Virus record (IMG/VR): IMGVR_UViG_3300025087_000051
DNA: 64,000 bases
Strand: one strand, 5' to 3'
DNA from: a virus
Taxonomy: Duplodnaviria; Heunggongvirae; Uroviricota; Caudoviricetes
Both the position numbers and the translations under genes were made by a program. The notes beneath the pieces were generated by a model. It saw only the letters and a program-made list of their open reading frames with translations, ran no database searches and had not been told where the DNA came from. Positions 1-64,000 of this stretch are shown here, in pieces (within the stretch, counting starts at the first letter, position 1; each line of letters begins with the position of its first letter).

Positions 1-116
1 CTAATTCTGACGAAATAGCGGTCGGTGTTGGTGCTGGATTTATCTTTAAGATTTTCCAAGACGTTATATTCAAGAGGTCGTTATTTCCGGCACAGAGTAT
101 CAAGGGTATAGCATAT

Positions 117-353
117 TTGGACGGTGTTGATGCTTGTACAAACTGTTCAAACGTTGGTGATTGCAGCGATGTTGGCAGGTGTTTGGGTTATTCCGATGAT
201 GAAATTGGTGAGATAGGCGATTATGACGATGTTGATGGCTTGGAAGATTATGATGACGTTGACGGAATAGGTGACGATGATAATGATGAGGTTGGTGCTT
301 ACGCTTCATATGATTATGACAGTCGTGGCGAAGAAGAAGGAGATGATGATTAA
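117..353 (+). CDS. acidic Asp/Glu-rich repeat protein (may be 3' part of a gene starting upstream of window)
   Basis: ORF; tandem DYDDVDG(L/I) repeats encoded by a ~30-nt DNA tandem repeat; N-terminus of next ORF is similarly acidic. Confidence 0.3.
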   Translation: MDGVDACTNCSNVGDCSDVGRCLGYSDDEIGEIGDYDDVDGLEDYDDVDGIGDDDNDEVGAYASYDYDSRGEEEGDDD

Positions 354-552
354 GTAAAAATTGTAAAAAAATAATTCGTCTCCGATCTGATCAATCGGAG
401 ATTCGGTATGTCAGATGTCCGATGCGCACAAACTCTGATATTGGTTTTCGGTAATCCAATTGTAATAAACCGATGGTTGTCCAGAGCCGATACGATCTGG
501 TTGGTTACGAAAGTTATCCATTAAAACTTTTTACAGAATAGGAGAAAATTGA

Positions 553-1467
553 ATGTTAGATGATTATGAAGAAATCAGTGATGATATGGAAGATTATGAT
601 GATTTGCTCGGTGATTTGAGCGATGATGAAGCAGAAGATGTCGGGGCGTTTATGGTGATGGACGGGTACGAACTTGATGGAATTATTGGCGATATTGGAG
701 CTTCCCCTCGTAAGAAGAAGCTTGCCAGAGCAGCTAAGAGAATCAAGGTCAAGGCGAAGAGAAGGGGTGTACCTTCCAAAAAATTGTATCGAAAAGCGAA
801 GCAAAGGAAAAGGGCTAAAAAGGCTGGGAAAAAGATGAAGTCGTTTGGTGGAAAGAGTATGGTTTGTGGTGTTCAAGCTCCTTGCGCCGGACTGTTGCCG
901 AAGAACGAGCCTGTCTATGATACGGAAAGACTGAGTGCGACACAGGCCGCTGGCGACGTAACGTTCTTTGCAATACCGGAAGGACAGAGTTCGAGCGTAT
1001 CCGGTTCAGCCATAACCAAATCGAAATATCATACCAACATGACTGCGGTCAAGATGTTGCCTGTGCCGCAAAGATTCGATGTGTTTGGTCTTTCTTGGTG
1101 TATGGATAGCGCTACCGTTGCAGCCGTAAATGACATAAGAAATAAGTGTGCTGTTCAATTTTATATCGGCAATACTCCTTATGCAACATTAAGACTTTCG
1201 TTGATACCGTTTTATAGTTCTGTTAATGCCGCTTTTGACGGTACTAATGGTGCAGTTCCTAACGTTGCTTGGTGTACAGGCCCCAAAGAGATGTATGATC
1301 TGAGGACTTTCGATCTTGACAGTGGTGTTTTGATTCCGCAAAGAATTGCATTGCAGGAAAATTTCAGCGTTATTCTGAAGATTGACTCTGCGCTTAATAT
1401 GAGTGCGGCTAAAGATGTTTGTTTCACGTTGCATGGTATTAAGTGGACAGAGATTCGTCAGGGTTAA
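553..1467 (+). CDS. hypothetical protein: acidic N-terminus, Lys/Arg-rich linker, C-terminal globular domain (possible virion/DNA-associated protein)
   Basis: 304-aa ORF, strong composition domains, followed by hairpin+T-run. Confidence 0.55.
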   Translation: MLDDYEEISDDMEDYDDLLGDLSDDEAEDVGAFMVMDGYELDGIIGDIGASPRKKKLARAAKRIKVKAKRRGVPSKKLYRKAKQRKRAKKAGKKMKSFGGKSMVCGVQAPCAGLLPKNEPVYDTERLSATQAAGDVTFFAIPEGQSSSVSGSAITKSKYHTNMTAVKMLPVPQRFDVFGLSWCMDSATVAAVNDIRNKCAVQFYIGNTPYATLRLSLIPFYSSVNAAFDGTNGAVPNVAWCTGPKEMYDLRTFDLDSGVLIPQRIALQENFSVILKIDSALNMSAAKDVCFTLHGIKWTEIRQG

Positions 1468-1518
1468 TCGTTGTAATTGTTGAGTTGTATCGTTCTTTTT
1501 ATGTTTATTGTTATTAAT

Positions 1519-1568
1519 AGGTGTGGGGTTAAGCAAAAAATCTCACACCTATTTTTTTAGAAATTTTC
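1519..1568 (+). terminator. putative intrinsic terminator
   Basis: AGGTGTG...CACACCT stem followed by T7 run directly after CDS 553-1467 (loop is long, so moderate). Confidence 0.4.
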
Positions 1569-1589
1569 TCAAAAAGGTGGATAAAACCT

Positions 1590-2375
1590 ATGATGACAAG
1601 AGATAAAGTAAAGGAATATTTGTACAAAATCGGTGCAAATAGAAGCTGGAGCGTACTTCCGCATTCATCTATTTCGACCGTTGCCAACGGTGCTGGTTCA
1701 GTCGTTATTGTTACTCCGTCACGTTATGATTTTCTAGTAAAAGCCATATCGGGCAGAAGTACAGGATCATACCTGTTAAACTTTCTGGGCAGTGGGAAAT
1801 CTGAACTACTCAGTAATAAACCACTTCACAATTCTACCGTTATCGGCACTGGCAATCTTCCCTATCCGTTACCTTTTCCTATTATACTAAGAAGGAGCGG
1901 TAGCTTTGTAGTAGACGTTTCCGATCTTTCCGGTGCTGCTAATACTATTGAGATTCAGCTTCACGGAATAGCTCTTTATCAAGAAAAAGATACGGAATCG
2001 CTCATACAAAAATATTTAGGAATGATTCCTTATTTTTATACTACGGATTCTACCTTTGCGCTTACCACTGCCGATGCTACTAAAAATATTTCGCTTGTTA
2101 ATAGTCATGATTTTTTATGGACTCAGTGGACATATACAGATACAAACGCAACCACAACTATTGATATTAAATTACAAGCTACGGACGGAAGGACGTTGCA
2201 TCCACCAGACTTGTATATAGATTTACAAGCAGTTACAGGTGGCGCACAATATCCGAAGAAGTTGGAGCATCCAACACCACTATACGGAGGTAATACCTTT
2301 AGCGTTACGGCGAGAGATACGGCTGGTGCAAATACGCTATATCTTACTTTTGGTGGAATAGCATTGTATAAATAG
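1590..2375 (+). CDS. hypothetical protein
   Basis: 261-aa ORF in co-directional array, RBS-like AAAGGTGG upstream. Confidence 0.5.
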   Translation: MMTRDKVKEYLYKIGANRSWSVLPHSSISTVANGAGSVVIVTPSRYDFLVKAISGRSTGSYLLNFLGSGKSELLSNKPLHNSTVIGTGNLPYPLPFPIILRRSGSFVVDVSDLSGAANTIEIQLHGIALYQEKDTESLIQKYLGMIPYFYTTDSTFALTTADATKNISLVNSHDFLWTQWTYTDTNATTTIDIKLQATDGRTLHPPDLYIDLQAVTGGAQYPKKLEHPTPLYGGNTFSVTARDTAGANTLYLTFGGIALYK

Positions 2376-2495
2376 TATGGATAAAAATCTTCTTAAAAAA
2401 TCAGGCACAGTAGCGGTAATAATTATTTTCTGTCTAGTCGTTGGATGGTTCGGTATCGAACTTTCAGAAATATTGTATTGGAGGGTAGATTGATC

Positions 2496-3077
2496 ATGAA
2501 TAAATGTTTAAAACTTAAAAGCACACGGCATGATTTTTTTAATTTACCGGAAAACAAAATTCCGATAAATGAGTATGAAAAAGAAGTAGCTCTATCTAAA
2601 ACTGAATTGTATAAAGTTTTCGACATGGTGTTGAGAAAGAATGCGAAAACATTCACATCAAGAGAAAGCATATTTCTGGCGAATCAGCGTACATTTATTC
2701 AAACATCTGGCAAAATAACCGTTCCTATAGCTGTTGGCAGTGTTTATGGAACAGCAACAGTAATAGATTATACTTTGCCATTGAGGAGTGAAGGGTTTGT
2801 ACATGAGTTCGGTATTGGATATGTGACTCCGAACGGACAAGAAAAAATATTACTAAATTTCCTAGTCAATGATAAGATTGAACCAGGACTGTCCCAGCAA
2901 AGGTTTACTGAGTCTTTTGATACGCCACGACCTATAAAAATTCCACTGCCATCGAATAGTACCAATCTTAAAGTTATTGCATATAATATTGATGATGTAG
3001 CGCCATACGAAATCAAGGTTACAATGGTTGGATACTGGCAATATTTAGAATCTGATAAAGACCAACTAATCAAATAA
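2496..3077 (+). CDS. hypothetical protein
   Basis: ORF 2445-3077; GGAGGG RBS precedes internal ATG at 2496. Confidence 0.45.
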   Translation: MNKCLKLKSTRHDFFNLPENKIPINEYEKEVALSKTELYKVFDMVLRKNAKTFTSRESIFLANQRTFIQTSGKITVPIAVGSVYGTATVIDYTLPLRSEGFVHEFGIGYVTPNGQEKILLNFLVNDKIEPGLSQQRFTESFDTPRPIKIPLPSNSTNLKVIAYNIDDVAPYEIKVTMVGYWQYLESDKDQLIK

Positions 3078-3078
3078 C

Positions 3079-3804
3079 ATGAAAAAATATAAATTCTTAT
3101 CATATTTTTTTTTGTTTGTATCGTTCTTTGGGTTAATTCATGGTGTAAATGCTGAAATTGCTAAAACATTACTAGGCACAACCACGACCAATCCGACCGG
3201 AACATATACGTCCGCGCCAAAACCAACGACCGGTTATACCTGGTTTCGCGGACATATCATAACGGATGGTAGTAATGGGGCAGAAAATCAACCTACTGGA
3301 TATATTGAACAATCGCTCAATCCATCAGCGCCATTGAGTTATCACGGTACGAACACGATTACTTTTTCGAGGTCGGGACAGCTTTGGACAGGTTCGATAA
3401 ATTCTGCAATTATTGGACAATATGCAAGGCTGGTAATTGGTAATTTTGGCGATGCCTCGTTATTGGCTATTAACTGGTTCGTAACACCAGAAACGTCTGT
3501 CAGCACTACGTTAAATCTTACTACGACCCCAATTGCTTCGGGTACAGTGAAAACGGTAGGAATGTCAAGCATAACATTGATAGAAGCTAATACGAGTCGA
3601 AAGTATATACTAATAATTAATACGGGTAATCAAGATTTGTACGTAGACCCTGATAGTCCTGCTGATTCTAATACTGCACGCATATTCATTTCTGGTGGTA
3701 ATGGTTCGTATGAAAAAGAAAGCATGGCATCTATTTATACCGGTGCATTTTATTGCATAACGGCTACGGGAACAACAGAAGTGAGGGTATTTGAAAATAA
3801 TTAA
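3079..3804 (+). CDS. secreted protein with N-terminal signal peptide; paralog of 5231-6094 (tail-fibre/adhesin-like?)
   Basis: signal peptide MKKYKFLSYFFLFVSFFGLIHGVNA; shared motifs NPTGTYTS...YARLVIGNF with 5231-6094. Confidence 0.55.
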   Translation: MKKYKFLSYFFLFVSFFGLIHGVNAEIAKTLLGTTTTNPTGTYTSAPKPTTGYTWFRGHIITDGSNGAENQPTGYIEQSLNPSAPLSYHGTNTITFSRSGQLWTGSINSAIIGQYARLVIGNFGDASLLAINWFVTPETSVSTTLNLTTTPIASGTVKTVGMSSITLIEANTSRKYILIINTGNQDLYVDPDSPADSNTARIFISGGNGSYEKESMASIYTGAFYCITATGTTEVRVFENN

Positions 3805-4555
3805 AAAAATAATAAAAAAAGAAAACAAATTATTGATTCTTCTGGTTTGTCTTTTCTTGTTTTTGATAAGTAATCAAAATTTTGCCGGATATAACGTACC
3901 AAACAAACACGGAAGTCAATTATTTACTGAAACCGGCACTTTTATTGTACCTAGTGGCATTACGACCGTTTACGTAACAATGGTGGGGGCGGGCGGGGGT
4001 GGTGGGGGCGGCGCTGCCGGTAATACTGGAGGCACTACAGATACGGGCGGCGGAGGGGGAAGCAGTGGTGGTGCTTTTGTAAATCAACCATTGGTGGTAA
4101 CTGGTGGAAATTCTTATATAATAACTGTGGGTGTTGGTGGAATTGGCGGAAGCGGTGCAACCACTTCCCAGACCCAGGGTACTACCGCAAATGCTGGGGG
4201 TAATTCTTCCTTTTCGAGCTTGCTTGTTGCTGTCGGTGGTGGTGGTGGTGGGATGGGAAGATTAGACGCTGTTAGTTCTAGCAGTAGCGGAGGTATTAAT
4301 ACTGCTGGTGGTATATCTGGCAGTAATGGTAGTGGGTCAGCTACTATCGATGGTGCTCCAGGCCGTGATAGTTTGTTTGGAGATGGTAGCGTTGGCGGGT
4401 ATGGCGGGTATGAGAATGACGGACTAGACGGTACGGCAGTATCCATAACAAACACTTACGGCTCTGGCGGTGGGGGCGGAGGGGCTGCTCAATATCCATA
4501 TCTCGGTGGAGATGGCGCAGACGGCGCAGATGGCATGGTATTAATAACGTGGTGA
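3791..4555 (+). CDS. glycine-rich secreted protein (tail-fibre-like Gly-rich repeats)
   Basis: signal peptide/TM then long GGGGG / GGxGG tracts, GADGADG C-terminus. Confidence 0.55.
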   Translation: MKIIKKIIKKENKLLILLVCLFLFLISNQNFAGYNVPNKHGSQLFTETGTFIVPSGITTVYVTMVGAGGGGGGGAAGNTGGTTDTGGGGGSSGGAFVNQPLVVTGGNSYIITVGVGGIGGSGATTSQTQGTTANAGGNSSFSSLLVAVGGGGGGMGRLDAVSSSSSGGINTAGGISGSNGSGSATIDGAPGRDSLFGDGSVGGYGGYENDGLDGTAVSITNTYGSGGGGGGAAQYPYLGGDGADGADGMVLITW

Positions 4556-5217
4556 TGAATAAAAAAATGAAATATATCGAAAATTTTATTCTATTTTTCT
4601 TGGCATGGTTTTTTGTGTTAAACAGTAATTTTAACACAGCAGATGCCGCTATCGTTAAAATATATAAATTGAAAGATATAGATACAGAATCAGATAAAAG
4701 ATATTTCAATGGCGGTTTGTATTTTTATCGATCAGATACTGGTGATGTTGTCGGATTTACACTTGATTCTGATTATACTGGAAACAAAGGAATAGAAATA
4801 ACCGAAAGCGAATATTTGAATTATGTCGAATCGTTTCCATTAACTCATAAAAAAATTGAATTAACTATAAAACAAAAAAGAGCATTGGCTACCAATATTC
4901 TTATCTCAAAACAGAACAAAATATTTCTTTATTTTCTCGGTAAAGAAGTAGAAACGGCGGAAGAGGTTAGGAAAATTGCTAAGGAAAGAACCAGTGATTT
5001 ATTATCAGATAAATTAGAAAATAATGAATTGAATCTTATCATGTTATTATTTGCATATTCAGGCAAGGTTCAATTCAATCAGACCGGAATACAAGGAGTA
5101 AATTCACAACTTGAAGCGGATAACTACTTGACTAATTTTTACAACGATACGATTAAGAAAATAAACAATATAAAAAATCAGGCGAAACAATTCATACAAG
5201 ACAACAATTTGAATTAA
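4549..5217 (+). CDS. secreted hypothetical protein
   Basis: N-terminal hydrophobic signal FILFFLAWFFVLNSNFNTADA. Confidence 0.45.
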   Translation: MVMNKKMKYIENFILFFLAWFFVLNSNFNTADAAIVKIYKLKDIDTESDKRYFNGGLYFYRSDTGDVVGFTLDSDYTGNKGIEITESEYLNYVESFPLTHKKIELTIKQKRALATNILISKQNKIFLYFLGKEVETAEEVRKIAKERTSDLLSDKLENNELNLIMLLFAYSGKVQFNQTGIQGVNSQLEADNYLTNFYNDTIKKINNIKNQAKQFIQDNNLN

Positions 5218-5230
5218 AGGATATAATCAT

Positions 5231-6094
5231 ATGAAAAATATTATACAAAAGATATGCTATGCAATATTTATTTTCTACTTACCCGCTTCTTTTGTTTTTG
5301 CCAACAGTGTCCCAACCACTAGAAAAATCCTCGATGTCTCCGTAAACAGTCCAACCGGAACATATACAAGCGGTTCTTTCCCCTTACAAGACTATACAAG
5401 AATCAAAGGTGCGATAGTAATGGATAGTAGTTCTGACACTACGCCGATAGCTCATTTGAATCAAATCATTGCAACCGCTACAGCATTTTGGTTCGGTACT
5501 AATACGGTTTCATTTCATTACGATGGTACTTATTGGAAGGGCGAGGTTAATATTCCTGTTTTAGGCAAATATGCAAGATTAATCGTTGGAAATTTTAACA
5601 ATGCTACGAACTGGCAGTCATATTTGTACGTAACGAATGAATCAGGTGATAGATTTGTTGAAGCGCAACGAAGCGAAATCGTCAATAATGTAAGATTGAC
5701 CTATTTTGTAGATAAATATACAGACATATACGGAGTGGTTGTGGATCGTTTCAATTCCTATAATCTTGAGCCTGCTTCTGGATATGTCTATGACGATACG
5801 GGCGGGTCTGGTACATTGAGTGGAAGCGTGGCGATTCGAGGCTTCGATACAAATGAAATCTCAATCATAATTAATAGCATCGTTGACGGTACGGTCACGA
5901 TACGAATACAAGAACAAGTCGGATCAACAACGTTTTGGTCAAATGTTGCAGATATAGAACTTGGATCGGCAACGTCTTATTCACTTTCTTTGGACGAATC
6001 TCCTTGGAATGTAAGAATTGGATTGAATAAGACCGCAACTGGCATTGCTTCTGTGAGTATTATAGAATCGTATTCAACGAAAATTAATAACTGA
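5231..6094 (+). CDS. secreted protein, paralog of 3079-3804
   Basis: signal peptide; conserved SPTGTYTSG...KYARLIVGNFNNATNW blocks. Confidence 0.55.
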   Translation: MKNIIQKICYAIFIFYLPASFVFANSVPTTRKILDVSVNSPTGTYTSGSFPLQDYTRIKGAIVMDSSSDTTPIAHLNQIIATATAFWFGTNTVSFHYDGTYWKGEVNIPVLGKYARLIVGNFNNATNWQSYLYVTNESGDRFVEAQRSEIVNNVRLTYFVDKYTDIYGVVVDRFNSYNLEPASGYVYDDTGGSGTLSGSVAIRGFDTNEISIIINSIVDGTVTIRIQEQVGSTTFWSNVADIELGSATSYSLSLDESPWNVRIGLNKTATGIASVSIIESYSTKINN

Positions 6095-6111
6095 AACAAG
6101 AAAGAAATAAT

Positions 6112-7248
6112 ATGAAAAAAAAATATCTAATTATTGTCTTGGCGGTATTGGGATGCGCAGGATTGATGGGACTGGCCGCACCTGTTAAAATTGGACTAAA
6201 AGATATGTTTAATCCTGCTGGACGAATTAAATATCTCTGGTGGGATACGGGACAAAAAGATACTCGTGCTTCACTGCTTGCTGCCGCAGGTGGTGGCGAT
6301 GTTTCATATCCTATCGACATATCAGGAACGGAAACAACAGGTATCTTGCCTGAAAGTAAAGGCGGTTTCGGTACGAGTACGCCTGGTTATGTGCGACAAA
6401 ATAGCGGTAGCTCTACAACACAAACAGCCACAGATATTACAATAGCTGGAACTGGAACTGACACATCAACGATGAGGACAAACGGAGTCGATATATCCCC
6501 AACTGAAAAGAGCTATAGCGATGGCTTGACCGGTAATATCCAAACTCAAATCAACTCTAAGGTTGGTACGCAAAGTTTTTCTACAATTACAGGTTCAGTT
6601 ACGGCAAGTCAGCTACCTTCGGACGGTATTGTTGCACAAAACAATGGATCGTCCACGAACCAAACACTAACAAATGCAATATTGCAAGGTACAAATACTA
6701 CTTTTCCAACTAATGAAACAACCACAGGAACAAAAACAATAACTCTTGCCGCAGATTCAGATTTTCAAATAATGACGAATGGTGGTAAGTTCCGTGTGTC
6801 GGGAGATATTGTAGGTTCTAGCACGCCTCGGATGCTATTCAAAATATCATCTCCTGTTGTGCTTGGTACTACTACTACTGCTGCTACAATGGTTGGTTCG
6901 TGGACAATACCAGCAGGAACTATGGATATTGACAGTGGTATACAATTTTATTTAGGTGGAACAAATACAGCAAACAGTTCAGGACTCTTTAGAATCGATG
7001 TAGGCAGTCAAACAATATTTAATAATGGGATGACAACCAATGTATTTCTCAAGGAAATACCGTATTTTCAAAATACTGGAAGTACGTCTACAAATGTGTA
7101 TGGCCCGAATTTCCAATCATTTTTGTCTCCATCGCAAAGAATTTTTAGTTCAACGGTAAACACAGCAGTTGATTTAGAGGTATCAGTATGGTTGGCTGGG
7201 ACGGGAACTACTGTGTTGTCCTGGTTTAGGGCGGTGCTAGAGCCATGA
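6112..7248 (+). CDS. Thr/Ser-rich lipoprotein-like secreted protein
   Basis: MKKKYLIIVLAVLGCAG signal/lipobox-like; TS-rich repeats. Confidence 0.55.
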   Translation: MKKKYLIIVLAVLGCAGLMGLAAPVKIGLKDMFNPAGRIKYLWWDTGQKDTRASLLAAAGGGDVSYPIDISGTETTGILPESKGGFGTSTPGYVRQNSGSSTTQTATDITIAGTGTDTSTMRTNGVDISPTEKSYSDGLTGNIQTQINSKVGTQSFSTITGSVTASQLPSDGIVAQNNGSSTNQTLTNAILQGTNTTFPTNETTTGTKTITLAADSDFQIMTNGGKFRVSGDIVGSSTPRMLFKISSPVVLGTTTTAATMVGSWTIPAGTMDIDSGIQFYLGGTNTANSSGLFRIDVGSQTIFNNGMTTNVFLKEIPYFQNTGSTSTNVYGPNFQSFLSPSQRIFSSTVNTAVDLEVSVWLAGTGTTVLSWFRAVLEP

Positions 7249-9014
7249 AAATATTAATATTAATAATCTCAATAATGCTGTCATTTGAATACTGCTCACG
7301 TGCAGATGTTTATATTGACCCATCAACAGGCACACCTACCCAAAATGGAACAATAGATGCTCCGTACGATTCGTGGAGTGATGTTGTATGGGCAGCAAAT
7401 ACTACTTATCGACAGAGGGAGGGGACAACCTATGTCAATACGATACGTGTAGATGTTCCAAACACCACAACATTTAACGGAACTATTACCTCATACAAGG
7501 CAATGCCAGAAGATTCCGGGAGACCTATTATTCATGGTTTAATTCCTGTCGAAGGTACGTGGACACAGAGAGCAGATGCAACTTACTATGCCACGCAAAC
7601 AACTACCTTTACGTTTAATAATGCAAACATGTGGGCTGATCAGGTAGAAATAAATCGCACTGCTGCTGCTACGACTACACCGAGCAATGCATCATGGAGT
7701 ACCGTTTCAAATGTGATTTATCTAAACGTAGGAACTTATACTTTTAGTATTGGTACATCAACTTTTGAAAGATCAAATAGCACGATCAATACCGGTATTT
7801 ATCTTTGGGACAGTAATTGCTCAGTTGTCGGCATGCAAGTGGAATGGACACCGTTTAGCGGTATAACGGGATTGTCTACTTCTGACAATATATATATTTA
7901 TGACTGTGTTGTTGAGCATTGTGGACAGAATCAATATACTTCTGGGCAAAACTGTATTCAGGGACTCGGGAATAATTGTTATATTGGAAGCTGCACTGCT
8001 AGGTATGCAGGAGATAATGGAATAGCACATGAAAATTTGGAAGGTACAGGGAATGAGAGGCCGACAAATACAGGTAATGTTGTTGAGAATTGCGAATCTT
8101 CCTTTAATTGGAATGTGGGGATTACTGTTAAAGGAGAGGGGCCTCTTTGTAATAGTGCCATTATACGGAATAACAATGTCCATGACAACGGATTGTTGTC
8201 GACTGATCTGAATCAGGACATTGACTATAATCGTTGTGGAATAAGATTACAGAACTTTTTCGGCACTGTGACTGGCAATACTATATATCGAAATGGAGGA
8301 GCAGGGATATATAGTCTCGGTTCAACAAATACTGCATACACAGATCCACAAATTACCACGATTGAATACAACGACGTTTACAATAATTATTTGGAGCAAT
8401 CAAGCGGGTATGGTAATAATCTGCCACCTACCGATTACCATCGCGGCGACAGGGGTGGGATTGCATTAATAACTCGTTATGTGACAGCAGATATAAACAG
8501 TTATTTTTCTTTGTCAAATAATACGGTACATGAAATGGGCACTGGTAGTGTTGCACTGTACTATTTTTCTTTATCAACATTCTCCGCTGTTAGTCCTGTA
8601 AAAGCTTATAACAATATTTTTATTTCGGAAGGTACTTATTCAGTACACAGAGATAAGTCTGATTTTTCAACAGGGAGTGATTTTGACAATAATGTATTAA
8701 ATAGTAATTCTCTTGTTTCGTCAGACAGAGGAATTGATGAAACATTTGCAACCTGGAATGCTAAAAGTTATGTTGGCACAGATTTACAATTTGATCCTGG
8801 ATGGGTAGGGTCTTCAACGTACAATCACAATCTTGTATCGAGCTCCCCAATACGGAATATCGGAATTGAAATTGGTACAAGAATTACCGATGTGCTTGGT
8901 AATCCTTTGTCTGGAATAAGGGATATAGGGGCTTTTGAATACCAGCCGGTTGGGAGTACCTTTTCTGGGGGAGCTTCAACCTTCAGCGGAAATACTTCAA
9001 CTTTTACAGATTGA
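7245..9014 (+). CDS. right-handed parallel beta-helix (pectate-lyase fold) protein, likely tailspike/depolymerase or adhesin
   Basis: signal peptide; repeated NxxxxNG / hNNhhhDNG-type turns (NNNVHDNGL, GNTIYRNGGAGIY) typical of beta-helix repeats. Confidence 0.6.
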   Translation: MKILILIISIMLSFEYCSRADVYIDPSTGTPTQNGTIDAPYDSWSDVVWAANTTYRQREGTTYVNTIRVDVPNTTTFNGTITSYKAMPEDSGRPIIHGLIPVEGTWTQRADATYYATQTTTFTFNNANMWADQVEINRTAAATTTPSNASWSTVSNVIYLNVGTYTFSIGTSTFERSNSTINTGIYLWDSNCSVVGMQVEWTPFSGITGLSTSDNIYIYDCVVEHCGQNQYTSGQNCIQGLGNNCYIGSCTARYAGDNGIAHENLEGTGNERPTNTGNVVENCESSFNWNVGITVKGEGPLCNSAIIRNNNVHDNGLLSTDLNQDIDYNRCGIRLQNFFGTVTGNTIYRNGGAGIYSLGSTNTAYTDPQITTIEYNDVYNNYLEQSSGYGNNLPPTDYHRGDRGGIALITRYVTADINSYFSLSNNTVHEMGTGSVALYYFSLSTFSAVSPVKAYNNIFISEGTYSVHRDKSDFSTGSDFDNNVLNSNSLVSSDRGIDETFATWNAKSYVGTDLQFDPGWVGSSTYNHNLVSSSPIRNIGIEIGTRITDVLGNPLSGIRDIGAFEYQPVGSTFSGGASTFSGNTSTFTD

Positions 9015-9063
9015 GCTAGTCAGAAGCGTTGCGGCATTTTTCGATAAGGAAAGAAAAAAGAAA

Positions 9064-9327
9064 ATGATCAAAAAATTGTTGATTACAAAATTAAAAGAGT
9101 ACGGAGAAAGCTTAATAATAAAACATGGAGAAACCGATATTGGCATGATTGGTAAAATTGTTGATGGTTATGTCGAAAAGTTATCACCGATAAAAAAAAG
9201 AATAACTAAGACTATGATCAGGCATGTAAAAAACGATATTGATAACTATGTAAAAAATGTAAAACAGAAGCAAAACAATCCTGGTACAGTTATAGACGTT
9301 GATTTTACCGTTAAAGATAAAAAATGA
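9064..9327 (+). CDS. hypothetical protein
   Basis: ORF 8935-9327, likely start at internal Met 9064 after previous CDS end. Confidence 0.35.
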   Translation: MIKKLLITKLKEYGESLIIKHGETDIGMIGKIVDGYVEKLSPIKKRITKTMIRHVKNDIDNYVKNVKQKQNNPGTVIDVDFTVKDKK

Positions 9328-9524
9328 GTAACAGATTTGTTTTTGATAAAGAATTTAAAGAAAAACTGAACGCTGTAAATGAAGCTGCACACAAATATTT
9401 TAAAATAAAAGCAGAATATGATGAAGCCACTGATAAATTACATTTACTCCTAGATAAACAAAAAGAAACCGATAAAGAATTATACCAACTTGTGAACTAC
9501 TCTAACCAATCAGAGATTGGATAG
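9324..9524 (+). CDS. hypothetical protein (3' end overlaps tnpB convergently)
   Basis: 66-aa ORF, start overlaps previous stop. Confidence 0.35.
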   Translation: MSNRFVFDKEFKEKLNAVNEAAHKYFKIKAEYDEATDKLHLLLDKQKETDKELYQLVNYSNQSEIG

Positions 9525-9640
9525 GGCTTCTTGGTTCTCAGGCAGCATCTGGCATAAGCTGCCTCCCCAAGCGTAACTTTCCGTAGTTCCTACGGTAGAT
9601 TTTTTTAGAATATTTAGTGAGGCATTGTGGTCTCTATCAA
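9440..9640 (-). ncRNA. putative omegaRNA/reRNA scaffold overlapping tnpB 3' end
   Basis: hairpins GGCAGC-11nt-GCTGCC and CCGTAG-GAA-CTACGG inside/after the last 35 codons of tnpB, the usual omegaRNA position; exact ends not determinable. Confidence 0.35.
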
Positions 9641-10670
9641 GAGTAGTACCACAAGCAAGACAAAAATGAATTCTATCTCTAAGTGTTTTCGGCACATGGT
9701 TGCCACAATGACTGCAATTTATGCTCGTGTGATGAGGCGCAACCTTCTCAAACTGAATACCAGCTTCTTCCGCTTTGTATTTCAGAAATCCGAGAAATTG
9801 TCCCCAACCAGCATCCGAAATGCTTTTGCTCAAGTGCCTATTTTTTACCATGCCTTTGATATTCAAATCTTCAACGGCAATAAAACCATAGATGTTTACA
9901 ATTTTGCGGGAAATCTTATGATGAAAATCAGACCTTTGATTTCTTATTTTGCAATGAAGTTTAGCAATCTTGATTCTTGCTTTTTTTCTGTTACGAGACC
10001 CTTTTTTCTTTTTAGAAAGCTGTCTTTGTTTAGAGACAAGTTTCTTTTCAGATTTACGAAGATATTTAGGGTTGTCTATAACTTTACCATCAGAAAGAAC
10101 AACAAAGGAGTGAATACCAACGTCAACACCAATAGCCTTATTGGGTATAGGCTTTGCGACAGGCTCGTATTCGACGGAAAAGCAGGCATACCATTTATCA
10201 ATCTCTCTTTTGATGGTGCAAGTCTTTATAATTCCAATAATGGGACGATGTATTTTTATTTTGACCGTTCCTATCTTGGAAAGCCTAAGACCTTGTTCTG
10301 TTATTTGAAATGCAGGTTCTTGTGGATAAGTAATGGAATCGTATCTGCCTTCATTTTTGAAACGTGGATAACCAACTTTTTCACCTGTTTTTATTCTGCG
10401 AAAGAAGCCCTGGAATGCTCTTTCAACTCTAAACAAAACATTTTGAAGAACTTGGGCATTAATATCATAGAGAAATCCCATCCTTTGTTTGTCGGATGTC
10501 AAAATCTTTTGTTGCTGTATTCTAGTAAGGCTTTTGCCCGATTGTTCATAGTTTCTTTTTCTATCAAACAGACAGGAATTGTAAAGGACTCGACATATTT
10601 CAAGAGTATGTTCAAGTACCTTCACTTGTTTTGTTGTAGGGTTTATTCTAAATTTGTAAGTTTTATGCAT
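9510..10670 (-). CDS. tnpB: TnpB (IS200/IS605 OrfB-family RNA-guided RuvC nuclease)
   Basis: RuvC-I GVDVGI, RuvC-II AVEDLNIKGM, zinc finger CSHCG...CLACG, RuvC-III RDHNASLNIL; N-terminal FRINPT...VLYN typical of TnpB. Confidence 0.9.
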   Translation of the reverse strand: MHKTYKFRINPTTKQVKVLEHTLEICRVLYNSCLFDRKRNYEQSGKSLTRIQQQKILTSDKQRMGFLYDINAQVLQNVLFRVERAFQGFFRRIKTGEKVGYPRFKNEGRYDSITYPQEPAFQITEQGLRLSKIGTVKIKIHRPIIGIIKTCTIKREIDKWYACFSVEYEPVAKPIPNKAIGVDVGIHSFVVLSDGKVIDNPKYLRKSEKKLVSKQRQLSKKKKGSRNRKKARIKIAKLHCKIRNQRSDFHHKISRKIVNIYGFIAVEDLNIKGMVKNRHLSKSISDAGWGQFLGFLKYKAEEAGIQFEKVAPHHTSINCSHCGNHVPKTLRDRIHFCLACGTTLDRDHNASLNILKKSTVGTTESYAWGGSLCQMLPENQEALSNL

Positions 10671-10671
10671 C

Positions 10672-10791
10672 TATTTTTTTCTGTTCCAATAAGGACTTTT
10701 ACATTTAGGGCAAATAACAACCTCAGACTTTCTTGGTGTCCATAGATGTTTGCATCTTTCACAGGCAAGTTTAATAATTTTAATTTTCATA
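10672..10791 (-). CDS. zinc-ribbon micro-ORF immediately upstream of and abutting tnpB
   Basis: 39-aa MKIKIIKLACERCKHLWTPRKSEVVICPKCKSPYWNRKK, CxxC...CxxC; stop abuts tnpB ATG (coordinates approximate to 1-2 nt). Confidence 0.3.
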
Positions 10792-10916
10792 ATATGAGTA
10801 TATCTTATAAGTAAGAATATGTCAAGAAAAAATGCAACCAATTCATCACCAACTAATCAAAAGAAAGATTGGTTGGGGACTTCTTGGACAACAACAGTTA
10901 AAATAATTATAAAAAA

Positions 10917-11276
10917 ATGATTGAGAGGAGACGGTACATGGACGAAGGTACGAAAGCAATTATAAGGGAAATTAGTCGTGAAATAGTCGATGCTCACGAA
11001 GAAAAATTCAATAAAATAACAGAAAAAACTAATGAATACCTAGACGAAAAGTTTAAATGTTTAAAGACCCAGATAAGCGAATTAACCAAAACAATGACTG
11101 ATCTTAGCACGAAAGGTTGTTTGCCGTTTATTGAACACAAAACAGAACATAAAGAAAAAGAAAAAAGAACTATTAAGATCGTGACACTTATTTCCACCAT
11201 TATACCGACCGTGATTTTGCTGGGAAGCTGGATAAAAGGGATAGTTATCGGATGGATACAAAAACCACATAACTAA
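10917..11276 (+). CDS. coiled-coil protein with C-terminal transmembrane helix
   Basis: 119-aa ORF; C-terminal IVTLISTIIPTVILLGSWI hydrophobic segment. Confidence 0.45.
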   Translation: MIERRRYMDEGTKAIIREISREIVDAHEEKFNKITEKTNEYLDEKFKCLKTQISELTKTMTDLSTKGCLPFIEHKTEHKEKEKRTIKIVTLISTIIPTVILLGSWIKGIVIGWIQKPHN

Positions 11277-11290
11277 GAAAAGATAAAACA

Positions 11291-11785
11291 ATGATACCGA
11301 TACTACTCGCTTCTTTGGGAATATTTTTATATTCAAATTCACCAATTAACGATACAGAGATTAAGCCGTGTAGAAATTACTGCTGTGAGAATATTTTGTT
11401 TTTTGTCGTTAAAGATATTAATAATGAAGAACTGGTAACGACTCAACACGGATCGGATTGTGTAATTCTAAATGGCACTAGATCAAGCAAGATAAGAGCC
11501 ATTATAAAGAATAGGAAAAATGATGATGTGTTGTGCTGGCTTTGTAACGGAGAACAATTAAATTATGATAAAGAATGCGGATCGTGGTGTTGTAAGCATT
11601 ATGGTTTTGTCGTTGATTTTAGGACTGGGCTGATTCATTATTTAAACTGTGATATGATTAAAGATATGCCGATTTATGACGCTATGTTTAAACCGAAAAG
11701 ATTTGATTTGATTGATGGATATAAGAAATTGGACTATTCGGGATTGTGTTTGTTTTGTTTGGGTGGATTTGCCAGATTAAATTAA
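11291..11785 (+). CDS. cysteine-rich hypothetical protein
   Basis: 164-aa ORF, many Cys pairs (CRNYCC, CWLCNG, CGSWCC). Confidence 0.45.
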   Translation: MIPILLASLGIFLYSNSPINDTEIKPCRNYCCENILFFVVKDINNEELVTTQHGSDCVILNGTRSSKIRAIIKNRKNDDVLCWLCNGEQLNYDKECGSWCCKHYGFVVDFRTGLIHYLNCDMIKDMPIYDAMFKPKRFDLIDGYKKLDYSGLCLFCLGGFARLN

Positions 11786-11786
11786 A

Positions 11787-11884
11787 AGGCCTTCGGGGGG
11801 TTTTTCTATCGGGGTAATGACGGTGGCGGTGATTAGTGGGGAATAACGCCGTGTGCCATGCAAGTGTAGTCGGCTATCGCCGAC
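11787..11884 (+). repeat. structured intergenic element, copy A (family of four)
   Basis: GC-rich hairpin+GGGGTTTTT, conserved TCTATCGGGGTAATGA, AACGCCGTG, 3' hairpin GTCGGC-TATC-GCCGAC; homologous to 12560-12680(-), 32609-32721(+), 54733-54847(-). Confidence 0.6.
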
Positions 11885-11959
11885 AGATCAATAAATAATT
11901 AACAAGGAGGCGTGGAATGGCAACCGATATGAGGATAGCCAAAGAAATATTAAAGCAAA

Positions 11960-12220
11960 TTGGGCGGGAATAGATTCATAACAATGACAGGTGCTAAAAA
12001 TTTAGCCGCAAGCGACAATGCTTTAACTTTTAAAATAATGAGAAACAGCAACGAGGTGACTCATGTAAAAATTGAATTGAATTTTATGGATACTTACGAC
12101 ATCACCTTTTACAGCATCGCAGGCATTAATATAAAAAAGGAGTATACGGTTCGTGGTGTTTATTTCGACCAATTACAAAGTGTATTTACCATGCACACGG
12201 GACTCGATACACATTTATAA
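11960..12220 (+). CDS. hypothetical protein
   Basis: 86-aa ORF between element copies A and B. Confidence 0.4.
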   Translation: MGGNRFITMTGAKNLAASDNALTFKIMRNSNEVTHVKIELNFMDTYDITFYSIAGINIKKEYTVRGVYFDQLQSVFTMHTGLDTHL

Positions 12221-12234
12221 TATGGGACAATCTT

Positions 12235-12546
12235 ATGAACAGAGAAGAACGACAGCTTTACAATTTTATAGACAAATTTAAACGTCATATCCAGAAACAT
12301 CTCAATTTTTCTCCGATGGGATTGTCGAACCTTCACCATTTTTCGGATCGCCTATTGGATAAATGCGATGGTGATTTTGAGATAAATTTTGAATTATTTC
12401 GGAAAAATATCAAAGAAATGGTGCGAGAGTCGGAACCGATCTCTGTACATGGGTATAATATTTTAGATATGTTGTTGTTGTTTGTGAAAAAAGGTGAGAA
12501 TGTTAACGATTTTATCAATTATGTTTATTGGATATACGAAGACTAA
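12235..12546 (+). CDS. hypothetical protein
   Basis: 103-aa ORF. Confidence 0.45.
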   Translation: MNREERQLYNFIDKFKRHIQKHLNFSPMGLSNLHHFSDRLLDKCDGDFEINFELFRKNIKEMVRESEPISVHGYNILDMLLLFVKKGENVNDFINYVYWIYED

Positions 12547-12559
12547 AAGAGAATTAACC

Positions 12560-12680
12560 GCCTGCGACAGCAGGCTACATCTTGGAATAACCCACGGCGT
12601 TGCAAGTACGTTTGTTTCGGCGCAACTTCATTACCCCGATAGACAAAACCCACAGCCGATAGGCTGATTTAGAAGAGATT
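12560..12680 (-). repeat. structured intergenic element, copy B (inverted relative to A)
   Basis: reverse complement reads CAGCC-TATC-GGCTG TGGGTTTTGTCTATCGGGGTAATGA ... CAACGCCGTGGG ... GCCTGC-TGTC-GCAGGC. Confidence 0.6.
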
Positions 12681-12711
12681 TAAAAGAATTTTTTTATTAA
12701 GGAGAAACGTC

Positions 12712-13026
12712 ATGGGATATAGTTGTGCTAAAGCGGCAGGAGATGTTTTAGATTCTTTGTCGCGGTATAATGCAAATTTAGGAAAAAAGTATCCATCGAA
12801 TGGTTGGTATTACAGGGGAAAAGATTATTTTTATGAAGTTGGAAAAGAAAATTATGATGGAGCGATTACTGGTGGAGTATACGATAGAAAGGGGTATAAA
12901 GCTGGAACTTTTCGTATCGAACCAAACGGATCTGTTTCGAGAGGAGCGGGTGGATTGAAAACAATTCTGAATCTTCTAAAAGAACCATTTATTGAAATAT
13001 CTGATTGGAGAAATTGGAAATTATAA
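12712..13026 (+). CDS. hypothetical protein
   Basis: 104-aa ORF with AGGAGA RBS. Confidence 0.4.
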   Translation: MGYSCAKAAGDVLDSLSRYNANLGKKYPSNGWYYRGKDYFYEVGKENYDGAITGGVYDRKGYKAGTFRIEPNGSVSRGAGGLKTILNLLKEPFIEISDWRNWKL

Positions 13027-13348
13027 AGGAAAACTAATATGCCGACAAAATACAAAATATATATTAAATTAGCAACGGTAGGGATTGTAGCATTTTATGC
13101 TTGGAGAAAATACGATAGTGTGTCGAGAGCATTATCGAGGATTCCGGTAGCGGGAAAATTGTTTAAGTAAAAAAAATGAGTGCAGGAATATACAAAAAAT
13201 TAAAAAATAGTTTGATAAGCAAAAAGCCTCTTAACGATATTCAATATGCTTATTACATGGGATATATTGATGCGCTATACGATTATGATATTTTAGAGTC
13301 GAAACACGCTCAATACTTATTAGATTTGATTGTAAAAATTAAAAGAAA

Positions 13349-13672
13349 GTGAAAAGGAGGCGTAACATGCCGGTCGAAAAAGATGAAAATCCATTAGATG
13401 ATGTAGTTGATTTGAAAGAAGATGGTCAAGATGCTGGAAAGAGTCTAATGTTCGTTGCGGTAGTGAGACATTTAATATCTCCGTTTCTTGTCGTGTTTTT
13501 CTGTTTCTTTTATGCTGCACTTGCCTTCGGAGGATTGTATTTGGCTTATTTGGGAAAGTTAGACATTAAAGATACTTTCATTCTTATCTTAACTTTTGCG
13601 TCGAACACATTGACCATGATGGTGAGTTATAGATTTGCTAAGGGGTCTGCGATAGATAAGAGCAAGCCGTAA
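13349..13672 (+). CDS. small membrane protein
   Basis: AAAAGGAGG RBS; two hydrophobic helices. Confidence 0.45.
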   Translation: MKRRRNMPVEKDENPLDDVVDLKEDGQDAGKSLMFVAVVRHLISPFLVVFFCFFYAALAFGGLYLAYLGKLDIKDTFILILTFASNTLTMMVSYRFAKGSAIDKSKP

Positions 13673-13698
13673 AAAAATAAAATATTAAAATAATTAAT

Positions 13699-13726
13699 TT
13701 GACAAATTAAGTATATCGAGTATACT
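13699..13726 (+). promoter_or_regulatory. sigma70-like promoter
   Basis: TTGACA-16nt-TATACT ahead of 13774 CDS. Confidence 0.5.
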
Positions 13727-13773
13727 ATGTCCATTAATTCTATTATCTTGGTTGACTCAATTAAAGGCATGAT

Positions 13774-13974
13774 ATGCTTGAAAACTCTAAAGGAACAAAA
13801 TATTATACTCCAAAGGAAATTGCAGAAATGCTTAACATAAGCGATAGGACTGTGTATGCTTGGATAAATGCTAGAAAAGTTAAGGCGGTACGTTACAGAG
13901 AGCGAAGAATGTTAATAAGCGAAATTGAATTAAATAAATATTTATCTAAACATTGGGGAACTATAGAGGAATAA
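13774..13974 (+). CDS. excisionase/MerR-like HTH DNA-binding protein
   Basis: YTPKEIAEMLNISDRTVYAWINARKVKAV matches Xis/AlpA-type HTH pattern. Confidence 0.5.
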   Translation: MLENSKGTKYYTPKEIAEMLNISDRTVYAWINARKVKAVRYRERRMLISEIELNKYLSKHWGTIEE

Positions 13975-14074
13975 TAAAATGAGTATAAGTAAAGTTGAAG
14001 AAATGGTAGAAACATATATGGTAAGAATGGTTCTAGCATAGTGTATCGCTACTTATCAAATCAAGATTAGTATT

Positions 14075-14734
14075 ATGGATCGAAAATTAGCAGAATTTTT
14101 ATCTAAAAAATTCAAAATTGATATTTCTCAAATAGTAAGAGAGTTTTGGGAAATGGTAATATTGTATGAAATATCAAAATCTTCTGTAGGTAAGTGGTTG
14201 ATATTCAAGGGTGGCACAGCGTTAAGACTTTCTTATAATTCTCCAAGATTTTCGGAGGATTTAGATTTTTCTTTAATACGAGACAAATTAAATATTAACC
14301 AATTTAAGAAATTGTTGGTAGATATAATTAATGAATATCCAAATGTTTCAATTGATGATTTTTGTGAAAAATATAATACATACTTTGGGGAATTAAAAAT
14401 AATTGATAATATTTTGCCATATCCATTTAGGCTAAAAATAGAAATATCAAAGAGAAAGATCAGTAGCTATGCTTACGAACCAAGATTTATTGTATCGGAC
14501 GCAGTACCGGCAAGATTTATAATGAATGTTTTCACAGTAGATCAAATATATAAAGATAAAGAGGATTGTATCAAAACAAGAGCAAAACCGAGAGACTATT
14601 TCGATCTGTGGTATATTTCTCAAATAATTGGATTACCATATAAATTTAAAAGTAAAATTAACAAGATAGAAATAGTCAGAGAAATGAGAAAATATTTGCC
14701 TAGAAATTTGTACCAAGTAATAGATTTATTGTAA
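14075..14734 (+). CDS. abiEii: AbiEii-family nucleotidyltransferase (type IV toxin, DUF1814-like)
   Basis: FKGGTALRLSYNSPRFSEDLDFSL = hGGTAL...SEDLDF NTase signature. Confidence 0.7.
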   Translation: MDRKLAEFLSKKFKIDISQIVREFWEMVILYEISKSSVGKWLIFKGGTALRLSYNSPRFSEDLDFSLIRDKLNINQFKKLLVDIINEYPNVSIDDFCEKYNTYFGELKIIDNILPYPFRLKIEISKRKISSYAYEPRFIVSDAVPARFIMNVFTVDQIYKDKEDCIKTRAKPRDYFDLWYISQIIGLPYKFKSKINKIEIVREMRKYLPRNLYQVIDLL

Positions 14735-14736
14735 AA

Positions 14737-15303
14737 ATGAATATAAAAGAATTGATAAAAATATTCAAGAGCATGGATAAGTCTTTTTATACGAAAAGGG
14801 ATTTGGAGATAATTACTAAGTTATCGGAAAAAAGATTAAAATTATTAATTGATGAACTTTTGAATCTTGGTATTATCGAAAAAGTTGCAAAAGATGTTTA
14901 CGTGGTGTTTTATTCTTATTATCAAATAGAGGAAATTGCGTCTACTTTATATTTACCTAATTATTTATCTTTTGAATCAGTATTGGCAAGATATGACGTA
15001 TTGAATCAGATACCTTACATAATAACATTTGCTACTATCAAACAATCGAAAAATATTGTAGTTGCGAAAAGACAAATAGAGTTTATACAAATTCCGAAAG
15101 ATTTGTTTTGGGGATATGTGGTGTCGGGAAACATTTATGTGGCAGAACCAGAAAAGGCTTTTCTCGATTTGGTTTATATCGCATCAATCAAAAATTATCA
15201 AATAGATATGGATGAAATAAATTTAAAAAGATTATCGAAAAAGATTTTATTGGAATATTCAAAAAGATTTCCAATAAAAATACAGAAAATACTTGCGGCG
15301 TAA
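14737..15303 (+). CDS. AbiEi-like antitoxin/transcriptional regulator (wHTH + C-terminal domain)
   Basis: N-terminal HTH-like segment; C-terminal ESVLARYDVLNQIPYIITFAT...IQIPKDLFWGY resembles AbiEi C-domain; 3-nt spacing to abiEii. Confidence 0.5.
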   Translation: MNIKELIKIFKSMDKSFYTKRDLEIITKLSEKRLKLLIDELLNLGIIEKVAKDVYVVFYSYYQIEEIASTLYLPNYLSFESVLARYDVLNQIPYIITFATIKQSKNIVVAKRQIEFIQIPKDLFWGYVVSGNIYVAEPEKAFLDLVYIASIKNYQIDMDEINLKRLSKKILLEYSKRFPIKIQKILAA

Positions 15304-15325
15304 ATATATTTAAAAGGAATTTAAT

Positions 15326-15877
15326 ATGAAATCAAAAAAAAGAAATAGGGGAATTGGCTGTGATGTTGAGCTTGGCGGCATCGGTACGAATCTAAAATCG
15401 GTATCAACAATAATGACGATAGGCGGTGTTGGTTATCTTGTCTATAAATTCAAATTATTCAAAGGATTGAAATGGCTTACCGATGCGTTTAAGGATTTAG
15501 TTGCTGCGCCCAAAACCATAGCGGTGTTCGAGGATGAGCAACTAAATGTTCGTGGTTCTCAAATCGAGAAAATGTTCAATATTTTGAGACAAAAAGCGGA
15601 TAATTTTACGAGTCAGTACGGATCATTATATGGTGAGTGGTTGAAATTGAAAAGCGAGATAAAGACAGGGGTGGAAGGTTACGGTAAGACTTTTTACGAA
15701 AGCGGGAAAATGCAATATTTTGGATTAAAATCATCTAAAGAAAAAATGACCGACAGATTGGATTCGCTACGAACTAAAATTTTAACTGAGGTTAGAAATT
15801 TGCAAAATAAAAAAGGATTTAAAATTTCTGGAAATTGGACTATCGTTAATGGTTTGGGCTGTTTTCCGTTTTGTTAA
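15326..15877 (+). CDS. hypothetical protein
   Basis: 183-aa ORF. Confidence 0.4.
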   Translation: MKSKKRNRGIGCDVELGGIGTNLKSVSTIMTIGGVGYLVYKFKLFKGLKWLTDAFKDLVAAPKTIAVFEDEQLNVRGSQIEKMFNILRQKADNFTSQYGSLYGEWLKLKSEIKTGVEGYGKTFYESGKMQYFGLKSSKEKMTDRLDSLRTKILTEVRNLQNKKGFKISGNWTIVNGLGCFPFC

Positions 15878-15900
15878 ACAAATAAATAGGAGTAAAAACA

Positions 15901-16173
15901 ATGGAAAGAATTACAGATAAAATTTTAAACAATTTAGCTGATCGTATTAATGAGGTTACTAAGAATCCAATAACGTCTTATACTAAATATAAAAATGGTA
16001 AAATGAAATCAAATGTTGGTAATTATTATATTGATTGGGCGTATGGCGGGGTAGCTTTGTATCAAATGACGAATGAAGTAGGTGGGGTAGCTGATGTTTT
16101 CGGTTCTGGATATACGACAAAACGTGATTTGTATAATAGGTTGAGAGCGTTCTTGGAAGGGATGAGAGCTTAA
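15901..16173 (+). CDS. hypothetical protein
   Basis: 90-aa ORF, AGGAG RBS. Confidence 0.4.
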   Translation: MERITDKILNNLADRINEVTKNPITSYTKYKNGKMKSNVGNYYIDWAYGGVALYQMTNEVGGVADVFGSGYTTKRDLYNRLRAFLEGMRA

Positions 16174-16187
16174 TAAAAAGTAAAAAA

Positions 16188-16715
16188 ATGGAAATCATAT
16201 CAAAACTAAAAAACTGGTTAATAGTATTGCCGATGATCCCTGTTGCTATCGGTGGAGTGGCTAAAGGGGTAGACATATTAAAATACGACATTGTTGGACT
16301 CCCGAAAAACTCCGAAGAGAAATATATCCAGCACATGATAAGGAGTCATTTCGTTGAGGGAGAAAATTCAAAATCCACAACGATTGAAATGGAAAACGGA
16401 AACAAAGTAATTATACAGGTGTTTAAGGATGGGTGTGTTACGATGAAACGAGTATCGAAGGATGGATTGGCGAGTGGATTAAAGATAATTCCTGAACCGG
16501 AACGAGAAGATAATTTGAGTCGAAATGAGGGAAACATTGCTTATGCCGGTATGCCCAGAGTTGATTTAGGAGTGCATAAGAATGATCCTAATTTCAAAGA
16601 ACATATCAAAAGTAATGAGATTGTAAGGGTTTATAACGATGGTTGTGTGTTAATTGGAAGATTGAGTAAGCTCGGAAATATCGACAGGTGGGAATGGGTG
16701 AAATATCAGCATTAA
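16188..16715 (+). CDS. hypothetical protein with internal DGCV repeat
   Basis: 175-aa ORF; KDGCVTMKRVSKDGL / NDGCVLIGRLSKLGN internal duplication. Confidence 0.45.
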   Translation: MEIISKLKNWLIVLPMIPVAIGGVAKGVDILKYDIVGLPKNSEEKYIQHMIRSHFVEGENSKSTTIEMENGNKVIIQVFKDGCVTMKRVSKDGLASGLKIIPEPEREDNLSRNEGNIAYAGMPRVDLGVHKNDPNFKEHIKSNEIVRVYNDGCVLIGRLSKLGNIDRWEWVKYQH

Positions 16716-16716
16716 C

Positions 16717-17100
16717 ATGAAATACAAACTATTATCAATTCTTATCGGTTCGATAGGCTTGATTTTAATTTCAAGATATGTCTATGGTTCGGATAAATAT
16801 CTTGGAGTTTTTGAGATAACCGGATATTGTAATGATGAGAAATGTACGGGCAAAAGTTTTGGTGATAAAGGATATGGGATTACGAAATCAGGTGAAGTGG
16901 CAAAATGGGGAACGGTGGCGGTCGATCCGAAAGTAATTCCACTCGGTACTAAATTAAAAATAAGTGGATTTCGTACAATATTCACGGCTACCGATATAGG
17001 CGGGGCGATAAAAAAGAATAAAATTGATATATGGTTTCCGGCGCACCAAGATGCGCTGAACTGGGGAAGGCAAAAAAAAAAGGTTTGGATAGTTAAATAA
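16717..17100 (+). CDS. 3D-domain (MltA/YuiC-like) peptidoglycan lytic protein with N-terminal membrane anchor
   Basis: VAVDPKVIPLGTKLKI...ATDIGGAIKKNKIDIWF three-Asp 3D-domain pattern. Confidence 0.65.
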   Translation: MKYKLLSILIGSIGLILISRYVYGSDKYLGVFEITGYCNDEKCTGKSFGDKGYGITKSGEVAKWGTVAVDPKVIPLGTKLKISGFRTIFTATDIGGAIKKNKIDIWFPAHQDALNWGRQKKKVWIVK

Positions 17101-17104
17101 TAAG

Positions 17105-17320
17105 ATGAAAAGCCAATACGCTGAAACTTTTATGAAATCGTGGTCAACTAAAGAATTGCAAAGATATTTACGCATGTTTTATAAAACTTTAGAAAACGCT
17201 GATAATTACGAACAAGAAGAAAGAATAGACAGGTTAATACATGTGATTAAAGTAATATTGGAAAAACGAGGCATTTATGTCAGGGAAAAAACTACATTTA
17301 CTTTTGTGAAAATTAAATAA
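17105..17320 (+). CDS. hypothetical protein
   Basis: 71-aa ORF. Confidence 0.35.
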   Translation: MKSQYAETFMKSWSTKELQRYLRMFYKTLENADNYEQEERIDRLIHVIKVILEKRGIYVREKTTFTFVKIK

Positions 17321-17332
17321 GAGGTTGAAATT

Positions 17333-17620
17333 ATGGCTAAAAAAATAAAATTTAAAGCTCCTTATATTGTTCATACATGGCTTGAACGAGACAGACAGAA
17401 TATTTGGGTTGAAGATGCTAAGGGTAGAGAAGTTGCGGAATGGTGGGACGAAGAATTCAAACAAATGGTAGACGATGGATTTTTTAAATTTACTGGAAGC
17501 AGGGGACGCATAGGTGAATCAGTAATTAATTATCTTGTCGAGATGAGAATTATAAAAGCGGAACAAATGTCTGATGGATTTAAAAAAGTATGGGTATTGC
17601 CGGAATTTACGGAAGAATAA
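17333..17620 (+). CDS. hypothetical protein
   Basis: 95-aa ORF, GAGG RBS. Confidence 0.4.
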   Translation: MAKKIKFKAPYIVHTWLERDRQNIWVEDAKGREVAEWWDEEFKQMVDDGFFKFTGSRGRIGESVINYLVEMRIIKAEQMSDGFKKVWVLPEFTEE

Positions 17621-17632
17621 AGGAAAACAATT

Positions 17633-18151
17633 ATGGATAAAAAATTACCAAAAGAAGTAACAACACAGACACAGACTACTACCGATGATATTGAAGGTTT
17701 GCTCGAATTAATCAAAGACAAACTTATCAAGCTTAAGAATAAATTAGGTTTTGATAATATTGTCAGTGAATATAATCGGTACATGCAATTGAAAGAACAG
17801 ACCGTTAAGAATAAAACGAAATTGAGCATGGATGATGATCTTGGTGGTGCTATGCTTGGAGAAGTCGAATCGTTACTGGGCAGGTTGGAAGATTTTGAAT
17901 TGATGAGTCCCGAAGAAGTAAAACAAGTCAAGAAATATGAGAATCCTATCAGTATTTTAGGTAGACAATTTAGGTTAGAAGGTTATAAGGGATATTTTAA
18001 AGTTGGTATTTATATCGCTGCTGGTTGGGTCGGATATAAATATTTGATCAGTCCTTATTTCTTCCCTCTGGCTAAAAAGATATTAACGACTAAAGTTAAG
18101 AAGTCGAGAAGTTACGATACTTTGAAGGATGCGGATTATAATATAATTTGA
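17633..18151 (+). CDS. hypothetical protein with C-terminal TM segment
   Basis: 172-aa ORF; VGIYIAAGWVGYKYLISPYFF hydrophobic. Confidence 0.45.
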   Translation: MDKKLPKEVTTQTQTTTDDIEGLLELIKDKLIKLKNKLGFDNIVSEYNRYMQLKEQTVKNKTKLSMDDDLGGAMLGEVESLLGRLEDFELMSPEEVKQVKKYENPISILGRQFRLEGYKGYFKVGIYIAAGWVGYKYLISPYFFPLAKKILTTKVKKSRSYDTLKDADYNII

Positions 18152-18163
18152 TGAAATAAAGAT

Positions 18164-18772
18164 ATGTTAATCAAGAAAAGATACAACGAAATCAGAGAAC
18201 AGATACAGCAAGGGGACGTGATAGCCTTTAGCGGTAAGGGTCACGTGTCTGAGTTGATTAAATTATTTACCTTGTCTTCCGTTTCTCATGTAGCGGTAGT
18301 GATGAAATCGAAACATATATTAGGCGATGGAACTGTTACGATTGTAAACGATATTATAGAATCAACAACACTGGATGGGTTTGCCGGTGTTGTTGTGAAT
18401 AGACTAAGTAAGAGATTGAAAGATTATAGCGGTGAATGTTGGTGGTTGCCTCTCAGCGATGAGACACGAAACAAGATGGATTTTGACGTGTTTTATTCGT
18501 GGTTAAAGAATCAGAAAAGAAAGTTATACGATTCGTGGCAGGCCATTGGTTCTGGATTTGATTTCATACTTGATAATAAAGAAGATTTTAACAAGTTTTT
18601 TTGTTCCGAATTGGTGGCGGCTGCACTGGAAAAATCAGGTGCAATACCGGATACGAATTGTTCTGAAATTACTCCGGCTGAATTATGTCGATGGAATATT
18701 TATCAAAATAATTATTATCAGTTAAGCGGTGAATTTAAAGAGATAAAAAGATTTAATGGAGATAAAATATGA
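18164..18772 (+). CDS. permuted papain-fold (YiiX/NlpC-P60-like) peptidase
   Basis: GDVIAFSG...SHVAVVM then later FFCSELVAAAL (His-before-Cys permuted order). Confidence 0.5.
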   Translation: MLIKKRYNEIREQIQQGDVIAFSGKGHVSELIKLFTLSSVSHVAVVMKSKHILGDGTVTIVNDIIESTTLDGFAGVVVNRLSKRLKDYSGECWWLPLSDETRNKMDFDVFYSWLKNQKRKLYDSWQAIGSGFDFILDNKEDFNKFFCSELVAAALEKSGAIPDTNCSEITPAELCRWNIYQNNYYQLSGEFKEIKRFNGDKI

Positions 18773-19185
18773 AAATTAAATATTATAAGAATAAATATGC
18801 TTACAGATTTGGAGATAAAAACGGAAATATAATTCCATTGTATTCAATACCGTATCCGAACAATGACGATTTTTCACAGTATATAAAAACAGAAAAAGAA
18901 TTTTTTTCGGAATATCCCCATCTTAAATATTCTACAGAATTAACAACCGAAATCACATTCCTCTTATCGCTTGGATCGAGATTTGGTAGAAGCGATAAAG
19001 AGTCCTGGATAGACAGCGAAAATATATTAGTATTGAGAAGCCTTCCATTGCGTAGACATATAAAAGATGCAGAGAATTTTGCTATCGCAATAGAGCATTT
19101 TTTAGCTAATAATTTATTGGAAAGTTATCAAAATACAAAGCATTTGTTTGATAAATACACTTATTTTAAAAAAAATAATTTTTAG
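18769..19185 (+). CDS. hypothetical protein
   Basis: 138-aa ORF overlapping previous stop. Confidence 0.4.
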   Translation: MKIKYYKNKYAYRFGDKNGNIIPLYSIPYPNNDDFSQYIKTEKEFFSEYPHLKYSTELTTEITFLLSLGSRFGRSDKESWIDSENILVLRSLPLRRHIKDAENFAIAIEHFLANNLLESYQNTKHLFDKYTYFKKNNF

Positions 19186-19199
19186 ATTAAAATATCATA

Positions 19200-20690
19200 A
19201 TGTCTAACCCCTTCGGAAAGGGTAATCCAAGCATAAATTTTAGAACGGAACAGAAAGAGAACAATGCTGGTATCTCTGAAGATTTCAGTGCTGACGGGCG
19301 AAAATACAATCAAAAAGGTATTGCCTGGACAAACAATAAAGCGTTATATGAAGGTGGTGACGGATTTTATTGCAGAATGTGTGGGGGTATTTATTCGTAT
19401 CGAATCTTTTTCAATACGGACGAAAATTCAACTGAGTCGGTGCTAGATAAATTTCCTATCAACGATAGATCGAAACAAGACATAATCAAGCTTATAAAAG
19501 AAACACTTGAAGAAATAAATGCTTACAAAATAGGGAATCCGATATTACAATTTAAGCTTGATGCTTCCGTAAATTATGACAGGCAAATTAAAGTACCAAA
19601 TGGCGATATTTGCGGAACATTATATTTTAGTGCGCCTGAGTTGAGAGGGAGTATTCTATGTAATTACCAGAATCGAGACGGTTCTACGGCGGGCAGCACC
19701 GGATATAAAAACAATTGGTTCTTTATTTTCTTATCAATCGCTGATAGTTATGTAAAGGACGATGCAAAGTTTAAATACACACTAAAACACGAATTATTAC
19801 ATAATTTTGGATTGGATCATGAGTATCCGGCATACAGTACAGAATATAGAAAGGAAAGAAAAGACGATGTTGGATATAGTTTTTATAATGAGCAAATTAA
19901 CTATTCAAAATTAGCTCCACAGTTTAAGACATTAGATTTGGATAAAGATAAATTGTGCTGGCTCGATACAATATACAATACGAATCGAGTCGAATCGGAA
20001 GCAAATATTGGTTGGACGTGGAAAATAAAAGGACAGATAAGTAATTTACCGATAAACTATAATGAAGAATTTGACTATAAGAGTGGGCATTGTGAGGCGT
20101 TGCTTATCAACCTCGATTCGATGGAATATGAGTATAGAATGCCGATAGACTACACGGGATATTTTGAGTTTAGATTAAGAATCGCTTCGGATAGTTTGAA
20201 AAGATATGGGTTGTTGATGGTTAGTTCTCACTGGAACTGGAAAAGAATGGTTGAATATGAAAACGAGAAACATGACAAATTTGAACCTGGTAATTTCTGG
20301 ACAGATAGTAGGGAAAGTTGGAACAAGGGATTTCTCTATTATTTTTTTGATGATAAATCTATTCAATGGGTCGCTGATAAGGCTCTAGGCAGTGAATCAA
20401 AAGGAACTGTACCATCGTTCGATAATGATGTGTGGTCGTTTCGGTATGAAATATTTGGTAAAGATAGTGGGATAATTTCGTTTGTTTATGTTCATGCAAA
20501 TAAAAAAGCTGACTCGTTACAAGATTTGGAAGATAAAACTGGAATTAAAAATATCTATGCTTATTTTATAGATATTGGTGAAAAATATAGTGTTGCATCG
20601 TTTATGAAGAAATATGTATCGGGAAATAAGTTGAAGAAGTTGGGAAAAGGATCAGATTTCAAATGCGCTAAATTTAAGAATAAAAAGTAA
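19200..20690 (+). CDS. metzincin-type zinc metalloprotease
   Basis: HELLHNFGLDH = HExxHxxGxxH. Confidence 0.65.
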   Translation: MSNPFGKGNPSINFRTEQKENNAGISEDFSADGRKYNQKGIAWTNNKALYEGGDGFYCRMCGGIYSYRIFFNTDENSTESVLDKFPINDRSKQDIIKLIKETLEEINAYKIGNPILQFKLDASVNYDRQIKVPNGDICGTLYFSAPELRGSILCNYQNRDGSTAGSTGYKNNWFFIFLSIADSYVKDDAKFKYTLKHELLHNFGLDHEYPAYSTEYRKERKDDVGYSFYNEQINYSKLAPQFKTLDLDKDKLCWLDTIYNTNRVESEANIGWTWKIKGQISNLPINYNEEFDYKSGHCEALLINLDSMEYEYRMPIDYTGYFEFRLRIASDSLKRYGLLMVSSHWNWKRMVEYENEKHDKFEPGNFWTDSRESWNKGFLYYFFDDKSIQWVADKALGSESKGTVPSFDNDVWSFRYEIFGKDSGIISFVYVHANKKADSLQDLEDKTGIKNIYAYFIDIGEKYSVASFMKKYVSGNKLKKLGKGSDFKCAKFKNKK

Positions 20691-20872
20691 TGAAAATTAT
20701 AAACGAACAATACAAAAACAGATGTTTGTATGAAGGGTTTCGTACCGAATATCCTGGTCTTTTCGAGATTATATCATTAGAATACGAAGAAGATGGTTCT
20801 GTAATTATTAGAATTAAATCAGAATTATTGCGTGTGCCACGCATTAAATTTACAGCTTTGAAAAGTGTATAG
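20690..20872 (+). CDS. hypothetical protein
   Basis: 60-aa ORF, ATGA overlap with previous. Confidence 0.3.
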   Translation: MKIINEQYKNRCLYEGFRTEYPGLFEIISLEYEEDGSVIIRIKSELLRVPRIKFTALKSV

Positions 20873-21260
20873 AAACAAAAAAAATAAAACAGTAAAAGTA
20901 GTAAAAACAGTAAAAACAGACGGATGTATTGGAATAATACTATTTACTATTTTTTTTACTGGTACAATTCTATCCGCTATTTACTTTAGTGGGCGTATCG
21001 ATCTGTATGGTTATGAAAAAGATTTAGAACGAAGAATTCCATTTACAAAACACGAACAAATAGTTTATGGAAAGCATGATAAGAATATAGTTAGATTTAA
21101 AACAAATTACGATACTGAACTTATTTATACTTTTCCTGAAAATATACCGTTGGAAAAGATAGCGCAATTTATGAAAGAAAACGTTGGACAGATTGCCAGC
21201 ATAGAGATAAAAAATATCCAAAGTGCTTTTTTGAAAACGTTTAATATAATGGTGCAATAA
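20865..21260 (+). CDS. hypothetical membrane-anchored protein
   Basis: 131-aa ORF, N-terminal TM. Confidence 0.4.
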   Translation: MYRNKKNKTVKVVKTVKTDGCIGIILFTIFFTGTILSAIYFSGRIDLYGYEKDLERRIPFTKHEQIVYGKHDKNIVRFKTNYDTELIYTFPENIPLEKIAQFMKENVGQIASIEIKNIQSAFLKTFNIMVQ

Positions 21261-21620
21261 ATGATTGAAATCGAAGAAAAAATAATTTGTTCTAAATGTG
21301 GTAAGCTGATACAATCGTATCGGGATGATGCGTTTAATCCACAATGGACTAATGTTTCTCCGTATAGCGGGAGTAATAATGTATTGTGCGATGGTTGTCG
21401 TTCAGTGCCTCCTGATTTTGCAAAAGAAGATAAAGAAAAAAAGGAAAGCATTGCAAAATTGGAAGATTTATTTAATACATTGTTGGAACAATACTATCAA
21501 GCGCAACAGTTGGCATTAGACGATGCATGTCTTGATTATGAGGAATTAGAAGAAAATGTCGATGGATATAAAAACGACTTTAACAAACTATTAAAATTAC
21601 TTAAAAAACATTTAATATAA
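21261..21620 (+). CDS. zinc-ribbon + acidic C-terminal protein
   Basis: CSKCG...CDGC. Confidence 0.4.
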   Translation: MIEIEEKIICSKCGKLIQSYRDDAFNPQWTNVSPYSGSNNVLCDGCRSVPPDFAKEDKEKKESIAKLEDLFNTLLEQYYQAQQLALDDACLDYEELEENVDGYKNDFNKLLKLLKKHLI

Positions 21621-21802
21621 TGGCTGAATTTTTACAATTTTTATTTGTAACGAGTATTGTCTTAGACATTCTTTGTGTAGGAACTATAATTTCTATAAAA
21701 CCAGAAGATTTAAAAACTGATAAAAAAATTATGAGAATTGGAAAATTTGTTTTGATTACATTAATTTTTACAACGGCGTATATTATATCTTATCTATTAT
21801 GA
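21620..21802 (+). CDS. small membrane protein
   Basis: 60 aa, two hydrophobic helices. Confidence 0.35.
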   Translation: MAEFLQFLFVTSIVLDILCVGTIISIKPEDLKTDKKIMRIGKFVLITLIFTTAYIISYLL

Positions 21803-22074
21803 GTGACGGATGGATCAGTCGAAGAAAATTAAAAGATGCTAAAAAATGTGTGAATTGTGGTAAGATTTGCAATGAAATAATTTTTTGTTTTGGTGATTAC
21901 AGGGCTGAATTTAAAAATTATTATATCGAAAGAGACAACCCTGATTCTTTGTTTCGATATTTTGATAGATTAAGCTTTGTTCTTCATCCTGACGATAAAA
22001 TTTATCAATCTCTGTTACGATGTGGTAAGTGTAGTGATACTTCTGGCAAAGATGTGAGATTTTTTAAGGAATAA
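21799..22074 (+). CDS. Cys-rich small protein
   Basis: CVNCGKIC...CGKC. Confidence 0.4.
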   Translation: MSDGWISRRKLKDAKKCVNCGKICNEIIFCFGDYRAEFKNYYIERDNPDSLFRYFDRLSFVLHPDDKIYQSLLRCGKCSDTSGKDVRFFKE

Positions 22075-22075
22075 T

Positions 22076-22312
22076 ATGACAGACCTGAAAAAGTTTACAA
22101 ATTTGTACGAGGGATTTGGTATTTCTTATAGCGTAGAAAAATTATTAAAAGGTGAAACAATTCATGACTTTATAATTAATGATGAAATCGTGGTAAATAT
22201 TCATCCATTTAATCAGCCAGAAAATTCAAAAATTTATGGGTATCATGGATTTTATACAGTTCTTATTTTTAGTAGAGATGGTAAATTTATTAAGCAAATG
22301 ATTTTGATATAA
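22076..22312 (+). CDS. hypothetical protein, paralog of 37461-37700
   Basis: shared blocks KKF.NLY.GFGI and YGYHGFYTVLIFSRDGKFIKQ vs DGYCDFYTKIVFNRNGKFTKQ. Confidence 0.45.
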   Translation: MTDLKKFTNLYEGFGISYSVEKLLKGETIHDFIINDEIVVNIHPFNQPENSKIYGYHGFYTVLIFSRDGKFIKQMILI

Positions 22313-22313
22313 T

Positions 22314-22544
22314 ATGAAAGAAAAAATCAAGCTAACTCAGGAACAAAACATTGAAAAGCTCGTCAAATTCAGTCAGTTGGATTTATTTTTAAAGATTGGA
22401 TTATTAACGATTGGTTCTATTGCATTGTATTATGGTTATATCTACGGCACTGAAAAGATGGTAGAGGTTCAGGCACAAATAGAAGAATATAGGAAAAGGT
22501 TGGCAAGATTACCGTTCGTGGGATCATCGTTTAAAGAAAGTTAA
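22314..22544 (+). CDS. hypothetical protein
   Basis: 76-aa ORF. Confidence 0.35.
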   Translation: MKEKIKLTQEQNIEKLVKFSQLDLFLKIGLLTIGSIALYYGYIYGTEKMVEVQAQIEEYRKRLARLPFVGSSFKES

Positions 22545-22552
22545 AAATAGAT

Positions 22553-22750
22553 ATGTCTATTAGAAAAATTTGTACTCAACAATTTGAAATAGAAGTTGAA
22601 AATGATTTCCAAGCATTTATCGTACCAAAAATTAATGATTTTATTAATAAACAATTTTTGCTCGGTACGCAAGAAATTGGATTACCTCCAAATACAGTTA
22701 TGAGAACAATTGCAAATGTTGTCAATTCTTATAAATTTATAGCAAAATGA
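22553..22750 (+). CDS. hypothetical protein
   Basis: 65-aa ORF. Confidence 0.35.
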   Translation: MSIRKICTQQFEIEVENDFQAFIVPKINDFINKQFLLGTQEIGLPPNTVMRTIANVVNSYKFIAK

Positions 22751-23022
22751 ATATTACGCTTCCGCTTAAATTTCTAAAACCTGTAAGAATGGTAGTACCG
22801 AAACTATGCAGGACTGTGACACAAACTAGAAAGGTAAAAATAGAAGTTGCAGAAGATAAACAATATATGTTTATCAATGTGGGGGCAATCGTGGTTTCGA
22901 CAATAGATTCAAACAATAATGATATGATACTTATGATTTGGCACATGCTGAACGATGGAATGTGCGAAGTTGATTTCGGAGTTAAAATAAATAAGAAGAT
23001 GACAGATCCAAAAATTAATTAA
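22747..23022 (+). CDS. hypothetical protein
   Basis: 91-aa ORF. Confidence 0.35.
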   Translation: MNITLPLKFLKPVRMVVPKLCRTVTQTRKVKIEVAEDKQYMFINVGAIVVSTIDSNNNDMILMIWHMLNDGMCEVDFGVKINKKMTDPKIN

Positions 23023-23232
23023 CTTTTTTTAAGGAAAAAACATAAATGGCAATCTTTAAGAGATGTATTAGAATAGAAAAAGACAAGACCGTTCCATTAT
23101 TTGATACTGTAAATGTAAAAGTCCCAAAAGGAGAACTTCCAATAGTTATTTTTAAAGATGGAAAAGAAATATGTTTAAATCCAGACACAAAAGGTAAAAT
23201 TCAATAGTAACTTTTTAATAAGGAGAAGAATC

Positions 23233-23640
23233 ATGGCAGACAATGATGTAATTAATGGTTTTTTAGGTGATATAGGGTTTAGTATCAAGAGCGTTACTGA
23301 TAAGGTAAAAGATACCGTATCGAAGGGAACTGAGATGGCAAAACAGGTATCGCCTCAGTATCAGGCTGGCAAGGCCGCACTGGATCAATTCAAAGGTGGG
23401 ATGAAAACTGTAAAAAGTACCACTCCTTCGGGTCGAACAATTTCCAGACGTGTCCCGGCCAGTTCCGGCACTGCCATTCCAACGACTGGTTCAAATTATA
23501 AGGGTCGGTTCACTATTAAGGATTTGCTTTCAAGGCTGTCAAAAAAAAGGATATTGAAAATTCCTGTTTTATATTATGGTATAGGCGGTGCGGTGTTGAT
23601 TAGCTTGCCATTTCTGAGAAAATTAGGTAGGAAAAAGTAA
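23233..23640 (+). CDS. hypothetical protein with C-terminal TM
   Basis: AGGAGAAG RBS; 135 aa. Confidence 0.45.
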   Translation: MADNDVINGFLGDIGFSIKSVTDKVKDTVSKGTEMAKQVSPQYQAGKAALDQFKGGMKTVKSTTPSGRTISRRVPASSGTAIPTTGSNYKGRFTIKDLLSRLSKKRILKIPVLYYGIGGAVLISLPFLRKLGRKK

Positions 23641-23744
23641 ATTTCGGAAGGGACAAAGAGCGGTTTCATCCTTAAAATATTTGGCGAATCGCCACAAATT
23701 ATTTTTATAAAGTCAAACCGCTCGTTCCTTTCTTTTTTAGTGTA

Positions 23745-24038
23745 ATGAATATTATAGTTCAATTCAAACAAAACGATTTTGTCTTGTTCGCTACTATTGA
23801 TAAAAAAGGTATTATTTGGGTAGAAAGCAGAACCGAGAGAGAATTTTTCCAATATCTAACCAATCCGTTTTCGTATGGGATTGTTAAAATTACCAGAGAT
23901 GAAAAGAAAAAGATTTTAAGAATATTGGAAAAAGATAAAAATGTAAAACTGTGCATGAGTAGAAAATATCCGGTTGAAACGCCACAAATGAGCAGGAATT
24001 TAAGATATTATAATGTGTTTAAAATTCAATCAAAATAA
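23745..24038 (+). CDS. hypothetical protein
   Basis: 97-aa ORF. Confidence 0.4.
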   Translation: MNIIVQFKQNDFVLFATIDKKGIIWVESRTEREFFQYLTNPFSYGIVKITRDEKKKILRILEKDKNVKLCMSRKYPVETPQMSRNLRYYNVFKIQSK

Positions 24039-24041
24039 AAT

Positions 24042-24509
24042 ATGAAACTATCCAGGAATTATCTTTTTGAATTGATTGATTATTCAAATTTTTATGATCT
24101 GTATCCTGGTTATTCCTCGAAAGCAATAAACGGAAAAGATTATTATTTTAATACGAAAAAACAAGCAATTCAATGGGTAGATATTGTAAAAGATATTTTT
24201 GAATCATTTCCATCAAAAATAAAAGTATATAGGACGGTATATTTCAAAAATATAGAATCTCTGAGAAAAGACGATCTGGGGGAAAGCTGGTCGTGGGAAA
24301 GAGATTCCGCCATTGAGTTTGGTGTTCACGCAGGAAATAATTATATTTTGTCTGGTATTGTGAATCGAAAAAATGTTGACTGGAAGCGAAGCATTGAAAT
24401 GTTTGTTGTGAATTCGTCTGATCCGTTCAGTAGTGAAAGCGAAAACGAATTATATATTCCATTCTCAGAAGAAGTAATTAAAGACTTAAAAATAGAAAAA
24501 ATTATTTAA
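24042..24509 (+). CDS. hypothetical protein
   Basis: 155-aa ORF. Confidence 0.45.
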   Translation: MKLSRNYLFELIDYSNFYDLYPGYSSKAINGKDYYFNTKKQAIQWVDIVKDIFESFPSKIKVYRTVYFKNIESLRKDDLGESWSWERDSAIEFGVHAGNNYILSGIVNRKNVDWKRSIEMFVVNSSDPFSSESENELYIPFSEEVIKDLKIEKII

Positions 24510-24517
24510 AAATATTC

Positions 24518-24564
24518 TTGACTTGAATTTTTTTTGTGATATAATGTGATACAGTGAATCACAC
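24518..24564 (+). promoter_or_regulatory. sigma70 promoter with extended -10 plus operator (TGTGAT x2 direct + ATCACA inverted)
   Basis: TTGACT-16nt-TGATATAAT then TGTGATACAGTGAATCACA. Confidence 0.55.
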
Positions 24565-24593
24565 AGATAATAAAAAAGGAAAATGATACAAAG

Positions 24594-24788
24594 ATGAAAA
24601 CTAAAACTATAAATCAAATCTGCAAGAACTTAAAACAATTTATTAATAAAATAGAACAGGCTGGAAAATATGTAGAAAAAGACAGTTTTACCCGTTCCGA
24701 AACAATAGAAATAATGAGTAATTGTATTAATATTCATAAGTCTTTAACTGTATTTGAAACAAAATTACTCCAAAAGACCTGTTTATAA
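24594..24788 (+). CDS. hypothetical protein between the two operator copies
   Basis: 64-aa ORF, AAGGAAAA RBS. Confidence 0.4.
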   Translation: MKTKTINQICKNLKQFINKIEQAGKYVEKDSFTRSETIEIMSNCINIHKSLTVFETKLLQKTCL

Positions 24789-24813
24789 ATTTTAAATAAA
24801 TTAAATTTTTTTC

Positions 24814-24850
24814 TTGACTATGTGATATAGTGTGATACAGTGAATCACAT
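24814..24850 (+). promoter_or_regulatory. second copy of promoter/operator module
   Basis: TTGACT then TGTGATATAGTGTGATACAGTGAATCACA (29/29 core identical to first copy bar 1 nt). Confidence 0.45.
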
Positions 24851-24897
24851 AAAATTTAAAAGCAAAACGATATTGGAGGGAGACGAGGAGACATAAG

Positions 24898-25020
24898 ATG
24901 AAGATAACAAAAAATTATCGAATAAAAATTAACAAAAGAGGCGACTTGGTATTGTACAAGGGCAAAGTGCTGATGGGATATATCAAAACTGTATCAACAA
25001 CTCCTGGATTAAAAGATTAA
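24898..25020 (+). CDS. small basic protein
   Basis: 40-aa ORF with GGAGGGAGACGAGGAG RBS after operator copy 2. Confidence 0.3.
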   Translation: MKITKNYRIKINKRGDLVLYKGKVLMGYIKTVSTTPGLKD

Positions 25021-25055
25021 TTTATAACTCTTATCCCCGCTAAAAGAAGAAAAAC

Positions 25056-25238
25056 ATGATAGACATTATGAAAAGAACTGACGGTAAGATAGTAACCGGA
25101 CATAGAATCCGGTTTTTAAACCAAAAGAAAATCGACCAACTGTACCATTCTTATAATGGTTACAGTATTGAAATTTTCGACACTGAAGCCGAAGCGGTCG
25201 CCTATTGGGGCGAGTTGCTAAATATTATAAAATCATAA
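25056..25238 (+). CDS. hypothetical protein
   Basis: 60-aa ORF. Confidence 0.35.
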   Translation: MIDIMKRTDGKIVTGHRIRFLNQKKIDQLYHSYNGYSIEIFDTEAEAVAYWGELLNIIKS

Positions 25239-25254
25239 CTATTAACCCTTCAAG

Positions 25255-25614
25255 TTGTCTGGATATTGTAATAGTTTGTCTATTATCAAAGTAAAAAGAA
25301 TTACCAAGACACAGATAATTTTAGAAAATGGGATTAAGCTTAGAAACGATTCCATAAAAATGTATGGAGAGAATCAAGGTTATTGTTTAAAAGCAATAAG
25401 AAGAAGTGCTTGGAATAAGACAAATTATTATATCGAAAACGAAGATATTAAAGCTCGATACAAATACGAACAACTTTATTTAAAAACCAAAAGAAAGTTT
25501 GAATCACTAAAATTAAAAGAATTAACAGTCGAGCAATTGAACATATTATTGTCTGCAATGATTCAAACAACACCCACAGAAAACAAATCAATAGAAGAAC
25601 AAGAAACAAATTAA
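25255..25614 (+). CDS. hypothetical protein
   Basis: 119-aa ORF. Confidence 0.4.
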   Translation: MSGYCNSLSIIKVKRITKTQIILENGIKLRNDSIKMYGENQGYCLKAIRRSAWNKTNYYIENEDIKARYKYEQLYLKTKRKFESLKLKELTVEQLNILLSAMIQTTPTENKSIEEQETN

Positions 25615-25630
25615 TAAATAAGGAAAATCA

Positions 25631-25798
25631 ATGAAAATGAAATTGATACAAATAAGCATAAGAGTTGAACCCGACATATTAAAAGAAGTGGATCGGATCG
25701 TTAGAAGAGACAGACCAGAAATGATTGCGCTCGGATCGGAATGTACCAGGAATAGTATTGTTAGAAAAGCTCTGCGGAAATTTGTCGAGAAACAATAA
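25631..25798 (+). CDS. ribbon-helix-helix (CopG/Arc-like) DNA-binding protein
   Basis: 55-aa ORF (below track cutoff): IQISIRVEPDILKEVDRIV...SRNSIVRKALRKF = beta-strand + two helices pattern; AAGGAAAA RBS. Confidence 0.45.
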   Translation: MKMKLIQISIRVEPDILKEVDRIVRRDRPEMIALGSECTRNSIVRKALRKFVEKQ

Positions 25799-26039
25799 GG
25801 TAAGATAGATTCTATATATGTTGAAACTTATAGTTATGGATGTGGCTTTAAAATAATTTTATGGATTGGAAAATTTTCCAAGTCAGTAGAAAAAATAAAC
25901 AGTAAGAATTATATTAAATTGGGTTGTAGTGCTAATCCTTATAATAATGACTGTCTAACCGTGATAAACGAAGAACTATTTTACTCTGGTTCAATTTTTG
26001 CAGAACTAAAACAAATAAAATCACTACCAATTATTAATA

Positions 26040-27005
26040 ATGACAAATCTTATTCCGATTGATAATCAGCAAAATAATCAAATAAAGCTATACAAGGAAA
26101 CTTATTTTGATCTGGTTGATAGATTTCTCGCTGTCTCAGACATTGTTCCAAATTCTAAAAAATTCTACAAAAAAATATTGAGATATTGGTATGAATGGTG
26201 TGAGGAAAATAACGTTACTACTCCGACAAGGGAACACATATTGATTTATAAAAATTCACTAAATATTAAATCTCGATATACTCAGGCAGCTTACTTATCT
26301 GTTGTTGGAGAATTCTATAATTGGCTCGATATTGAAGGTATTTATAAAGATATTACAAAAGGAATCAAGGTTAAACATAGACAGGTCGATCAGCATACCA
26401 GAAGTAAATTAACTCTTGAAGAAATTCACGCACTGTTAAACAGTATCGACACCAGCACTTTTACAGGAAGTAGAGATTTTGCTATGATAAATCTTATGGT
26501 GCGAACTGGATTAAGAATGATTGAATTGAACAGAGCAGATGTGAACGACTTTTTCTTTTTAAATGATAGAAGGGTTTTGTACGTACAAGGCAAGGGACGT
26601 ATCCAGAAAGACGAGTTTGTGATTATTAATGAAGAAACGTACAAACCTTTGGAAAATTATATAAATACGAGACAATTTTTATCAGTTACCAATAACAATC
26701 AACCTCTTTTCGTTTCTCATAGTATTCGAGGTTCTGTAAACGATCCAAACAAGACGAATCGGAGGCTAACCGTAAACGCTATCAGATATATTGTGTGGAC
26801 AAGGCTAAAGCAAGCCGGTATTAAGCGAAAAGACATTGTGGGGCATTCGCTTAGACATACAACGGCAACACTCGCTATAGATGCTGGCGCTACCATAGAA
26901 GAGGTTCAAGCACTAATGAGACATAAAGACCCTCGAACTACCATGATTTATATTAAAGAAAGAAACAGGTTTAAAAATGCGGCAGAAGATAAGATAAAAA
27001 TTTAA
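26040..27005 (+). CDS. int: tyrosine recombinase / phage integrase
   Basis: C-terminal catalytic box GHSLRHTTAT...LMRHKDPRTTMIYIKE (R, HxxR, Y nucleophile). Confidence 0.9.
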   Translation: MTNLIPIDNQQNNQIKLYKETYFDLVDRFLAVSDIVPNSKKFYKKILRYWYEWCEENNVTTPTREHILIYKNSLNIKSRYTQAAYLSVVGEFYNWLDIEGIYKDITKGIKVKHRQVDQHTRSKLTLEEIHALLNSIDTSTFTGSRDFAMINLMVRTGLRMIELNRADVNDFFFLNDRRVLYVQGKGRIQKDEFVIINEETYKPLENYINTRQFLSVTNNNQPLFVSHSIRGSVNDPNKTNRRLTVNAIRYIVWTRLKQAGIKRKDIVGHSLRHTTATLAIDAGATIEEVQALMRHKDPRTTMIYIKERNRFKNAAEDKIKI

Positions 27006-27019
27006 ACGAAGGAAACGGC

Positions 27020-27051
27020 TTATCCACATTAAGCGTGATTAACGTGGATAA
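27020..27051 (+). promoter_or_regulatory. inverted pair of DnaA-box-like 9-mers
   Basis: TTATCCACA ...14 nt... CGTGGATAA directly after int stop. Confidence 0.35.
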
Positions 27052-27095
27052 TAAATAATAAAGAATATTGATAAATTGATCGATCCGATAGAGGA

Positions 27096-27118
27096 ATAGA
27101 TAGAATTTTAATTCAAAA
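27096..27118 (+). repeat. ATAGATAGAATTTTAATTCAAAA direct repeat copy 1 (iteron/arm-site-like)
   Basis: 23/24 identical to 27496-27519; related GATAGATAGTAAC at 28525 and inverted at 28654. Confidence 0.45.
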
Positions 27119-27134
27119 CGAGGCAATAAAAATT

Positions 27135-27425
27135 ATGAAAATCAAATTTATATTATTATTTATTATCTTTTTCCTTTTAGGCTGTGAGGTTGGTGTTCAT
27201 GTTTGTGCCACGAGACCAGGAATTTATGAACTAAAAAGTGAAACATTTCCCAATGCACAAACCTATCGTTTTGATTCAACAGCAAAAGATAATATATTAT
27301 TTTGTGGTACGAATGAAATTGCACTTGAATTTACAGATTTAACAACTGGGAAAAGAATTAAACTGGAAGAAAACAATATGCGATATAGAGGTAAATTAAT
27401 ACTTTTAAAGGAAACATGCAAATGA
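27135..27425 (+). CDS. small lipoprotein
   Basis: MKIKFILLFIIFFLLGC lipobox. Confidence 0.45.
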   Translation: MKIKFILLFIIFFLLGCEVGVHVCATRPGIYELKSETFPNAQTYRFDSTAKDNILFCGTNEIALEFTDLTTGKRIKLEENNMRYRGKLILLKETCK

Positions 27426-27495
27426 AAACAGACACCGAAGAATGCTTAATTGAAATACAAAACAAAGCCAACGAAATCTTAAAAATTAATATAAA

Positions 27496-27519
27496 CGATA
27501 GATAGAATTTTAATTTAAA
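27496..27519 (+). repeat. GATAGATAGAATTTTAATTTAAAA direct repeat copy 2
   Basis: see 27096; ~45 nt upstream of 27568 CDS. Confidence 0.45.
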
Positions 27520-27567
27520 AAATATCCAAAAAATAAAAGGAAGAATAGAAAGAAAGGAACAAAAATC

Positions 27568-28128
27568 ATGGAAAAAACAGTAACGATAGAATTAATTACT
27601 CCGATGCTGGGAACAATCCCAAAAAACAAAGAAATCTACGCCGATTTTATCGCAACGAAAAATCCCGCAGGTATAGATAATGAAGAAATACAGACTATTG
27701 AAGAAATTGAAGAAAAAGGCTGGACGGGATTTCATTCTGATGAACAAGGGCTGTTTGTTTATGATTATTTTATCAAAGGATTCCTTAAAAATGCTGGCAA
27801 TGTTTTGAAGGAAGAGCTTAAAATTAAAGCGTTAAGAAGCAAGATAAGTGATTTTCTTTTCGTAAAGCCTAGAAAAATCTACATTGGACAGAAAGTGGAC
27901 GGGGTTCTCGAAAGACCATTAAGAGGACAGACGGCACAAGGACAGCGAGTAACTCTCATACGGAGTGATTTTGTAAAAGAAGGAACAATGATTACCTTCC
28001 AGCTGAAATTATTGCCTCACAAAGAACTTACCTGGGAAGTGATAGATTCTTTGTGGATGTATGGAGAAGATCAAGGACTTGGACAATTTAGAAACGGTGG
28101 TTATGGTAGATTTAAAATTATTGCGTAA
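27568..28128 (+). CDS. hypothetical protein with RAMP/Cas6-like C-terminal glycine-rich loop (tentative)
   Basis: C-terminus GLGQFRNGGYGRFKIIA fits GhGxxxxxGhG + hydrophobic tail 3 aa before stop; 186 aa; no other Cas signature verified. Confidence 0.3.
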   Translation: MEKTVTIELITPMLGTIPKNKEIYADFIATKNPAGIDNEEIQTIEEIEEKGWTGFHSDEQGLFVYDYFIKGFLKNAGNVLKEELKIKALRSKISDFLFVKPRKIYIGQKVDGVLERPLRGQTAQGQRVTLIRSDFVKEGTMITFQLKLLPHKELTWEVIDSLWMYGEDQGLGQFRNGGYGRFKIIA

Positions 28129-28129
28129 T

Positions 28130-28490
28130 GGTACGGTGCTGTGGTGTTTGGTTTAGGTTTAGTACGATGAGGTAAAGTGCGGCAAAAGTAATGTGTCGTT
28201 TAGCGGGACGAAGTAATGGTCAGGCAAGGACAGGTCTTGTTTGGTAGTGTAATGGTTTGGTGTTGTGGCGTATGATTTAATGTAGCAAGGTAATAATAGT
28301 GTGTGGTTCGTCCTGGCAGGGTGATGGTTGGGTATAGTGCAGTGAAGTCCAGTAATGGTGTGGTAAAGCGATGTGGGGCTAGGGTTAGGTGCGGTAAAAT
28401 TCTATATGGTTTCAGTGTGGTGGTGTTATGTACGGTAGAATGGTGTGGTCGCGCAAGGTAATGGTAAGGTACGGTGCATTAGAAGAAGAA
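28130..28490 (+). repeat. C-depleted G/T-rich degenerate repeat tract, non-coding
   Basis: ~7% C on + strand vs genome; recurring RGTAATGGT, GGTAAAGYG, ACGGTGC motifs at irregular 19-88 nt spacing; stops in all frames. Confidence 0.6.
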
Positions 28491-28524
28491 AAAAGAAAAT
28501 TATTAACAGAACTAATACAAAACG

Positions 28525-28666
28525 GATAGATAGTAACTTGTCATCCAAAACGCAAGAACGTATCATAAGGTAAGCATTGCGTGATGCAGGGAGATACTAA
28601 AAAGAATTAGCCGGAAATAAACTAGAATAAAACCGGCTACGACTCTTTCAATAGTTACTATCTATC
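28525..28666 (+). repeat. inverted pair GATAGATAGTAAC / GTTACTATCTATC flanking ~115 bp upstream of 28685 CDS
   Basis: 13-nt perfect inverted repeat; contains GCCGG-18nt-CCGGC hairpin between. Confidence 0.4.
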
Positions 28667-28684
28667 TTTTTCATAAGAAAGAAG

Positions 28685-29161
28685 GTGGTTGTGATAGAAA
28701 AAATTTACAGATGTGATTTGTGCAACATACAACAAGAAAAACAAGGATGGAGAGATTGTCTCGATTATTTATTATCAAAAGTAAGTTTAATTGAAAATAA
28801 CATATTAAACAAGAACGAAACGATAGACAGGAAAGAAGTATCGACAAACACAGACGACATTCTGATTAACAAAATAAAAGAACTTTCAAAGAAATTGGTA
28901 GAAGATAATATTGCCTTTCCGATGGAAATGGATTATTTTTTAATCGAACAAGCAATGCTTCGGGGCGCATCCATAGCTTTTCAATTGCTAATGGAAAAAG
29001 AAACAGAATCAATAACAAGTGAAATAACAACAAAAAATGGACTTTTATACCGAAACGGTAAAATGATAGAATTACCGTACGCAGACGATGTGGCAAGAAA
29101 ACATGGATATATGTATGCGGAGCAACTGGTTCGTGCGCTCGAAAGTAAAAATAAAGAATAA
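28685..29161 (+). CDS. hypothetical protein
   Basis: 158-aa ORF, GAAGGTGG RBS, unusual start region. Confidence 0.45.
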   Translation: MVVIEKIYRCDLCNIQQEKQGWRDCLDYLLSKVSLIENNILNKNETIDRKEVSTNTDDILINKIKELSKKLVEDNIAFPMEMDYFLIEQAMLRGASIAFQLLMEKETESITSEITTKNGLLYRNGKMIELPYADDVARKHGYMYAEQLVRALESKNKE

Positions 29162-29179
29162 AAAAGGAGAACTTAGTAT

Positions 29180-29425
29180 ATGAATCTAGAATGTCGTGGA
29201 GATTATTTTTCGACTGATGGTATTAATTATTATCGTTGCCTTTGGGACGGAACTGCTTTGATATTAAAAGAAGTTGAAAAATTAAAAACTTGTTCAAATT
29301 GTAAAAGAACAATATCTAGCAATGCAGAAAATCATGGAATATTAAAAGCAGAGAAAATCAAATTCGTTTATATTTCTTATTTAACTGGCAATAAACTGGA
29401 AATAAGACTTCCAGGTAAGGAATAA
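29180..29425 (+). CDS. Cys-containing small protein
   Basis: 81-aa ORF. Confidence 0.4.
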   Translation: MNLECRGDYFSTDGINYYRCLWDGTALILKEVEKLKTCSNCKRTISSNAENHGILKAEKIKFVYISYLTGNKLEIRLPGKE

Positions 29426-29575
29426 TAAATGAAAAGAACCTGTTTAAAATGCAACGAAACAATCGACTCTGGACATTTCTGTAAAAAATGTACCAAGAAA
29501 AATAAAAGAATCAAAGATAGAGAAAAGAATAGAAGGATCGGCAGCTCTGGACATTATCACAGAACTGAATAAATA

Positions 29576-29863
29576 ATGAAGCGATTAATAATCCATATAA
29601 TAGTATCAATATCAATAGCAGCTATAATTACCATAGGACTCATATATTATGGTAAGAATGAATCACCGGACGGATACATAATACTATATAATGATGCGGG
29701 AAGGTGGACATACGCTTCACCTACTGGGTCTGAACACAATCAAAGTTTACAAGATTATGCAAACAGAAAAATAGCAATTGGAAGAGCCTGGCAATATTAT
29801 AAATGGGAAAAAAGAAGAAATGCTCGCAATAACTGGCACAAATATAAAGGAGATAAAAAATGA
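29576..29863 (+). CDS. membrane-anchored small protein
   Basis: N-terminal TM IIHIIVSISIAAIITIGLIYY. Confidence 0.4.
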   Translation: MKRLIIHIIVSISIAAIITIGLIYYGKNESPDGYIILYNDAGRWTYASPTGSEHNQSLQDYANRKIAIGRAWQYYKWEKRRNARNNWHKYKGDKK

Positions 29864-30207
29864 CACCAATAAAATTGAAAAAAACAGAAAAGGAATCATG
29901 TGCATCGTTCGGGAATATGCAAAAAATAGAATTTCAAGTATTATCTAAAAAACTTAAAAAATTAGTTGATGAAGAAGGTCTCGGTCTTTATGGTTCTCTG
30001 TCAACAAAATGTTGGATAGAAAAAATAGAAAATAAAAAAATTTCCGAAGAAAGTTATTGTGGAGAATATTATATTACATATTTTCCGTCTGGACAAAAAC
30101 CAGTATATAGCATCCTACCAGATTGGTTTAACATACTGTTGGATGAATTTGAAAGAAATTCCAAAAAAACCATACAAAATGGTATTAAAAAATTACTTGC
30201 TTTATAA
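29860..30207 (+). CDS. hypothetical protein
   Basis: 115-aa ORF, ATGA overlap. Confidence 0.4.
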   Translation: MTPIKLKKTEKESCASFGNMQKIEFQVLSKKLKKLVDEEGLGLYGSLSTKCWIEKIENKKISEESYCGEYYITYFPSGQKPVYSILPDWFNILLDEFERNSKKTIQNGIKKLLAL

Positions 30208-30252
30208 TCAAAACACATGACTATTCACAAATAGACAAAAAGGAGCTTGTGG

Positions 30253-30696
30253 ATGAAACCATATCTAATACAAAGAGCAAAATTCCAGGATAATCCTAAT
30301 CGTAAAGGCATTGATTCAATCTTAGATTTTGATTACATGGGAAGCGCAGAATTTGAATTCGGAGCATTACCACAAAGCCTAAAAAGAATCAGAGAAAATA
30401 TATCTAACTATTGCATATCTTCATTTGATATAAATAACAAAAAAATCAGTATTTTTTATGATAACAAACTGATAGAAAGTCCCAAAGAATTATCAGAAAT
30501 TATAGAAGGTCTTGCAGATAATAAATTTTGTCTAAAAGAATATTGCGATTTTCAACACTTCATATATTTTAACCCACTCATGCTTAAATGTGATTTTTGG
30601 TGGGACATAGAAAATGATTATATGTTCTGGAAATACAATGAAGAATTTAATAATAAATTTATAAAATTAATAAAACCAGGAGGGAAAAATGGATGA
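30253..30696 (+). CDS. hypothetical protein
   Basis: 149-aa ORF, AAAGGAG RBS. Confidence 0.45.
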   Translation: MKPYLIQRAKFQDNPNRKGIDSILDFDYMGSAEFEFGALPQSLKRIRENISNYCISSFDINNKKISIFYDNKLIESPKELSEIIEGLADNKFCLKEYCDFQHFIYFNPLMLKCDFWWDIENDYMFWKYNEEFNNKFIKLIKPGGKNG

Positions 30697-31210
30697 TATT
30701 TTAAAAGCACTAAAGGATGGATTAGATCAATTACTAGAAGGCGATCAAGACAGTAAAGACAATACAGAATTAAAGCTACCCGATCCTGTAAAAATGAGTC
30801 TGAATCACGCTATCGCCTTAACAGATAAGTATGAATCACTGGACAAAAGATTGGATATATTAAAATTTTGGTTTGATTCAGAAAAAACCAGAATCGAAAA
30901 ACAGAAGGAATTTATCGAAAAATGTTGCGAAGGATTTATGTTAAATTACATGGAGCGGTGTGGATCGAAATCATTGATATTGCCGAATGGACATAAATTT
31001 GGATTAAGAAAATGTCCAGATTCAGTAGAAATCAAAGATGAAGAAAAAGCAATAGACTGGTGTAAAGAAAATCTAAAAGAGGCGTGTAAGGAAAAAATTA
31101 GCTTATTAAAAAAACCGATAATTGATTATGTAAAATCTACGGGTAGCTTACCGGCAGGTATTGAATTTATTAGTTCGGAATCGAAGGGGCTTTCTTTTTC
31201 GATAAGTTAA
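30689..31210 (+). CDS. coiled-coil protein (Gam-like end-binding protein is a weak possibility)
   Basis: 173 aa, N-terminal coiled coil; no verified motif. Confidence 0.4.
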   Translation: MDDILKALKDGLDQLLEGDQDSKDNTELKLPDPVKMSLNHAIALTDKYESLDKRLDILKFWFDSEKTRIEKQKEFIEKCCEGFMLNYMERCGSKSLILPNGHKFGLRKCPDSVEIKDEEKAIDWCKENLKEACKEKISLLKKPIIDYVKSTGSLPAGIEFISSESKGLSFSIS

Positions 31211-31429
31211 TGTATAAAAACGAATCCGACTTTGCAAAAGAAGTGATTGAATGGCTGAAAGATTATCAATGGGAAGTGTACCAGGAGGTTCAATTCCATG
31301 AGAAAATTGCAGATATTGTAGCGGTATAAAACAATATCGTATGGGTCGTAGAGACAAAACTTAATCTAAAGCGGATTGTCTCAACGGACAAGATCATAAT
31401 TACGAAATGACAAAAACTTATCCGATTGA

Positions 31430-31723
31430 ATGTGCCAAATCACAATGTACGATTTGCGGAGAAGACAAATAATGGAAATAGAAACTAAAGACCAATTCAC
31501 TTGTAATCATTGCGGAATATCAAAATCTTTTCTTTTCCACTGGACAAAAAATGTGTGCAAGTCGTGTTGTTGTTTATATGCTCCATGTGGCAAATGCGGA
31601 AAATTAATATTTTGGAAATTGGTTCATACCAGTAATGATAAAAGCGAAACGAATCAATATAGATGTTTGAATTGTTTAAAGAAGGAACATCAACATAAAA
31701 ACAAAAAAAAGAAAGGGATTTAA
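31430..31723 (+). CDS. Cys-rich zinc-binding protein
   Basis: CNHCG, CKSCCC, CGKCGK, CLNC. Confidence 0.4.
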   Translation: MCQITMYDLRRRQIMEIETKDQFTCNHCGISKSFLFHWTKNVCKSCCCLYAPCGKCGKLIFWKLVHTSNDKSETNQYRCLNCLKKEHQHKNKKKKGI

Positions 31724-31905
31724 TGAGTTCGGATAATATAATAACGTGTCCTAAATGTAACAAGAAAAATTCACTGTTTGAATATGTCTTGAAATACCCA
31801 CATATTACTGATGGTGTGTTTACAATTAATTATAAAGCTGAATGTAAAAACAAGAAATGTAGATTTTCTTATTGGTATGATTTTTCTGAAAAAGTAATAG
31901 AATAA
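31723..31905 (+). CDS. zinc-ribbon protein
   Basis: CPKCNKK ... CKNKKC. Confidence 0.35.
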   Translation: MSSDNIITCPKCNKKNSLFEYVLKYPHITDGVFTINYKAECKNKKCRFSYWYDFSEKVIE

Positions 31906-31952
31906 ATACCAAATCGACCAACTTACTATTCATTTTATTCAGGAGATATAGG

Positions 31953-32306
31953 ATGGATACGGAAAAAGTAATATTGAGGCTAAGCATTGACGGTAGATTA
32001 CTGAATCGATACAACAGCGTAAAACACGCCGCACTTTCTTTGTGTGGACATGAGTGTAAAATTTACAAAGCAATTGAAACAAAAATACTATACCGTGAAT
32101 CTTTCTGGCAATACGCATTCATAAAAAAAGAAATAGAATTATCAGAAAAAGAACAAATAATATACCAGGAAACAATCTGTCTTAAATGCGAACGCAAATT
32201 TCTAACTCGTAGTAAAAAAGTCAATCATGTATGCTCTGATTGCAACATAATCAATGATAACCTTTGGGACAACAACACTGTTTACAGAACCCACATAAAT
32301 GTATAG
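31953..32306 (+). CDS. Cys-containing hypothetical protein
   Basis: 117-aa ORF. Confidence 0.4.
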   Translation: MDTEKVILRLSIDGRLLNRYNSVKHAALSLCGHECKIYKAIETKILYRESFWQYAFIKKEIELSEKEQIIYQETICLKCERKFLTRSKKVNHVCSDCNIINDNLWDNNTVYRTHINV

Positions 32307-32321
32307 AAAGGAAAAAGCACA

Positions 32322-32594
32322 ATGAAAGCAAGTATAATCGAAGAAAAATCTCGTAACTTTAAACCGTTCATATTGAACATTAGCATTGAAAACATTACAG
32401 ATTTAAAATATTTGTGGTTATCGTTTGGTATGTGTATTGGTTCGGTAATACAATACTACAAAAACAAAGACCATGAAAAGATCGAACACCAAATAGCAGT
32501 TGAAGTTTTGCAAAAATTAGACTTACAATCCAAACAAAAAATATGGGAAATACTAGACGAACAATTAGAAAAGATCGAAGAATTGTCCTCTTGA
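32322..32594 (+). CDS. hypothetical protein
   Basis: 90-aa ORF, AAGGAAAAAG RBS. Confidence 0.4.
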   Translation: MKASIIEEKSRNFKPFILNISIENITDLKYLWLSFGMCIGSVIQYYKNKDHEKIEHQIAVEVLQKLDLQSKQKIWEILDEQLEKIEELSS

Positions 32595-32608
32595 TGAACC
32601 ACCTTAGT

Positions 32609-32721
32609 TAAATGTCGCCTGTGGCGGGGGTTTTGTTTGTCGGGGTAATGGGACGGTACGAATACAAACAAGCAGTCAACGCCATTGGGCATACGAAACA
32701 ATATGGCTGGCTGTCGCCAGC
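32609..32721 (+). repeat. structured intergenic element, copy C
   Basis: AAATGTCGCCTGTGGCGGGGGTTTTGTTTGTCGGGGTAATGG ... CAACGCCATTGGG ... GCTGGC-TGTC-GCCAGC; ~85% identical to reverse complement of copy D over first 42 nt. Confidence 0.6.
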
Positions 32722-32739
32722 AGTTAAGAAGAAATAAAA

Positions 32740-32982
32740 ATGAAAATAATAATCATTAAGGATTGTTTAGATTGCCCGCTGTGTGAAGTAGAAACAGACG
32801 CTAAGGGTAGTTATTTTAGATGTACGAGCCATGCCATTGATAATTCTGGGTTTTTAGGCAGATCGGTTCGTTCAGTTTTTATTCATAATAGTAAAATTAA
32901 AATACCTAAATGGTGCAAATTATCAGATATAAAAGACGGAAGCAGGGAATTTCAAAAATTAATTAATAAATATTTTACTTAA
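32740..32982 (+). CDS. Cys-rich small protein
   Basis: 80-aa ORF starting 19 nt after element C. Confidence 0.4.
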   Translation: MKIIIIKDCLDCPLCEVETDAKGSYFRCTSHAIDNSGFLGRSVRSVFIHNSKIKIPKWCKLSDIKDGSREFQKLINKYFT

Positions 32983-32996
32983 TTCGGAGAATTAAT

Positions 32997-33365
32997 ATGA
33001 AAAAGTATGTGTTTTTGGCTTGTGTATCATTATTATTTTGTAGTTTATCTTATGGCTATGATGCTTTATTTACGTGCCACCAATGCCTAAAAGAAAGAAA
33101 AGATTATATAAGTACATCCGAGAATGTCAATCGTATCGTCCTGGACGAAGAATGGCTTTATGGTAAGTTCGGGGTTAAAATAATAAACAAAAAATATTAC
33201 GATTCAAAAGGAGATTTACATAGACATTCTTATAGCGGATTTCCCGAACAAGTTACATGCTCAAATGGTCACGATTGGTATATTTTTTATTTCATGAGGT
33301 GTAATGACGAGTGTAAGTGGCCAGACGGAAATGTAAGGTTTGATGAAATAAAAAGGGAGAAATAA
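32997..33365 (+). CDS. secreted Cys-rich protein
   Basis: signal peptide MKKYVFLACVSLLFCSLSYG. Confidence 0.45.
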   Translation: MKKYVFLACVSLLFCSLSYGYDALFTCHQCLKERKDYISTSENVNRIVLDEEWLYGKFGVKIINKKYYDSKGDLHRHSYSGFPEQVTCSNGHDWYIFYFMRCNDECKWPDGNVRFDEIKREK

Positions 33366-33526
33366 ATTGAAATACATCGCATATTCTTTACTAGGTGTTA
33401 TGTGGATGGCTGCTACCGTTGCTCTAGCCTTTTCAATTATCGGAATCTTTGTCCTGATATTTTCAGAAACCTGGCGGAAGCTTATCCAGGGTATCTTGTC
33501 TGGAATGAGAGAGGAATCGGAAAACC

Positions 33527-33811
33527 ATGACTCCATACTATAAAATATATTACAGAAAAAATAGGAAAAGAATAATAGCAAGGAATCGGGAATATTATTT
33601 TAAAAATAGGGAAAAATGGCTCGTTCACGCCAAAGAATATAACCGGAAATATCCAGAGAAAAGAAAATTAGCCTTTGGGAAATGGTACAAGAAAAACAAA
33701 AGCAAGGTAAAAAAATATAATGCTCAATACTTCATAGCTAATAAAGATAAAATTTACAAGAGAAGAAAAGAACTAGAAATTAAAAAATTAATAATGAAAG
33801 GACTGGTATGA
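33527..33811 (+). CDS. highly basic Lys/Arg/Tyr repeat protein (nucleic-acid binding?)
   Basis: YxxxNRK-type repeats, pI clearly very high. Confidence 0.4.
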   Translation: MTPYYKIYYRKNRKRIIARNREYYFKNREKWLVHAKEYNRKYPEKRKLAFGKWYKKNKSKVKKYNAQYFIANKDKIYKRRKELEIKKLIMKGLV

Positions 33812-33812
33812 A

Positions 33813-34229
33813 ATGGAAAATGATTTTAGAAAAGCACGAATTGGTGATAAAGTATTTCATATAATGTATGGATGGGGAGAAATATCAGAGTTAAATTCGA
33901 ATACTTTTGGGGTAGTATTTACAGATAAAAATAATAAGCGCATCACTTCGTGGTTTTTTTACAATGGAAAGTCTGATAGCAACTATATAAATCCTTCTGT
34001 TTTTTGGGACGAAGCAATAATTACGCCCCCACCAAAACCAAAAAGGAAAGTAGAAAAAATATTGGAGGGGTGGTTGAATATTTATCCTAATAAAACATGC
34101 AACAACGACCTTTCCGCAATGTGTTACAGTTTGTATAAATCGCAAGACTTGGCCGATAAAACAGCGCGTAAAGAAAGAAGAATCGGAGAGTCCTGTTATG
34201 TGATCCATAAATACACAATCGAAGAATAG
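33813..34229 (+). CDS. hypothetical protein
   Basis: 138-aa ORF. Confidence 0.45.
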   Translation: MENDFRKARIGDKVFHIMYGWGEISELNSNTFGVVFTDKNNKRITSWFFYNGKSDSNYINPSVFWDEAIITPPPKPKRKVEKILEGWLNIYPNKTCNNDLSAMCYSLYKSQDLADKTARKERRIGESCYVIHKYTIEE

Positions 34230-34251
34230 AAAGGTAAAAACGAAAGAAGCA

Positions 34252-34461
34252 TTGAGAAGTTTAACGACTCAGTCACAAGTATCGAATATACAAGCAGAAA
34301 ATCTAATGGTTGATATCAGTGCTGTAAAAAAACTGCTCAAACAGTACGAAAATTGTTTGATTGGAGAATTAAAAACAAGCGATGAACTTGCCGAAAAGAT
34401 CAGGCTGGAATTGTTAATAGATGATGCTGTGAAGGCACAGATGGGAGTAGCTGATGAGTAA
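34252..34461 (+). CDS. hypothetical protein
   Basis: 69-aa ORF. Confidence 0.3.
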   Translation: MRSLTTQSQVSNIQAENLMVDISAVKKLLKQYENCLIGELKTSDELAEKIRLELLIDDAVKAQMGVADE

Positions 34462-34696
34462 TATAGTCGATCATTTTATAGCGAAAATTATTTCTAAAAA
34501 AATGATGGAACAATACGAAAGAATCAGACAAACGGGCTCAACCGATATGTATGATTATTATGGCGTTACCAACATTGCGAAGATTTTGCAATGTAAAGAA
34601 CTTGCCGGAATTTCATTGAAAGATTACAAAATATTGCTTTTAAATTTTCAAAAGCTTATGAAGCATTACGATATTAAACAGCCACCCAAATCTTAG
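34454..34696 (+). CDS. hypothetical protein
   Basis: 80-aa ORF. Confidence 0.35.
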   Translation: MSNIVDHFIAKIISKKMMEQYERIRQTGSTDMYDYYGVTNIAKILQCKELAGISLKDYKILLLNFQKLMKHYDIKQPPKS

Positions 34697-34711
34697 AAAG
34701 GAAAAACCAAA

Positions 34712-34936
34712 ATGTCAATATTTATCAGCGATCCACTCGGAGAATTAACAATATCCACCGGAGGAAACCTTACACACATAAGCCCAGACCTAGAAATAGA
34801 ATTTGTGGGTAAGGATAATAGTTTTTTCGTTTCTTTGACACAAGATGGAAGACTTAAAATAGTGAAATCAACCAGGAAAAATAGTATACAGACAAAATTA
34901 ATCAGTACCTTAGCAAATGAAATAATTGTCAGCTAA
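34712..34936 (+). CDS. hypothetical protein
   Basis: 74-aa ORF. Confidence 0.35.
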   Translation: MSIFISDPLGELTISTGGNLTHISPDLEIEFVGKDNSFFVSLTQDGRLKIVKSTRKNSIQTKLISTLANEIIVS

Positions 34937-35008
34937 TGAACAAAAAAACACAAAAAACACAACAGATAGTACGGTATAAAAAATCATAAAATTATTTTAA
35001 ATTAGTTG

Positions 35009-35037
35009 TTGACAAGATTGAAAAAGGTGTGTATATT
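35009..35037 (+). promoter_or_regulatory. consensus-like sigma70 promoter driving RHH-tnpB
   Basis: TTGACA-17nt-TATATT. Confidence 0.55.
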
Positions 35038-35045
35038 CGCTGTAT

Positions 35046-35171
35046 ATGAAACGTATCAATTGCCATTTAACAAATCTTCAAATCAAACAATTAAAAAAAC
35101 TATCAAAAGAAGTTGGGCTGTCGGTTGCTGAAATTATTCGCCGAGCAATAGATGAATATATAACAAAATGA
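35046..35171 (+). CDS. ribbon-helix-helix micro-protein translationally coupled to tnpB
   Basis: 41-aa MKRINCHLTNLQIKQLKKLSKEVGLSVAEIIRRAIDEYITK; stop TGA overlaps tnpB ATG (ATGA). Confidence 0.45.
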   Translation: MKRINCHLTNLQIKQLKKLSKEVGLSVAEIIRRAIDEYITK

Positions 35172-36292
35172 AAAAGACATTTCTTTATCGTGCGAAAATA
35201 AACAGACAGACAGAATCTAATTGCTGTCGATGGATTGAAATTTGTCGTGATGTTTATAACTCCGCATTAGGGCAAAGAATTAATACGTACAAGGAAGCCG
35301 GAAAATCTATAACCAAAAACAATCAAGTAACACAATTACCTTTAATTAAAAAAGATTTTCCAAGTATTAAGATAGTTAGCTCTCAAACACTTCAAGATGT
35401 GATTGAACGTCTCGATAAAGCCTATAAAGCATTTTTTCGTAGAGTAAAGTTTGGAGAAAAAGCCGGATTTCCCCGTTTTAAGAATCGAAACAGCTATAAT
35501 TCCTTCACCCTTAAACAGCATGGATATAAACTTGATGGTAGGTATTTATATATTAAAAACATTGGCAGGTTCAAACTCTTTCTTTCCAGACCGATTGAAG
35601 GAAACGTCAAAACCGTTACCATCAGAAAGATGCCTACAGGTAAATGGTATGTATCTTTTTCTTGTGATGATGTTTCTGCCAAGCAAGTCTCAATAACCGA
35701 TAAAATCATAGGAATAGACGTAGGAATTAAAAATTTCTGTGTTGACAGCGAAGGAACATGCGTTAAAAACCCTAAATTTTTATTTGATTCTGAAAAAGAA
35801 CTTAGACGTAAACAGAGAAAACTTTCCAGAAGAAAAAAGTGTTCTAGCCACTGGAACAAAGCAAAAATATTAGTTGCTAAAGTGCATGAAAAAATAACAA
35901 ATCAAAGAAAAGACTTTTTACATAAGATTACCAATAAATATATTAATAATTTTCAAACTATTTATATTGAAGATTTAAAGATTAAAAATATGGTTAAAAA
36001 TAGATATTTGAGCAAATCTATTTCAGACAGTAGTTGGGGTACTTTCTTTCGGTTTCTTTCTTATAAAGCTGAAAATGCTGGTAGGAAAGTAATTAAGGTG
36101 AACCCTGCCAATACTTCACAAAAATGTTCTACTTGCGGAGAAAAAGTCCAAAAATCTTTATCTGTTCGTATACATTCGTGTTCTTTTTGTGGCTTGAAAA
36201 TAGATAGAGATTTGAATGCTGCAATAAATATAAGTCAGGATGGGCAGTCCTGTCAGGCATTAACTAATGATATGTTAGAATTGGTAGCCTGA
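35168..36292 (+). CDS. tnpB: TnpB (second, divergent copy; ~40% identity to 9510-10670)
   Basis: IGIDVGI, YIEDLKIKNM, CSTCG...CSFCG, RDLNAAINI. Confidence 0.9.
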   Translation: MKKTFLYRAKINRQTESNCCRWIEICRDVYNSALGQRINTYKEAGKSITKNNQVTQLPLIKKDFPSIKIVSSQTLQDVIERLDKAYKAFFRRVKFGEKAGFPRFKNRNSYNSFTLKQHGYKLDGRYLYIKNIGRFKLFLSRPIEGNVKTVTIRKMPTGKWYVSFSCDDVSAKQVSITDKIIGIDVGIKNFCVDSEGTCVKNPKFLFDSEKELRRKQRKLSRRKKCSSHWNKAKILVAKVHEKITNQRKDFLHKITNKYINNFQTIYIEDLKIKNMVKNRYLSKSISDSSWGTFFRFLSYKAENAGRKVIKVNPANTSQKCSTCGEKVQKSLSVRIHSCSFCGLKIDRDLNAAINISQDGQSCQALTNDMLELVA

Positions 36293-36400
36293 GTATCTTT
36301 TGATTTCAACTACAAGGAATGTCAAATATCGTATATACGTAAAAGCCTTGCAAAATAAGGGAAAATCCACAAAATAATAATATGAAAACCAATACCGAAA
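36293..36400 (+). ncRNA. possible omegaRNA 3' portion / right end of TnpB element
   Basis: CAAGG-28nt-CCTTG hairpin just after stop; boundaries unknown. Confidence 0.3.
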
Positions 36401-36603
36401 TTACGATATGTCAATCCCGAAAAACACTTGCAAAAGGAATCATAGAAATAGCATTAGATGAGTGCATTCAAAAAATTAACCAAGAAATCGAACAAGAAAA
36501 ATCAGAATCAGTAAAATATACAGTGTCTCCACTTTATATAAATGGACTTACAAAGGCGAAAAATATTATTAGTGAAATGAAACGAATTGTGAGTTCAAAA
36601 TGA
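36382..36603 (+). CDS. hypothetical protein, tandem paralog of 36625-36825
   Basis: shared E.L.ECI.EI..EI and AKNII.EMKR blocks. Confidence 0.4.
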   Translation: MKTNTEITICQSRKTLAKGIIEIALDECIQKINQEIEQEKSESVKYTVSPLYINGLTKAKNIISEMKRIVSSK

Positions 36604-36624
36604 AAAAACTCATAAAACTATAAC

Positions 36625-36825
36625 ATGGAAATCATTATCGAACAAATCAGACAAACGATCATAAAAGAAATCACAAAAGAAACGTTGGAGGAATGTATCA
36701 AAGAAATTGACAGAGAAATTCTTTCGATAAAATCGCGTCCATACCCATTTTATCAACATCATGCGGATGGACTTGTAATGGCAAAAAATATCATCAACGA
36801 AATGAAACGAGAAAGATATTTATAA
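36625..36825 (+). CDS. hypothetical protein, tandem paralog of 36382-36603
   Basis: see previous. Confidence 0.4.
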   Translation: MEIIIEQIRQTIIKEITKETLEECIKEIDREILSIKSRPYPFYQHHADGLVMAKNIINEMKRERYL

Positions 36826-37157
36826 TGAAAAAACTAATTAATAAAAAGTTCAACATGGCACACTCATTAAAACATTTAGATGAAGCGTATAAAACAATTT
36901 GCGATTTAACATTAGAAGAACAGTCCGATTACGCAGATGAAGTTTGTATTAAAAATGTAAACAAGAAATTTTTAATAAATTCTTGTAAAAACATCGACCT
37001 TTATAAGGAAAATTTTACAGTCTACAATACAACCTCAATTGGCAATTTGGCGTATATAATATTGCACTGTAAGGATAAAGAAGCTGTAGATGTTTGCAGA
37101 GAATTATTATTAAGGTATGAAGATTATATGAACGAGGGATGGGATATTTGGAATTAA
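36825..37157 (+). CDS. hypothetical protein
   Basis: 110-aa ORF. Confidence 0.4.
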   Translation: MKKLINKKFNMAHSLKHLDEAYKTICDLTLEEQSDYADEVCIKNVNKKFLINSCKNIDLYKENFTVYNTTSIGNLAYIILHCKDKEAVDVCRELLLRYEDYMNEGWDIWN

Positions 37158-37158
37158 T

Positions 37159-37296
37159 ATGAAAAAACTTATCAACTTTCCAGACGACTTAATCAAAAAA
37201 ATTGTCAAAGAACAGTGCCAAAGAGGAATATTACAATTTAATAAAACGGTTGTTACAATTCTTTACGAAGCAATTGATAATAAAAAGAAGAAATGA
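37159..37296 (+). CDS. small RHH-like protein (weak)
   Basis: 45-aa ORF MKKLINFPDDLIKKIVKEQ...TVVTILYEAI. Confidence 0.3.
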   Translation: MKKLINFPDDLIKKIVKEQCQRGILQFNKTVVTILYEAIDNKKKK

Positions 37297-37460
37297 AAGT
37301 AAAACTCCATGCATTAACAAGAAGTGACGTTCCGAACTATGCATGGCAATGATGGGTAATCATGCGAGCCGACCTGTGCCATCCTCGATACGGTGGATAG
37401 CGTATGTCAAAACGTATACTCCGTATCGGGTCGGTCGGATTATTAAAAAACAGTTTTTGA

Positions 37461-37700
37461 TTGATTTTTAAAACGATACGCAAAATGAATAACGATGATG
37501 ATGTGGAAAAATTTATAAAATTTTACAAACAATTTGGAATAGAAATTGTGTATCCCAAACTTATTGATAATGAATATTTTATGATTCTTCCAAAAGATGT
37601 TGTCTCTGGACATGAAAAACTTGACGGCTATTGTGATTTTTATACTAAAATAGTATTTAACAGAAATGGTAAATTTACAAAACAAGGATTTTGGGAGTAA
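37461..37700 (+). CDS. hypothetical protein, paralog of 22076-22312
   Basis: see 22076. Confidence 0.45.
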   Translation: MIFKTIRKMNNDDDVEKFIKFYKQFGIEIVYPKLIDNEYFMILPKDVVSGHEKLDGYCDFYTKIVFNRNGKFTKQGFWE

Positions 37701-37772
37701 TTACAAAAGCGTTGTAGTGATCGTCAAATTATTTCTGATTTTATTAAAAATAGTTAAAAAAGGAGGGGCAAA

Positions 37773-38663
37773 ATGATTTGGATGTCTATGGTATGTTTTG
37801 TTGCATTTGTTATTTTTTTTATCATTTTAAAGAATTTGAATAAAGATACGAATGATAGCGATAAATTAATTTTAAAAATATTCGCAGGAGCGTTTGGCGG
37901 TATTGGTGGACTTTTGTTCTTTTTTAGTATTTTTTCAATAATTCCGGTTGGCAACGTTGGAATACAAGTTATATTCGGAAAGGCTTCCCAGAACATACTC
38001 GAAAATGGATTAAGAACTAAAAATCCGTTTACTAGTGTTCAAAAAATGAGCGTGAAGACTCAGGAACTGAAAGAAAGCGCACAAGTTCCATCAAAAGAAG
38101 GACTGATCATGGATGTGGATATTAGCCTATTGTATCGATTAAACCCCCAAACATCTTTCGAGGTATATACAAAAGTTGGAAAAGATTATCAATCAGTTAT
38201 TGTAGAACCTCAACTCCGTTCGGCAATTCGTGAGATTACATCATCCTACGAGGCGAAAGTATTATATTCATCGGAAAGAGACAAAATAAGCAATGAAATA
38301 TATTCCTTATTCAAGAAAATGACTGAACACAGAGGAATTATCACAGAGCAATTACTGCTAAGAGACATTGGGCTGCCGAAAGTTGTTTCTGATGCAATTG
38401 AACAAAAACTTGAAGCGGAACAAAGATCAGAACAAATGAAGTTTACCTTAATGAAAGAGACACAAGAAGCAGAAAGAAAAAGAATCGAAGCAAGGGGTGT
38501 ATCTGATTTCCAACACATAGTTAGTGAAGGAATTAATGACAATCTTTTGAAGTGGAAAGGAATCGAAGCCACGGAAGCATTAGCAAAGTCTCCAAATGCT
38601 AAAATCGTTGTAATAGGTGGTAGAGACGGTATGCCGCTTATTCTTAATGCAGAAACTAAATAG
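37773..38663 (+). CDS. SPFH/band-7 (stomatin/prohibitin/HflK-like) membrane protein
   Basis: N-terminal TM then band-7 core and coiled-coil EQKLEAEQRSEQMKF..QEAERKRIEARG; GGAGGGG RBS. Confidence 0.75.
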   Translation: MIWMSMVCFVAFVIFFIILKNLNKDTNDSDKLILKIFAGAFGGIGGLLFFFSIFSIIPVGNVGIQVIFGKASQNILENGLRTKNPFTSVQKMSVKTQELKESAQVPSKEGLIMDVDISLLYRLNPQTSFEVYTKVGKDYQSVIVEPQLRSAIREITSSYEAKVLYSSERDKISNEIYSLFKKMTEHRGIITEQLLLRDIGLPKVVSDAIEQKLEAEQRSEQMKFTLMKETQEAERKRIEARGVSDFQHIVSEGINDNLLKWKGIEATEALAKSPNAKIVVIGGRDGMPLILNAETK

Positions 38664-38676
38664 GAATTGATAAATT

Positions 38677-38862
38677 ATGGATATGTTTTCTCGTTGCATG
38701 AATATCGCTTATTTTATAATGCTTGTTGCGACTATTTGTTTTTTGGTAATAGGAATTGAGCTCGAAATGCCAAATATCACCATTTTGGGGATTCCATGCG
38801 CCTTGACAGGTATATGTATTGCATTGATAGAAAAAGGAATCAGATCGATAATAGAAAATTAA
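38677..38862 (+). CDS. small two-TM membrane protein (SPFH partner?)
   Basis: 61 aa, two hydrophobic helices, 14 nt after SPFH gene. Confidence 0.4.
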   Translation: MDMFSRCMNIAYFIMLVATICFLVIGIELEMPNITILGIPCALTGICIALIEKGIRSIIEN

Positions 38863-39119
38863 TCAAATAAAATAGGGCGTGCGCCCACAACCAAGGGAGG
38901 TTTTAATCTTCTTGCTTTTACCTCCTTTGGTTGGTTTCTCCGAGATAGATTTAAATAAAAAAGTTAGCCTGGGCAGAGACCATTTAGAATCGAAACATAT
39001 AATTCTAAATGCAATTCTGATAATCATAGCCGAATAGGGGCATAATCCTACAAAGAGTTGCTATATGGTATGTGGGATGCCCCTCCCAGGTATGTAATTC
39101 AAAATATAAAAATAAAATT

Positions 39120-39407
39120 ATGAGACTTTTAGACGCATTAAAAGAAACTGGTATGGCTCGTAATGATAAATTTTACAAGACGTTTTACGTCAAGAAAACC
39201 GATGAGGGTTATTATGCTTGGTGTTCAATGCTTAATGATGAATGCATAGGAAATTTTTTTGGTAACAATGCGTACGAATCTGAAGAGTGGCTACCTTATA
39301 CAAAATCAGTATTAGTATCTAATAATATTAAAGTTATGACGGTTACTATGCAATGTTCGTGTGGACAAACAGTAACGATAAACCTTGATTGGTTGAATAA
39401 AAAATGA
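39120..39407 (+). CDS. Cys-containing hypothetical protein
   Basis: ORF 39072-39407; upstream part overlaps hairpin so start at Met 39120 preferred. Confidence 0.4.
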   Translation: MRLLDALKETGMARNDKFYKTFYVKKTDEGYYAWCSMLNDECIGNFFGNNAYESEEWLPYTKSVLVSNNIKVMTVTMQCSCGQTVTINLDWLNKK

Positions 39408-39620
39408 AAATTATAAGCAAAAGTAACTTTGATAATGAATTTGTAAACGATGTATTGGTTTGCGATAATGTTAATCAATACTTTGGTCAGAAGATTGTTG
39501 ACTTATTAAATTCCCCTGTCGGTCAAGCGGTCAAGATTCAATTTATTTTTACGAATTAGTTCAGGATAATCACAAGCTCTATTCTTTTAAACCATAAAAT
39601 TATATTCAGTAGAAAGTGAT

Positions 39621-39836
39621 ATGGCAAAAAACAAAAAAGAAAAATTTATAAGGTACGAATACGAACCAGAATTAAATATGAAAATAAAATTTAGATGCGA
39701 AGACAATGTTTATTGTATTCATTTCATAGAAGATGGAGGCGTTGCAATAGAAAAAACATCATATAGCGCACCAAGTAATTACGGTAATAAACTTTCAATA
39801 AAACCAATAGCCACAAATCATATAGTTGTTTATTGA
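39621..39836 (+). CDS. hypothetical protein
   Basis: 71-aa ORF. Confidence 0.35.
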   Translation: MAKNKKEKFIRYEYEPELNMKIKFRCEDNVYCIHFIEDGGVAIEKTSYSAPSNYGNKLSIKPIATNHIVVY

Positions 39837-39969
39837 TGATAATTTTTATGAAATCTTATAATAAATATAAAAATTCAAAGTTCGGTAATGTGATATTTGT
39901 TTTGTTTGTTTTGTTTTCTTTTGTGTTAATTTTTTATTGTTTCTACATACCATTAATTAGTATAAAAAA

Positions 39970-40896
39970 ATGACCTGCAAAGACTTAAACGATTCAATCA
40001 AAGCTCCCTGCAATTTCTACATTCCTACAGGATTTTGCAGTAAACCTGACTATTTCAGATGTGTCGAATACATGGCTAAAAACGAACCAGTAATATCATA
40101 TTCAGCGATGAGAAATTTTCTAAAGTGTGAAAGATTATACTACCATACTTCTATATCTGGCGATGAGTTGATTGAAAAGCCTGATGCGTTAAATATTGGT
40201 TCTTATGTTGATTCCGTTCTGAGTCAGAAAAAATTTAATATAACTGGCGCAGAAAATACTGTATGGTTGCAAAAGGCAAGGGCAATTATTGATGGTATGG
40301 GTATGCTAGAAATAACAACACACATCGTTAATAAAGATTTTGAATCTCAAAAAGAATTTACAATACAACGAGACGGGCTTCCGCAAATACATGGCTTTAT
40401 AGATTTTCATCATACTTCTAATAGATTTTTCCTCGAACTTAAAACTACGAAAAGAATAGACGATTACAAACAAGATAAGTTCAAATTCCAAATAGAAGAT
40501 CAGTGCGGTATGTATTTTTTATCGAATCCGGCGTACGAGTTCTGCGTTATACTTCCTATAAAAGTGCCAGAATTGGAATACAATGAAAACAAAGAAACGA
40601 TACAACAATATTACAACCGATGTTTAACGGACATTACAAACAGACCTCGTCATTATTTTGTCAATTATAATTACGAAACAAAGAAATTTGGCATCAAACT
40701 CTATCGGCAAGAAATTGATGAAAATGAATTAATAAAATTATGTAAATGGACGGCGCAAAATATTCAACGATGTGCCAAAGAAAATTATTGGCCGATGCGA
40801 AAAGATTCGTGTTTTTCTCCGATTAAGTGTGATTTTTACGAGGCGTGTTCGATAGGAATTTCAGAAGATAGATATAAAAAAAGAAAGAAAGAATAA
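39970..40896 (+). CDS. Cas4/RecB-like PD-(D/E)xK exonuclease with Cys cluster
   Basis: IDFHH...FLELKTTK (D...ELK motif); N-terminal Cys pair plus C-terminal CFSPIKCDFYEAC. Confidence 0.55.
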   Translation: MTCKDLNDSIKAPCNFYIPTGFCSKPDYFRCVEYMAKNEPVISYSAMRNFLKCERLYYHTSISGDELIEKPDALNIGSYVDSVLSQKKFNITGAENTVWLQKARAIIDGMGMLEITTHIVNKDFESQKEFTIQRDGLPQIHGFIDFHHTSNRFFLELKTTKRIDDYKQDKFKFQIEDQCGMYFLSNPAYEFCVILPIKVPELEYNENKETIQQYYNRCLTDITNRPRHYFVNYNYETKKFGIKLYRQEIDENELIKLCKWTAQNIQRCAKENYWPMRKDSCFSPIKCDFYEACSIGISEDRYKKRKKE

Positions 40897-40900
40897 AACA

Positions 40901-41095
40901 ATGATAAAAATGATGGTTGTAAAAAAATTAAATATAGAGGTATATAAATGTATTTTTTACGAAGGACGTGAAGACAATATCGCAAAACCAATAATGGTAC
41001 TTTCTGATTATGAACTTAGTAAATTTTACAATCAATTAATAAACGAAAAAAAAGAGAGAGAAAACAATGAAATCGGCAAAAATATTAATCCATGA
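40901..41095 (+). CDS. hypothetical protein
   Basis: 64-aa ORF. Confidence 0.3.
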   Translation: MIKMMVVKKLNIEVYKCIFYEGREDNIAKPIMVLSDYELSKFYNQLINEKKERENNEIGKNINP

Positions 41096-41276
41096 ACACG
41101 CTCATGGATATTGGGCATCGGTACGAACTTATGATTATAGCGATAAACTGCCTGTATTTTTCTGTTACGATACTAATTATTACAAAACAATTAAAGAAGC
41201 GGAACAAGAAGTTAGGGCGTTTTGCAAATGGAAAAAATTAAAAATTAGAAAAATAGTAAGGGATTATAAAATATAA
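41067..41276 (+). CDS. hypothetical protein
   Basis: 69-aa ORF. Confidence 0.35.
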   Translation: MKSAKILIHEHAHGYWASVRTYDYSDKLPVFFCYDTNYYKTIKEAEQEVRAFCKWKKLKIRKIVRDYKI

Positions 41277-41288
41277 AGAGAGCGGAAA

Positions 41289-42128
41289 ATGAGAATACCA
41301 ACACCGGATGAGCTTAGTAATTTATCACGAGGCAAAATAATAGTAATTTATAGCGATGAAGCTGGTGTCGGCAAAAGCACGTCATGTATACAGTCTTTAC
41401 CCGAACCAATACTCGATATTTACATCGAAAAAAGAAATTTTGTCAGTTCTTTAGAGTCGATTACAAAAGTAGAAAAATTACCAGATGAAAAGCACGAAGA
41501 TTGGATAAAAAGAGTTGTACTGGACTGGACATCAAGAGGCAATAGAGTAGTAAATCCGACAACCCATGAAGATTTCTTCGATTTTCTTGATACTTGCTAT
41601 CAAAAATTAAAGGCAGGTACATTTCCATTCAAATCAATACTATTCGATTCTTTCGGTTACTGGATTAACATTGAACTGTCGAAAAGATTGGAAGATGAAG
41701 CGTACCAGTCAAAGGTCGAGAACCTTAAAAGGGGAGAAACGCTAAGAAATTTAACCGAACAAGTACAGATGGATTTAAGAGCGTATGGAAGTTTGTCTGG
41801 TATAGTTAATCGTTACATGGGACTAATCAAGCCATTCTCTCAATATAATGTAATGGTAGTGTTGATTTTTCAAGGTGATAACAGCCCATCGTATAATAAG
41901 GCTCTGTCTTGCGCTCCGTACATTAAGGGTAAGATGATTGGGCAAGATTTAAAATCTGAGATTGATTATGCAGGTATTGTTGAAAAAAAGTATATAAATG
42001 AACAATTAGTATTTCCTCCGCAGATTAGTTTCGACAAGCCTGGATTCTTCTGTAAATGGTGTGGGGAAAGACCGGAACGATTAAATGGATTACCGTTAAA
42101 TTTCAAGAAAATATTTAAGCTGGAATAG
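41289..42128 (+). CDS. RecA-like P-loop NTPase (Sak4-type recombination ATPase?)
   Basis: Walker A SDEAGVGKST; Walker B-like ILFDSF; C-terminal CKWCG. Confidence 0.55.
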   Translation: MRIPTPDELSNLSRGKIIVIYSDEAGVGKSTSCIQSLPEPILDIYIEKRNFVSSLESITKVEKLPDEKHEDWIKRVVLDWTSRGNRVVNPTTHEDFFDFLDTCYQKLKAGTFPFKSILFDSFGYWINIELSKRLEDEAYQSKVENLKRGETLRNLTEQVQMDLRAYGSLSGIVNRYMGLIKPFSQYNVMVVLIFQGDNSPSYNKALSCAPYIKGKMIGQDLKSEIDYAGIVEKKYINEQLVFPPQISFDKPGFFCKWCGERPERLNGLPLNFKKIFKLE

Positions 42129-42143
42129 ATTGGAGTAATTTAT

Positions 42144-42332
42144 ATGATAATATCTTTGGTTCTTGTTTCTGTTTCTATTTTTGTTCTTTTAAGAAATAAT
42201 TGGGTATTAAAAAAACAATTAGAACTTATAGATAAAGCAAATTTGTCACAATCAGAATATTTATCATACGATCAAATGATGCTTAGATTTTGGATATGGG
42301 ACGTTGAGAAATTAAAGAAAAAGGGTTTATAA
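42144..42332 (+). CDS. small membrane protein
   Basis: 62 aa, N-terminal TM. Confidence 0.35.
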   Translation: MIISLVLVSVSIFVLLRNNWVLKKQLELIDKANLSQSEYLSYDQMMLRFWIWDVEKLKKKGL

Positions 42333-42333
42333 C

Positions 42334-42645
42334 TTGAAAAAACATATTTGTAGGCTAATGAGATATTGTATATGTTCGAGAGAACCTGATGAGAATTGCC
42401 CCATACATGGATATAGCAGGGAAAATCGTTGCGCTTGTGGCAAATTTGTGAAAACAAAAAAAAGAAAAAGCTGTAAAAAAAGTAAAAAATACAAATTTAT
42501 TACAGGGTGGATGGGTTTTAACATTGCTAAACAACACCAAGAAGAGCATATCATAGCGTATGTATCCCATGTTTATTTAAGAAGAAAAGACGTACCTAGT
42601 ATATGGTGTAACAAACAAAAGATAATCCTAAAAGTAAAAAAATAA
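42334..42645 (+). CDS. Cys-rich basic protein
   Basis: 103-aa ORF. Confidence 0.35.
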   Translation: MKKHICRLMRYCICSREPDENCPIHGYSRENRCACGKFVKTKKRKSCKKSKKYKFITGWMGFNIAKQHQEEHIIAYVSHVYLRRKDVPSIWCNKQKIILKVKK

Positions 42646-42648
42646 ATC

Positions 42649-42834
42649 ATGGTTTACCTGCTTATATCTTTAATAATCCTTGCTTGGCTCTGTTGCTTCT
42701 TATCCATGTTGATACTTTTCAAATTATGTAATGTAGAGTATCGTCTTCATTGGATTTATCAGCAAGTCGAGGAATTAAAACTTAAAATTAATAATGAATC
42801 AAAAAACCATTGGCATGATAAAAAACTAAATTAA
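42649..42834 (+). CDS. small membrane protein
   Basis: 61 aa, TM. Confidence 0.3.
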   Translation: MVYLLISLIILAWLCCFLSMLILFKLCNVEYRLHWIYQQVEELKLKINNESKNHWHDKKLN

Positions 42835-42915
42835 AAAAAGGAGGTATCGTATGAATTAGATTTGTCGTTCTGATTATATTGTGTTTTATTTTTTTGTAAG
42901 AAAGAAGGAGGTAAT

Positions 42916-43470
42916 ATGGCTATAGTAAAATCAGACAAAGAAGGAAAAGCTCCAATCGGCTTTGATAAAATGCCGGAAGGGAAGCATATCGTTACGCCAG
43001 AAACTTTTGAAATGGCTGAGGACAGAACGACCAAACAAGGAAAACCGCTACAGTACAATACAGTTTTTCGTGATCCGGCGAATCCAGAAGCGTCTAATAA
43101 TTCAATTCTACTCTCCTCAAATTTTGGACATGTAAAAGGGGTCGTAAATTTTCTGACATTTCTGGATAAGTCAGGAATTGCGAAGAAATTATCTGAACAG
43201 CATCCGACCCGATTCCCTTACGATCCAAAAGCGGATCATCTCGAATGGGATGATGACAATTTCCTTAATAAAAAAGACGGGAAACCTGTGGATGTAAAGC
43301 AAGCATTTATCACAACGATCAGATTGGCAATGAAGGGCGCAATGGTCGGTATTAATGTCCAGTTCAATGAAAAGACTGGATTCAACGAGATTACTGAATG
43401 GTACAGTCCTAACAGCCAGACAACTACCGCGCCTACTTCTACTACTAAAGATGATTCTGCTTGGATATAA
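42916..43470 (+). CDS. hypothetical protein
   Basis: GAAGGAGG RBS, 184 aa. Confidence 0.45.
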   Translation: MAIVKSDKEGKAPIGFDKMPEGKHIVTPETFEMAEDRTTKQGKPLQYNTVFRDPANPEASNNSILLSSNFGHVKGVVNFLTFLDKSGIAKKLSEQHPTRFPYDPKADHLEWDDDNFLNKKDGKPVDVKQAFITTIRLAMKGAMVGINVQFNEKTGFNEITEWYSPNSQTTTAPTSTTKDDSAWI

Positions 43471-43482
43471 TAGGTTTGCCGG

Positions 43483-43560
43483 TACATCCTCGTAAAACCG
43501 GCATATTTTCTTGGGAGTCCTGGCAGGTTTTGTTTTTGCGCCTGCCAGGAAAATTTTAGA
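43483..43560 (+). terminator. double hairpin terminator-like structure
   Basis: GCCGGT-13nt-ACCGGC and CCTGGCAGG-13nt-CCTGCCAGG after CDS end. Confidence 0.45.
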
Positions 43561-43819
43561 TAAAAAATAAATAAGCCGATTATTGCAAAAAATATTAAAA
43601 TGATTATTAAGGTGTGAGTCTATACCTCACATCAACTGAAAATAAAGGCAATACTGTGCTGATATTGGAGGTTGGTGTAGCGATTAAAAGAGTATGGGTA
43701 AACAGTAAATGAGTCCTAGAGGGTATTAATCTGAGAAAGACATCCTAAAAGACCTAGGGGTGCTAGGGAACCGATCTCTGTATAGACAAGGCAATAAAAT
43801 AAAAAAAAGGATAATATTG

Positions 43820-44068
43820 ATGACAGAATATGAATTTAAAAAATTAAAACCCGACGATGTCGCCTCAAATCTTTATACTGGTAATTATTGCGGAAATATA
43901 GAGGGAAAATTCTACAACAAGGAAGACGTAATCATCATGCTTGCCAACTTCGTTAATACGTTTTCACCGGTTGCCAACTCAATCAAAGAAATGGTGGCAT
44001 TTTATAATGAATTGATTATAAATAAACAACAAGATGAACAAGAAAATAGAAAGAATTTTCAACGTTGA
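43820..44068 (+). CDS. hypothetical protein
   Basis: ORF 43760-44068, Met at 43820 follows AAGGATAA. Confidence 0.4.
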   Translation: MTEYEFKKLKPDDVASNLYTGNYCGNIEGKFYNKEDVIIMLANFVNTFSPVANSIKEMVAFYNELIINKQQDEQENRKNFQR

Positions 44069-44586
44069 CAATCATTAGGTCGAAACGATACGAACCGAAT
44101 AAAACATTAACAAGAACTCAGCATAACTATATACCACCGATACCGGACGGATTTTGTATCGTATATGATACTAGAGAGCAATTACCATATACGTTTAACG
44201 ACTTAAAGATAAATTCATTAAAACAATGCTTGGGAATATCTGGTGCTGATTATTCTATTAAAGGATTTGAAGATAAGATAAGAATTGAAAGAAAAAGCCA
44301 GTCCGATTTTTACAGAAGCATCGGCAAAGGTCGAGAAAGATTTGAAAAAACAATTAAATTTTTAAGCACGTTGGAATTTGCCGGATTGGTTATTGAATGT
44401 AGTGAGGAAGAGCTTTTATGTCCTGAAACTAGCTATTCAAATATTAATGCTAATTCAATTTACGGAACAATAGTGTCGTTTCAGGTTAAGTACGGAATCC
44501 ATATATATTGCGGGAACAGAAACCAGTGCCGCCAAAGGTTGACCCACTGGCTATTAAAATTTTATAAGTGGAAAAGGAATTTATAA
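44065..44586 (+). CDS. ERCC4 (XPF/Mus81/Hef-type) nuclease domain protein
   Basis: YDTREQ ... GADYSI ... IERKSQSDF = GDY/ERKxxxD ERCC4 signature. Confidence 0.55.
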   Translation: MTIIRSKRYEPNKTLTRTQHNYIPPIPDGFCIVYDTREQLPYTFNDLKINSLKQCLGISGADYSIKGFEDKIRIERKSQSDFYRSIGKGRERFEKTIKFLSTLEFAGLVIECSEEELLCPETSYSNINANSIYGTIVSFQVKYGIHIYCGNRNQCRQRLTHWLLKFYKWKRNL

Positions 44587-45216
44587 ATGAAATGTAAATA
44601 TAACGAAACAATATTAAAACCAAAAGTATTAGAATTATATAACAAAGGAATGTCACAGAGAGGAATAGGAGAAATTTTAAATATAACCAGAGGACATTTG
44701 GTAAGATGGTACAAAAAATGGGGAATACGATCAAAAAAAATTCTTGGTATTTATCGTAAAAATTATAAAAACGGTAAAAGTCTTTGCTGTGGTTATTATA
44801 GAATACGTAATCCAGATCATCAGAAAGGAATTATAACTTATAGATATGAACATGTTTTTATTGCAGAAAAAGTATTGGGAAAGCCTCTAATGCCTAAACA
44901 CGAAGTTCATCACGTAGATAACAATAGAGCGAATAATAAAAATAATAATTTAGTTATATGTGAAAGTAGAAATTATCATAGATTACTTCATGTAAGAACA
45001 AAAGCATTGAAAGAATCTGGCGATGCAAATAATATGAAATGTAAATATTGTAAGAAATGGGATACTCTAAAAAACTTGATACAGCAAGACAAAAAAAGAA
45101 TTAATTATTCACATGAACAGTGTACCACAAATTACAGAAAAGAATATTGGATTAAAACAAAAAATGCAATAAAATTCCATAGAATGAAAAGAGAGGATTG
45201 TAATGATCAGTATTAA
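44587..45216 (+). CDS. HTH + HNH endonuclease
   Basis: N-terminal MSQRGIGEILNITRGHL HTH; HEVHHVDNNRANNKNNNLVICESRNYHRLLH HNH. Confidence 0.7.
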   Translation: MKCKYNETILKPKVLELYNKGMSQRGIGEILNITRGHLVRWYKKWGIRSKKILGIYRKNYKNGKSLCCGYYRIRNPDHQKGIITYRYEHVFIAEKVLGKPLMPKHEVHHVDNNRANNKNNNLVICESRNYHRLLHVRTKALKESGDANNMKCKYCKKWDTLKNLIQQDKKRINYSHEQCTTNYRKEYWIKTKNAIKFHRMKREDCNDQY

Positions 45217-45400
45217 TTATGAATTTGGTGACGCAGATGTGTCTTGCAGTAATTGCGGTTTTTGTGAAAATATAAAAGGTTTTGGCGGCCATATTTCTTT
45301 TGATTTTATTGCTGATAAACTCAGAGGGTGTGATTGGAAAACAACAAAAGAAGATGGCGAGTGGAAACATTTTTGTCCTGATTGTAAAAAAAAATTGTAA
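45203..45400 (+). CDS. zinc-ribbon protein
   Basis: CSNCGFC ... CPDCKKK. Confidence 0.35.
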   Translation: MISINYEFGDADVSCSNCGFCENIKGFGGHISFDFIADKLRGCDWKTTKEDGEWKHFCPDCKKKL

Positions 45401-45554
45401 TCAGGTTCGCTGGTTGTAAAACGGGTATCAAATATACCGATACCACCTGAAAGACAGTACAAAAACCAGCATCAAGCAGGATGATCTGGCGGGTTATATC
45501 CCTTAGCCCGCCAGGTCGATTAAATTTTATAATATAAACAAGGAGAGAGCGACA

Positions 45555-45749
45555 ATGAACATAAATTTTGACTTTTTAGATTCTGAGGAATTTTATAATT
45601 TAATGCAAGATTATAGGAATGCACCTGTTTATACGCAAAGTTTTGCATTAGAGATTTATTGTAAGATTAAAAAATACATCAGATTGGAAATATCTAAGCA
45701 AATAATTAATGAAGAAAAAAGACATGAAGATTTTAACGATATTGATTAA
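45555..45749 (+). CDS. hypothetical protein
   Basis: AAGGAGAGAG RBS. Confidence 0.35.
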   Translation: MNINFDFLDSEEFYNLMQDYRNAPVYTQSFALEIYCKIKKYIRLEISKQIINEEKRHEDFNDID

Positions 45750-45752
45750 AAC

Positions 45753-46190
45753 ATGATTAAAAACTATACATCAACCGTACCAATAGAAAGATCAATTAGC
45801 CATATAGAATCTAAACTAGTCGCTCACGGTGCTAAAGATATTATGAAAAGATACGATTCTGTGGGCATACTCGAAAGTATCTGTTTCATTATCTTTGTCT
45901 CTGGTAGTAATCTTTCGTTTAAATTACCAGCCAAGATAGACGCCTGTTGCGAAATATTAAAATCAAAAATCAAAAGACCCAGAGATGGTACTTACGAAAA
46001 AGTCGAGAAACAAGCGGAAAGAACAGCATGGAAATTGGTATCTGACTGGGTAGATATTCAAATATCAATGATTGAATTGGAACAAGCCGAATTTTTAGAA
46101 GTATTTCTACCCTATGCCTATAATCCACAAAAACAACAAACATTTTACGAACAGATACGGGAATCAAAATTTTTGGCATTGACAAAATGA
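45753..46190 (+). CDS. hypothetical protein
   Basis: 145-aa ORF. Confidence 0.4.
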   Translation: MIKNYTSTVPIERSISHIESKLVAHGAKDIMKRYDSVGILESICFIIFVSGSNLSFKLPAKIDACCEILKSKIKRPRDGTYEKVEKQAERTAWKLVSDWVDIQISMIELEQAEFLEVFLPYAYNPQKQQTFYEQIRESKFLALTK

Positions 46191-46453
46191 AAGATATTTA
46201 TGAATGGGGACTTATTCCTAGCCATAGAGTCGGGTTATTACATAGATGGACTGTTGGTAGTGGAAAAACATTTCTTCATACTTTGGTATGGGTTTCGTCT
46301 TGCGGATTACACTATTGTAATGAACATAATCGTCCAGAGCCTGGTTTTACAACTGAAGGAATAAAATGTGAAAAATGTCGAAAAGAGCAAAAAAGAGTTA
46401 ATAAGATTTTAAACATTAACAAAATAAAAAAGACAATAAATGGGAATGATTAA
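46187..46453 (+). CDS. Cys-containing small protein
   Basis: 88-aa ORF. Confidence 0.35.
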   Translation: MKDIYEWGLIPSHRVGLLHRWTVGSGKTFLHTLVWVSSCGLHYCNEHNRPEPGFTTEGIKCEKCRKEQKRVNKILNINKIKKTINGND

Positions 46454-46724
46454 AAAAATAAACTTTCATAAAATCTTTGGAAGCGTAGTCCGTACAATTT
46501 TTATCTTTTCTGTCTTCACATTACTTTTTATAATATTTCATCACACAATAAAGATTAAAAAATTAGAAAAAGACATAACAGTTTTAAAAGAAGAAATGTC
46601 TAATATCTGTGATGCCGGAATGAAAACTGTTGAAGGATTAATGAATAATCAGGACGGACTTATCGAAGCATTTAATGAAATTCAGAAATTAAAACAGACA
46701 CAAAAGGGAATGATATACCACTGA
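46440..46724 (+). CDS. membrane-anchored coiled-coil protein
   Basis: N-terminal TM. Confidence 0.35.
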   Translation: MGMIKKINFHKIFGSVVRTIFIFSVFTLLFIIFHHTIKIKKLEKDITVLKEEMSNICDAGMKTVEGLMNNQDGLIEAFNEIQKLKQTQKGMIYH

Positions 46725-46857
46725 TGCTATTAATAAAACAAATACTTGTTACCGTTTCGATTCTTTCGTATTCTGGAATAATATATTCTGAAACGAACGA
46801 CAATAAACGTGTTAGAGTTCTAATGGCTTTGATTCCATTAATTGTTTTGCCTGTTAT

Positions 46858-47079
46858 TTGGTTTTTATAAACAAGATGGAATTTGATAAATACTTACAAT
46901 CCCAAGCCGTAATTCATTGGAATAACATAGTAAAAAAGTTAAGAGAAGAAGCGAGAAAATTAAAAGAACAAGAAATGAAACGATTAAGATTGTTGCAAGA
47001 AACTACTGATTTTATAAATGAATGCAATAGAGATTTAGACAATATCGAAAGAATATTTTTCGTAGAAAGGGAAAACTAA
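46858..47079 (+). CDS. hypothetical protein
   Basis: 73-aa ORF. Confidence 0.35.
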   Translation: MVFINKMEFDKYLQSQAVIHWNNIVKKLREEARKLKEQEMKRLRLLQETTDFINECNRDLDNIERIFFVEREN

Positions 47080-47082
47080 ACA

Positions 47083-47289
47083 ATGACAACAGACAATATA
47101 AATCATCCGCCACATTACAAATCAAACGGTATGGAAGCTATTGACGTGATAGAGGCGTTTGGTCTTGGATTTCATCTTGGTAATGCCATGAAATACATTC
47201 TTAGAGCTGGCAGAAAAACAGAAGACGATACGGAAGATACAAAAAAGGCTATTTGGTATTTAAATCGTTATTTAGGAGAAAAACAGTGA
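47083..47289 (+). CDS. DUF3310-like phage protein
   Basis: NHPPHYKSNGMEAIDVIEA pattern recalled from phage DUF3310 family (from memory). Confidence 0.45.
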   Translation: MTTDNINHPPHYKSNGMEAIDVIEAFGLGFHLGNAMKYILRAGRKTEDDTEDTKKAIWYLNRYLGEKQ

Positions 47290-48824
47290 AAATAATTAAA
47301 CCGTCAATTGAAATTTTAGACGTATTAGACCAAACCACTATTTTGAAAAGATTGGAATTAGTTGGAAGGACTTGCTATAAATCAGAAGATAAAATAACCG
47401 ATAATTCTTGTGTTGAGTTTATCAGAAAGATTATTAAGTCTGGACACCATTCCATAATTGAACATTACGATATTTCGGTTAGAGTAATATGTGATAGGGG
47501 CGTTACCCACGAAATAGTTAGACATAGAATAGCCAGCTATGCTCAGGAATCTACACGATATTGTATATCGGGAGACATGGGTTTATCTTTTAAAAATCCT
47601 CATCAAAAATTTACTGTGAGCCAACTTTATAACAATCGAATTAACTCAAAAAATAATTCGTGGAAAAGAATGTTTATTAAACAACTTAACGAAGACACCG
47701 GATATATCACTTTTGACAAAATAAAAAATATTGTTTATACAGGATTTAAAGAGGTAGTAAAAATTACTACTTCTCTTGGGTATTCTCTTATTGTTACGCC
47801 AGATCATAGAATAAAAACCAGTTATGGATATGCAAGGGCAGACAGTTTAGCGGGAAGGGAGATAGCTGTAAATGGAATTGGAATTTGTACAACAAAACAT
47901 GCCTACCAAGATAAAGATTGGCTTAAATATCACTATATTGTGTTAAACAAAACAGCAGTACAAATTGCCAATGATTTAAAAGCTAGTACCTCTGCCGTTA
48001 AGAAATGGATAAGATTGCATGGCTTTGCGAATACTAAACCAAAAAGCTATTGGAATAAGGGAAGAAAACCCTGGAATAAAGGACTTACCGAAAGCAATGA
48101 TATAAGAATCAAAAAACAAGGAGATGCCCTACGAAAATTCGGATATAGAAAAGGAGAAAAAAAAAGACAGAAAACAATATCTATAAGAACTTATCATAAA
48201 ACCGTAAAAGATAAATGTGTTTTGTGTGGAGGTTGTTTATCCCTTCATGTTCACCACAAAAACAGCAACAGGATGGATAATTGTACTGACAATTTGATAA
48301 CCTTATGCCCCTCTTGTCATGGGGGTGTCCATAATAAAAATCTATCATTTGTATATTTTGATAAAGTAGTATCCATAGAAAAATTGCCTAATACTATTCC
48401 TGTTTATGATATTGAGATGGGAGGGCAATATCATAATTTTGTAGCAAACGGTGTGGTTGTGCATAACTGTAATTATGCAAGCGGTAAATTTGGAAATGAA
48501 ATCACTGTTATTGAACCTTGTTTTTGGAATATAGATAACGATGAAAAGATGTTAGTATGGGAATTAGTCATAAAAGCCTCAGAAGCCGCATATCTCAAAC
48601 TTATAGAACTTGGAGCAACTCCACAAGAAGCGAGGAGTGTGCTTCCAAATTCTTTGAAAACAGAAATAATTGTTAAATTCAATCTTCGAGAATGGAGACA
48701 TTTCTTAACTTTGAGAACTTCTAGGGCTGCTCATCCACAAATGAGAGAAGTGACAAACATGATACTAACAGAGTTTAAATCAAAATTACCAATTATTTTT
48801 GAGGATATATCCAATGAAAATTAA
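47253..48824 (+). CDS. thyX: flavin-dependent thymidylate synthase ThyX interrupted by an HNH intein
   Basis: N-extein IVRHRIASYAQESTRY (RHRx7S...SxRY ThyX motif); C-extein ARSVLPNS...NLREWRHFLTLRTS; exteins total ~221 aa. Confidence 0.8.
   Translation: MVFKSLFRRKTVKIIKPSIEILDVLDQTTILKRLELVGRTCYKSEDKITDNSCVEFIRKIIKSGHHSIIEHYDISVRVICDRGVTHEIVRHRIASYAQESTRYCISGDMGLSFKNPHQKFTVSQLYNNRINSKNNSWKRMFIKQLNEDTGYITFDKIKNIVYTGFKEVVKITTSLGYSLIVTPDHRIKTSYGYARADSLAGREIAVNGIGICTTKHAYQDKDWLKYHYIVLNKTAVQIANDLKASTSAVKKWIRLHGFANTKPKSYWNKGRKPWNKGLTESNDIRIKKQGDALRKFGYRKGEKKRQKTISIRTYHKTVKDKCVLCGGCLSLHVHHKNSNRMDNCTDNLITLCPSCHGGVHNKNLSFVYFDKVVSIEKLPNTIPVYDIEMGGQYHNFVANGVVVHNCNYASGKFGNEITVIEPCFWNIDNDEKMLVWELVIKASEAAYLKLIELGATPQEARSVLPNSLKTEIIVKFNLREWRHFLTLRTSRAAHPQMREVTNMILTEFKSKLPIIFEDISNEN
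47562..48467 (+). other. intein (302 aa) with HNH homing-endonuclease domain inside thyX
   Basis: starts CISGDMG (block A), HVHHKNSNRMDNCTDNLITLCPSCHGGVHN HNH, ends VYDIEMGGQYHNFVANGVVVHN followed by +1 Cys. Confidence 0.8.
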
Positions 48825-50124
48825 AAGTATTAAATTGGAAAATTTTGCAAAATATTCACATATTGAAGTATCTTTTGATAAAAATGTCACTTATTTAATA
48901 GGAAACAACGGTGCTGGTAAAACCACGCTGGGTCTTAACGCTATATGGTTTTTATTTTGTGGAATTGCTGAAAAAAGTAGCAAAGGCAATAATCCTTTAA
49001 TTGCGGAGCGATTCAGGTTTATTGGTGAAAATGGTGCTTCGGCTAAAGGTGAAATGGTACTGATAGACGAGGTGCGAAAAGTAAAAATCAAAGTTATACG
49101 AAAATTGACCAAAGATGGCACTTCGTTAAGTTTTGAAGCTCCCGAAGGCTTAGTATTAAATCAGGAATGGCTCAATGATTTATTCAATGTATTTTTAATC
49201 TCTCCCCGATCCTTCCTTGCCTTAGATAGTAAAAAACAGACCGAAGCGTTAGGTATTGATACGAGTAAATTTGACGCTGAACTTGAAAATCTTAAATCGG
49301 AACACACCTATACCAATCGAGAATTAAAAAGCATCGGATCACTTGAAGCGGTTCTACCCACCGATGAAGTCGATATAGAATCTCTGATCGAAACCAAAAA
49401 CAATATGGTAAGTTTCAATACGAAACAAATAGCATTAGAACAAAACATTGTGAGGAATAAAGAAAAGTTAAAATTGTGCGAACAAGAACTGGACGGATTG
49501 ATAAAACAAAAAATAGAAATAGAACAAAAAATTGAAAAATTAGACAACAAAATACAAGCTGGCGAAAAACATATATCGTCCATGCCTCGACCCGAAGAAC
49601 TAAGAAGCATGGAACAAATAGACAACGAAATTAAAGAAGCTACCCAAAACAATAATAAAAACATTGCTTATCGAAACTATCTGCAACAGAAGCAAAAACA
49701 TGACCAGAAATTAACCGAGTTGAATAATAATAAAGAGAAGCAATCCGAAGTAATAAAGAACCGCATAGATTATATCCGATCCAAAAAGCTACCATTTGAC
49801 AATCTCGAAATAAACGAAAATGGTGAATTATTATTATCCGGTAAACCTATCAAAGAGCAATATTTCGCTACGGGTGAGTTATTAAAGATAGTGCCTGTGT
49901 TGATTAGCTCGCTCAATCCTGAATTAAAATATGTATTTATACAGCAATTTAACCTTCTCGATGAAAAACAACAAAAAATAGTTGAGGAATATTTGGTTGA
50001 CAAGGGATTCCAGCTAGTAGCCGAGATCGTAGGCGAAAAAGAAATAGAGAGTAAGCACTGTATAGTTTTGAAGGATATGCACCTAGTAACTAAGAAAGAA
50101 AATGTTGCAGAGAATATATTATGA
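48799..50124 (+). CDS. SMC/SbcC/RecF-like ABC ATPase with coiled-coil
   Basis: N-terminal KLENF...LIGNNGAGKTT Walker A; long coiled coil; C-terminal LLDE Walker B/D-loop. Confidence 0.6.
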   Translation: MRIYPMKIKSIKLENFAKYSHIEVSFDKNVTYLIGNNGAGKTTLGLNAIWFLFCGIAEKSSKGNNPLIAERFRFIGENGASAKGEMVLIDEVRKVKIKVIRKLTKDGTSLSFEAPEGLVLNQEWLNDLFNVFLISPRSFLALDSKKQTEALGIDTSKFDAELENLKSEHTYTNRELKSIGSLEAVLPTDEVDIESLIETKNNMVSFNTKQIALEQNIVRNKEKLKLCEQELDGLIKQKIEIEQKIEKLDNKIQAGEKHISSMPRPEELRSMEQIDNEIKEATQNNNKNIAYRNYLQQKQKHDQKLTELNNNKEKQSEVIKNRIDYIRSKKLPFDNLEINENGELLLSGKPIKEQYFATGELLKIVPVLISSLNPELKYVFIQQFNLLDEKQQKIVEEYLVDKGFQLVAEIVGEKEIESKHCIVLKDMHLVTKKENVAENIL

Positions 50125-50363
50125 ATAAACTTGAGGAAAAACATATAACCTTCAAGAGACCTGATAGATGTCAATTCTGTAAACAGCGAATGTATTACAT
50201 TGACGATAAAAGACATATTTCTGAAAGAGAAATCAGAGTAATTAAAAAATCGAAAAAAGATTATGATAGTTTTTATGTTCATTGGAAATGCTGGAAGGCA
50301 GGACTGAAAATAATCAAAAACACGATAGGATCATACGAGTTATGGTATGAGGATTTGAAATGA
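50121..50363 (+). CDS. zinc-binding small protein
   Basis: CQFCKQ ... HWKCW. Confidence 0.35.
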   Translation: MNKLEEKHITFKRPDRCQFCKQRMYYIDDKRHISEREIRVIKKSKKDYDSFYVHWKCWKAGLKIIKNTIGSYELWYEDLK

Positions 50364-50563
50364 CCATAATCAAATCAAATAAATCTGGCAGTTCTAAAAA
50401 AGACTACGAATTTACCGAAAAGCAGAAATTTGTAGCCAAGTTAATTTCCGATTATGGATTAGATCGGATAGAAGCAGTTAAATGGTGCTGGGTATTTAAA
50501 GCGTTTGGTGTTGAAACGTGCGAAGAAGCATTTGAAAAATATGAAATGAAAGCAAATCAATGA
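50360..50563 (+). CDS. hypothetical protein
   Basis: 67-aa ORF. Confidence 0.35.
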   Translation: MTIIKSNKSGSSKKDYEFTEKQKFVAKLISDYGLDRIEAVKWCWVFKAFGVETCEEAFEKYEMKANQ

Positions 50564-50586
50564 AAATACAGAAAAGGAATTAAATC

Positions 50587-51063
50587 GTGGTAGAAGCTGC
50601 TTTCGGTAATATATGGGACTTCCATTCGCAAGGCAAATGGATTGTTATAACTACCAACGGTACTGTTAAGTCTGATGGGTCGTGTGTAATGGGACGTGGC
50701 GTAGCGAAACAGGCAAAAGAAAAACATCCATCGTTACCGTTTTGTGTTGGCGATATGATTAAACGAAACGGAAACCATGTTTATATGTTTCCTCAATATA
50801 AAATTATTACATTTCCAGTCAAACATAATTGGTATGAAAAAGCCGATATTAATTTAATCGAACAAAGCACAAAAGAACTCAAAGAGATGATATTGCAATT
50901 AGACCAGAATGTTTCGTTACCAAGCGATACATTCTTTTATATGGTTCGTCCAGGCTGTGGTAATGGACAGTTGAATTGGAAAGACGTGAAGCCTATTCTT
51001 GAAAAATATTTAGACAATCATTTCATTGTTGTGGAAATAAATACGAAACAAGGAGAGAGATAA
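50587..51063 (+). CDS. macro-domain-like (ADP-ribose binding/hydrolase) protein (tentative)
   Basis: IVITTNG...DGSCVMGRGVAKQ resembles macro NAAN...GGGV motif pair. Confidence 0.45.
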   Translation: MVEAAFGNIWDFHSQGKWIVITTNGTVKSDGSCVMGRGVAKQAKEKHPSLPFCVGDMIKRNGNHVYMFPQYKIITFPVKHNWYEKADINLIEQSTKELKEMILQLDQNVSLPSDTFFYMVRPGCGNGQLNWKDVKPILEKYLDNHFIVVEINTKQGER

Positions 51064-51069
51064 CGAAAA

Positions 51070-51693
51070 ATGATAGACCTTGAAAAATTTTGTAGAAAAA
51101 GTCATTATACAGGAACATTAAATGAACCGTTTAGCGATAATGACTATACTTATGCTTCTGATGGTTCTATAATAATCAGGGTTGATAAAATTCAAGAAAT
51201 GACAGAGAAAGATACTCATTCTAATAAAGCAAAAGAACTGTTTGAAAAAAATAAAATTAATGGAAATGAAATATGGACTGATCTGCCTAAATTTGAAGTA
51301 ATAGAAAAAAATTGTACCGAATGTGTTGGCACTGGCAAAATTATTATATGCAAAGAATGTAATAGCACTGGAAGTTTAGAATTTAGTAGCAATTATAACG
51401 ATTATGATGTTGAGTGTAAGTCTTGTTTTGGTAAAGATATTAAAGATGAAAAATGCGAAGATTGTGACGGTACTGGCAAATATAAAGAATATTCAAATCC
51501 TGTTATAGAAGTTCCTATAAGAAAAGATGGAAATTTAGAACAAATCGAAATAATAATAAATGGTAAATATCTGGAAATGATACAAGACTTGCCGAACATC
51601 AAAATAGCATTGCAAGGTGAAAAAGAACTTATAAAATTAAAATTTGATGGCGGTATCGGATTGCCGATGCCGATAGAACGAGGAAAGCCTTAA
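51070..51693 (+). CDS. DnaJ-type zinc-finger (CxxCxGxG x4) protein
   Basis: CTECVGTG, CKECNSTG, CKSCFGKD, CEDCDGTG. Confidence 0.55.
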   Translation: MIDLEKFCRKSHYTGTLNEPFSDNDYTYASDGSIIIRVDKIQEMTEKDTHSNKAKELFEKNKINGNEIWTDLPKFEVIEKNCTECVGTGKIIICKECNSTGSLEFSSNYNDYDVECKSCFGKDIKDEKCEDCDGTGKYKEYSNPVIEVPIRKDGNLEQIEIIINGKYLEMIQDLPNIKIALQGEKELIKLKFDGGIGLPMPIERGKP

Positions 51694-52685
51694 TGCTTCC
51701 AAACAAAAATAACTTTTGTGGTGGTAATTTCTTCGATTGGATCGAAGTAATGCTCATTGATAAATGTAATGGGACTTGTTCGTGGTGTATAGAAAACGAA
51801 GGATATAAACCGAAAAAAGTAGCAACGTGGCAGAAATTACTCGAAAAATTAATACAATCAAATAAAAAAAATATCATATTTCTTGGCGGAGAACCAACAC
51901 TTTATAAAGACCTTCGGCTCTTGATTACAAATTTATATTTAGTAAATAAAAATACATACATTACTACAAATGGTAGTTTGTTATGTGCAGAATATATAGA
52001 AAATAATCTGCCTGGATTGACTGGAATTAACATATCTATTCATCATTATCATTTAGGTATGAACAAACAAATAACTGGCATAAAATTAGAAGAATATCTG
52101 TTTCGTAGTGCAATTAGCAAAGCAAAAGAATTAAATATAAAAGTACGATTAAATTGTAATGTCATTAAAAAATATATAGACAACGAAAATGAAGTTAATA
52201 AGTATATAGAATTTGCCAAAAATATTGGCGCAAATAATGTGCGATTCGCAGAATTAAAACACGATGATAAAAATTTTATAGATATGGCTGAAATATTAAA
52301 TTATAAATACGGATTAAACGATGATCCTTTTTCCAATGGATGTATCAGAGATGTTGTAATAAATAACATGCCAATAAATTTTAGACAAATGTGTGGTCTA
52401 CAAACAACGAAAAGAATTGTTCCAGAAAATCCTGAGCAAATTAGTAAAAAAGTATTATATTATGATGGTAACTTTTACAATGGTTGGCAAGCCGAAAAAG
52501 AGGAAGATATGAAAAAAACAAAAAAAGAAACAAAAGCGGTTAAAGATTTTACTGAAACTGACAAATTATTAAGAGAATTGAAAAATGGGAAAATTACATT
52601 AAAAGAAGCAAAAATAAAGATGAATGTCATTCTTGAAGAAACAGAGAAAATTGCTGTGGCTGCTTCCGGTGGATGTAATTACTAA
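51693..52685 (+). CDS. radical SAM enzyme
   Basis: CNGTCSWC (CX3CX2C) and FLGGEPTL (GGEP) motifs; 330 aa with C-terminal extension. Confidence 0.7.
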   Translation: MLPNKNNFCGGNFFDWIEVMLIDKCNGTCSWCIENEGYKPKKVATWQKLLEKLIQSNKKNIIFLGGEPTLYKDLRLLITNLYLVNKNTYITTNGSLLCAEYIENNLPGLTGINISIHHYHLGMNKQITGIKLEEYLFRSAISKAKELNIKVRLNCNVIKKYIDNENEVNKYIEFAKNIGANNVRFAELKHDDKNFIDMAEILNYKYGLNDDPFSNGCIRDVVINNMPINFRQMCGLQTTKRIVPENPEQISKKVLYYDGNFYNGWQAEKEEDMKKTKKETKAVKDFTETDKLLRELKNGKITLKEAKIKMNVILEETEKIAVAASGGCNY

Positions 52686-52784
52686 AAAAACAAACAAGGC
52701 TATGACAATACTGATTAAATATCTTGTTGGGAGATGTGGTATTTATGGTATTGTTCATAGCCTTATGTTCAGAAAGGATGAATC

Positions 52785-52970
52785 GTGAAAAACAAAGAAG
52801 TGTTGATTACCCTGACTTACAAATATGAAATTAATCCTGAAAATTATCCCGAAGGACTTACGACAAAACAAATGATAGAAATGGATATAAAATCCTTTCG
52901 AGAAGATCCAGACGCATTGTTTGAATTGGTAGGCGATTCTCCGTTGACAATTTCTGGTAAAATAATCTAA
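52785..52970 (+). CDS. hypothetical protein
   Basis: 61-aa ORF. Confidence 0.3.
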   Translation: MKNKEVLITLTYKYEINPENYPEGLTTKQMIEMDIKSFREDPDALFELVGDSPLTISGKII

Positions 52971-52993
52971 AAAATAATGAAAGGAGCGGTGGC

Positions 52994-53245
52994 GTGGCTA
53001 CAACAAAAAACGAAATCGATGATTATTTCAAAGAACGTGGCAATTATGGGTTAATCCAGGTATCTTGTTGTGGAAAATGTAAATATTGTATAAATAATGA
53101 GTTGAAAACAATGACTACCAACAGGGTCTTTGCTACTTATCGTTATGTTTCTTTTTGTAAATATTGGAGTGATAAAAAGCCACCACCTTCTGGATATTTT
53201 GTTATTGATCGTTCGGGGCTTTGCGATAAATTTAAAAAAATATAA
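52994..53245 (+). CDS. Cys-rich protein with GTG start; N-terminus paralogous to 53264 gene
   Basis: AAAGGAGCGGTGGCGTGGCTACA start context duplicated at 53264; MATTKNE vs MATVKSE. Confidence 0.4.
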   Translation: MATTKNEIDDYFKERGNYGLIQVSCCGKCKYCINNELKTMTTNRVFATYRYVSFCKYWSDKKPPPSGYFVIDRSGLCDKFKKI

Positions 53246-53263
53246 AAAGAAAGGAACGGTGAT

Positions 53264-54070
53264 GTGGCTACAGTAAAATCTGAGAAAAGAGTTTCAACAT
53301 ATCATGGGATTGAAAACTTATTCACCCCTGATGTTTTTTTCAACTTGATGGGCTGGACAGACAGAGAATGTCATACGGAAAGAATAAGATATGCAATTAG
53401 TAATTTTCATTATGCAGCAGGAGAAAAATTATCTTTTATTTTTGGAACTGAAAAGTTTGGAAATATTACAAGGGCAATAACAAGTTTGGGTGTTTTGTCT
53501 TTGGCTAGGTTTCACAATATTACCAATGAACAGATAGAAAAAATCATAGAAGATAGTAAGGGGAAAGGTTTTGAATTATTGAAAAAAGAAATTGAGTATA
53601 TTTGTTCATGTAGAAATATACATGCAGATAAAATAAAAGAAAAATTAACCGATATTACAAGTTTGTATGGTGGTAATAAATATAATAATATTTTGCGTAC
53701 AATGCTGAACATGAATGCAAATGATAGTGATATGGAAAACAGAAAAACAATAAATATCAACGCATTCCAGTTTAATACTATTTGCGAAAAAGAATTGAAT
53801 GAAAATATGTATAAATTGCAAAGAAATAGCGAAAATTGCGTTGTGAATATTTATATATCTAAAATCGTAAGCCATATCAATAATAAAATAAGAACTAACT
53901 ATAGGCGAAACGATACAAAATCTGAAATATGTCGTGGAGCGCACGTTGCAGGTTTGTATATTGTTTCAAAATGGATAATAAATGGTACATTGCCAAAGTA
54001 CGATGAATATTATTCGGCAAGTTTATTGTCTGATATTAAAGATGTTGTCTATTCTAATATTAAAGGATGA
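53264..54070 (+). CDS. hypothetical protein (GTG start)
   Basis: 268-aa ORF; AAAGGAACGGTGATGTGGCTACA. Confidence 0.45.
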   Translation: MATVKSEKRVSTYHGIENLFTPDVFFNLMGWTDRECHTERIRYAISNFHYAAGEKLSFIFGTEKFGNITRAITSLGVLSLARFHNITNEQIEKIIEDSKGKGFELLKKEIEYICSCRNIHADKIKEKLTDITSLYGGNKYNNILRTMLNMNANDSDMENRKTININAFQFNTICEKELNENMYKLQRNSENCVVNIYISKIVSHINNKIRTNYRRNDTKSEICRGAHVAGLYIVSKWIINGTLPKYDEYYSASLLSDIKDVVYSNIKG

Positions 54071-54400
54071 AAATGGCTAAACGTCTTTATGTCTTTATGA
54101 CTTTATGTCTTTATGTCTTTATGGCTGTACAAAGGGATGGAAATCAAAAATTTTCATCCGTTTATATGGCTAAACGTCTTTATGTCTTTATGACTTTATG
54201 TCTATATGACCGAATGGTCAAATGTCTTTATGACTTTATGGCTAGTATAAAGGGATGCTAGAAACGTGTAACGTAGTAAGGAAAATTTTTTCCTGTGTTT
54301 TTGTTAAATAAGTTGATAATGGCTAAATGACTGTATGGCTGTATGACTATGTGGCTAAATGACTAAATGGCTAAATGACTAAAAAGAACGAGGTACTTAA
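54070..54400 (+). repeat. tandem/micro-satellite-like repeat array (iteron-like)
   Basis: 38-nt ATGGCTAAACGTCTTTATGTCTTTATGACTTTATGTCT exact duplicate at 54073 and 54166; 8-10-nt units (GTCTTTATG, ACTTTATG, GGCTAAATGAC x3-4). Confidence 0.7.
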
Positions 54401-54402
54401 AA

Positions 54403-54573
54403 ATGATAAATCCAAGTACAATGAGTAACGGTAAGCCAACATGCTGTCCCTTCTGTTTGAGACCTTACGTTGAGCTTGACGGCAAAATAGTACCGGAATG
54501 TCTTTGTGGATCGTACTTTACAGCTAAAGAATTATGCGGCAGGCATGGGGTGAAGAATTGTCCAAGATGTTAA
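54403..54573 (+). CDS. zinc-ribbon micro-protein
   Basis: 56 aa; CCPFC ... CLC ... CPRC. Confidence 0.35.
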   Translation: MINPSTMSNGKPTCCPFCLRPYVELDGKIVPECLCGSYFTAKELCGRHGVKNCPRC

Positions 54574-54732
54574 ATCAAAACCAATACCTAAGGAAACGCT
54601 ATAATATTCGATTTAAGCCGTTTTTCTATTTCGGCGTGTCTGGGTCGAGGGATGGTGTCCATGTGGCAAATTTCATTAAAAGCGATACGCTTGGCAGTGT
54701 TATTTTTGATTGTGGTGGATGTCGGCGATCTT

Positions 54733-54847
54733 CGGCTGGCGATAGCCAGCAACATTTGTTGTGTCCCGCCCACGACGTTGACTACTTGTTTGTGTTGCAA
54801 CGGCACATTACCCCGATAAACAAAACCCCCGCCACAGGCGACATTTG
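54733..54847 (-). repeat. structured intergenic element, copy D (inverted)
   Basis: reverse complement AAATGTCGCCTGTGGCGGGGGTTTTGTTTATCGGGGTAATGT ... CAACGTCGTGGG ... GCTGGC-TATC-GCCAGC. Confidence 0.6.
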
Positions 54848-54879
54848 GTTATTGTTTTTGAATTATTTAATTTTTGCTA

Positions 54880-54908
54880 TTGACAGTTTCTAGAAAACAA
54901 ATTATATT
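54880..54908 (+). promoter_or_regulatory. sigma70-like promoter
   Basis: TTGACA-17nt-TATATT. Confidence 0.5.
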
Positions 54909-54959
54909 CTTGTTTGTTTGGAATATTTTATGTTTATTTTATTAAAAGGAGAAATTTTT

Positions 54960-55142
54960 ATGGTACTGTCCGTCCTCGAGGAAGTGGAAAGTTTCAAAAA
55001 TATTACTATTAGTGTTCCGGTGGATCAATACAAAAGATTGCAAGAAATAGCGAGAAGAAGCACTCTGTCGATTTCAAAGCTTGCAAAAAAAGGAATTGAG
55101 TTAGTGTTGAATGAATACGAATACGAATTCAAGAAATCTTAA
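54960..55142 (+). CDS. ribbon-helix-helix DNA-binding protein
   Basis: AAAGGAGAAATTTTT-ATG; ITISVPVDQYKRLQEIARRSTLSISKLAKKGIELVL RHH pattern. Confidence 0.45.
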   Translation: MVLSVLEEVESFKNITISVPVDQYKRLQEIARRSTLSISKLAKKGIELVLNEYEYEFKKS

Positions 55143-55156
55143 AAGGAATTAGTGTA

Positions 55157-55429
55157 ATGGCTAACAAAGGATTGGAAGAATATCATAAAAAATTAAAAGC
55201 CGGACTGATTAAAAAAACCAGAGACAAAAATAGACCGAGTGCTATAAAAGCAATTAGGGAAAAGTGTCTGGATTGTATATGTGCTAAGAGCGAAGGACGA
55301 ATTGACTGTCAGGTAGAAGATTGCAGCTTGTATTACTTCATGCCTTATGGAAGATTGAAAAATGAAAGAAAATCACAAAAAGCTAATCAAAAGAAAGAAC
55401 AAGATGCCGTATCTCCCGCAAGACATTGA
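55157..55429 (+). CDS. Cys-containing basic protein
   Basis: 90-aa ORF. Confidence 0.4.
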   Translation: MANKGLEEYHKKLKAGLIKKTRDKNRPSAIKAIREKCLDCICAKSEGRIDCQVEDCSLYYFMPYGRLKNERKSQKANQKKEQDAVSPARH

Positions 55430-55604
55430 AAATTTTAAAATAAAAGAAATCTGTTCGGGTTGTTTCGGCTTTATCGAAAAAGATTTATCTTGTAGCGAGA
55501 AAAAAGAATCATACCGAGACTATACAACAACTTGCTGTAAGTTTTATTTTGTCATGGTCGTCTCGGTAAAAATCTGAACAATTCCTAAAAAATTTGGAGA
55601 AATA

Positions 55605-56159
55605 ATGGAAAACAAAATAATTATGTTCGATTCTGGTGAGGCAGCACAGACAAAAACTATAACGGGATGGGTTTCTGGTAATGGCTTTTTTTACGGTAAC
55701 GATGAACAATCTGCAAGGTATATGGGATGCACTCATCAACGTTGCGAATGTGGAATGATTATGAAAAAAGGCTATACTATCTGTGAGTCGTGCCGACACA
55801 AAAAAGCATTGGAAAGATACAGAAATATGCCGTTTAAGGAATGGAACGGTGCTGATTTTTTATATTCAGAAGTAGCGGATAAATATTTTTACGATAGCGA
55901 AGAAATCTTTGATTATTGTGAAGACGAAGGTATCCTTGTAGAGTCTTTACGATTTATAATTTGCGAACCTGTATATCCAAAAGAAATCAATTTATCTGAG
56001 ATTTATTCGGATTTATTACCGGAATATTCTGGTGGCGAATTGCCACAATATTTAATAGACGCTGAAAATGAATTAAACCAAATAATCAGAGAAGAAAAAG
56101 AACTACTGTCTTGGATACCTGGAAAATATCGGACAGAAGTCGAGGGGAGGAAAGAATGA
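55605..56159 (+). CDS. zinc-binding hypothetical protein
   Basis: CTHQRCECG ... CESC. Confidence 0.45.
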   Translation: MENKIIMFDSGEAAQTKTITGWVSGNGFFYGNDEQSARYMGCTHQRCECGMIMKKGYTICESCRHKKALERYRNMPFKEWNGADFLYSEVADKYFYDSEEIFDYCEDEGILVESLRFIICEPVYPKEINLSEIYSDLLPEYSGGELPQYLIDAENELNQIIREEKELLSWIPGKYRTEVEGRKE

Positions 56160-56578
56160 TATTGAAAAAACTAAAAGGAAAAATAATAAAATTGGTGTTG
56201 GTTAGCTTTGTGTGTTTGAATACTTATTCCTCATTTGCTCTTAATGAAATTACAGAAAAAAAATATAAAACATTCGATGGAAAAATATTTAATAAGAAGG
56301 AAGACGCCCTGCTCCATGAAAAAATCCAGAAAAATGTCAACCTGCTTATGGAAATATTCAAAGAGGATACAGAAGCCGCTCTACAGCAAAAAGAACACGA
56401 TATGGATCACGACTTGAGATTGTATCTCTGGGGACACCGTCCTTATCGCTTAGACGAATACGAAGAAGAATATAGAAGTCATTTCTATAAATATTTTAAA
56501 ATATTAGAAGAAAAAGGAATCGAAATAGAAATCACACTTAAAAAAGATTATGGAACTTTTACAGTAAATAAAAAATAA
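56156..56578 (+). CDS. secreted hypothetical protein
   Basis: Met at 56156 followed by signal-like LVLVSFVCLNTYSSFA. Confidence 0.4.
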   Translation: MILKKLKGKIIKLVLVSFVCLNTYSSFALNEITEKKYKTFDGKIFNKKEDALLHEKIQKNVNLLMEIFKEDTEAALQQKEHDMDHDLRLYLWGHRPYRLDEYEEEYRSHFYKYFKILEEKGIEIEITLKKDYGTFTVNKK

Positions 56579-56601
56579 AACAAGAAATAGGAGAAAATAA
56601 T

Positions 56602-56823
56602 ATGATATTAAACGAATCGAGTATGTTAAAAAACTTTAAAGGCAAAACGAGAAATATGAAAAATATATTGGATTGTCTTTATGTTGATATATGTACTGCA
56701 ACACCGTCACCGAATGATATTCACGATCTAGACAAAGAAAAGAAAGAACTGTTAAGACGTATCAAAAAATTAGAAAAAGAAATTTTATCTTTAAAAAATA
56801 AAAAAATCAAACGAAACATCTAG
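56602..56823 (+). CDS. coiled-coil small protein
   Basis: AGGAGAA RBS; followed by CGCAG-GTTTT-CTGCG hairpin. Confidence 0.35.
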   Translation: MILNESSMLKNFKGKTRNMKNILDCLYVDICTATPSPNDIHDLDKEKKELLRRIKKLEKEILSLKNKKIKRNI

Positions 56824-56930
56824 TCTAAGTGTTTCGTTATCGATCCGCAGCGTTTTTCCCGTATCGCAGGTTTTCTGCGGGTCGAAACTTTAGAAATTTA
56901 ATCTAAAAAAATTCACTACATCAATATATT

Positions 56931-58868
56931 ATGAATTACGATAATTTTCTTACTCATAAAAAACAGCAAGGATCTAATCATGGATTTGATCCTACATTTG
57001 TTCCAGATTATTTGTTTGATTTTCAAAAAAGTTTGGTTGAATGGGCTGTAAATAAGGGTCGTAGTGCTATATTTTCTGATTGCGGCACAGGAAAAACTAT
57101 TATGGAGCTTGTGTGGGCATACAACATAGTAAGAAAAACAAACAAAAATGTATTGATATTATCACCGCTGGCCGTCTCTTGGCAAACCGCAAAAGAAGCG
57201 GAAAAATTTGGAATTGAATGTAAGGTATCAAGGGATGGTAAAATTAACAGCAAAATAACAATTACCAATTATGAACAATTACATAAGTTTGAACCGTCTG
57301 ATTTTGTCGGTATTGTATGTGATGAGAGTGGAATATTAAAATCGTTTAAAGGTGCATTAAGAAAAGAAATAACAATATTCATGCGTAAAATTGAATATAG
57401 ATTATTAGCTACGGCAACGCCAGCTCCGAACGATTATATTGAATTGGGAACTTCGTCTGAAGCCTTGGGATATCTAGGTGCAATGGATATGTTAAATAAA
57501 TTTTTCAAAAACGATCAACACAATAGCAAAGTGGGAAGATATAGAGGACAAGAAGTTAAATGGAGATTGAAAGGTCATGCAGAATTACCTTTTTGGAGAT
57601 GGATATGTTCTTGGGCTAAAGCAATGAGAAAACCATCTGATTTAGGTTTTGACGATAATGGATTTATATTGCCAGAATTAATAATTAATCAAACCGTTGT
57701 AAAATCTAATAGTCTTCCTAAGGGTAAATTATTTTCTATGCCAGCGATAACACTACAAGAACAAAGAGAAGAAAGAAGAAGAACTATAATGGAAAGATGT
57801 GAGATGGTCGCCAGCAAGGTCAATACTGGTAAACAAGCATTGGTTTGGTGTCATTTAAACGACGAAGGAGACTTGTTAGAAGCACTTATTCCTAATTCAA
57901 TACAAGTAAAAGGGTCTGATTCTGTTGAATGGAAAGAAGCAGCGGCTGAATGGTTCGTTGGAAATAAATGTATTTGCAATGATAATATGTTTCGTGCTAA
58001 ACTTTTAGCATGGAAAAGAGAAAAACAAATCTTGAATACCATCGCCGATACTATCAAGAACATCGAGAGGAACGATTGCGTCAATCCATCGAATACCAGC
58101 GAGCACATAAAGTTGAACGAAAATCTTATCTATCAGAATATTACAAACACAACAGGGGGAAATGGGTGCGGACACAAAAACAAAAGGATGAAAGAAATAG
58201 AAGACGACGAGAGCGATATGCAAATGACGAAAAATTTCGTCTCGCTAAAATTGAAGAATCAAAAGAAACAAGAAGAAAAAACCCAGACACTCGGCTCAAA
58301 TATTGTCTTAAAAAATATGGTGTGTCCATCGAAGAATATCGAAAACTTGAATCAAAAGGATGCGCAATCTGCGGAAGAAAAGAAAACGGAGATATTCGAG
58401 GACACCGATTCCACATCGATCACTCCCACGATACTGGAAAATTCAGAGGGGTACTGTGTACAGGATGCAATCAAGGACTCGGAAAGTTTGGTGACGACCC
58501 TAAACGGCTCGAAAATGCCGCCATGTATCTGCGGGCATAAGACAGGACGTCGCATCCTCATAAGCAAGCCTGTCATGTTTGGGTATGGCTTAAATTTCCA
58601 ATGCTGTAATTATATGGTTTTATTCCCTTCCCATAGTTACGAACAATATTATCAAGTAATCCGCCGGTGTTGGCGTTTCGGACAAAAAAATCCAGTAACA
58701 GTAGATATTATAACAACGGAAGGGGAGTCAAGAATTATAAACAATTTACAAAGAAAATCTAAACAAGCTGATGAAATGTTTGAAAGATTAATTAGCGAAA
58801 TGAATCATGTGTTAAATATAAATCGAATGGAAGAATATTCACAAAAAATAATACTTCCTAATTTCTAA
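56931..58868 (+). CDS. SNF2-family helicase carrying an in-frame 555-nt insertion that encodes an HNH endonuclease in another frame
   Basis: motif I SDCGTGKT, II CDESG, III LLATATPAPND, V RILISKPVMFGYGLNF, VI QVIRRCWRFGQ; middle 185 codons low-complexity. Confidence 0.7.
   Translation: MNYDNFLTHKKQQGSNHGFDPTFVPDYLFDFQKSLVEWAVNKGRSAIFSDCGTGKTIMELVWAYNIVRKTNKNVLILSPLAVSWQTAKEAEKFGIECKVSRDGKINSKITITNYEQLHKFEPSDFVGIVCDESGILKSFKGALRKEITIFMRKIEYRLLATATPAPNDYIELGTSSEALGYLGAMDMLNKFFKNDQHNSKVGRYRGQEVKWRLKGHAELPFWRWICSWAKAMRKPSDLGFDDNGFILPELIINQTVVKSNSLPKGKLFSMPAITLQEQREERRRTIMERCEMVASKVNTGKQALVWCHLNDEGDLLEALIPNSIQVKGSDSVEWKEAAAEWFVGNKCICNDNMFRAKLLAWKREKQILNTIADTIKNIERNDCVNPSNTSEHIKLNENLIYQNITNTTGGNGCGHKNKRMKEIEDDESDMQMTKNFVSLKLKNQKKQEEKTQTLGSNIVLKNMVCPSKNIENLNQKDAQSAEEKKTEIFEDTDSTSITPTILENSEGYCVQDAIKDSESLVTTLNGSKMPPCICGHKTGRRILISKPVMFGYGLNFQCCNYMVLFPSHSYEQYYQVIRRCWRFGQKNPVTVDIITTEGESRIINNLQRKSKQADEMFERLISEMNHVLNINRMEEYSQKIILPNF
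57978..58532 (+). mobile_element. inserted segment carrying HNH gene, bounded by 9-bp direct repeat TGTATTTGC / TGTATCTGC
   Basis: 555 nt (3 x 185) purine-rich, GC-richer than flanks; removal restores ...GNKCIC-GHKTGRRILIS... SNF2 motif IV-V spacing. Confidence 0.6.
58010..58540 (+). CDS. HNH homing-type endonuclease
   Basis: CAICGRKENGDIRGHRFHIDHSHDTGKFRGVLCTGCNQGLGKF. Confidence 0.75.
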   Translation: MEKRKTNLEYHRRYYQEHREERLRQSIEYQRAHKVERKSYLSEYYKHNRGKWVRTQKQKDERNRRRRERYANDEKFRLAKIEESKETRRKNPDTRLKYCLKKYGVSIEEYRKLESKGCAICGRKENGDIRGHRFHIDHSHDTGKFRGVLCTGCNQGLGKFGDDPKRLENAAMYLRA

Positions 58869-58889
58869 ACAATAGAGGAGGTCAGGATC

Positions 58890-59903
58890 GTGACAGTTAA
58901 AGATCAGGTAATAACAAGTAATTATGCAATATACAATGGAGATGCTGTAGAAGTATTAAAAACACTACAAAGCAATTCTATTCACTTCTCTGTATACTCT
59001 CCTCCGTTTGCTACTGGCGGTGGCGGGCTTTATACTTATTCAAGCCACGAAAGAGACCTTTCTAATTGCGATAGTTACGAACAATTTTTTGAACATTACG
59101 CTTTTGTCGTAGAAGAAATAGCAAGATTAACATTACCTGGAAGATGTTCTGTCGTGCATTGTATGGATGTGCCGAAAAGTAATTCCGGTAATGATCTATT
59201 GAGGGATTTTCCAGGAGATATAATCAGATTACACGAAAAATATGGATTTGGATATGCGGCAAGACACTGTATTTGGAAAGAACCATTAGGGGTAAGATTG
59301 AGAACTATGCAAAAAAATTTAGCGCACAAAACATTAGTAGAAGATTCTATTGCATGTGGAGTGGCATCTGCTGACTACTTGTTAGTTTTTACGAAAAAAG
59401 GCAAGAATCAAATACCCATATCTCACCCAACCGGATTAAGTAATTATGCTGGAGAAAAGCCAATACCTTCCAACATATTACAATACAAGGGATATACTGG
59501 TAAACAGACAGAAAATTCATACTCGCATTGGATGTGGCGACAATACGCTTCTTCTATGTGGGACGATATAAGACTTGAAAGAACATTGCCATATAAAGAA
59601 GCAAGAGACAGCGAAGACGAAAAACACGTACATCCATTACAATTAGATGTTATTGAAAGATGCGTTGTTTTAAGGTCTAATATAGACGAAGTCGTGTTGA
59701 CACCATTTATGGGAGTTGGAAGCGAATGTTATGGTGCTATTATTAATGGCAGAAAAGCCATAGGAATCGAATTGAAACCATCTTATTACAGACAAGCCGT
59801 TAAAAATATGGAATTAGCTAAAAACGAAAAAACATTACAGAAAAAACTATTCAACGAAAACAATACCTTACTATCATTGATGAGTGAGGAAAAATCGGAA
59901 TAA
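58890..59903 (+). CDS. beta-class N6-adenine/N4-cytosine DNA methyltransferase
   Basis: motif IV SPPF (FSVYSPPFATGG) N-terminal, motif I FMGVGSE C-terminal; GAGGAGG RBS. Confidence 0.8.
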   Translation: MTVKDQVITSNYAIYNGDAVEVLKTLQSNSIHFSVYSPPFATGGGGLYTYSSHERDLSNCDSYEQFFEHYAFVVEEIARLTLPGRCSVVHCMDVPKSNSGNDLLRDFPGDIIRLHEKYGFGYAARHCIWKEPLGVRLRTMQKNLAHKTLVEDSIACGVASADYLLVFTKKGKNQIPISHPTGLSNYAGEKPIPSNILQYKGYTGKQTENSYSHWMWRQYASSMWDDIRLERTLPYKEARDSEDEKHVHPLQLDVIERCVVLRSNIDEVVLTPFMGVGSECYGAIINGRKAIGIELKPSYYRQAVKNMELAKNEKTLQKKLFNENNTLLSLMSEEKSE

Positions 59904-59905
59904 TA

Positions 59906-62611
59906 ATGGAAATCTCGAACAAAATCCCATTTTCTAATCCTAAATTTAAAAAAGGATTAACACCGCTACAGCACAAAACCGTCACGGACGTGCTATCAAG
60001 CAGAAAAACAATAACGATGATTAATGCTCCCACCGGATTCGGGAAGACTCCGACAGCTATGACCCTTGCCCACCATATAAACTACCCGAACCAATCTCTA
60101 TATCTTTGTAGTTCTAAAATTTTACAAGATCAATTGGCTGGGGATTTTACAGAAGCGTATCAATTAAAAGGGCGGGGAAATTATCCGTGCACACTTCTAC
60201 CCACCTATAATGCAGACCGATGCTTCCAACAATGCGATGAATATAAGTGCGGTGAAATTTCATGCGCTTATGAAGATGCGAAAAAAGAAGCCTTATCATC
60301 AACTTTTACCATTCTCAACATGCACTATTACGAGACCGAAACGAATTTTGTCGGTAGATTTTCAAAGCGTAAAACCGTAATAATTGACGAGGCAGATGTA
60401 TTAGAAGATATTTTGATAGATTTTATCGCACTAGACGTCCATCCGAAAACATTGGAAAAATTCAAGCTGGATCAGCCCAAATATGTGACTAAGTTAGATT
60501 CATGGAAGGAATGGGCGGATAAAACATTAAAAATATTAGAAGAAAAAGTTAAAAAGCTAAGAGCCGCCGAAGACCACTTGGATAGAGAATCAAAATTAGA
60601 ACTAAGTAAATTGTTGAGAATGTGTCTGAAATTAAATATGCTAAAAAACGATATAACGGAAGAGTGGATATTCGACCATGCCGAAAAATTTCGCTTTCAA
60701 CCTCTCTGGCTAGACACAAAACTTACCCAACAATATTTACTCAAACATGCGGAAAGATTCGTTATGATGTCTGCGACCATGCTCCCGAAAGTTATAGCGT
60801 GTAAATTATTGGGATTAGATATTAACGATGTGGATTATCACGAGATAGATTCACCTATACCCGTAGCGAATCGTCCCATTGTTTATAAGCCAATTAAAAA
60901 GCTAAAATACGGTGAATCAGAAGAAGATGTTTATAATGAAATTAAAAGATTGATAGAAGGGTACAAAGGAATTAAAGGGATTATTCATGCTGTGAGCTAT
61001 ACCCGTGCAAAGGCAATAGCAGGACTGGACAAGCGTTGCATCACTCATAATACCTACGATAAAAACGAAAAAATAAAACAATTCATAGACTCAAAAGATG
61101 GGATATTGGTAAGCCCATCGTGTGATCGTGGACTTGACCTGCACGGCGATCTAGCAAGATTCTGTATAATTCCAAAAGTTCCGTTCCCGAACACAACGGA
61201 CAAGGTGGTCTCCAAGCGTTTGTACAGCTCTCCCTTTGGTAGGGTATGGTACAGGGCTGTAACGGCGCAAACCATTGTTCAGATGGCGGGGCGTACTACT
61301 CGATGTTTTAGCACAGACACAGAAATCTTAACGATACATGGATGGAAAAAATACAACGAAGTAAATATGCACGATAAAACTTATTGTATTGATCAGAAAT
61401 CTTTTAACAATAAAACTAAACGTCCAGTTATGGAGGGTTCTTCGATATTAGTAGAAGGAGAAATAGAGGATGTCTATACATCAGATAAAGAAGAAAAAGT
61501 TATTAATATTAAAAATCAAAACATTGATGCTTTAGTTACTCAAGACCACGACATGATTGTTCAAATGAGAAAACAGAAAACTTATAGGGGGAAGTATAAA
61601 AAACCTTATGGAGTTTATGATTGGAAATACTGTCATCGTACAAATAGTCATGGATTAGAAAAAATAAAAGCATCTAAATTACCAGACAGATTTAAAATAC
61701 CACTAGCAGGAAAAATTATACGCAAAAACAAATCTCGTGCTAAAAAAGAATGGTTCTGGCTGATAGGTTTCATAATAGGGGATGGACATATTCATAAAAA
61801 CAAAAACGTCGTAACAATACATCAATCGGAAACCAACATAGACTTAATAGAAAAAATCAGAAAAGTTCTTGGTATACTTAAAATAGAATATTCAGAATAC
61901 AGACGACAAGTAAAAGGAACAAAAATAAATTTAAACGATAAGGAGTATTCAAGAAAAGAAGATATGATAAATTTTCAAATAACGGGTAAGTCTTCTTCGA
62001 TGATTAGGGATATGTTTAATAATGGCAAAAGAAGAAGGTATTCAAAAACAGTAACATACGTACAAAGAACTCACTTTTCTTTTAGTAAAAAAATAGGGGG
62101 AAAGCATAAAATAGATGGGTGGAAAGAAGTGGAAAAAATCATACCAAGATGGTGTCTGGAGAAGGGGTCGAAATCCCAACTTATTAAATTAATTCATGGT
62201 TTGGTTGACAGCGACGGAAGCTGGAAAAAAACTAATGGTAAATATAATAAAAACGTTGGAGGTTTTTACAACAAAAATAAAATCATAATAGATGCTTTTC
62301 AGGAGTTGTGCGTATTGACAGGATATAGAAGTTTGATTCGTAACAGAAGGAATCAATACGAAGTTTCCTTTTGTTGTCCCTCCATGATTGACTGTACGAA
62401 AAATAATGATGTAAAAGACGGAGGGATGTCTAAGGTGTGGTGTGTTAAAACAAATCATGGAAATGTTATAATGAGGAGAAATGGTAAACCTTTTTTGTGT
62501 GGAAACAGTGCCAGCGACTTTTCCACTGTTCATATACTGGACGCTGCTTTTGATTCGGTCGTAGAATTTGTCCCGAAATGGTTTCGAGATGCAATCAAGG
62601 TTGAATTTTAG
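59906..62611 (+). CDS. DinG/Rad3(XPD)-family FeS helicase interrupted by a LAGLIDADG intein in motif VI
   Basis: motif I NAPTGFGKT, four-Cys FeS cluster, DEAD box, motif VI QMAGRTTR | intein | SASDFSTVHILDAAF. Confidence 0.8.
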   Translation: MEISNKIPFSNPKFKKGLTPLQHKTVTDVLSSRKTITMINAPTGFGKTPTAMTLAHHINYPNQSLYLCSSKILQDQLAGDFTEAYQLKGRGNYPCTLLPTYNADRCFQQCDEYKCGEISCAYEDAKKEALSSTFTILNMHYYETETNFVGRFSKRKTVIIDEADVLEDILIDFIALDVHPKTLEKFKLDQPKYVTKLDSWKEWADKTLKILEEKVKKLRAAEDHLDRESKLELSKLLRMCLKLNMLKNDITEEWIFDHAEKFRFQPLWLDTKLTQQYLLKHAERFVMMSATMLPKVIACKLLGLDINDVDYHEIDSPIPVANRPIVYKPIKKLKYGESEEDVYNEIKRLIEGYKGIKGIIHAVSYTRAKAIAGLDKRCITHNTYDKNEKIKQFIDSKDGILVSPSCDRGLDLHGDLARFCIIPKVPFPNTTDKVVSKRLYSSPFGRVWYRAVTAQTIVQMAGRTTRCFSTDTEILTIHGWKKYNEVNMHDKTYCIDQKSFNNKTKRPVMEGSSILVEGEIEDVYTSDKEEKVINIKNQNIDALVTQDHDMIVQMRKQKTYRGKYKKPYGVYDWKYCHRTNSHGLEKIKASKLPDRFKIPLAGKIIRKNKSRAKKEWFWLIGFIIGDGHIHKNKNVVTIHQSETNIDLIEKIRKVLGILKIEYSEYRRQVKGTKINLNDKEYSRKEDMINFQITGKSSSMIRDMFNNGKRRRYSKTVTYVQRTHFSFSKKIGGKHKIDGWKEVEKIIPRWCLEKGSKSQLIKLIHGLVDSDGSWKKTNGKYNKNVGGFYNKNKIIIDAFQELCVLTGYRSLIRNRRNQYEVSFCCPSMIDCTKNNDVKDGGMSKVWCVKTNHGNVIMRRNGKPFLCGNSASDFSTVHILDAAFDSVVEFVPKWFRDAIKVEF
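61304..62506 (+). other. intein (401 aa) with LAGLIDADG homing endonuclease
   Basis: begins CFSTDTEILT; LIGFIIGDGHI and LVDSDGSW motifs; ends NGKPFLCGN then +1 Ser. Confidence 0.75.
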
Positions 62612-62628
62612 AAAAAAAGGATAAGGAT

Positions 62629-62820
62629 ATGTGCAATAACAAATGTCCAAATTGTGGAAGCAATATGATAGAAAAACCACCAGTAATGATTTATTCAGCC
62701 AATCCACAACAATACGATTCTGTAATGTGGTGTGGTTGTGGCTATTCTGAAAATCGAGGCAGGGTTTTTAGCAAGGCAGAAGATGAACAATTATATGATT
62801 TGTGGAAAAAAGCAAATTAA
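62629..62820 (+). CDS. zinc-ribbon protein
   Basis: CNNKCPNCG ... CGCG. Confidence 0.35.
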   Translation: MCNNKCPNCGSNMIEKPPVMIYSANPQQYDSVMWCGCGYSENRGRVFSKAEDEQLYDLWKKAN

Positions 62821-63056
62821 CAAAAAACATGGATAGCCTTGAGATAAAAAGAGGGGAGTGGTTGTTTCTTGATGCTGTTTATAACATAAATTCTCATTAT
62901 ATCGAGGGCGGCTGGGACAAAATTATGGAGAAATTTCCAGAAGAAATCAAATGCTTGGATGAAAGATTAAATCAGTATTGGAATCAGAAAGTTATTACAG
63001 AATGGAAGAATGGAATTAAAGAATATTTGATCGAAGTTAATTACTGGAAGGAGTAG
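62802..63056 (+). CDS. hypothetical protein
   Basis: 84-aa ORF. Confidence 0.35.
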   Translation: MEKSKLTKNMDSLEIKRGEWLFLDAVYNINSHYIEGGWDKIMEKFPEEIKCLDERLNQYWNQKVITEWKNGIKEYLIEVNYWKE

Positions 63057-63063
63057 TCTGGAA

Positions 63064-63933
63064 ATGGGATATTTACATATAGAAAATTTATATAAAAACA
63101 AAGATATATTACTTTTTAAAGAATGTTATGCTTTGGAAAAAATACATGGATGTTCCGCCCATATTCAATGGAAAGATAAATTAATTACTTATTTTCCTGG
63201 CGGTATCAAACTGGAATCTTTTGTCAAAATTTTTAATAATGATTTTTTAAAAAGTAAATTTTCAGAATTAGCTATTAACGATATAATCATTTACGGAGAA
63301 GTTTATGGTGGTGCTTGCCAAAAAATGAGCGATGTTTATGGTAAAAATTTAAAATTTATAGCTTTTGATGTAAAAATAGAAGATGTTTGGCTGTGTGTTC
63401 CCGATGCTTTCGATATTTGTTCTCAATTTAATATAGAATTTGTTCATTACGAAAAAGTTAAAACTGAAATTGAAATATTAGATAAATTGGCAAATGATTA
63501 TTCCATACAATCTATTCGTAACGGCATAAAAGAACCGAAAAAAAGAGAAGGTATTGTGCTGAGACCTCTTGTTGAACTTATCAAAAACAACGGAAGCCGT
63601 ATAATTTCAAAACACAAAAATGATACATTTAAAGAAAGAGAACATTTACCGAAAATTAGTGAAGAATCTCTTAAAATTTACGAAGAAGCGCAATCCGCCG
63701 TTAATGAATTTGTTACAGAGATGAGACTTTCTCATATTTTGGGGAAATTAACTGAATGTAATATCGAAGATGCGGGAATGATAATAAAATTTATGATCGA
63801 AGATGTTTTCAGAGAAGCAAAGGGAGAAATTATAGAAAATACTGAAATTAAAAAATTAATAGGCAAAAAAACTGCAATAATGTTTAAGCAAAGAATAGTT
63901 GATAAGTTAAAAACAGGATCAAAGAATATTTAG
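63064..63933 (+). CDS. Rnl2-like ATP-dependent RNA/DNA ligase (nucleotidyltransferase)
   Basis: motif I EKIHGCSA (KxHG as in T4 Rnl2 KIHGTN); GEVYGG; EGIVLRP. Confidence 0.55.
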   Translation: MGYLHIENLYKNKDILLFKECYALEKIHGCSAHIQWKDKLITYFPGGIKLESFVKIFNNDFLKSKFSELAINDIIIYGEVYGGACQKMSDVYGKNLKFIAFDVKIEDVWLCVPDAFDICSQFNIEFVHYEKVKTEIEILDKLANDYSIQSIRNGIKEPKKREGIVLRPLVELIKNNGSRIISKHKNDTFKEREHLPKISEESLKIYEEAQSAVNEFVTEMRLSHILGKLTECNIEDAGMIIKFMIEDVFREAKGEIIENTEIKKLIGKKTAIMFKQRIVDKLKTGSKNI

Positions 63934-64000
63934 TAGAAGTTGATTATTGGAGGGAATGAATAATGGGCATTGAAATTTTATCAATTATATTTTTGACTTG

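Follow-up and report, generated by a model that had tools for sequence, protein, structure and literature searches.

A family of intergenic elements in a clade of groundwater phages

The stretch of phage DNA analysed here, 64,000 nt long and called the window below, carries a set of GC-rich, hairpin-rich repeats between its genes. Do these repeats form a family conserved for a nucleic-acid structure, as a preliminary description of the sequence had proposed, and if so, do they act as terminators, as mobile DNA or as an RNA? A covariance model (R1) searched over the whole window retrieved exactly four copies, namely A (11778–11886, plus strand), B (12558–12673, minus strand), C (32608–32723, plus strand) and D (54733–54848, minus strand), and no copy beyond them. 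They lie where the preliminary description had placed them, all four between genes and two in each orientation. A fifth copy is present in the same ~78.4-kb phage genome, outside the window (L169, 15435–15552). Chance is excluded for the four-copy set because the counts of its core and of its 3' hairpin far exceed expectation: the core TCGGGGTAATG occurs 4 times in the window against 0.61 expected, a value reached in 0 of 100 shuffles, and the pattern of the 3' hairpin has six matches against 0.23 expected, corresponding to four sites, two of which are palindromes that match on both strands.

Searches beyond the window recovered 53 copies (51 distinct), all of them in phage contigs from groundwater metagenomes that are syntenic with the window. 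No match to the element was found in INPHARED. IMG/VR held no true homologue, its 51 pattern matches being chance occurrences in coding DNA, and a protein-based search for relatives in public phage collections found none. Among 185,579 species genomes, the only matches were three contigs of phage-like character that had been binned with a single Patescibacteria MAG. The carrier is a clade of ~78-kb aquifer or groundwater phages, and the element family is lineage-restricted and previously undescribed.

The impression that the repeats belong to no known RNA family was borne out by the searches. The 4227 models of Rfam 15 gave 0 matches at the gathering score over the whole window. At permissive thresholds, nothing overlapped the copies at E<=10 around A and B, nor at E<=5 on the copies in four loci with main-type and B-type elements. 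ARAGORN predicted neither a tRNA nor a tmRNA. The four window copies share a mean column identity of 71%, and paralogues within one genome are only ~65–75% alike.

Layout of the element and of its four copies in the window

The element is ~115–125 nt long. Read 5' to 3', it consists of AAWTT, a hairpin (H1), an invariant GGGTTTT, a second hairpin (H2), a variable centre of ~50 nt, a CA-rich linker (GGAC-ACAACAAC) and a terminal hairpin (H4). H1 has 5 bp and a loop of 3–4 nt, except in the A-type, where the stem has only 2–3 bp. H2 has the form UURYYY / NUCG / GGGUAA and is built on the invariant UCGGGGUAAUG, which is TCGGGGTAATG in DNA. H4 has 6 bp and a UAUC or UGUC loop. The two invariant blocks keep a fixed spacing in all 51 sequences, while the family uses no fewer than six stems for H1 and four for H4. 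Loops of the C(UUCG)G type were seen in H2 and in A-type H1, and the hairpins near the two ends, which form on one strand, sometimes share a TATC loop. The bases preceding H4 are most commonly GTAG (~30 of 48 copies), with GCAG, ATAG, ACAG, GTGG, ATGG, GTCG and GTTG as further variants. The preliminary description had recognised a real repeat family with a conserved layout, in which it overlooked the internal hairpin H2.

Copy A, of the A-type, lies in gene orientation (R1 score 43.8 bits, E=1e-7; nhmmer E=5.6e-20). In its sequence, H1 can be read as a TTCG loop closed by a short CC/GG stem (11790–11797), followed by GGG (11798–11800) and TTTTT (11801–11805). H2 (11802–11817) is TTTTCT / ATCG / GGGTAA with one U-U mismatch, the core TCGGGGTAATG occupies 11809–11819 and H4, GTCGGC-TATC-GCCGAC, occupies 11869–11884. 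Copy B, of the B-type, runs against the genes (88.4 bits). On the minus strand, it has H1 at 12653–12666 (CAGCC-TATC-GGCTG, then T and GGGTTTT), the core TCGGGGTAATG, which is the 3' side of H2, at 12629–12639 and H4 at 12560–12575 (GCCTGC-TGTC-GCAGGC).

Copy C is again in gene orientation (86.7 bits), with H1 at 32616–32626 (CGCC-TGT-GGCG, then GGGGTTTT), the core TCGGGGTAATG at 32640–32650 and H4 at 32706–32721 (GCTGGC-TGTC-GCCAGC). Copy D runs against the genes (90.6 bits); on the minus strand, its H1, (T)CGCC-TGT-GGCG(G), lies at 54829–54841, the core TCGGGGTAATG at 54806–54816 and H4, GCTGGC-TATC-GCCAGC, at 54735–54750. The 3' stems and their TATC or TGTC loops are, therefore, those first reported, and so are the conserved blocks GGGGTTTT (TGGGTTTT in B) and (T)NTNTCGGGGTAATG. 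A CAACGCCGTGGG-like block is likewise present in the window copies, but it is only weakly conserved across the wider family. The 5' hairpin had been given 4–5 bp and a TRTN loop; this description has to be corrected for A, with its 2–3 bp and TTCG loop, and for C and D, with CGCC/GGCG and a TGT loop.

Compensatory change and strand-specific pairing

The claim that drew attention to these repeats was that their stems change while pairing is kept. The four window copies alone could not prove this, and the covariation reported here rests on the 51 distinct homologues, which were sought in phage and metagenome contigs and do keep the pairing. Across H1 and H4, 98.8% of cells pair in these sequences. 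Changes on both sides of a pair account for 73 cells against 18.7 in shuffles (the observed value was reached in 0 of 500), and 6–7 pairs in H1 and H4 show such double changes. Shifting the partner by 1–3 columns lowers pairing to 25–56%, and at orthologous sites the stem differences are perfectly compensated. Since both terminal hairpins show compensatory changes, the alignment points to a conserved nucleic-acid structure, and less to a plain protein-binding sequence.

H2 varies in a different manner. Its variation is one-sided only: four variable positions on the 5' side switch almost exclusively among bases that pair with the invariant U or G partners. Among its 306 cells, 102 are G·U and none is A·C, and H2 can, therefore, fold on one strand only. 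In each of the four subtypes, RNAalifold yields the more favourable energy for the element strand. The aligned sequences show that H1, H2 and H4 pair with covariation and that H2 does so in a strand-specific manner. Minimum free energy z-scores of single copies were unremarkable (-0.5 to -2.8).

The central domain differs by subtype and, in one of them, is closed by a long-range helix of 9–10 bp (P3), with 23 G·U against 9 A·C. Compared with shuffles, P3 is not significant (51/500). A central-domain fold shared by all subtypes was rejected, as column-pair scans and RNAalifold runs per subtype gave differing, weakly supported helices, among which only P3 in group 1 reached moderate support. Single-sequence minimum free energy folds had suggested that the 5' end pairs with the CAACGCCGTGGG block; this was rejected because it is H1 that covaries in the 51 sequences. 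A small ORF from an invariant ATG within the element was dropped as well, being broken by indels in the alignment of A-type orthologues.

Pairs in H1 and H4 are Watson–Crick in 508 of 512 cells. Such a near absence of other pairs is uncommon in RNA helices and would be compatible with DNA hairpins or two-strand palindromes as well. The one-sided variation of H2 may, moreover, be compatible with a protein site of purine/pyrimidine degeneracy. A phage DNA-binding protein, be it a regulator, a partition factor or a packaging factor, could read GGGTTTT-N5-TCGGGGTAATG on double-stranded DNA, with the flanking palindromes as accessories; the fixed distance between the two invariant blocks in all 51 sequences, the independence of orientation expected of such a site and the small RHH and zinc-ribbon proteins encoded in the window are in keeping with it. 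It is at odds with palindromes that change sequence while retaining complementarity, with a length of 115 nt that includes a conserved far hairpin and with the four degenerate positions of H2, which are exactly those that preserve pairing with the invariant block (by a rough estimate, a coincidence of ~2e-3). We regard a double-stranded protein site as very improbable.

Conservation in place and turnover between relatives

Copies A and B each have nine orthologues at the same site in relatives, with identities of 86% and 82%, respectively. In the genes adjoining A and B, codon position 3 is 56–68% identical, position 1 78–84% and position 2 86–92%. Orthologues are better conserved than paralogues. 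By this comparison, each copy is kept in place by purifying selection, unlike decaying selfish repeats.

At the same time, copies have been gained, lost and converted among relatives. Orthologues of copy C occur in L092, L101, L072, L114 and L136, and occupied and empty sites alternate between relatives near 3077, 22075, 34454 and 50.1–50.6 kb. At the two junctions examined at empty sites, the entire intergenic spacer was gone and no duplication was seen. The first 46 nt of D are 93% identical to C, an identity recorded as the inverted repeat I1, and in the D orthologue of the relative L054 both H1 and H4 differ. Five nt past D's own H4, on the minus strand, lies ATCGCCGAC (54721–54729), the 3' half of an older H4 of the GTCGGC type. 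Compared with the L054 orthologue, this remnant is a scar left by D's conversion by a C-like copy. Accessory genes are present or absent at the borders of the elements, at 11918–12220 (after A), 12712–13026 (next to B) and 32740–33900 (after C), and copies have been exchanged, converted and lost along with such neighbouring gene cassettes. The family exists with a restricted distribution, and its copies are conserved in place and turn over between relatives. Integron attC sites, invertible segments and parS sites were considered and set aside: core-site motifs are lacking, no relative has the cargo in inverted form and the palindromes vary in sequence.

The turnover raises the possibility of mobile DNA of a non-autonomous kind, comparable to REP/REPIN sequences or to IS200/IS605-derived PATEs and moving as single-stranded DNA by means of an HUH/Y1 enzyme encoded by the host, with the strand-specific end hairpins as substrates. 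Sites filled in one phage and empty in another at four or more positions would be expected from such an element, as would a strictly intergenic location in both orientations and one-strand hairpins near both ends, with a TATC loop sometimes common to both. The conserved AAWTT directly 5' of H1 could be its target site, one resident copy has been replaced or converted by another, and TnpB elements of the IS200/605 type reside in the same genomes. No clean insertion junction and no target duplication were seen, however, and at least six H1 stems and four H4 stems argue against a single sequence-specific transposase. Paralogues are only ~65–75% alike while orthologues are conserved like codon positions 1–2, which indicates long residence under selection rather than recent bursts; near-identical copies from such bursts were not found among the family copies. 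Mobility would also leave the invariant internal core unexplained, and H2, with one-third G·T pairs, would be weak in DNA.

Candidate enzymes were sought in Pfam scans of nearly every ORF in the window and of a further 61 ORF clusters taken from relatives. The only such enzymes found were two TnpB proteins, a tyrosine integrase and HNH and GIY-YIG endonucleases; Y1/HUH TnpA, RAYT, DDE transposases and reverse transcriptases were absent from this set. Neither a transposase, a reverse transcriptase, a primase nor an RNA polymerase was recognised in the window, the rest of the genome or the relatives. The two tnpB genes lie at 9510–10670 (minus strand) and 35168–36292 (plus strand). The ends of their elements carry hairpins of the CCAAT...ATTGG type followed by ...GTAGTTCAC, unlike H1 and H4. 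The nearest copies are >1 kb from tnpB, and R1 has no match at either tnpB 3' end, the place of the omega-RNA (reRNA). A TnpB link was rejected, since both the ends and the omega-RNA regions are unrelated to the element. Terminal inverted repeats were not detected either: the AAWTT-H1 and H4-A ends are not reverse complements, each hairpin being complementary to itself only. The MITE-like nature first suggested, therefore, retains the presence and absence of copies in relatives, and lacks inverted repeats, a visible target duplication, near-identical copies and a transposase. From these comparisons, the elements do not appear to be classical MITEs, nor to be linked to the window's two TnpB elements, and we consider mobile DNA of the single-stranded kind possible but unlikely.

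Orientation, transcription and termination

All copies are intergenic, 23 of them running with the genes and 29 against. This placement in either orientation is a property of the whole family and its main puzzle. Group 1 consists entirely of copies antisense to the genes, and these still have H2 and P3. Because both orientations occur and the antisense copies of group 1 retain the fold, the element is not a signal that acts only in cis on mRNA. Convergent pairs are frequent, namely A and B, C and the site at 34454, and the 50-kb sites and D. The window also encodes several small RHH and zinc-ribbon proteins, and copy D adjoins an iteron-like array of 8-nt repeats.

As the preliminary description had noted, start codons closely follow A and C, at 33 nt and 18 nt, respectively; no promoter-like site lies between either copy and its downstream gene. 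D alone among the window copies precedes a strong promoter. A search for a sigma70 promoter 5' of H1 gave no positional -35/-10 signal, AAWTT being the only conserved sequence there, and no U-tract follows H4. On the minus strand of the window, 27 sigma70-like matches were detected, including a perfect TTGACA-16-TATAAT at 33130–33103. With such matches present, antisense transcription of the opposite-oriented copies is plausible.

A bidirectional terminator cassette, which would work in either orientation, had been the first candidate proposed for the repeats. Here, polymerases that reach the element at its 5' end would be stopped by H1 with GGGUUUU, those coming the other way by the complement of H4 with a U-rich tail (the complement of ACAACAAC), and both hairpins could protect mRNA ends. 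A lax scan did flag both hairpins as terminator-like on opposite strands, with 4, 2 and 2 sites against 0.8, 0.3 and 0.5 expected. The invariant GGGTTTT and the strictly Watson–Crick pairing of H1 and H4 suit strong or both-strand hairpins, and the perfect antisense promoter aims at the H4 side of copy C, where the complement of H4 is followed by CAUAUUGUUUCG. The spacing and the short U run speak against it. H1 is separated by N+GGG from only four U and is nowhere the stem followed within 0–2 nt by at least five U that defines a terminator, whereas in the canonical terminators of the same genome 5–7 consecutive T start within four bases of the stem. In the A-type, moreover, H1 has only 2–3 bp. 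A and C must be read through, because genes start 18–33 nt past them without an intervening promoter. The tail on the reverse strand is U-rich in some subtypes only, and not in the A- and B-types, and neither the invariant TCGGGGTAATG, H2 nor the conserved centre would have a role in termination. On this sequence evidence, the elements do not seem to be canonical terminators, and a two-way stop or insulator cassette strikes us as rather unlikely.

A strand-specific fold that is independent of the direction of transcription could also serve single-stranded DNA in replication or recombination, for instance as a primase or primosome entry site of the G4 type or of the RSF1010 ssi type. Sites of the ssi kind are strand-specific, have several hairpins, span ~40–140 nt and can occur as inverted pairs. 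The conservation of copies in place, the frequent convergent pairs and the iteron-like repeats beside copy D would agree with such a function. Against it, GC skew is monotonic over the window while the orientations of the copies interleave, and H2, being rich in G·T, would not be stable in DNA form. A 78-kb genome with five to ten or more such sites (the genome analysed here has 5 copies) would be unusual, and neither a primase nor a polymerase was recognised in the window, the rest of the genome or the relatives. We give little credence to a single-stranded DNA signal.

A strand-specific structured RNA module as the favoured reading

The reading we favour, with a rough probability of 0.35, is that the elements are strand-specific structured RNA modules, that is, intergenic repeats in the style of REP and BOX which are nonetheless functional in place. 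The active form would be RNA of the element's own strand, folded into a small structured module capped by hairpins, and the invariant unpaired and loop sequences would offer a recognition surface to a partner, either a protein or a nucleic acid. The copies in the opposite orientation would be transcribed from the antisense strand. That the single-stranded form is RNA and not single-stranded DNA, that opposite copies are transcribed antisense and that action proceeds via the conserved loops are points that we infer.

A bolder version sees in the elements the genes of a novel class of structured small RNA, encoded by the phage and acting in trans, whose multiple hairpin-capped copies would display GGGUUUU and UCGGGGUAAUG. 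We would not expect it to be correct, and think it quite doubtful. Acting as a decoy or sponge, an RNA of this kind might tie up a host defence factor that binds RNA or is guided by it; a new ribozyme, one of the roles first suggested, is another possibility. A conceivable target of the decoy would be a type V CRISPR effector in hosts from the candidate phyla radiation, as UAUCGGGGUAAUG may resemble a Cas12d/CasY repeat. The Rfam CRISPR-DR models gave no match on the element around A and B.

Bacterial chromosomes offer familiar examples of structured intergenic repeats (REP, BOX, Correia); in phage genomes, to our knowledge, such repeats have hardly been described. Compensatory evolution, strand-specific pairing and coding-level conservation of each copy despite either orientation form an unusual trio, which, therefore, suggests either unsuspected antisense transcription in these phages, with their genes on one strand, or a role in single-stranded DNA. 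Were the element to act in trans as an RNA, it would represent a new class of phage RNA from a poorly known group of groundwater phages. Even if its role is modest, such as punctuating transcripts or marking cassette borders, the 51-sequence covariance model could be curated as an RNA family. The element is also a marker for this phage clade and offers a case study of cassette turnover beside conserved non-coding modules.

Comparison with known systems

The closest parallels in general design are the REP/BIME sequences and REPINs of enterobacteria and pseudomonads. Like the element, they are short, GC-rich, extragenic palindromic repeats that occur in both orientations, often as inverted pairs, and they are co-transcribed and conserved as structures. 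REPs, however, are single palindromes of ~35 nt with a 5' GTAG and a cognate RAYT, while the element, a composite of 115 nt whose invariant core is not palindromic, has no conserved GTAG and no detected RAYT, and is carried by a phage. BOX, RUP and Correia/ERIC elements resemble it as modular intergenic repeats of ~100–150 nt with a predicted RNA fold, placed in either orientation and present or absent between strains. Those families are marked by terminal inverted repeats or long imperfect palindromes, by target duplications and by tens to hundreds of similar copies, in contrast to the element, which has no terminal inverted repeats, 5 copies per genome, divergent paralogues and strong conservation of each orthologue.

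Among phages, the PeSLs of T4-type genomes are repeated intergenic stem-loop motifs that flank variable accessory ORFs, as the element does. PeSLs are direct repeats, composed of an early promoter and a hairpin, all in the direction of transcription, whereas the element occurs in both orientations, no promoter was found for it and its conserved fold is much larger. The ends of IS200/IS605 elements, PATEs and the omega-RNA of TnpB share with it strand-specific subterminal hairpins at both ends. It differs in having hairpins other than those of the resident TnpB elements, in that no copy abuts a tnpB 3' end and in the lack of TnpA. Rho-independent, including bidirectional, terminators have similar GC-rich hairpins and U-containing tails on both strands; the element departs from them in the 4-nt spacer before only four U, in the read-through of A and C and in its large conserved interior. 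Finally, it is comparable to the solitary CRISPR-repeat units of viruses and to RNA anti-CRISPRs (Racr), which are likewise small, structured, RNA-like units scattered between phage genes in any orientation.

Architecture of the repeat

The preliminary description of four structured copies in the window (A, 11778-11886(+); B, 12558-12673(-); C, 32608-32723(+); D, 54733-54848(-)) is correct. When read and aligned, all four copies share the order it had claimed: a 5' hairpin (H1), (G)GGGTTTT, four to five variable bases, TCGGGGTAATG, a loosely similar middle and a 3' hairpin (H4). The H4 stems (GTCGGC/GCCGAC in A, GCCTGC/GCAGGC in B, GCTGGC/GCCAGC in C and D) and their TATC or TGTC loops were confirmed, as were the location of every copy between plus-strand ORFs and the nearby ATG, 33 nt beyond A and 18 nt beyond C. 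The 11-mer core TCGGGGTAATG occurs four times in the window, against 0.61 expected, a number reached by 0 of 100 shuffles. The H4 pattern has six matches (0.23 expected), namely the four sites plus two palindromes that also match on the opposite strand.

Across the family, AAWTT occupies positions -5 to -1 relative to H1, whose stem (5 bp, 4-7 bp in some copies and 2-3 bp in A-type copies) carries a free 3-4-nt loop. One base and the invariant GGGTTTT follow, and then R-Y-Y-Y-N and the invariant TCGGGGTAATG. The centre (49-57 nt) contains an A-rich ACAAAYY motif; GGAC(A/G)CAACAAC lies 3' of it in most copies, and a spacer of ~5 nt, often TGTAG, leads to H4, with a 6-bp stem, a T(A/G)TC loop and a final A. 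RNAalifold detected a third hairpin, H2 (UURYYY / NUCG / GGGUAA), the 3' side of which is part of the core. Four subtypes were distinguished by centre sequence (A-type, B-type, C/D-type and 'main' type), with the orthologues of A and those of B forming separate conserved lineages; no single central fold fitting all subtypes was derived. An Rfam search matched the element to no known RNA family, in agreement with the preliminary description.

In the relative L136 (2730-2760), the upstream gene runs into a reverse-oriented element, where a TAG in the loop of H4 (GATAG) serves as its stop codon. B-type copies of relatives are directly flanked, on the H1 side, by three to four short ACTCTTTTAAAA-like direct repeats (L167 6330-6380, L121 2830-2880 and L057 7180-7230), which are weaker beside window copy B (12674-12700).

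Distribution among aquifer phages

We searched 241 million metagenome records and 185,579 species genomes with the pattern GGGTTTTN{4,5}TCGGGGTAATG. About 45 of the 75 metagenome matches were true homologues, originating from Hainich groundwater (wells H41, H43 and H51) in samples whose names contain '01um' or '02um'. The pattern also matched three contigs (L136, L137 and L167; JANLHG01) of the 'Patescibacteria group bacterium P6-11' MAG. These contigs are syntenic with the window phage and represent phage DNA that was either binned with a candidate-phyla-radiation genome or is integrated in it; they provide the sole hint of a host for this phage. The remaining matches in both collections were chance hits in coding DNA.

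A covariance model of the family (R1) was built and searched, recovering homologues in which pairing is kept. Together with a profile search, it brought the total to 53 copies, 51 of them distinct. Neither search found a further copy within the window, and R1 located a fifth copy of the same genome ~4.6 kb beyond the window end (L169 15435-15552); its core is slightly degenerate, and its H4 stem, GTGGGC/GCCCAC, is a fourth variant. The start codon of the next gene (L169 ~15551) lies 5 nt from H1 of this copy, so that its ribosome-binding site is likely inside the H1 complement. Every contig with a copy is related to the window phage and syntenic with it, at 70-85% nucleotide identity, which places the family in one phage clade. 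No bacterial chromosome was found to contain the element, which is therefore not a host repeat acquired by the phage. The elements are a genuine, previously uncatalogued structured-repeat family specific to one clade of aquifer phages.

Exact-protein look-ups placed the window within a 78.4-78.6-kb contig (L169, L170 and L172-L174) recovered from many aquifer assemblies (Rifle ANAN16-1, JGI 3300025073, ENA ERZ2725474x). Its recovery with different start points indicates a complete or nearly complete phage genome, and the differing starts suggest that it is circular or terminally redundant. This genome is absent from INPHARED and IMG/VR. The window is AT-rich (~32% G+C), with a monotonic GC skew, and densely filled with small plus-strand ORFs. 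Pfam identified a ThyX with an intein (47253-48824), a DEAD/Helicase_C_2-type helicase with a LAGLIDADG intein (59906-62611), a DNA methylase, a SNF2/ResIII-type helicase, an AAA/SMC-like ATPase, a PDDEXK (DUF3799) protein, an ERCC4 nuclease, an RNA ligase, a radical-SAM protein, an HNH endonuclease and a tyrosine integrase, and it recognised no DNA polymerase, primase or RNA polymerase anywhere in the 78.4-78.6-kb genome. An AbiEii-type nucleotidyltransferase toxin (14075-14734; Pfam) and the 188-aa ORF that follows it (whole region 14075-15303) are possibly a phage-borne type IV toxin-antitoxin pair. Just upstream of gene 54403-54573 and copy D lies a dense array of ~8-nt-period repeats (ATGNCTTT / ATGGCTAAA; 54057-54390) that resembles iterons or a set of protein-binding sites and is possibly an origin; ORF 54067-54261 probably arises artefactually from these repeats. 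A 41-nt direct repeat (24535-24575 and 24821-24861, 85% identical), with TGTGAT...ATCACA palindromes overlapping a TTGACT-16-TATAAT promoter, looks like an operator.

Covariation of the hairpins

The covariation claimed from the window could only be suspected from four copies, of which two are nearly the same at their 5' ends; the 51 distinct homologues now demonstrate it. In an independent, gap-free MAFFT seed alignment of 19 sequences, 99.4% of cells pair and six pairs are changed on both sides (32 cells, compared with 8.7 in shuffles). The observed covariation score was attained in 0 of 500 shuffles, and sliding the partner by one to three columns reduced pairing to 26-56%. All 51 sequences, in an alignment fitted to R1 and hence biased towards the structure, gave 98.8% pairing and 73 double-change cells against 18.7 in shuffles (0/500).

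H1 stem variants include CAACC, CAGCC, CAGTC, CCAAC, CCGAC and CGCC, and differences at orthologous sites are perfectly compensated: the site near 3077 has CAGCC and CAGTC stems across relatives, and the 34454 site has CAGCC, TCAACC and CGCC. Variation in H2 is confined to its 5' side and nearly always keeps pairing with the invariant partners (A/G opposite U, C/U opposite G; 299 of 306 cells). By a rough estimate, four degenerate positions and two fixed U-A pairs would align with the invariant block by chance in ~2 of 1,000 cases. The 'group 1' copies may contain a further long-range helix, P3 (e.g. UCUUGUGC/GCGCAGGA against UCUUAUAC/GUAUGAGA), with 86% pairing and three doubly changed pairs. 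Since P3 did no better than its shuffle control (51/500), we consider it plausible only.

The folding strand

H2 contains 102 G·U pairs and no A·C, while P3 has 23 G·U vs 9 A·C; on the complementary strand, both helices would be full of mismatches. C(UUCG)G-type loops are present in H2 and in A-type H1, and alignment-fold energies favour the element strand, which is also richer in G+U, in all subtypes. Hairpins with one-third G·T pairs would be weak in DNA, and we therefore infer that RNA is the more probable single-stranded form of the element. An ssDNA signal for replication is accordingly very unlikely, and a protein-binding site on dsDNA slightly more so, given the pairing kept across the family. 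In H1 and H4, by contrast, 508 of 512 cells hold Watson-Crick pairs, which is unusual for RNA helices. This could reflect a requirement for very high stability, for folding on the other strand as well, or palindrome-correcting replication errors that maintain the perfection.

Selection, turnover and orientation

Identity to the window is 86% for A orthologues and 82% for B orthologues, compared with 56-68% at third, 78-84% at first and 86-92% at second codon positions of adjacent genes. Values so far above third-position identity indicate purifying selection on each copy in place, which does not fit a decaying selfish repeat.

Occupancy varies among relatives, with sites between genes 2445-3077 and 3079-3804, near 22075, at 34454 and at ~50.1-50.6 kb occupied in relatives and empty in the window. 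This fits the earlier suggestion of a MITE-like element, here a non-autonomous element mobilised as ssDNA. However, the element lacks terminal inverted repeats and near-identical copies, and searches of the window, the remaining 14 kb of the genome and 61 extra ORF clusters from relatives gave no transposase, reverse transcriptase or HUH enzyme; in the clusters, only methylases, Mom, a GIY-YIG/NUMOD3 endonuclease, lectin-like tail proteins and a helicase were recognised. At the two empty-site junctions inspected, the entire spacer is missing from the window and no target duplication is visible, so that insertion is there indistinguishable from deletion. We regard mobilisation of this kind as unlikely.

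Accessory genes are gained or lost at element borders (11918-12220 after A, 12712-13026 beside B and 32740-33900 after C). Gene 11918-12220 is frameshift-split in the window (ATG 11918, stop 11972, continuing in the 11960-12220 frame) and missing from L057 and L121. Sequence is also exchanged between copies. Copy D shares 93% identity with C over its first 46 nt, whereas its orthologue in L054 has a different H1 and a different H4, and D retains an orphan half-hairpin of older type, ATCGCCGAC, 5 nt beyond its own H4.

The mixed orientation noted for the window, two copies each way, holds family-wide: 23 copies lie with the local genes and 29 against them or, by independent sites, ~4 with and at least 9 against. 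Convergent pairs are frequent along the genome (A/B; C and the 34454 site; the 50-kb sites and D) and, being just three independent cases, were given no weight. One orientation would be expected of an mRNA element that acts purely in cis (a terminator, a processing site or a leader, for example), yet all 'group 1' copies are antisense to genes and nonetheless keep H2 and P3. Both orientations despite a strand-specific fold are the central puzzle of this family.

Transcription signals

The proposed role as a two-way terminator or insulator draws on a lax terminator scan, which picks out H1 on the element strand and, on the other, the H4 complement. Moreover, a perfect TTGACA-16-TATAAT promoter (33130-33103(-); ~0.02-0.1 such matches expected by chance in the window) inside gene 32997-33365 points through gene 32740-32982 to the H4 side of C. 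The predicted antisense transcript would enter C there, where the complement is a hairpin followed by CAUAUUGUUUCG, consistent with some stop function. Nevertheless, N+GGG stands between H1 and a stretch of only four U, unlike the canonical terminators of this genome, in which a run of 5-7 T begins at most 4 bases from the stem. In A-type copies H1 is very small, a U-rich reverse tail is limited to main and C/D types, and the genes that directly follow A and C lack promoters of their own. A two-way terminator or insulator is quite improbable. No positional -35/-10 signal was found upstream of H1; promoters elsewhere in this genome are near the sigma70 consensus.

Comparison with known systems

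Unexpectedly, the window encodes two full-length TnpB proteins (9510-10670(-) and 35168-36292(+)), both with HTH_OrfB_IS605, OrfB_IS605 and Cas12f-like TNB domains; no TnpA was found. Upstream of each tnpB lie a near-consensus sigma70 promoter and a small gene for a DNA-binding protein, of zinc-ribbon type for the first (10671-10790(-)) and of RHH type for the second (35047-35170(+)). A similar layout is seen 33 nt past D, where a strong promoter (TTGACA-17-TATATT, 54880-54908(+)) drives RHH gene 54918-55142. The insert carrying the second TnpB (35026-36603) is missing from relatives, and the TnpB elements end in CCAAT/ATTGG-type hairpins. A link to TnpB omega-RNA was rejected, the tnpB 3' regions being without similarity to the repeat. 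One TnpB element in L056 terminates 25 nt away from a copy, an adjacency that looks incidental.

UAUCGGGGUAAUG may resemble the 3' part of a CasY/Cas12d repeat, and GUUUUACUUAUCGG may be complementary to part of a CasX repeat; both systems come from aquifer organisms. The five bases between the invariant blocks vary so as to keep H2, not any external match, and CRISPR-repeat mimicry is treated as a lead only.

Our preferred reading, to which we assign a probability of roughly one in three, is a structured RNA of the element's own strand. H1, H2, the central domain and H4 would fold so as to expose the invariant motifs, each copy would be functional where it is located, and transcription of the antisense copies is putative. 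The family would spread and turn over by recombination with adjoining gene cassettes, in the manner of REP and BOX elements.

Follow-up and report, generated by a model that had tools for sequence, protein, structure and literature searches.

The interval 27020-28666 of the window, as we call the whole 64,000-nt (64-kb) stretch of phage DNA analysed here, directly follows an integrase gene and carries several short repeats, and the question it raises is what such a region does. The initial annotation took it for a combined attachment site, replication origin and operator region. It is proposed here that the interval is very probably a mosaic accessory region of a ~78.5-kb phage, made up of four parts: a VIPR module, a recombinase gene with a palindrome, the relic of another integrase gene, and an inverted repeat. 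The dominant element is a phage VIPR system, in which the gene for a small Cas7-like protein is followed by a 5-base-periodic guide-RNA array; the short repeats around it are probably recombination scars together with probable regulatory or recombinase sites. This element had gone unrecognised, ORF 27568-28128 not having been seen as a RAMP protein gene and the G+T-rich, C-poor tract at 28119-28482 having been overlooked. Blastn of 25600-29200 against GenBank phages returned no match; Rfam gave nothing relevant when run on the entire window at its gathering thresholds, and for 26900-28800, at E<=1, only a sub-threshold DnaX match and no ribozyme or other family.

The vipr gene and its product

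VIPR (Viral Interference Programmable Repeat) is an RNA-guided DNA recognition system first described in a 2026 preprint, which sorts it into seven types, notes stand-alone vipr genes and proposes that VIPR is older than CRISPR (bioRxiv 10.64898/2026.04.26.720920). The validated type II example is from Escherichia phage SUSP1 (KT454805.2), with vipr at 28474-29061 and vap1 at 28031-28471 (bioRxiv 10.64898/2026.04.26.720920).

The vipr gene of the window (27568-28128, plus strand) encodes a small Cas7/Csm3-like RAMP of 186 aa, which consists of a single RRM, a thumb and a G-rich loop (GLGQFRNGGYGRF, residues 170-182) and stands alone, outside any CRISPR-Cas locus. PADLOC assigned the protein to Csm3 (E 0.0017), and the profile of its family (A1) matched type VII Cas7 (E 0.022) and also the Csm4 G-loop. 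When this profile was compared with that of the SUSP1 Vipr family by hhalign, the two aligned over their full length (probability 92%, E 6.8e-7, 181 co-linear columns); against the single SUSP1 sequence only the C-terminal G-loop was aligned (probability 65%). The locus very probably belongs to the VIPR systems, as a member of a stand-alone clade. There is no vap gene in an operon with vipr, and a comparison of 39 loci showed no conserved gene within ±3 kb. The clade is very large (2234 clusters at 50% identity) and is without any Pfam, PHROG or NCBIfam model; the present locus is a clean environmental example of it, from an aquifer phage.

The backbone subunits of type III/VII CRISPR-Cas (Csm3, Cmr4 and type VII Cas7) differ from this system in several respects. 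The locus has neither CRISPR repeats nor other cas genes, Vipr has one RRM only and its sequence similarity to them is marginal (E 0.02), and the period of the array is 5 nt, whereas that of Cas7-bound crRNA is 6 nt (bioRxiv 10.64898/2026.04.26.720920).

A 5-base-periodic array adjoining vipr

The vrRNA array (28119-28482, plus strand, 364 nt) begins within the last codons of vipr and can be parsed into 71 tandem D-G-Y-N-N units, 59 of them 5 nt long, 11 of 6 nt and one of 3 nt. The tract has a GC skew of +0.63, and the autocorrelation of GY in it reaches 0.39 at lag 5. It holds 14-20 GY pairs at 5-nt spacing per 150 nt, where the mean over the window is 1.09 (sd 1.57), and a scan of both strands of the window found no other tract with the 5-nt periodicity. 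Of the 71 units, 83% have G at position 2 and 97% have T or C at position 3; family-wide (36 loci, 2942 units) the figures are 93% G and 94% Y, with NN variable. Position 1 is G in just 39-51%, which makes the consensus YNNNG-like and not the canonical YNNGG. Units of 6 nt, ~18% of units, fall outside the published rule; the extra base recurs about every fifth unit, which gives a super-period of 26-31 nt and has not been remarked on before.

Tandem Repeats Finder is blind to the array because just two of every five bases repeat. A dynamic-programming (DP) parser proved too permissive as a detector, and a test that demanded one constant phase was too stringent here on account of the 6-nt units, so arrays were detected by counting G-Y pairs 5 nt apart. 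Testing SUSP1 for the 5-nt pattern recovered exactly the four published vrRNAs. The G-Y count offers a simple, annotation-free detector of such loci.

Might the G+T-rich tract hold no guide-RNA array and work instead as DNA, be it a packaging signal or a recombination hotspot (Chi-like or RecA-loading)? Its G+T richness and strand asymmetry are strong, in locus L001 the small terminase gene follows it closely, and in the window a gene for Gam-like end protection is found 2.5 kb downstream. We consider this reading highly improbable, however, since Chi or pac sites would not be expected to show G-Y in strict 5-nt phase with NN free, and since the tract, whatever its neighbours, is always joined to the 3' end of the gene for a Cas7-like RNA-binding protein, on the same strand. 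The array adjoins a homologous gene, on the gene's strand, in 39 of 41 loci and occurs nowhere else in ~330 kb. High-GC phages keep the phase and shift to GC, with GCNNN instead of GTNNN, and in an 83-nt block common to loci L004 and L008 substitutions never hit the G and never turn the Y into a purine. The identical pattern in SUSP1 is experimentally shown to be RNA (bioRxiv 10.64898/2026.04.26.720920). Other candidates were rejected as well, namely a CsrA/Hfq sponge RNA, Chi clusters, a TRAP-like ring-binding site, telomere-like repeats and coding in another frame; the phasing, the density of stop codons and the obligatory link to the RAMP gene speak against each of them.

Comparison with SUSP1 and a proposed mode of action

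Like the SUSP1 system, the guide-RNA module of the window combines a phage-encoded single-RRM RAMP of ~20 kDa bearing a G-rich loop with flanking tandem pentanucleotide repeats on the strand of the gene, in which G-Y is conserved and NN variable. The two also differ. The repeat is D-G-Y-N-N (YNNNG-like) here and strictly YNNGG in SUSP1; one continuous array of 71 units runs from the stop codon, whereas in SUSP1 the vrRNAs are discrete, measure ~100 nt and each have their own leader and conserved tail; the extra base about every fifth unit is absent from SUSP1, which keeps strict phase; and the locus lacks a vap gene. Type II vrRNAs comprise 9-16 repeats and a conserved structured 3' tail (bioRxiv 10.64898/2026.04.26.720920), and no such tail is conserved among the relatives of our locus, whose array is continuous. 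A continuous array without tails does not exclude membership in VIPR, because other architectures (staggered, ribozyme-interspersed and single) are described in the preprint, which also lists a relaxed YNNNG/NNNGG consensus (bioRxiv 10.64898/2026.04.26.720920).

If the validated SUSP1 system is a guide, the array would be co-transcribed with vipr as a 3' extension of its mRNA; this is suggested because gene and array follow each other without a gap and because relatives have terminators after the array, as in locus L049, where an intrinsic terminator lies downstream of it. The transcript would then be cut into vrRNAs and coated by Vipr subunits, one per 5 nt, in such a way that G-Y is held and the NN dinucleotides are exposed. 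If the mechanism proposed in the preprint applies, the NN bases would recognise double-stranded DNA from competing phages, with a skip of one base, and bring about its repression (bioRxiv 10.64898/2026.04.26.720920).

The regular extra base must be explained by any structural or decoding model of the clade. We raise, tentatively and as less than an even chance, that this widespread clade of stand-alone Vipr proteins may follow a decoding rule, and have a vrRNA architecture, which the published type II work does not cover: the array, devoid of tails and leaders and unaccompanied by vap, would extend the vipr mRNA at its 3' end and be built of modules of four to six units, each closed by a 6-nt unit (often xGTAAT|GGT), with the 26-31-nt super-period as the result. 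If this modular reading were true, the super-period could mark processing sites or a change of register of the Vipr filament relative to the DNA target.

Search for natural targets

Targets and self-targets of the NN dinucleotides, sought under skip rules of 0-3 nt, did not rise above chance in the window or in loci L001-L052. Three exact 10-unit patterns had no match in IMG/VR, and two 8-unit seeds had 66 matches in all, none of which extends (at best 13 of 24 flanking positions). These IMG/VR scans were few and used exact patterns only, whereas the searches in the preprint were made with tolerant nhmmer.

The lack of targets in these searches would suit another reading, according to which protein and RNA form an anti-CRISPR decoy that mimics the backbone filament of type III systems, or some other RNP that does not target DNA. 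Type III Cas7 proteins are indeed the closest structural relatives of Vipr, and the protein is phage-encoded and sits in an accessory slot. We nevertheless regard a decoy as very unlikely: the family has full-length profile homology with the SUSP1 Vipr family, its repeat grammar is the same as that of the vrRNAs shown in the preprint to guide DNA binding, and hypervariable NN positions suit information-carrying guides better.

The integrase gene and the adjoining palindrome

Upstream of the VIPR module lies int (26040-27005, plus strand), which encodes a Xer-like tyrosine recombinase of 321 aa (Pfam PF00589 at 3e-24); NCBIfam models of the XerA/XerD type match it at 1e-31 to 3e-37, below their curated cut-offs. 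The protein is 33% identical to the integrase of locus L004, yet their first 14 residues are identical, which points, at the sequence level, to mosaic replacement.

Beginning 15 nt after the int stop codon, a palindrome of 13-6-13 architecture (TTATCCACATTAA-GCGTGA-TTAACGTGGATAA, 27020-27051) has arms of 13 bp that match at 12 of 13 positions and a 6-bp spacer. It contains what had been described as a pair of DnaA boxes: TTATCCACA (27020-27028) and its inverted partner CGTGGATAA (27043-27051) are present directly after int as reported, and both lie within the longer palindrome. No other palindrome of such quality occurs in 64 kb (mean in Markov simulation, 0.53). In locus L060, whose int is 66% identical, the 21 nt of spacer and right arm are identical, and the left arm has 5 differences in 13 positions.

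Xer-like recombinases act on simple sites, which consist of two inverted arms and a short spacer. In dif (XerC/D), loxP (Cre) and FRT (Flp), inverted arms of 11-13 bp surround a spacer of 6-8 bp. The palindrome resembles them in its two inverted arms and short spacer and in adjoining the gene for a Xer-like recombinase. It is a candidate recombination site because it is unique in the 64 kb, lies 15 nt after int and is partly conserved beside an int of 66% identity; most likely it is the core site of the recombinase, whether as attP core or as a resolution site of the lox-like kind. The idea of an attP complex thus survives in part, as a lox/dif-like site directly 3' of int whose spacer and right arm are kept in L060; against it stand the poorly kept left arm and the failure to find attL or attR. 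The suggestion of arm-type integrase sites does not fit an enzyme of the Xer-like kind, which acts on simple two-arm sites.

Alternatively, the palindrome could be a transcription terminator or a stabilising hairpin of the int mRNA and no recombination site. Its position just past the stop codon agrees with this, and as RNA it folds at -11.3 kcal/mol (z -2.6). The stem is AT-rich, however, a U tract is absent and a terminator scan raised no flag. In L060, moreover, the conserved block lies ~390 nt from int, beyond two small ORFs, and one arm has drifted while neither the spacer nor the other arm has changed, a pattern unlike the evolution of a hairpin. A terminator or hairpin thus appears unlikely, and a recombinase core site is preferred.

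No attB, attL or attR was found for the palindrome, a tRNA scan for a clue to the attP target gave none, and IMG/VR contains no copy of the palindrome's 20-mer core. In JGI metagenomes the 20-mer has a lone non-phage match, inside an rmlB-like gene, with roughly one match expected by chance. This gene was rejected as attB: the match is at chance expectation, integration would remove the first ~30 codons, and the phage side has no start codon or ribosome-binding site to restore the gene.

Integrase relic and repeats around a lipoprotein gene

The palindrome is followed at 27052-27112 (plus strand) by ~60 nt that, judged from alignments, are what remains of the 3' end of another int allele, of the L004/L008 type, after int was replaced. 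The relic reads IDKLIDPIEE*IEF* against IDRLTDPVEEQIEF*, and the 13-mer GATAGAATTTTAA occurs only in it, at 27498 and at the int stop of L008/L009.

Two direct repeats, ATAGATAGAATTTTAATT[C/T]AAAA, lie 402 bp apart on the plus strand. Copy 1 (27096-27118) is the last 23 nt of the relic and holds a -10-like TAGAAT; copy 2 (27498-27520), 47 nt upstream of vipr, overlaps the promoter-like TTAAAA-18-TAGAAT at 27479-27508. That two near-identical copies exist had been noted correctly (two copies were obtained in 0 of 100 shuffles), with details that need amending: the copies agree at 22 of 23 positions and not 23 of 24, copy 1 starts with AATAG and not GATAG, and copy 2 starts at 27497/27498 and not 27496. 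Between them lies an inserted ORF (27135-27425, plus strand), a moron-like cassette that encodes 96 aa with a signal peptide and a lipobox (FLLGC). This lipoprotein cassette is absent from L004 and replaced in L008 by an unrelated 84-aa ORF, and its RBS and ATG align with those of vipr in L004. By comparison with these loci, the 23-bp repeats are best described as the tail of the int relic, duplicated on either side of the inserted lipoprotein gene; through the -10-like TAGAAT they may also serve as promoters.

The initial annotation read DnaA boxes, GATAGATAG iterons and an AT-rich unwinding element as a replication origin or control complex. An exact DnaA-box 9-mer with an 8/9 inverted partner is present, the short repeats are statistically real, and the AT-rich stretch placed near 28480-28520 exists, as an A-rich sequence at 28483-28520. 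DnaA-box-like 9-mers, however, are not enriched in the window (29 at <=1 mismatch, where 24.6 are expected), and a comparable pair of boxes lies inside an ORF at 10321/10363. The long repeat has only two copies, which are explained by the int relic and its duplication around the inserted gene, no initiator or Rep gene is adjacent, and nothing indicates a DUE, the supposed element being an A-rich spacer (28483-28519, plus strand) immediately 3' of the transcribed-looking array. An origin is therefore hardly credible here, and the repeats are better regarded as traces of recombination. For annotation more generally, 'iteron-like' repeats near an integrase can be scars of cassette exchange and not functional sites.

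The inverted repeat ahead of ORF 28685

Beyond the A-rich spacer, the inverted repeat AAACGGATAGATAGTAACT / AGTTACTATCTATCTTTTT (28520-28671, plus strand) encloses 114 nt and probably forms the leader or control region of the next gene, ORF 28685 (28685-29161, plus strand), which encodes 158 aa of unknown function with no family match and is not a conserved VIPR accessory. The third repeat copy and the inverted copy said to bracket the start region of this ORF proved exact (GATAGATAGTAACT, 28525-28538 and inverted at 28653-28666), and the arms extend to 19 nt with 89% complementarity. Between them lie a sigma70-like promoter, TTGTCA-17-TATCAT (28538-28566), and a hairpin (28609-28638); folded as RNA, the region reaches -44.9 kcal/mol (z -3.95).

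At the equivalent position L004 and L008 have a compact palindrome, CCTATCCGATATAA-N4-6-TTATATCGGATAGG, with the same CGGATAG element. The inverted repeat shares the GATAGATAG/CGGATAG motif and surrounds the leader of the following gene with its putative promoter; it most likely serves as an operator or forms a leader structure, and promoter and operator roles are proposed here from consensus matches. The suggestion of repressor operators is thus plausible for the GATAGATAGTAACT inverted repeat, with its adjoining promoter-like site and the CGGATAG palindrome of the relatives. Four of the five copies of ATAGATAG in the 64-kb window fall within 27096-28665.

Vipr gene and repeat array

The interval at 27020-28666, proposed in the initial annotation as an attP/ori/operator complex with a DnaA-box pair and iteron-like repeats, is chiefly a VIPR (Viral Interference Programmable Repeat) module of the kind recently described (bioRxiv 10.64898/2026.04.26.720920). 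In these systems Vipr, an ancestral RAMP of ~20 kDa, binds guide RNAs (vrRNAs) of tandem YNNGG repeats with conserved GGY and hypervariable NN; the NN bases recognise double-stranded DNA, skipping one base, and competing phages are repressed. The same preprint reports seven VIPR types, the relaxed consensus forms NNNGG, YNNNG and NNNNG, and several array layouts, stand-alone vipr genes among them (bioRxiv 10.64898/2026.04.26.720920).

The vipr ORF (27568-28128, + strand) encodes 186 aa without a match in Pfam, PHROG or NCBIfam and is part of a very large family that lacks annotation (676 word-indexed matches; 2234 clusters at 50% identity). Its C-terminus is a RAMP G-rich loop, GLGQFRNGGYGRF; PADLOC reports Csm3 (E 0.0017), and a 41-member profile of the family gives weak matches to type VII Cas7 and Csm4 (PDB). 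The profile of the Vipr family of Escherichia phage SUSP1, which carries a validated system, aligns with that of the window's family over the full length (probability 92%, E 6.8e-7).

The initial annotation overlooked a G+T-rich, C-poor tract at 28119-28482 (GC skew +0.63). From the vipr stop codon on, this tract is not random G+T but carries G-Y every 5 nt, with an autocorrelation of 0.39 at lag 5. Each 150 nt of it contains 14-20 G-Y pairs at 5-nt spacing, where the window as a whole averages 1.09 (sd 1.57), and no other stretch on either strand shows such a signal. Parsed into D-G-Y-N-N units, the tract yields 71, comprising 59 of 5 nt, 11 of 6 nt and one of 3 nt. The SUSP1 locus follows the same repeat grammar as this array (ATGGTAAGGTGTGGTTCGGTAAGGTGCGG...), and the phase test applied there recovers exactly its four published vrRNAs. 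Because of this shared grammar and the full-length profile alignment, we file 27568-28482 as a predicted VIPR module. Unlike the validated type, its array is continuous and begins inside the final vipr codons, the locus lacks a conserved tail, leader or accessory (vap) gene, and G fills the first motif position in just 39-51% of units. About 18% of units are 6 nt long.

Conservation and organization of the arrays

Among homologues drawn from IMG/VR, ENA/Logan assemblies and GTDB genomes, 39 of 41 non-redundant loci have a period-5 G-Y array beside vipr on the same strand, in most cases directly abutting the stop codon and in some also upstream; none lies elsewhere in ~330 kb. Arrays flank vipr on both sides in L002 (5675-5925 and 6735-6990), L013, L029 and L045, and occur only upstream in L021 and L047; this arrangement recalls the upstream-plus-downstream vrRNA layout of SUSP1. 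Of the 2942 units in 36 arrays, 93% have G at position 2 and 94% have Y at position 3, and the next two bases vary; phages of 60-70% GC retain the phase using GCNNN. Array length and sequence diverge greatly even between loci whose proteins are 93-95% identical, and in the array block shared by the close relatives L004 and L008 the G is never substituted and Y never becomes a purine. No conserved neighbouring gene was found among the compared loci and the genomic context of vipr varies from phage to phage, indicating that the unit of inheritance is the gene plus its array. A terminator lies 3' of the array in L049, and the sequence beyond it shows hairpins with trailing T runs in L001, L003 and L031.

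The 6-nt units recur every 4-6 units (mode 5; 184 observed versus 47 expected from a geometric distribution in 36 vipr loci, L001-L050), yielding autocorrelation peaks at 26 and 31 nt, a 26-31-nt super-period also noted for 28119-28482 and lacking in the strictly phased SUSP1 vrRNAs. Six of the window's 11 are xGTAAT followed by GGT. This layout may correspond to the 'staggered' architecture of the preprint. Searches with the NN bases found no self-targets or other targets in loci L001-L052 at skips of 0-3 nt; three exact 10-unit patterns had no match in IMG/VR, and none of the 66 matches to two 8-unit seeds extends.

Sequences flanking the module

All elements listed in the initial annotation were recovered. 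TTATCCACA at 27020 and its inverted partner at 27043 both lie within a longer palindrome, TTATCCACATTAA-GCGTGA-TTAACGTGGATAA, starting 15 nt after the Xer-like tyrosine recombinase gene int (26040-27005, + strand). It is the sole palindrome with 13-bp arms in the window (at most one mismatch, spacer 4-10; 0.53 expected). Its RNA hairpin is weak and lacks a U tract, and DnaA-box-like words occur in the window at chance frequency (29 versus 24.6 expected). L060, with a 66%-identical int, carries an identical spacer and right arm (21 nt) but a diverged left arm. A recombinase core site thus seems a better fit than DnaA boxes or a terminator, and the attP proposal survives as this candidate core, with no attB claimed. 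A second DnaA-box-like pair, TTATCCACA/TTATCCACG (10321-10329 and 10363-10371, - strand), lies inside an ORF region, 42 nt apart in direct orientation, and, with 29 words of this type in the window, is compatible with chance.

In JGI metagenomes the palindrome 20-mer occurs only in the phage itself and in an rmlB-like gene on a 600-kb contig. The latter match, spacer plus right arm AGCGTGATTAACGTGGATAA, is at 7721-7740 of L062 (Ga0308164_10000019, 599,898 bp, a large bacterial contig), in codons 26-33 (DSVINVDK) of a dTDP-glucose dehydratase gene, and also in L063; L060 has 22 nt in common with this site. We do not claim it as attB because a rough estimate puts the chance expectation at about one such match; integration there would also truncate the gene.

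The int product is only 33% identical to those of L004 and L008, yet shares their first 14 residues (identical codons MTNLIPIDNQQNNQ, 26040-26085 versus L004 1465-1510). Downstream, 27052-27112 gives an ungapped alignment with the final ~60 nt of the L004 and L008 integrase genes and now contains a premature stop. This combination indicates a swap of the int body that left the old 3' end in place, the first 14 codons marking the left junction and the relic the right.

The long direct repeat (27096-27118 and 27498-27520, 22/23 identical) occurs twice in none of 100 shuffles, and four of the five copies of ATAGATAG in the 64 kb fall within this 1.6 kb. The relic is followed by an RBS and ATG that align to the L004 vipr start but in the window open a 96-aa lipoprotein ORF, after which the relic's last 23 nt recur; its slot holds an unrelated ORF in L008 and none in L004. 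From the relic alignment, the duplicated 23 nt and the varying slot, we interpret the 'iterons' as a cassette-exchange scar and, with DnaA-box-like words at chance frequency, reject a replication origin. With TAGAAT inside them, the repeats may double as promoters.

Beyond the array, GATAGATAGTAACT at 28525 and its exact inverted copy (28653-28666) belong to an inverted repeat (28520-28671) that abuts a good promoter-like site, TTGTCA-17-TATCAT, and can close a 145-nt RNA structure (z -3.95). Compact palindromes in the corresponding position of L004 and L008 share its CGGATAG. The operator idea is retained in altered form for this element, a likely operator or leader.

Other features of the phage genome

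In aquifer metagenomes, 78.5-kb contigs found in many samples include the window as an identical segment. A 374-aa TnpB (35168-36292, + strand; OrfB_IS605, Cas12f1-like TNB and HTH_OrfB, E 4e-28) is a second gene of RNA-guided-nuclease type in this genome. The downstream early region encodes a Mu Gam-like end-protection protein (30689-31210, + strand; PHROG 2205, 1e-06) and an SPFH/Band 7 protein (37773-38663, + strand; Pfam 5e-31), and a ThyX (Thy1) thymidylate synthase at 47253-48824 (+ strand) is split by an intein-splicing domain (Pfam 8e-44 and 1e-15).

What the first reader, a model, noticed from the sequence alone, without database searches (positions are those of the whole stretch)
27568..28490. 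Small protein with Cas6/RAMP-like glycine-rich loop next to a 360-bp C-depleted GT-rich degenerate repeat tract
ORF 27568-28128 ends GLGQFRNGGYGRFKIIA, which fits the RAMP G-rich loop GhGxxxxxGhG placed ~4 residues from the C-terminus as in Cas6/Cas5. Immediately downstream is a non-coding tract with extreme strand asymmetry (G+T rich, ~7% C). It carries recurring RGTAATGGT / GGTAAAGYG / ACGGTGC motifs and telomere-like GGGGCTAGGGTTAGG. This is not a CRISPR array: no exact repeats and irregular spacing. It could be a structured or G-quadruplex-forming RNA, a processed repeat RNA, a protein-binding array or an origin. The co-location of an RNA-processing-like fold with an odd repeat locus, inside the int-proximal regulatory region, may represent an undescribed module.
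Basis: partly seen in the sequence, partly recalled or inferred. Interest (0 to 1): 0.68.

Follow-up and report, generated by a model that had tools for sequence, protein, structure and literature searches.

The report
Phage VIPR locus: RAMP plus pentamer-guide array
The small protein is a minimal Cas7-like RAMP and the "GT-rich tract" after it is a hidden array of about 70 five-base G-Y-N-N-N units, which together match the phage-borne VIPR RNA-guided DNA-binding systems first described in 2026 preprints, so it is real and interesting but no longer undescribed.

Summary
The ORF (27568-28128) and the G/T-rich, C-poor tract (28125-28483) both exist. The tract is not irregular. It is a strand-specific array of about 70 pentamers, G-Y-N-N-N. 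A 6-nt unit (consensus GYAANG, here GTAATG) interrupts it every 21-41 nt, mostly 26 or 31.

A period-5 G signal lies directly beside the gene in 75 of 79 distinct relatives. It is never seen inside the gene or 1.5 kb away. The conserved pyrimidine is T in AT-rich phages and C in GC-rich ones, so C depletion is local to this phage.

Array content is completely replaced between phages whose genes are 82-85% identical.

This fits VIPR (Vipr protein plus vrRNA; bioRxiv 10.64898/2026.04.26.720920 and .720927), in which a Vipr filament on a pentamer-repeat RNA binds double-stranded DNA of competing phages.

This clade differs from the characterised type II in four ways: three variable positions per unit (YNNNG), short punctuated modules, no structured tail after each module and no conserved accessory gene.

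I found no targets, and neither expression nor function was tested.

Verdict: new member of a known kind.

The parts
27568..28128 (+). vipr-like gene: 186-aa single-domain RAMP. Predicted order: beta1, a low-confidence helical insert (about residues 17-60), alpha1, beta2, a long beta-hairpin (112-136, candidate thumb), beta3, alpha2, the G-loop GLGQFRNGGYG (170-180) and beta4.
28125..28483 (+). Candidate vrRNA array of about 69 units of G-Y-N-N-N (Y is T in 92% of in-phase units here). It is arranged in 12 modules of 20-41 nt. The first GTAATG overlaps the TAA stop codon of the gene.
   Evidence: GT lag-5 periodicity z = 6.6. Module parse. It is the only such array on either strand of the 64-kb window. 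The RNA is unstructured, z = +0.76. Homology to the close relatives L054 and L058 stops near the end of the gene (window 28089 and 28117) and resumes in genes further downstream.
28125..28130 (+). 6-nt punctuation unit GTAATG. The same kind of unit starts at 28151 (GTTTAG), 28182 (GCAAAA), 28213, 28249, 28352 and 28458 (all GTAATG), 28290 (GTAATA), 28321 (GTGATG), 28378 (GCTAGG) and 28409 (GTTTCA). Each shifts the pentamer phase by +1 and closes a module.
   Evidence: Slip detection and consensus G-Y-A-A-N-G from 158 slips in 16 arrays. Among 421 slip spacings, 50% are 26 or 31 nt and 80% fall in the set 16, 21, 26, 31, 36, 41. Window parse.
28524..28673 (+). Long-stem multibranch RNA structure ending in a U-run, directly after the array. 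It may terminate the vipr-array transcript. Assignment is tentative.
   Evidence: RNA fold of 28476-28685 gives -44.9 kcal/mol, z = -5.06, with 0 of 200 shuffles as stable. Hairpin terminators follow the arrays in L001 and L003. The simple terminator scan found none here.
26040..27005 (+). Tyrosine integrase upstream (context only). It marks the locus as lying in the integration-proximal region of a temperate phage.
   Evidence: Pfam Phage_integrase E = 3e-24 and PHROG integrase E = 8e-35. In relative L054 the integrase gene lies immediately upstream of the vipr homologue.

Best explanation
This is a VIPR (Viral Interference Programmable Repeat) locus of a temperate phage. The 186-aa protein is a Vipr, a minimal single-RRM RAMP related to Cas7. 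The 355-nt tract after it is its vrRNA array.

Likely mechanism, by analogy with the characterised SUSP1 system:
- The gene and array are transcribed rightward.
- The array RNA is unstructured. One protein protomer binds each pentamer, and the invariant G-Y of each unit is flipped into protein pockets.
- The variable bases are displayed to pair, discontinuously, with double-stranded DNA of a competing phage or prophage, silencing it.

This clade differs from SUSP1 (type II). Only G2 and Y3 of the GGY motif are conserved, so three positions per unit vary (YNNNG). The array is cut into modules of 3-7 guide units by a 6-nt GYAANG unit. No accessory (vap) gene is conserved.

Shown here: fold, homology, array anatomy, co-conservation, co-orientation and hypervariability.

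Inferred, not shown: transcription, RNP formation, DNA targeting, the biological role and the exact read-out rule.

For: 2. Homology to a proven Vipr. I located the SUSP1 locus in KT454805. Its 195-aa ORF is identical to PDB 36pp 'SUSP1 Vipr protein'. The profile of this family against the profile of the SUSP1 family gives probability 95.3%, E = 2.1e-8 over 118 collinear columns.

3. Pentamer array. GT lag-5 z = 6.6 in the window and 5.2-11.8 in six relatives. SUSP1's own vrRNAs look the same in kind, TATGG TAAGG TGTGG and so on.

4. Co-conservation. A period-5 G signal (z > 3) occurs in the 400 nt downstream in 71 of 79 distinct loci and upstream or downstream in 75 of 79. It occurs in 0 of 79 gene bodies and 0 of 75 controls 1.5 kb away. 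Arrays are always on the gene's strand.

5. The conserved positions are G and a pyrimidine. Y is T in 62% and C in 38% of 1747 units, and the T fraction tracks genome GC (Spearman -0.65). The other three positions have 1.90-1.98 bits of entropy.

6. Hypervariability. The genes are 82-85% identical at the nucleotide level to L054 and L058, but the arrays cannot be aligned.

7. Pocket residues. SUSP1 W178 and R179, which hold G2 and Y3, align to F/W174 and the invariant R175. D177, which reads G1, aligns to an invariant Q173. This matches the loss of G1 conservation here.

8. Context. The element is a phage, the gene lies next to an integrase, there is no CRISPR array in 64 kb, and relatives are on viral contigs and MAG contigs.

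9. The preprints describe YNNNG variants, staggered arrays and stand-alone vipr genes.
Against: - There is no RNA-seq or any other expression evidence for this locus.
- No natural target was found. Local all-against-all tests under 11 read-out rules gave no excess over shuffled guides. Two public scans gave only chance-level hits.
- In-phase runs are short, mostly 4-7 units, against 9-16 in the published description. There is no structured or pseudoknotted tail after each module.
- Sequence similarity to SUSP1 Vipr is detectable only profile-to-profile and not over the N-terminal 50 residues.
- I could not see the preprint's figures or data tables, so I cannot say which of its seven types, if any, this clade belongs to.
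- The VIPR work itself is at preprint stage.
Confidence: 0.88

Rival explanations
1. The protein is a Cas6-like endoribonuclease that processes the repeat RNA into small RNAs with a non-guide role. Examples would be a protein sponge or an antitoxin, as in type III toxin-antitoxin systems (ToxIN).
Confidence: 0.05
2. The tract acts as double-stranded or single-stranded DNA, for example as iterons of a replication origin, a pac or cos-adjacent site, or a cluster of Chi-like sequences. The adjacent protein would be its DNA-binding partner.
For: The strand asymmetry and recurring short motifs resemble some origins. In L001 the locus lies just before a terminase small-subunit gene.
Against: The position in the phage genome is not conserved: next to the integrase here and in L054, next to the terminase in L001. 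The sequence is hypervariable apart from G-Y every 5 nt, unlike iterons or Chi. The array is always co-oriented with the gene and abuts its stop codon. The protein has an RNA-binding RAMP fold.
Confidence: 0.03
3. A phage-encoded Cas7 mimic acts as an anti-CRISPR. It would poison host type I, III or IV effector complexes, with the array acting as a decoy crRNA.
For: Phages are known to carry RNA anti-CRISPRs and Cas-like decoys (PMC10651486, listed). The fold is Cas7-like.
Against: The array has no CRISPR-repeat-like sequence or hairpins. The family occurs in phages of very diverse hosts, including WOR-3, Desulfobaccales, Clostridia and Bacteroidales, with the same G-Y pentamer grammar. That grammar would not mimic host-specific repeats.
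Confidence: 0.03
4. The tract is a G-quadruplex-forming or otherwise structured regulatory RNA or DNA.
For: It is G-rich, and several two-tetrad G2 patterns are present.
Against: There is no motif of four runs of three or more G. The fold energy equals that of shuffles, z = +0.76. GC-rich relatives use GC-NNN units that do not keep G-runs. There is no Rfam match.
Confidence: 0.01

Closest known systems
VIPR type II of Escherichia phage SUSP1 and the Pseudomonas fulva prophage (Vipr plus vrRNA; bioRxiv 10.64898/2026.04.26.720920 and 10.64898/2026.04.26.720927; PDB 36pp)
   Same: - A phage-encoded single-domain RAMP of about 190 aa with a C-terminal G-loop (GxGxWR..GRF there, GLGQFR..GYGRF here).
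- Flanking, co-oriented, unstructured arrays of 5-nt units with an invariant G and pyrimidine and hypervariable positions.
- No CRISPR array and no cas genes among the neighbours scanned.
- Profile-profile homology at probability 95%.
- The residues aligned to the G2 and Y3 contacts W178 and R179 are kept (F/W174, R175).
   Different: - The units are G-Y-N-N-N (YNNNG) with three fully variable positions. The G1-equivalent position is G in only 28% of units, against 76% in SUSP1 by the same count.
- The G1-reading D177 is an invariant Q here.
- In-phase runs are 4-7 units instead of 9-16. They are separated by a 6-nt GYAANG unit rather than by a structured, pseudoknotted tail about 40 nt long.
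- The array is one continuous 355-nt block.
- No vap gene is conserved across 49 loci.
- The read-out rule for this unit type is not known to me.
Other VIPR types and architectures named in the preprint (YNNNG, NNNGG and NNNNG repeats; 'staggered arrays with overlapping vrRNAs')
   Same: The preprint states that some types use YNNNG repeats. It also says that staggered arrays exist in which one vrRNA ends where the next starts, with 1-nt offsets. This fits the +1 phase slips seen here every 21-36 nt.
   Different: I could not view the figures or data tables. Identity with a particular type is therefore unverified, and staggered arrays are not among the architectures the preprint reports as confirmed by small-RNA sequencing. 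The GYAANG punctuation and the 26/31-nt module length are my own observations.
Class 1 CRISPR backbone subunits (Cas7 family: Csm3, Cmr4, type VII Cas7, Csf2)
   Different: - No CRISPR repeats or spacers, and no adaptation genes seen.
- A 5-nt rather than 6-nt period.
- The guide information is interleaved inside the repeats rather than held in a contiguous spacer.
- A single protein instead of a multi-subunit complex.
- It is carried by phages.
Type III toxin-antitoxin RNA arrays (ToxI/ToxN)
   Same: A short-repeat non-coding RNA array adjacent to a small protein gene on mobile elements.
   Different: ToxI repeats are near-identical 34-36-nt units placed upstream of an endoribonuclease toxin of a different fold. 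Here the units are 5 nt, hypervariable and placed downstream of a RAMP.

Membership tests
VIPR (Vipr protein plus vrRNA) | Minimal single-domain protein of about 20 kDa with no second RRM, and no CRISPR context. | tested here: met
   The protein is 186 aa. There is no CRISPR-like repeat array in the 64-kb window. No Cas family was found among 10 neighbouring ORFs. The remaining ORFs of the window were not scanned for Cas domains.
VIPR (Vipr protein plus vrRNA) | Sequence homology to an experimentally characterised Vipr. | tested here: met
   Family profile against SUSP1-family profile gives hhalign probability 95.3%, E = 2.1e-8, residues 53-184 against 56-187. The SUSP1 ORF used is identical to PDB 36pp 'SUSP1 Vipr protein'. 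Pairwise BLASTP is not significant.
VIPR (Vipr protein plus vrRNA) | An adjacent non-coding array of at least 4 tandem pentamers of YNNGG, or of the variants NNNGG, YNNNG or NNNNG. | tested here: met
   About 69 G-Y-N-N-N units lie at 28125-28483, with in-phase runs of 4-7. The strict YNNGG form occurs only in runs of up to 3 units here, so the match is to the YNNNG variant.
VIPR (Vipr protein plus vrRNA) | Conserved repeat positions with hypervariable N positions across relatives. | tested here: met
   In 1747 units from 49 loci, G is 100% by selection, Y is T or C, and the three N positions have 1.90-1.98 bits of entropy. Arrays cannot be aligned between phages whose genes are 82-85% identical. 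A block shared by L054 and L058 differs at two Y-to-Y positions and one N position.
VIPR (Vipr protein plus vrRNA) | An invariant structured 3' tail capping each vrRNA (a pseudoknot in the SUSP1 clade). | tested here: not met
   Modules end in a 6-nt GYAANG unit, not a structured tail. The array RNA shows no excess structure. Only one structured element follows the whole array, at 28524-28673. The preprint describes other architectures (staggered, ribozyme-interspersed, single vrRNA), so this feature defines type II rather than VIPR as a whole.
VIPR (Vipr protein plus vrRNA) | An accessory vap gene next to vipr. | tested here: not met
   No protein family other than Vipr is shared by 6 or more of 49 distinct loci within about 4 kb. 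The neighbours here have no informative domain. The preprint says 'typically' and notes stand-alone genes, so this is not strictly defining.
VIPR (Vipr protein plus vrRNA) | Mostly carried by phages and prophages. | tested here: met
   The window is a phage with an integrase, a Mu Gam-like gene and all genes on one strand. 50 relatives are on IMG/VR viral contigs. 35 are on MAG contigs of diverse bacteria.
VIPR (Vipr protein plus vrRNA) | vrRNAs are expressed and co-purify with the protein. | not testable with these tools
   Needs small-RNA sequencing and a pull-down.
VIPR (Vipr protein plus vrRNA) | Guides match DNA targets by a gapped rule (xNN for type II), typically in competing phages. 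| tested here: inconclusive
   Eleven candidate rules were tested with guides from 49 loci against about 0.5 Mb of related phage DNA and the 64-kb window, with no excess over shuffled guides. Two exact scans of IMG/VR gave 4 chance-like hits and 0 hits. The tests were underpowered.
CRISPR-Cas | An array of near-identical 23-50-nt direct repeats separated by unique spacers. | tested here: not met
   No such repeats were found in the tract or elsewhere in the window.
CRISPR-Cas | Multiple cas genes (adaptation and effector modules) at the locus. | tested here: not met
   The locus has a single RAMP gene. The neighbours have no Cas domains, and no conserved neighbour exists in 49 loci.
Type III toxin-antitoxin (ToxIN-like) | Tandem near-exact repeats of about 36 nt upstream of an endoribonuclease toxin. 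| tested here: not met
   Tandem Repeats Finder found nothing. The units are 5 nt and variable. The array lies downstream of a RAMP-fold protein.

The most novel reading that the evidence does not exclude
This large clade (2207 clusters at 50% identity) may be a VIPR variant with its own recognition code. It would sequester only two bases per pentamer (G-Y), display three variable bases, and divide the array into mini-guides of 3-7 units bounded by GYAANG. It could therefore read DNA with a different periodicity from the published xNN rule, for example three contiguous bases per unit or xNNN. It might also mature its guides by a phase-slip or staggered mechanism not yet shown experimentally.
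Probability: 0.3. Interest if true: 0.75.

Novelty: new member of a known kind. Interest (0 to 1): 0.55.

Why it matters
VIPR is a very recent discovery. It is a minimal, PAM-free, RNA-guided DNA-binding system carried by phages and proposed to be ancestral to CRISPR RAMPs.

This window adds a clean example from an AT-rich temperate phage whose closest relatives are in groundwater metagenome assemblies. The comparative work around it shows several things:
- The clade is very large.
- The protein-array link is almost universal (75 of 79 loci).
- C depletion is only the AT-rich version of a G-pyrimidine rule.
- This clade has three variable positions per unit, regular 26/31-nt modules and no accessory gene.

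These features bear on how general the published two-base, one-skip code is. They give concrete constructs for testing a possibly different code. They also show that a sequence-only reader can spot such loci from composition alone.

Tried and rejected
1. Family libraries. Pfam, NCBIfam and PHROGs gave no meaningful hit for the protein. Only the PADLOC Csm3 model matched, at E = 0.0017.
2. Rfam, at gathering thresholds and permissive thresholds, found no RNA family in the tract. A weak DnaX frameshift hit at 28585-28641 is chance. No tRNA or tmRNA genes were found.
3. Tandem Repeats Finder and whole-tract Fourier analysis missed the periodicity because the phase slips every 21-36 nt. Lag statistics on the GT dinucleotide revealed it.
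4. Comparisons with SUSP1 Vipr were mostly weak. Direct BLASTP and the family HMM against the single sequence found only the G-loop region, and hhalign of the 18-sequence profile gave probability 74%. Profile against profile was needed.
5. The AFDB50 Foldseek library was not available. I therefore could not check whether the preprint's seed UniProt entries are structural neighbours.
6. Target prediction failed. I tried windows of 5 or 9 units under rules ab, bc and abc with 0-3 skipped bases. Targets were the window and 49 related loci, with shuffled-guide controls, and there was no signal. One script used too permissive a parse and crashed before the bc and abc rules ran.
7. IMG/VR scans were uninformative. 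The contiguous reading of module 28219-28248 gave 4 hits in unrelated contigs, about the number expected by chance. The contiguous reading of module 28255-28289 gave 0 hits.
8. A conserved neighbour (vap) search found none.
9. I considered and rejected G-quadruplex, coding potential of the tract (only a spurious 52-aa ORF at 28303-28461), origin or Chi cluster, and a Rho-utilisation site on the opposite strand. The reasons are the strand-specific G-Y grammar, the co-orientation with the gene and the hypervariability.

Full report
**1. What is in the sequence**

ORF 27568..28128 (+) encodes 186 aa ending GLGQFRNGGYGRFKIIA. The next 360 nt are G 37%, T 31%, A 23% and C 8.8%, with GC skew about +0.62. 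All genes in the 64-kb window lie on the + strand. A tyrosine integrase sits at 26040..27005 and a Mu Gam-like gene at 30689..31210, so this is a temperate phage. The window has no tRNA genes, no Rfam family and no CRISPR-like array.

**2. The protein**

Pfam, NCBIfam and PHROGs give nothing useful. The PADLOC Csm3 model matches residues 88-183 at E = 0.0017.

The family is large and unnamed. The word-indexed search returned 676 hits, and the full profile search found 2207 clusters at 50% identity with E <= 0.001.

An AlphaFold2 model built from an 18-sequence alignment has pLDDT 77.9 and pTM 0.71. Its predicted order is beta1, a poorly predicted helical insert, alpha1, beta2, a long beta-hairpin (112-136), beta3, alpha2, the glycine-rich loop (170-180) and beta4.

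**3. The tract is a pentamer array**

Tandem Repeats Finder and a whole-tract Fourier analysis see nothing. The GT dinucleotide, however, recurs at lags 5, 10 and 15, with z = 6.6, 3.5 and 3.1 against dinucleotide shuffles. It is depleted at lags 4, 9 and 14. The same pattern holds in six relatives, with lag-5 z of 5.2-11.8, and is absent from two coding controls.

A dynamic-programming parse reads 28125-28483 as about 69 units of G-T/C-N-N-N.

The phase advances by +1 at 6-nt units. Among 421 slip spacings, 50% are 26 or 31 nt and 80% fall in the set 16, 21, 26, 31, 36, 41. Lags 26 and 31 are nearly as populated as lag 5.

The window array has 12 such modules. The RNA has no more structure than shuffles, z = +0.76. 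It has no canonical G-quadruplex motif. A strongly structured element (z = -5.06) ending in a U-run follows at 28524-28673.

**4. Co-conservation**

Three relatives on viral contigs, 40-64% identical, all carry a similar tract after the stop codon. I then collected 50 IMG/VR loci, 8 contigs encoding near-identical proteins from groundwater and other metagenome assemblies, and 35 loci from bacterial MAGs.

Across 79 distinct loci the period-5 G signal gave the following counts:

| Region tested | Loci with z > 3 |
|---|---|
| 400 nt downstream of the gene | 71 of 79 |
| Upstream or downstream | 75 of 79 |
| Gene body | 0 of 79 |
| Control 1.5 kb downstream | 0 of 75 |

- **Orientation.** Arrays are on the gene's strand.
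- **Base composition.** In GC-rich phages the units are GC-NNN instead of GT-NNN. Over 1747 in-phase units Y is T in 62% and C in 38%, and the T fraction falls with genome GC (Spearman -0.65). C depletion is thus a by-product of an AT-rich genome. The rule is 'G, pyrimidine, three free bases', with 1.90-1.98 bits of entropy at each free position.
- **A looser subclade.** In a distant gut Clostridia subclade the pyrimidine is less strict, although the period-5 G remains.
- **No accessory gene.** No neighbouring protein family is conserved.
- **Array turnover.** Phages L054 and L058 have genes 82-85% identical to the window gene at the nucleotide level. Homology stops near the end of the gene and resumes in genes further downstream. 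L054 and L058 share one 83-nt block in which two of the three substitutions are T/C exchanges at the Y position.

**5. Identification**

A literature search found two 2026 bioRxiv preprints.

- VIPR has a phage-borne minimal RAMP (Vipr) plus vrRNAs made of 9-16 YNNGG pentamers and a 3' tail.
- Variant repeats are NNNGG, YNNNG and NNNNG.
- Alternative architectures include 'staggered arrays' with 1-nt offsets.
- Seven types are defined.
- Accessory vap genes are usual but not universal.
- Targets lie in competing phages and are read by a two-base, one-skip rule.

The companion paper (10.64898/2026.04.26.720927) shows the structural basis:
- One protomer binds each repeat.
- G1 is read by H17 and D177.
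- G2 is held by the thumb residue R138 and by W178.
- Y3 sits in a pocket that includes R179.
- N4 and N5 pair with DNA.

I found the SUSP1 locus in KT454805. It has ORFs of 195 aa and 146 aa flanked by YNNGG arrays. The 195-aa protein is identical to PDB 36pp 'SUSP1 Vipr protein'.

Pairwise similarity to the window protein is nil. A profile of 247 family members against a profile of the SUSP1 family gives hhalign probability 95.3%, E = 2.1e-8, collinear over residues 53-184 against 56-187.

In that alignment W178 maps to F174 (W in some relatives), R179 maps to the invariant R175 and D177 maps to the invariant Q173. The pockets for G2 and Y3 look conserved while the G1 reader is changed. This agrees with the array, where the G1-equivalent position is G in only 28% of units against 76% in SUSP1. 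This residue-level reading is an inference from an alignment, not a structure.

**6. Mechanism**

What is shown here is limited to sequence-level evidence:
- a Cas7-like RAMP homologous to Vipr;
- an adjacent, co-oriented, unstructured pentamer array;
- invariant G-Y and hypervariable remaining positions;
- near-universal linkage of gene and array;
- a phage context.

The rest is inferred from the SUSP1 work. The array would be transcribed, possibly with the gene, and cut or bounded at the GYAANG units. Protomers would polymerise one per pentamer, and the variable bases would recognise double-stranded DNA of rival phages or prophages and repress it. The position next to the integrase suits expression from the prophage.

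How many of the three variable bases are read, and with what spacing on the target, is unknown to me.

**7. Target search**

All attempts were negative or underpowered. Guides from the window and from relatives were tested against the window and about 0.5 Mb of related phage DNA under eleven rules, and showed no excess over shuffled guides. Exact IMG/VR scans with two modules read contiguously gave four unrelated hits, roughly the chance number, and none.

**8. Novelty and verdict**

The kind of system has since been described, including YNNNG and staggered variants.

I could not access the preprint's figures or tables, so I cannot say whether this exact clade and its 26/31-nt GYAANG-punctuated modules are already catalogued. 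I rate it a new member of a known kind.

There is a fair chance (about 0.3) that the clade uses a variant code worth testing. Overall confidence that this is a VIPR-type locus is 0.88. Confidence in the specific biological role, silencing of competing phages, is lower at about 0.6, because it rests on analogy.

Noticed in passing
window 54057-54386: Three intergenic blocks of 8-nt tandem repeats (ATGTCTTT, ATGACTTT, ATGGCTAA and similar, 16 or more copies). They lie between ORF 53264..54070 and a small Cys-rich ORF starting near 54404. They look iteron-like and could be an origin or a regulator-binding array.
   Followed up: partly
window 28524-28673: A 150-nt RNA structure with a 15-bp closing stem, inner hairpins and a U-run (z = -5.06) lies right after the pentamer array. 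It may be a terminator or an unrecognised RNA element. It is not conserved in L054.
   Followed up: partly
L054 3125-3207 and L058 1216-1298: Two related groundwater phages share one 83-nt stretch of their otherwise different arrays at 87% identity. Two of the three differences inside the shared modules are T/C swaps at the pyrimidine position. This resembles shared spacers between related CRISPR arrays.
   Followed up: partly
L007 4398-4835 and 5563-5767; L002/L040, L016, L077, L087, L096: Some relatives carry pentamer arrays both upstream and downstream of the gene, as SUSP1 does. A few (L014, L051, L084, L097) have them only upstream.
   Followed up: partly
L066-L093 (gut Clostridia MAG contigs, 34-41% identity): In this subclade the position after the periodic G is often A as well as C or T (for example GCAAA GGAAT, GAATG). 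The strict G-Y detector finds arrays in only 19 of 32 loci, although the period-5 G signal is strong (z 5-12). This may be the NNNNG-type consensus.
   Followed up: partly
L002 4001-4729 (IMGVR_UViG_3300033388_002660): This homologue has an insertion of about 45 aa between the beta2 region and the candidate thumb (alignment columns 135-180). The G-loop is kept and arrays lie on both sides.
   Followed up: no
window 27135-27425: A 96-aa ORF with a lipoprotein-like signal (LLGC) lies between the integrase and the vipr gene. It is absent from L054, where the integrase directly precedes vipr. It looks like a moron-like insertion.
   Followed up: no
L012/L013 5588-5974: In GC-rich relatives the array reads GC-NNN. 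Because GC is its own reverse complement, it scores as periodic on both strands. A recurring GCGCAGCTACGGCAC motif marks the module ends.
   Followed up: no
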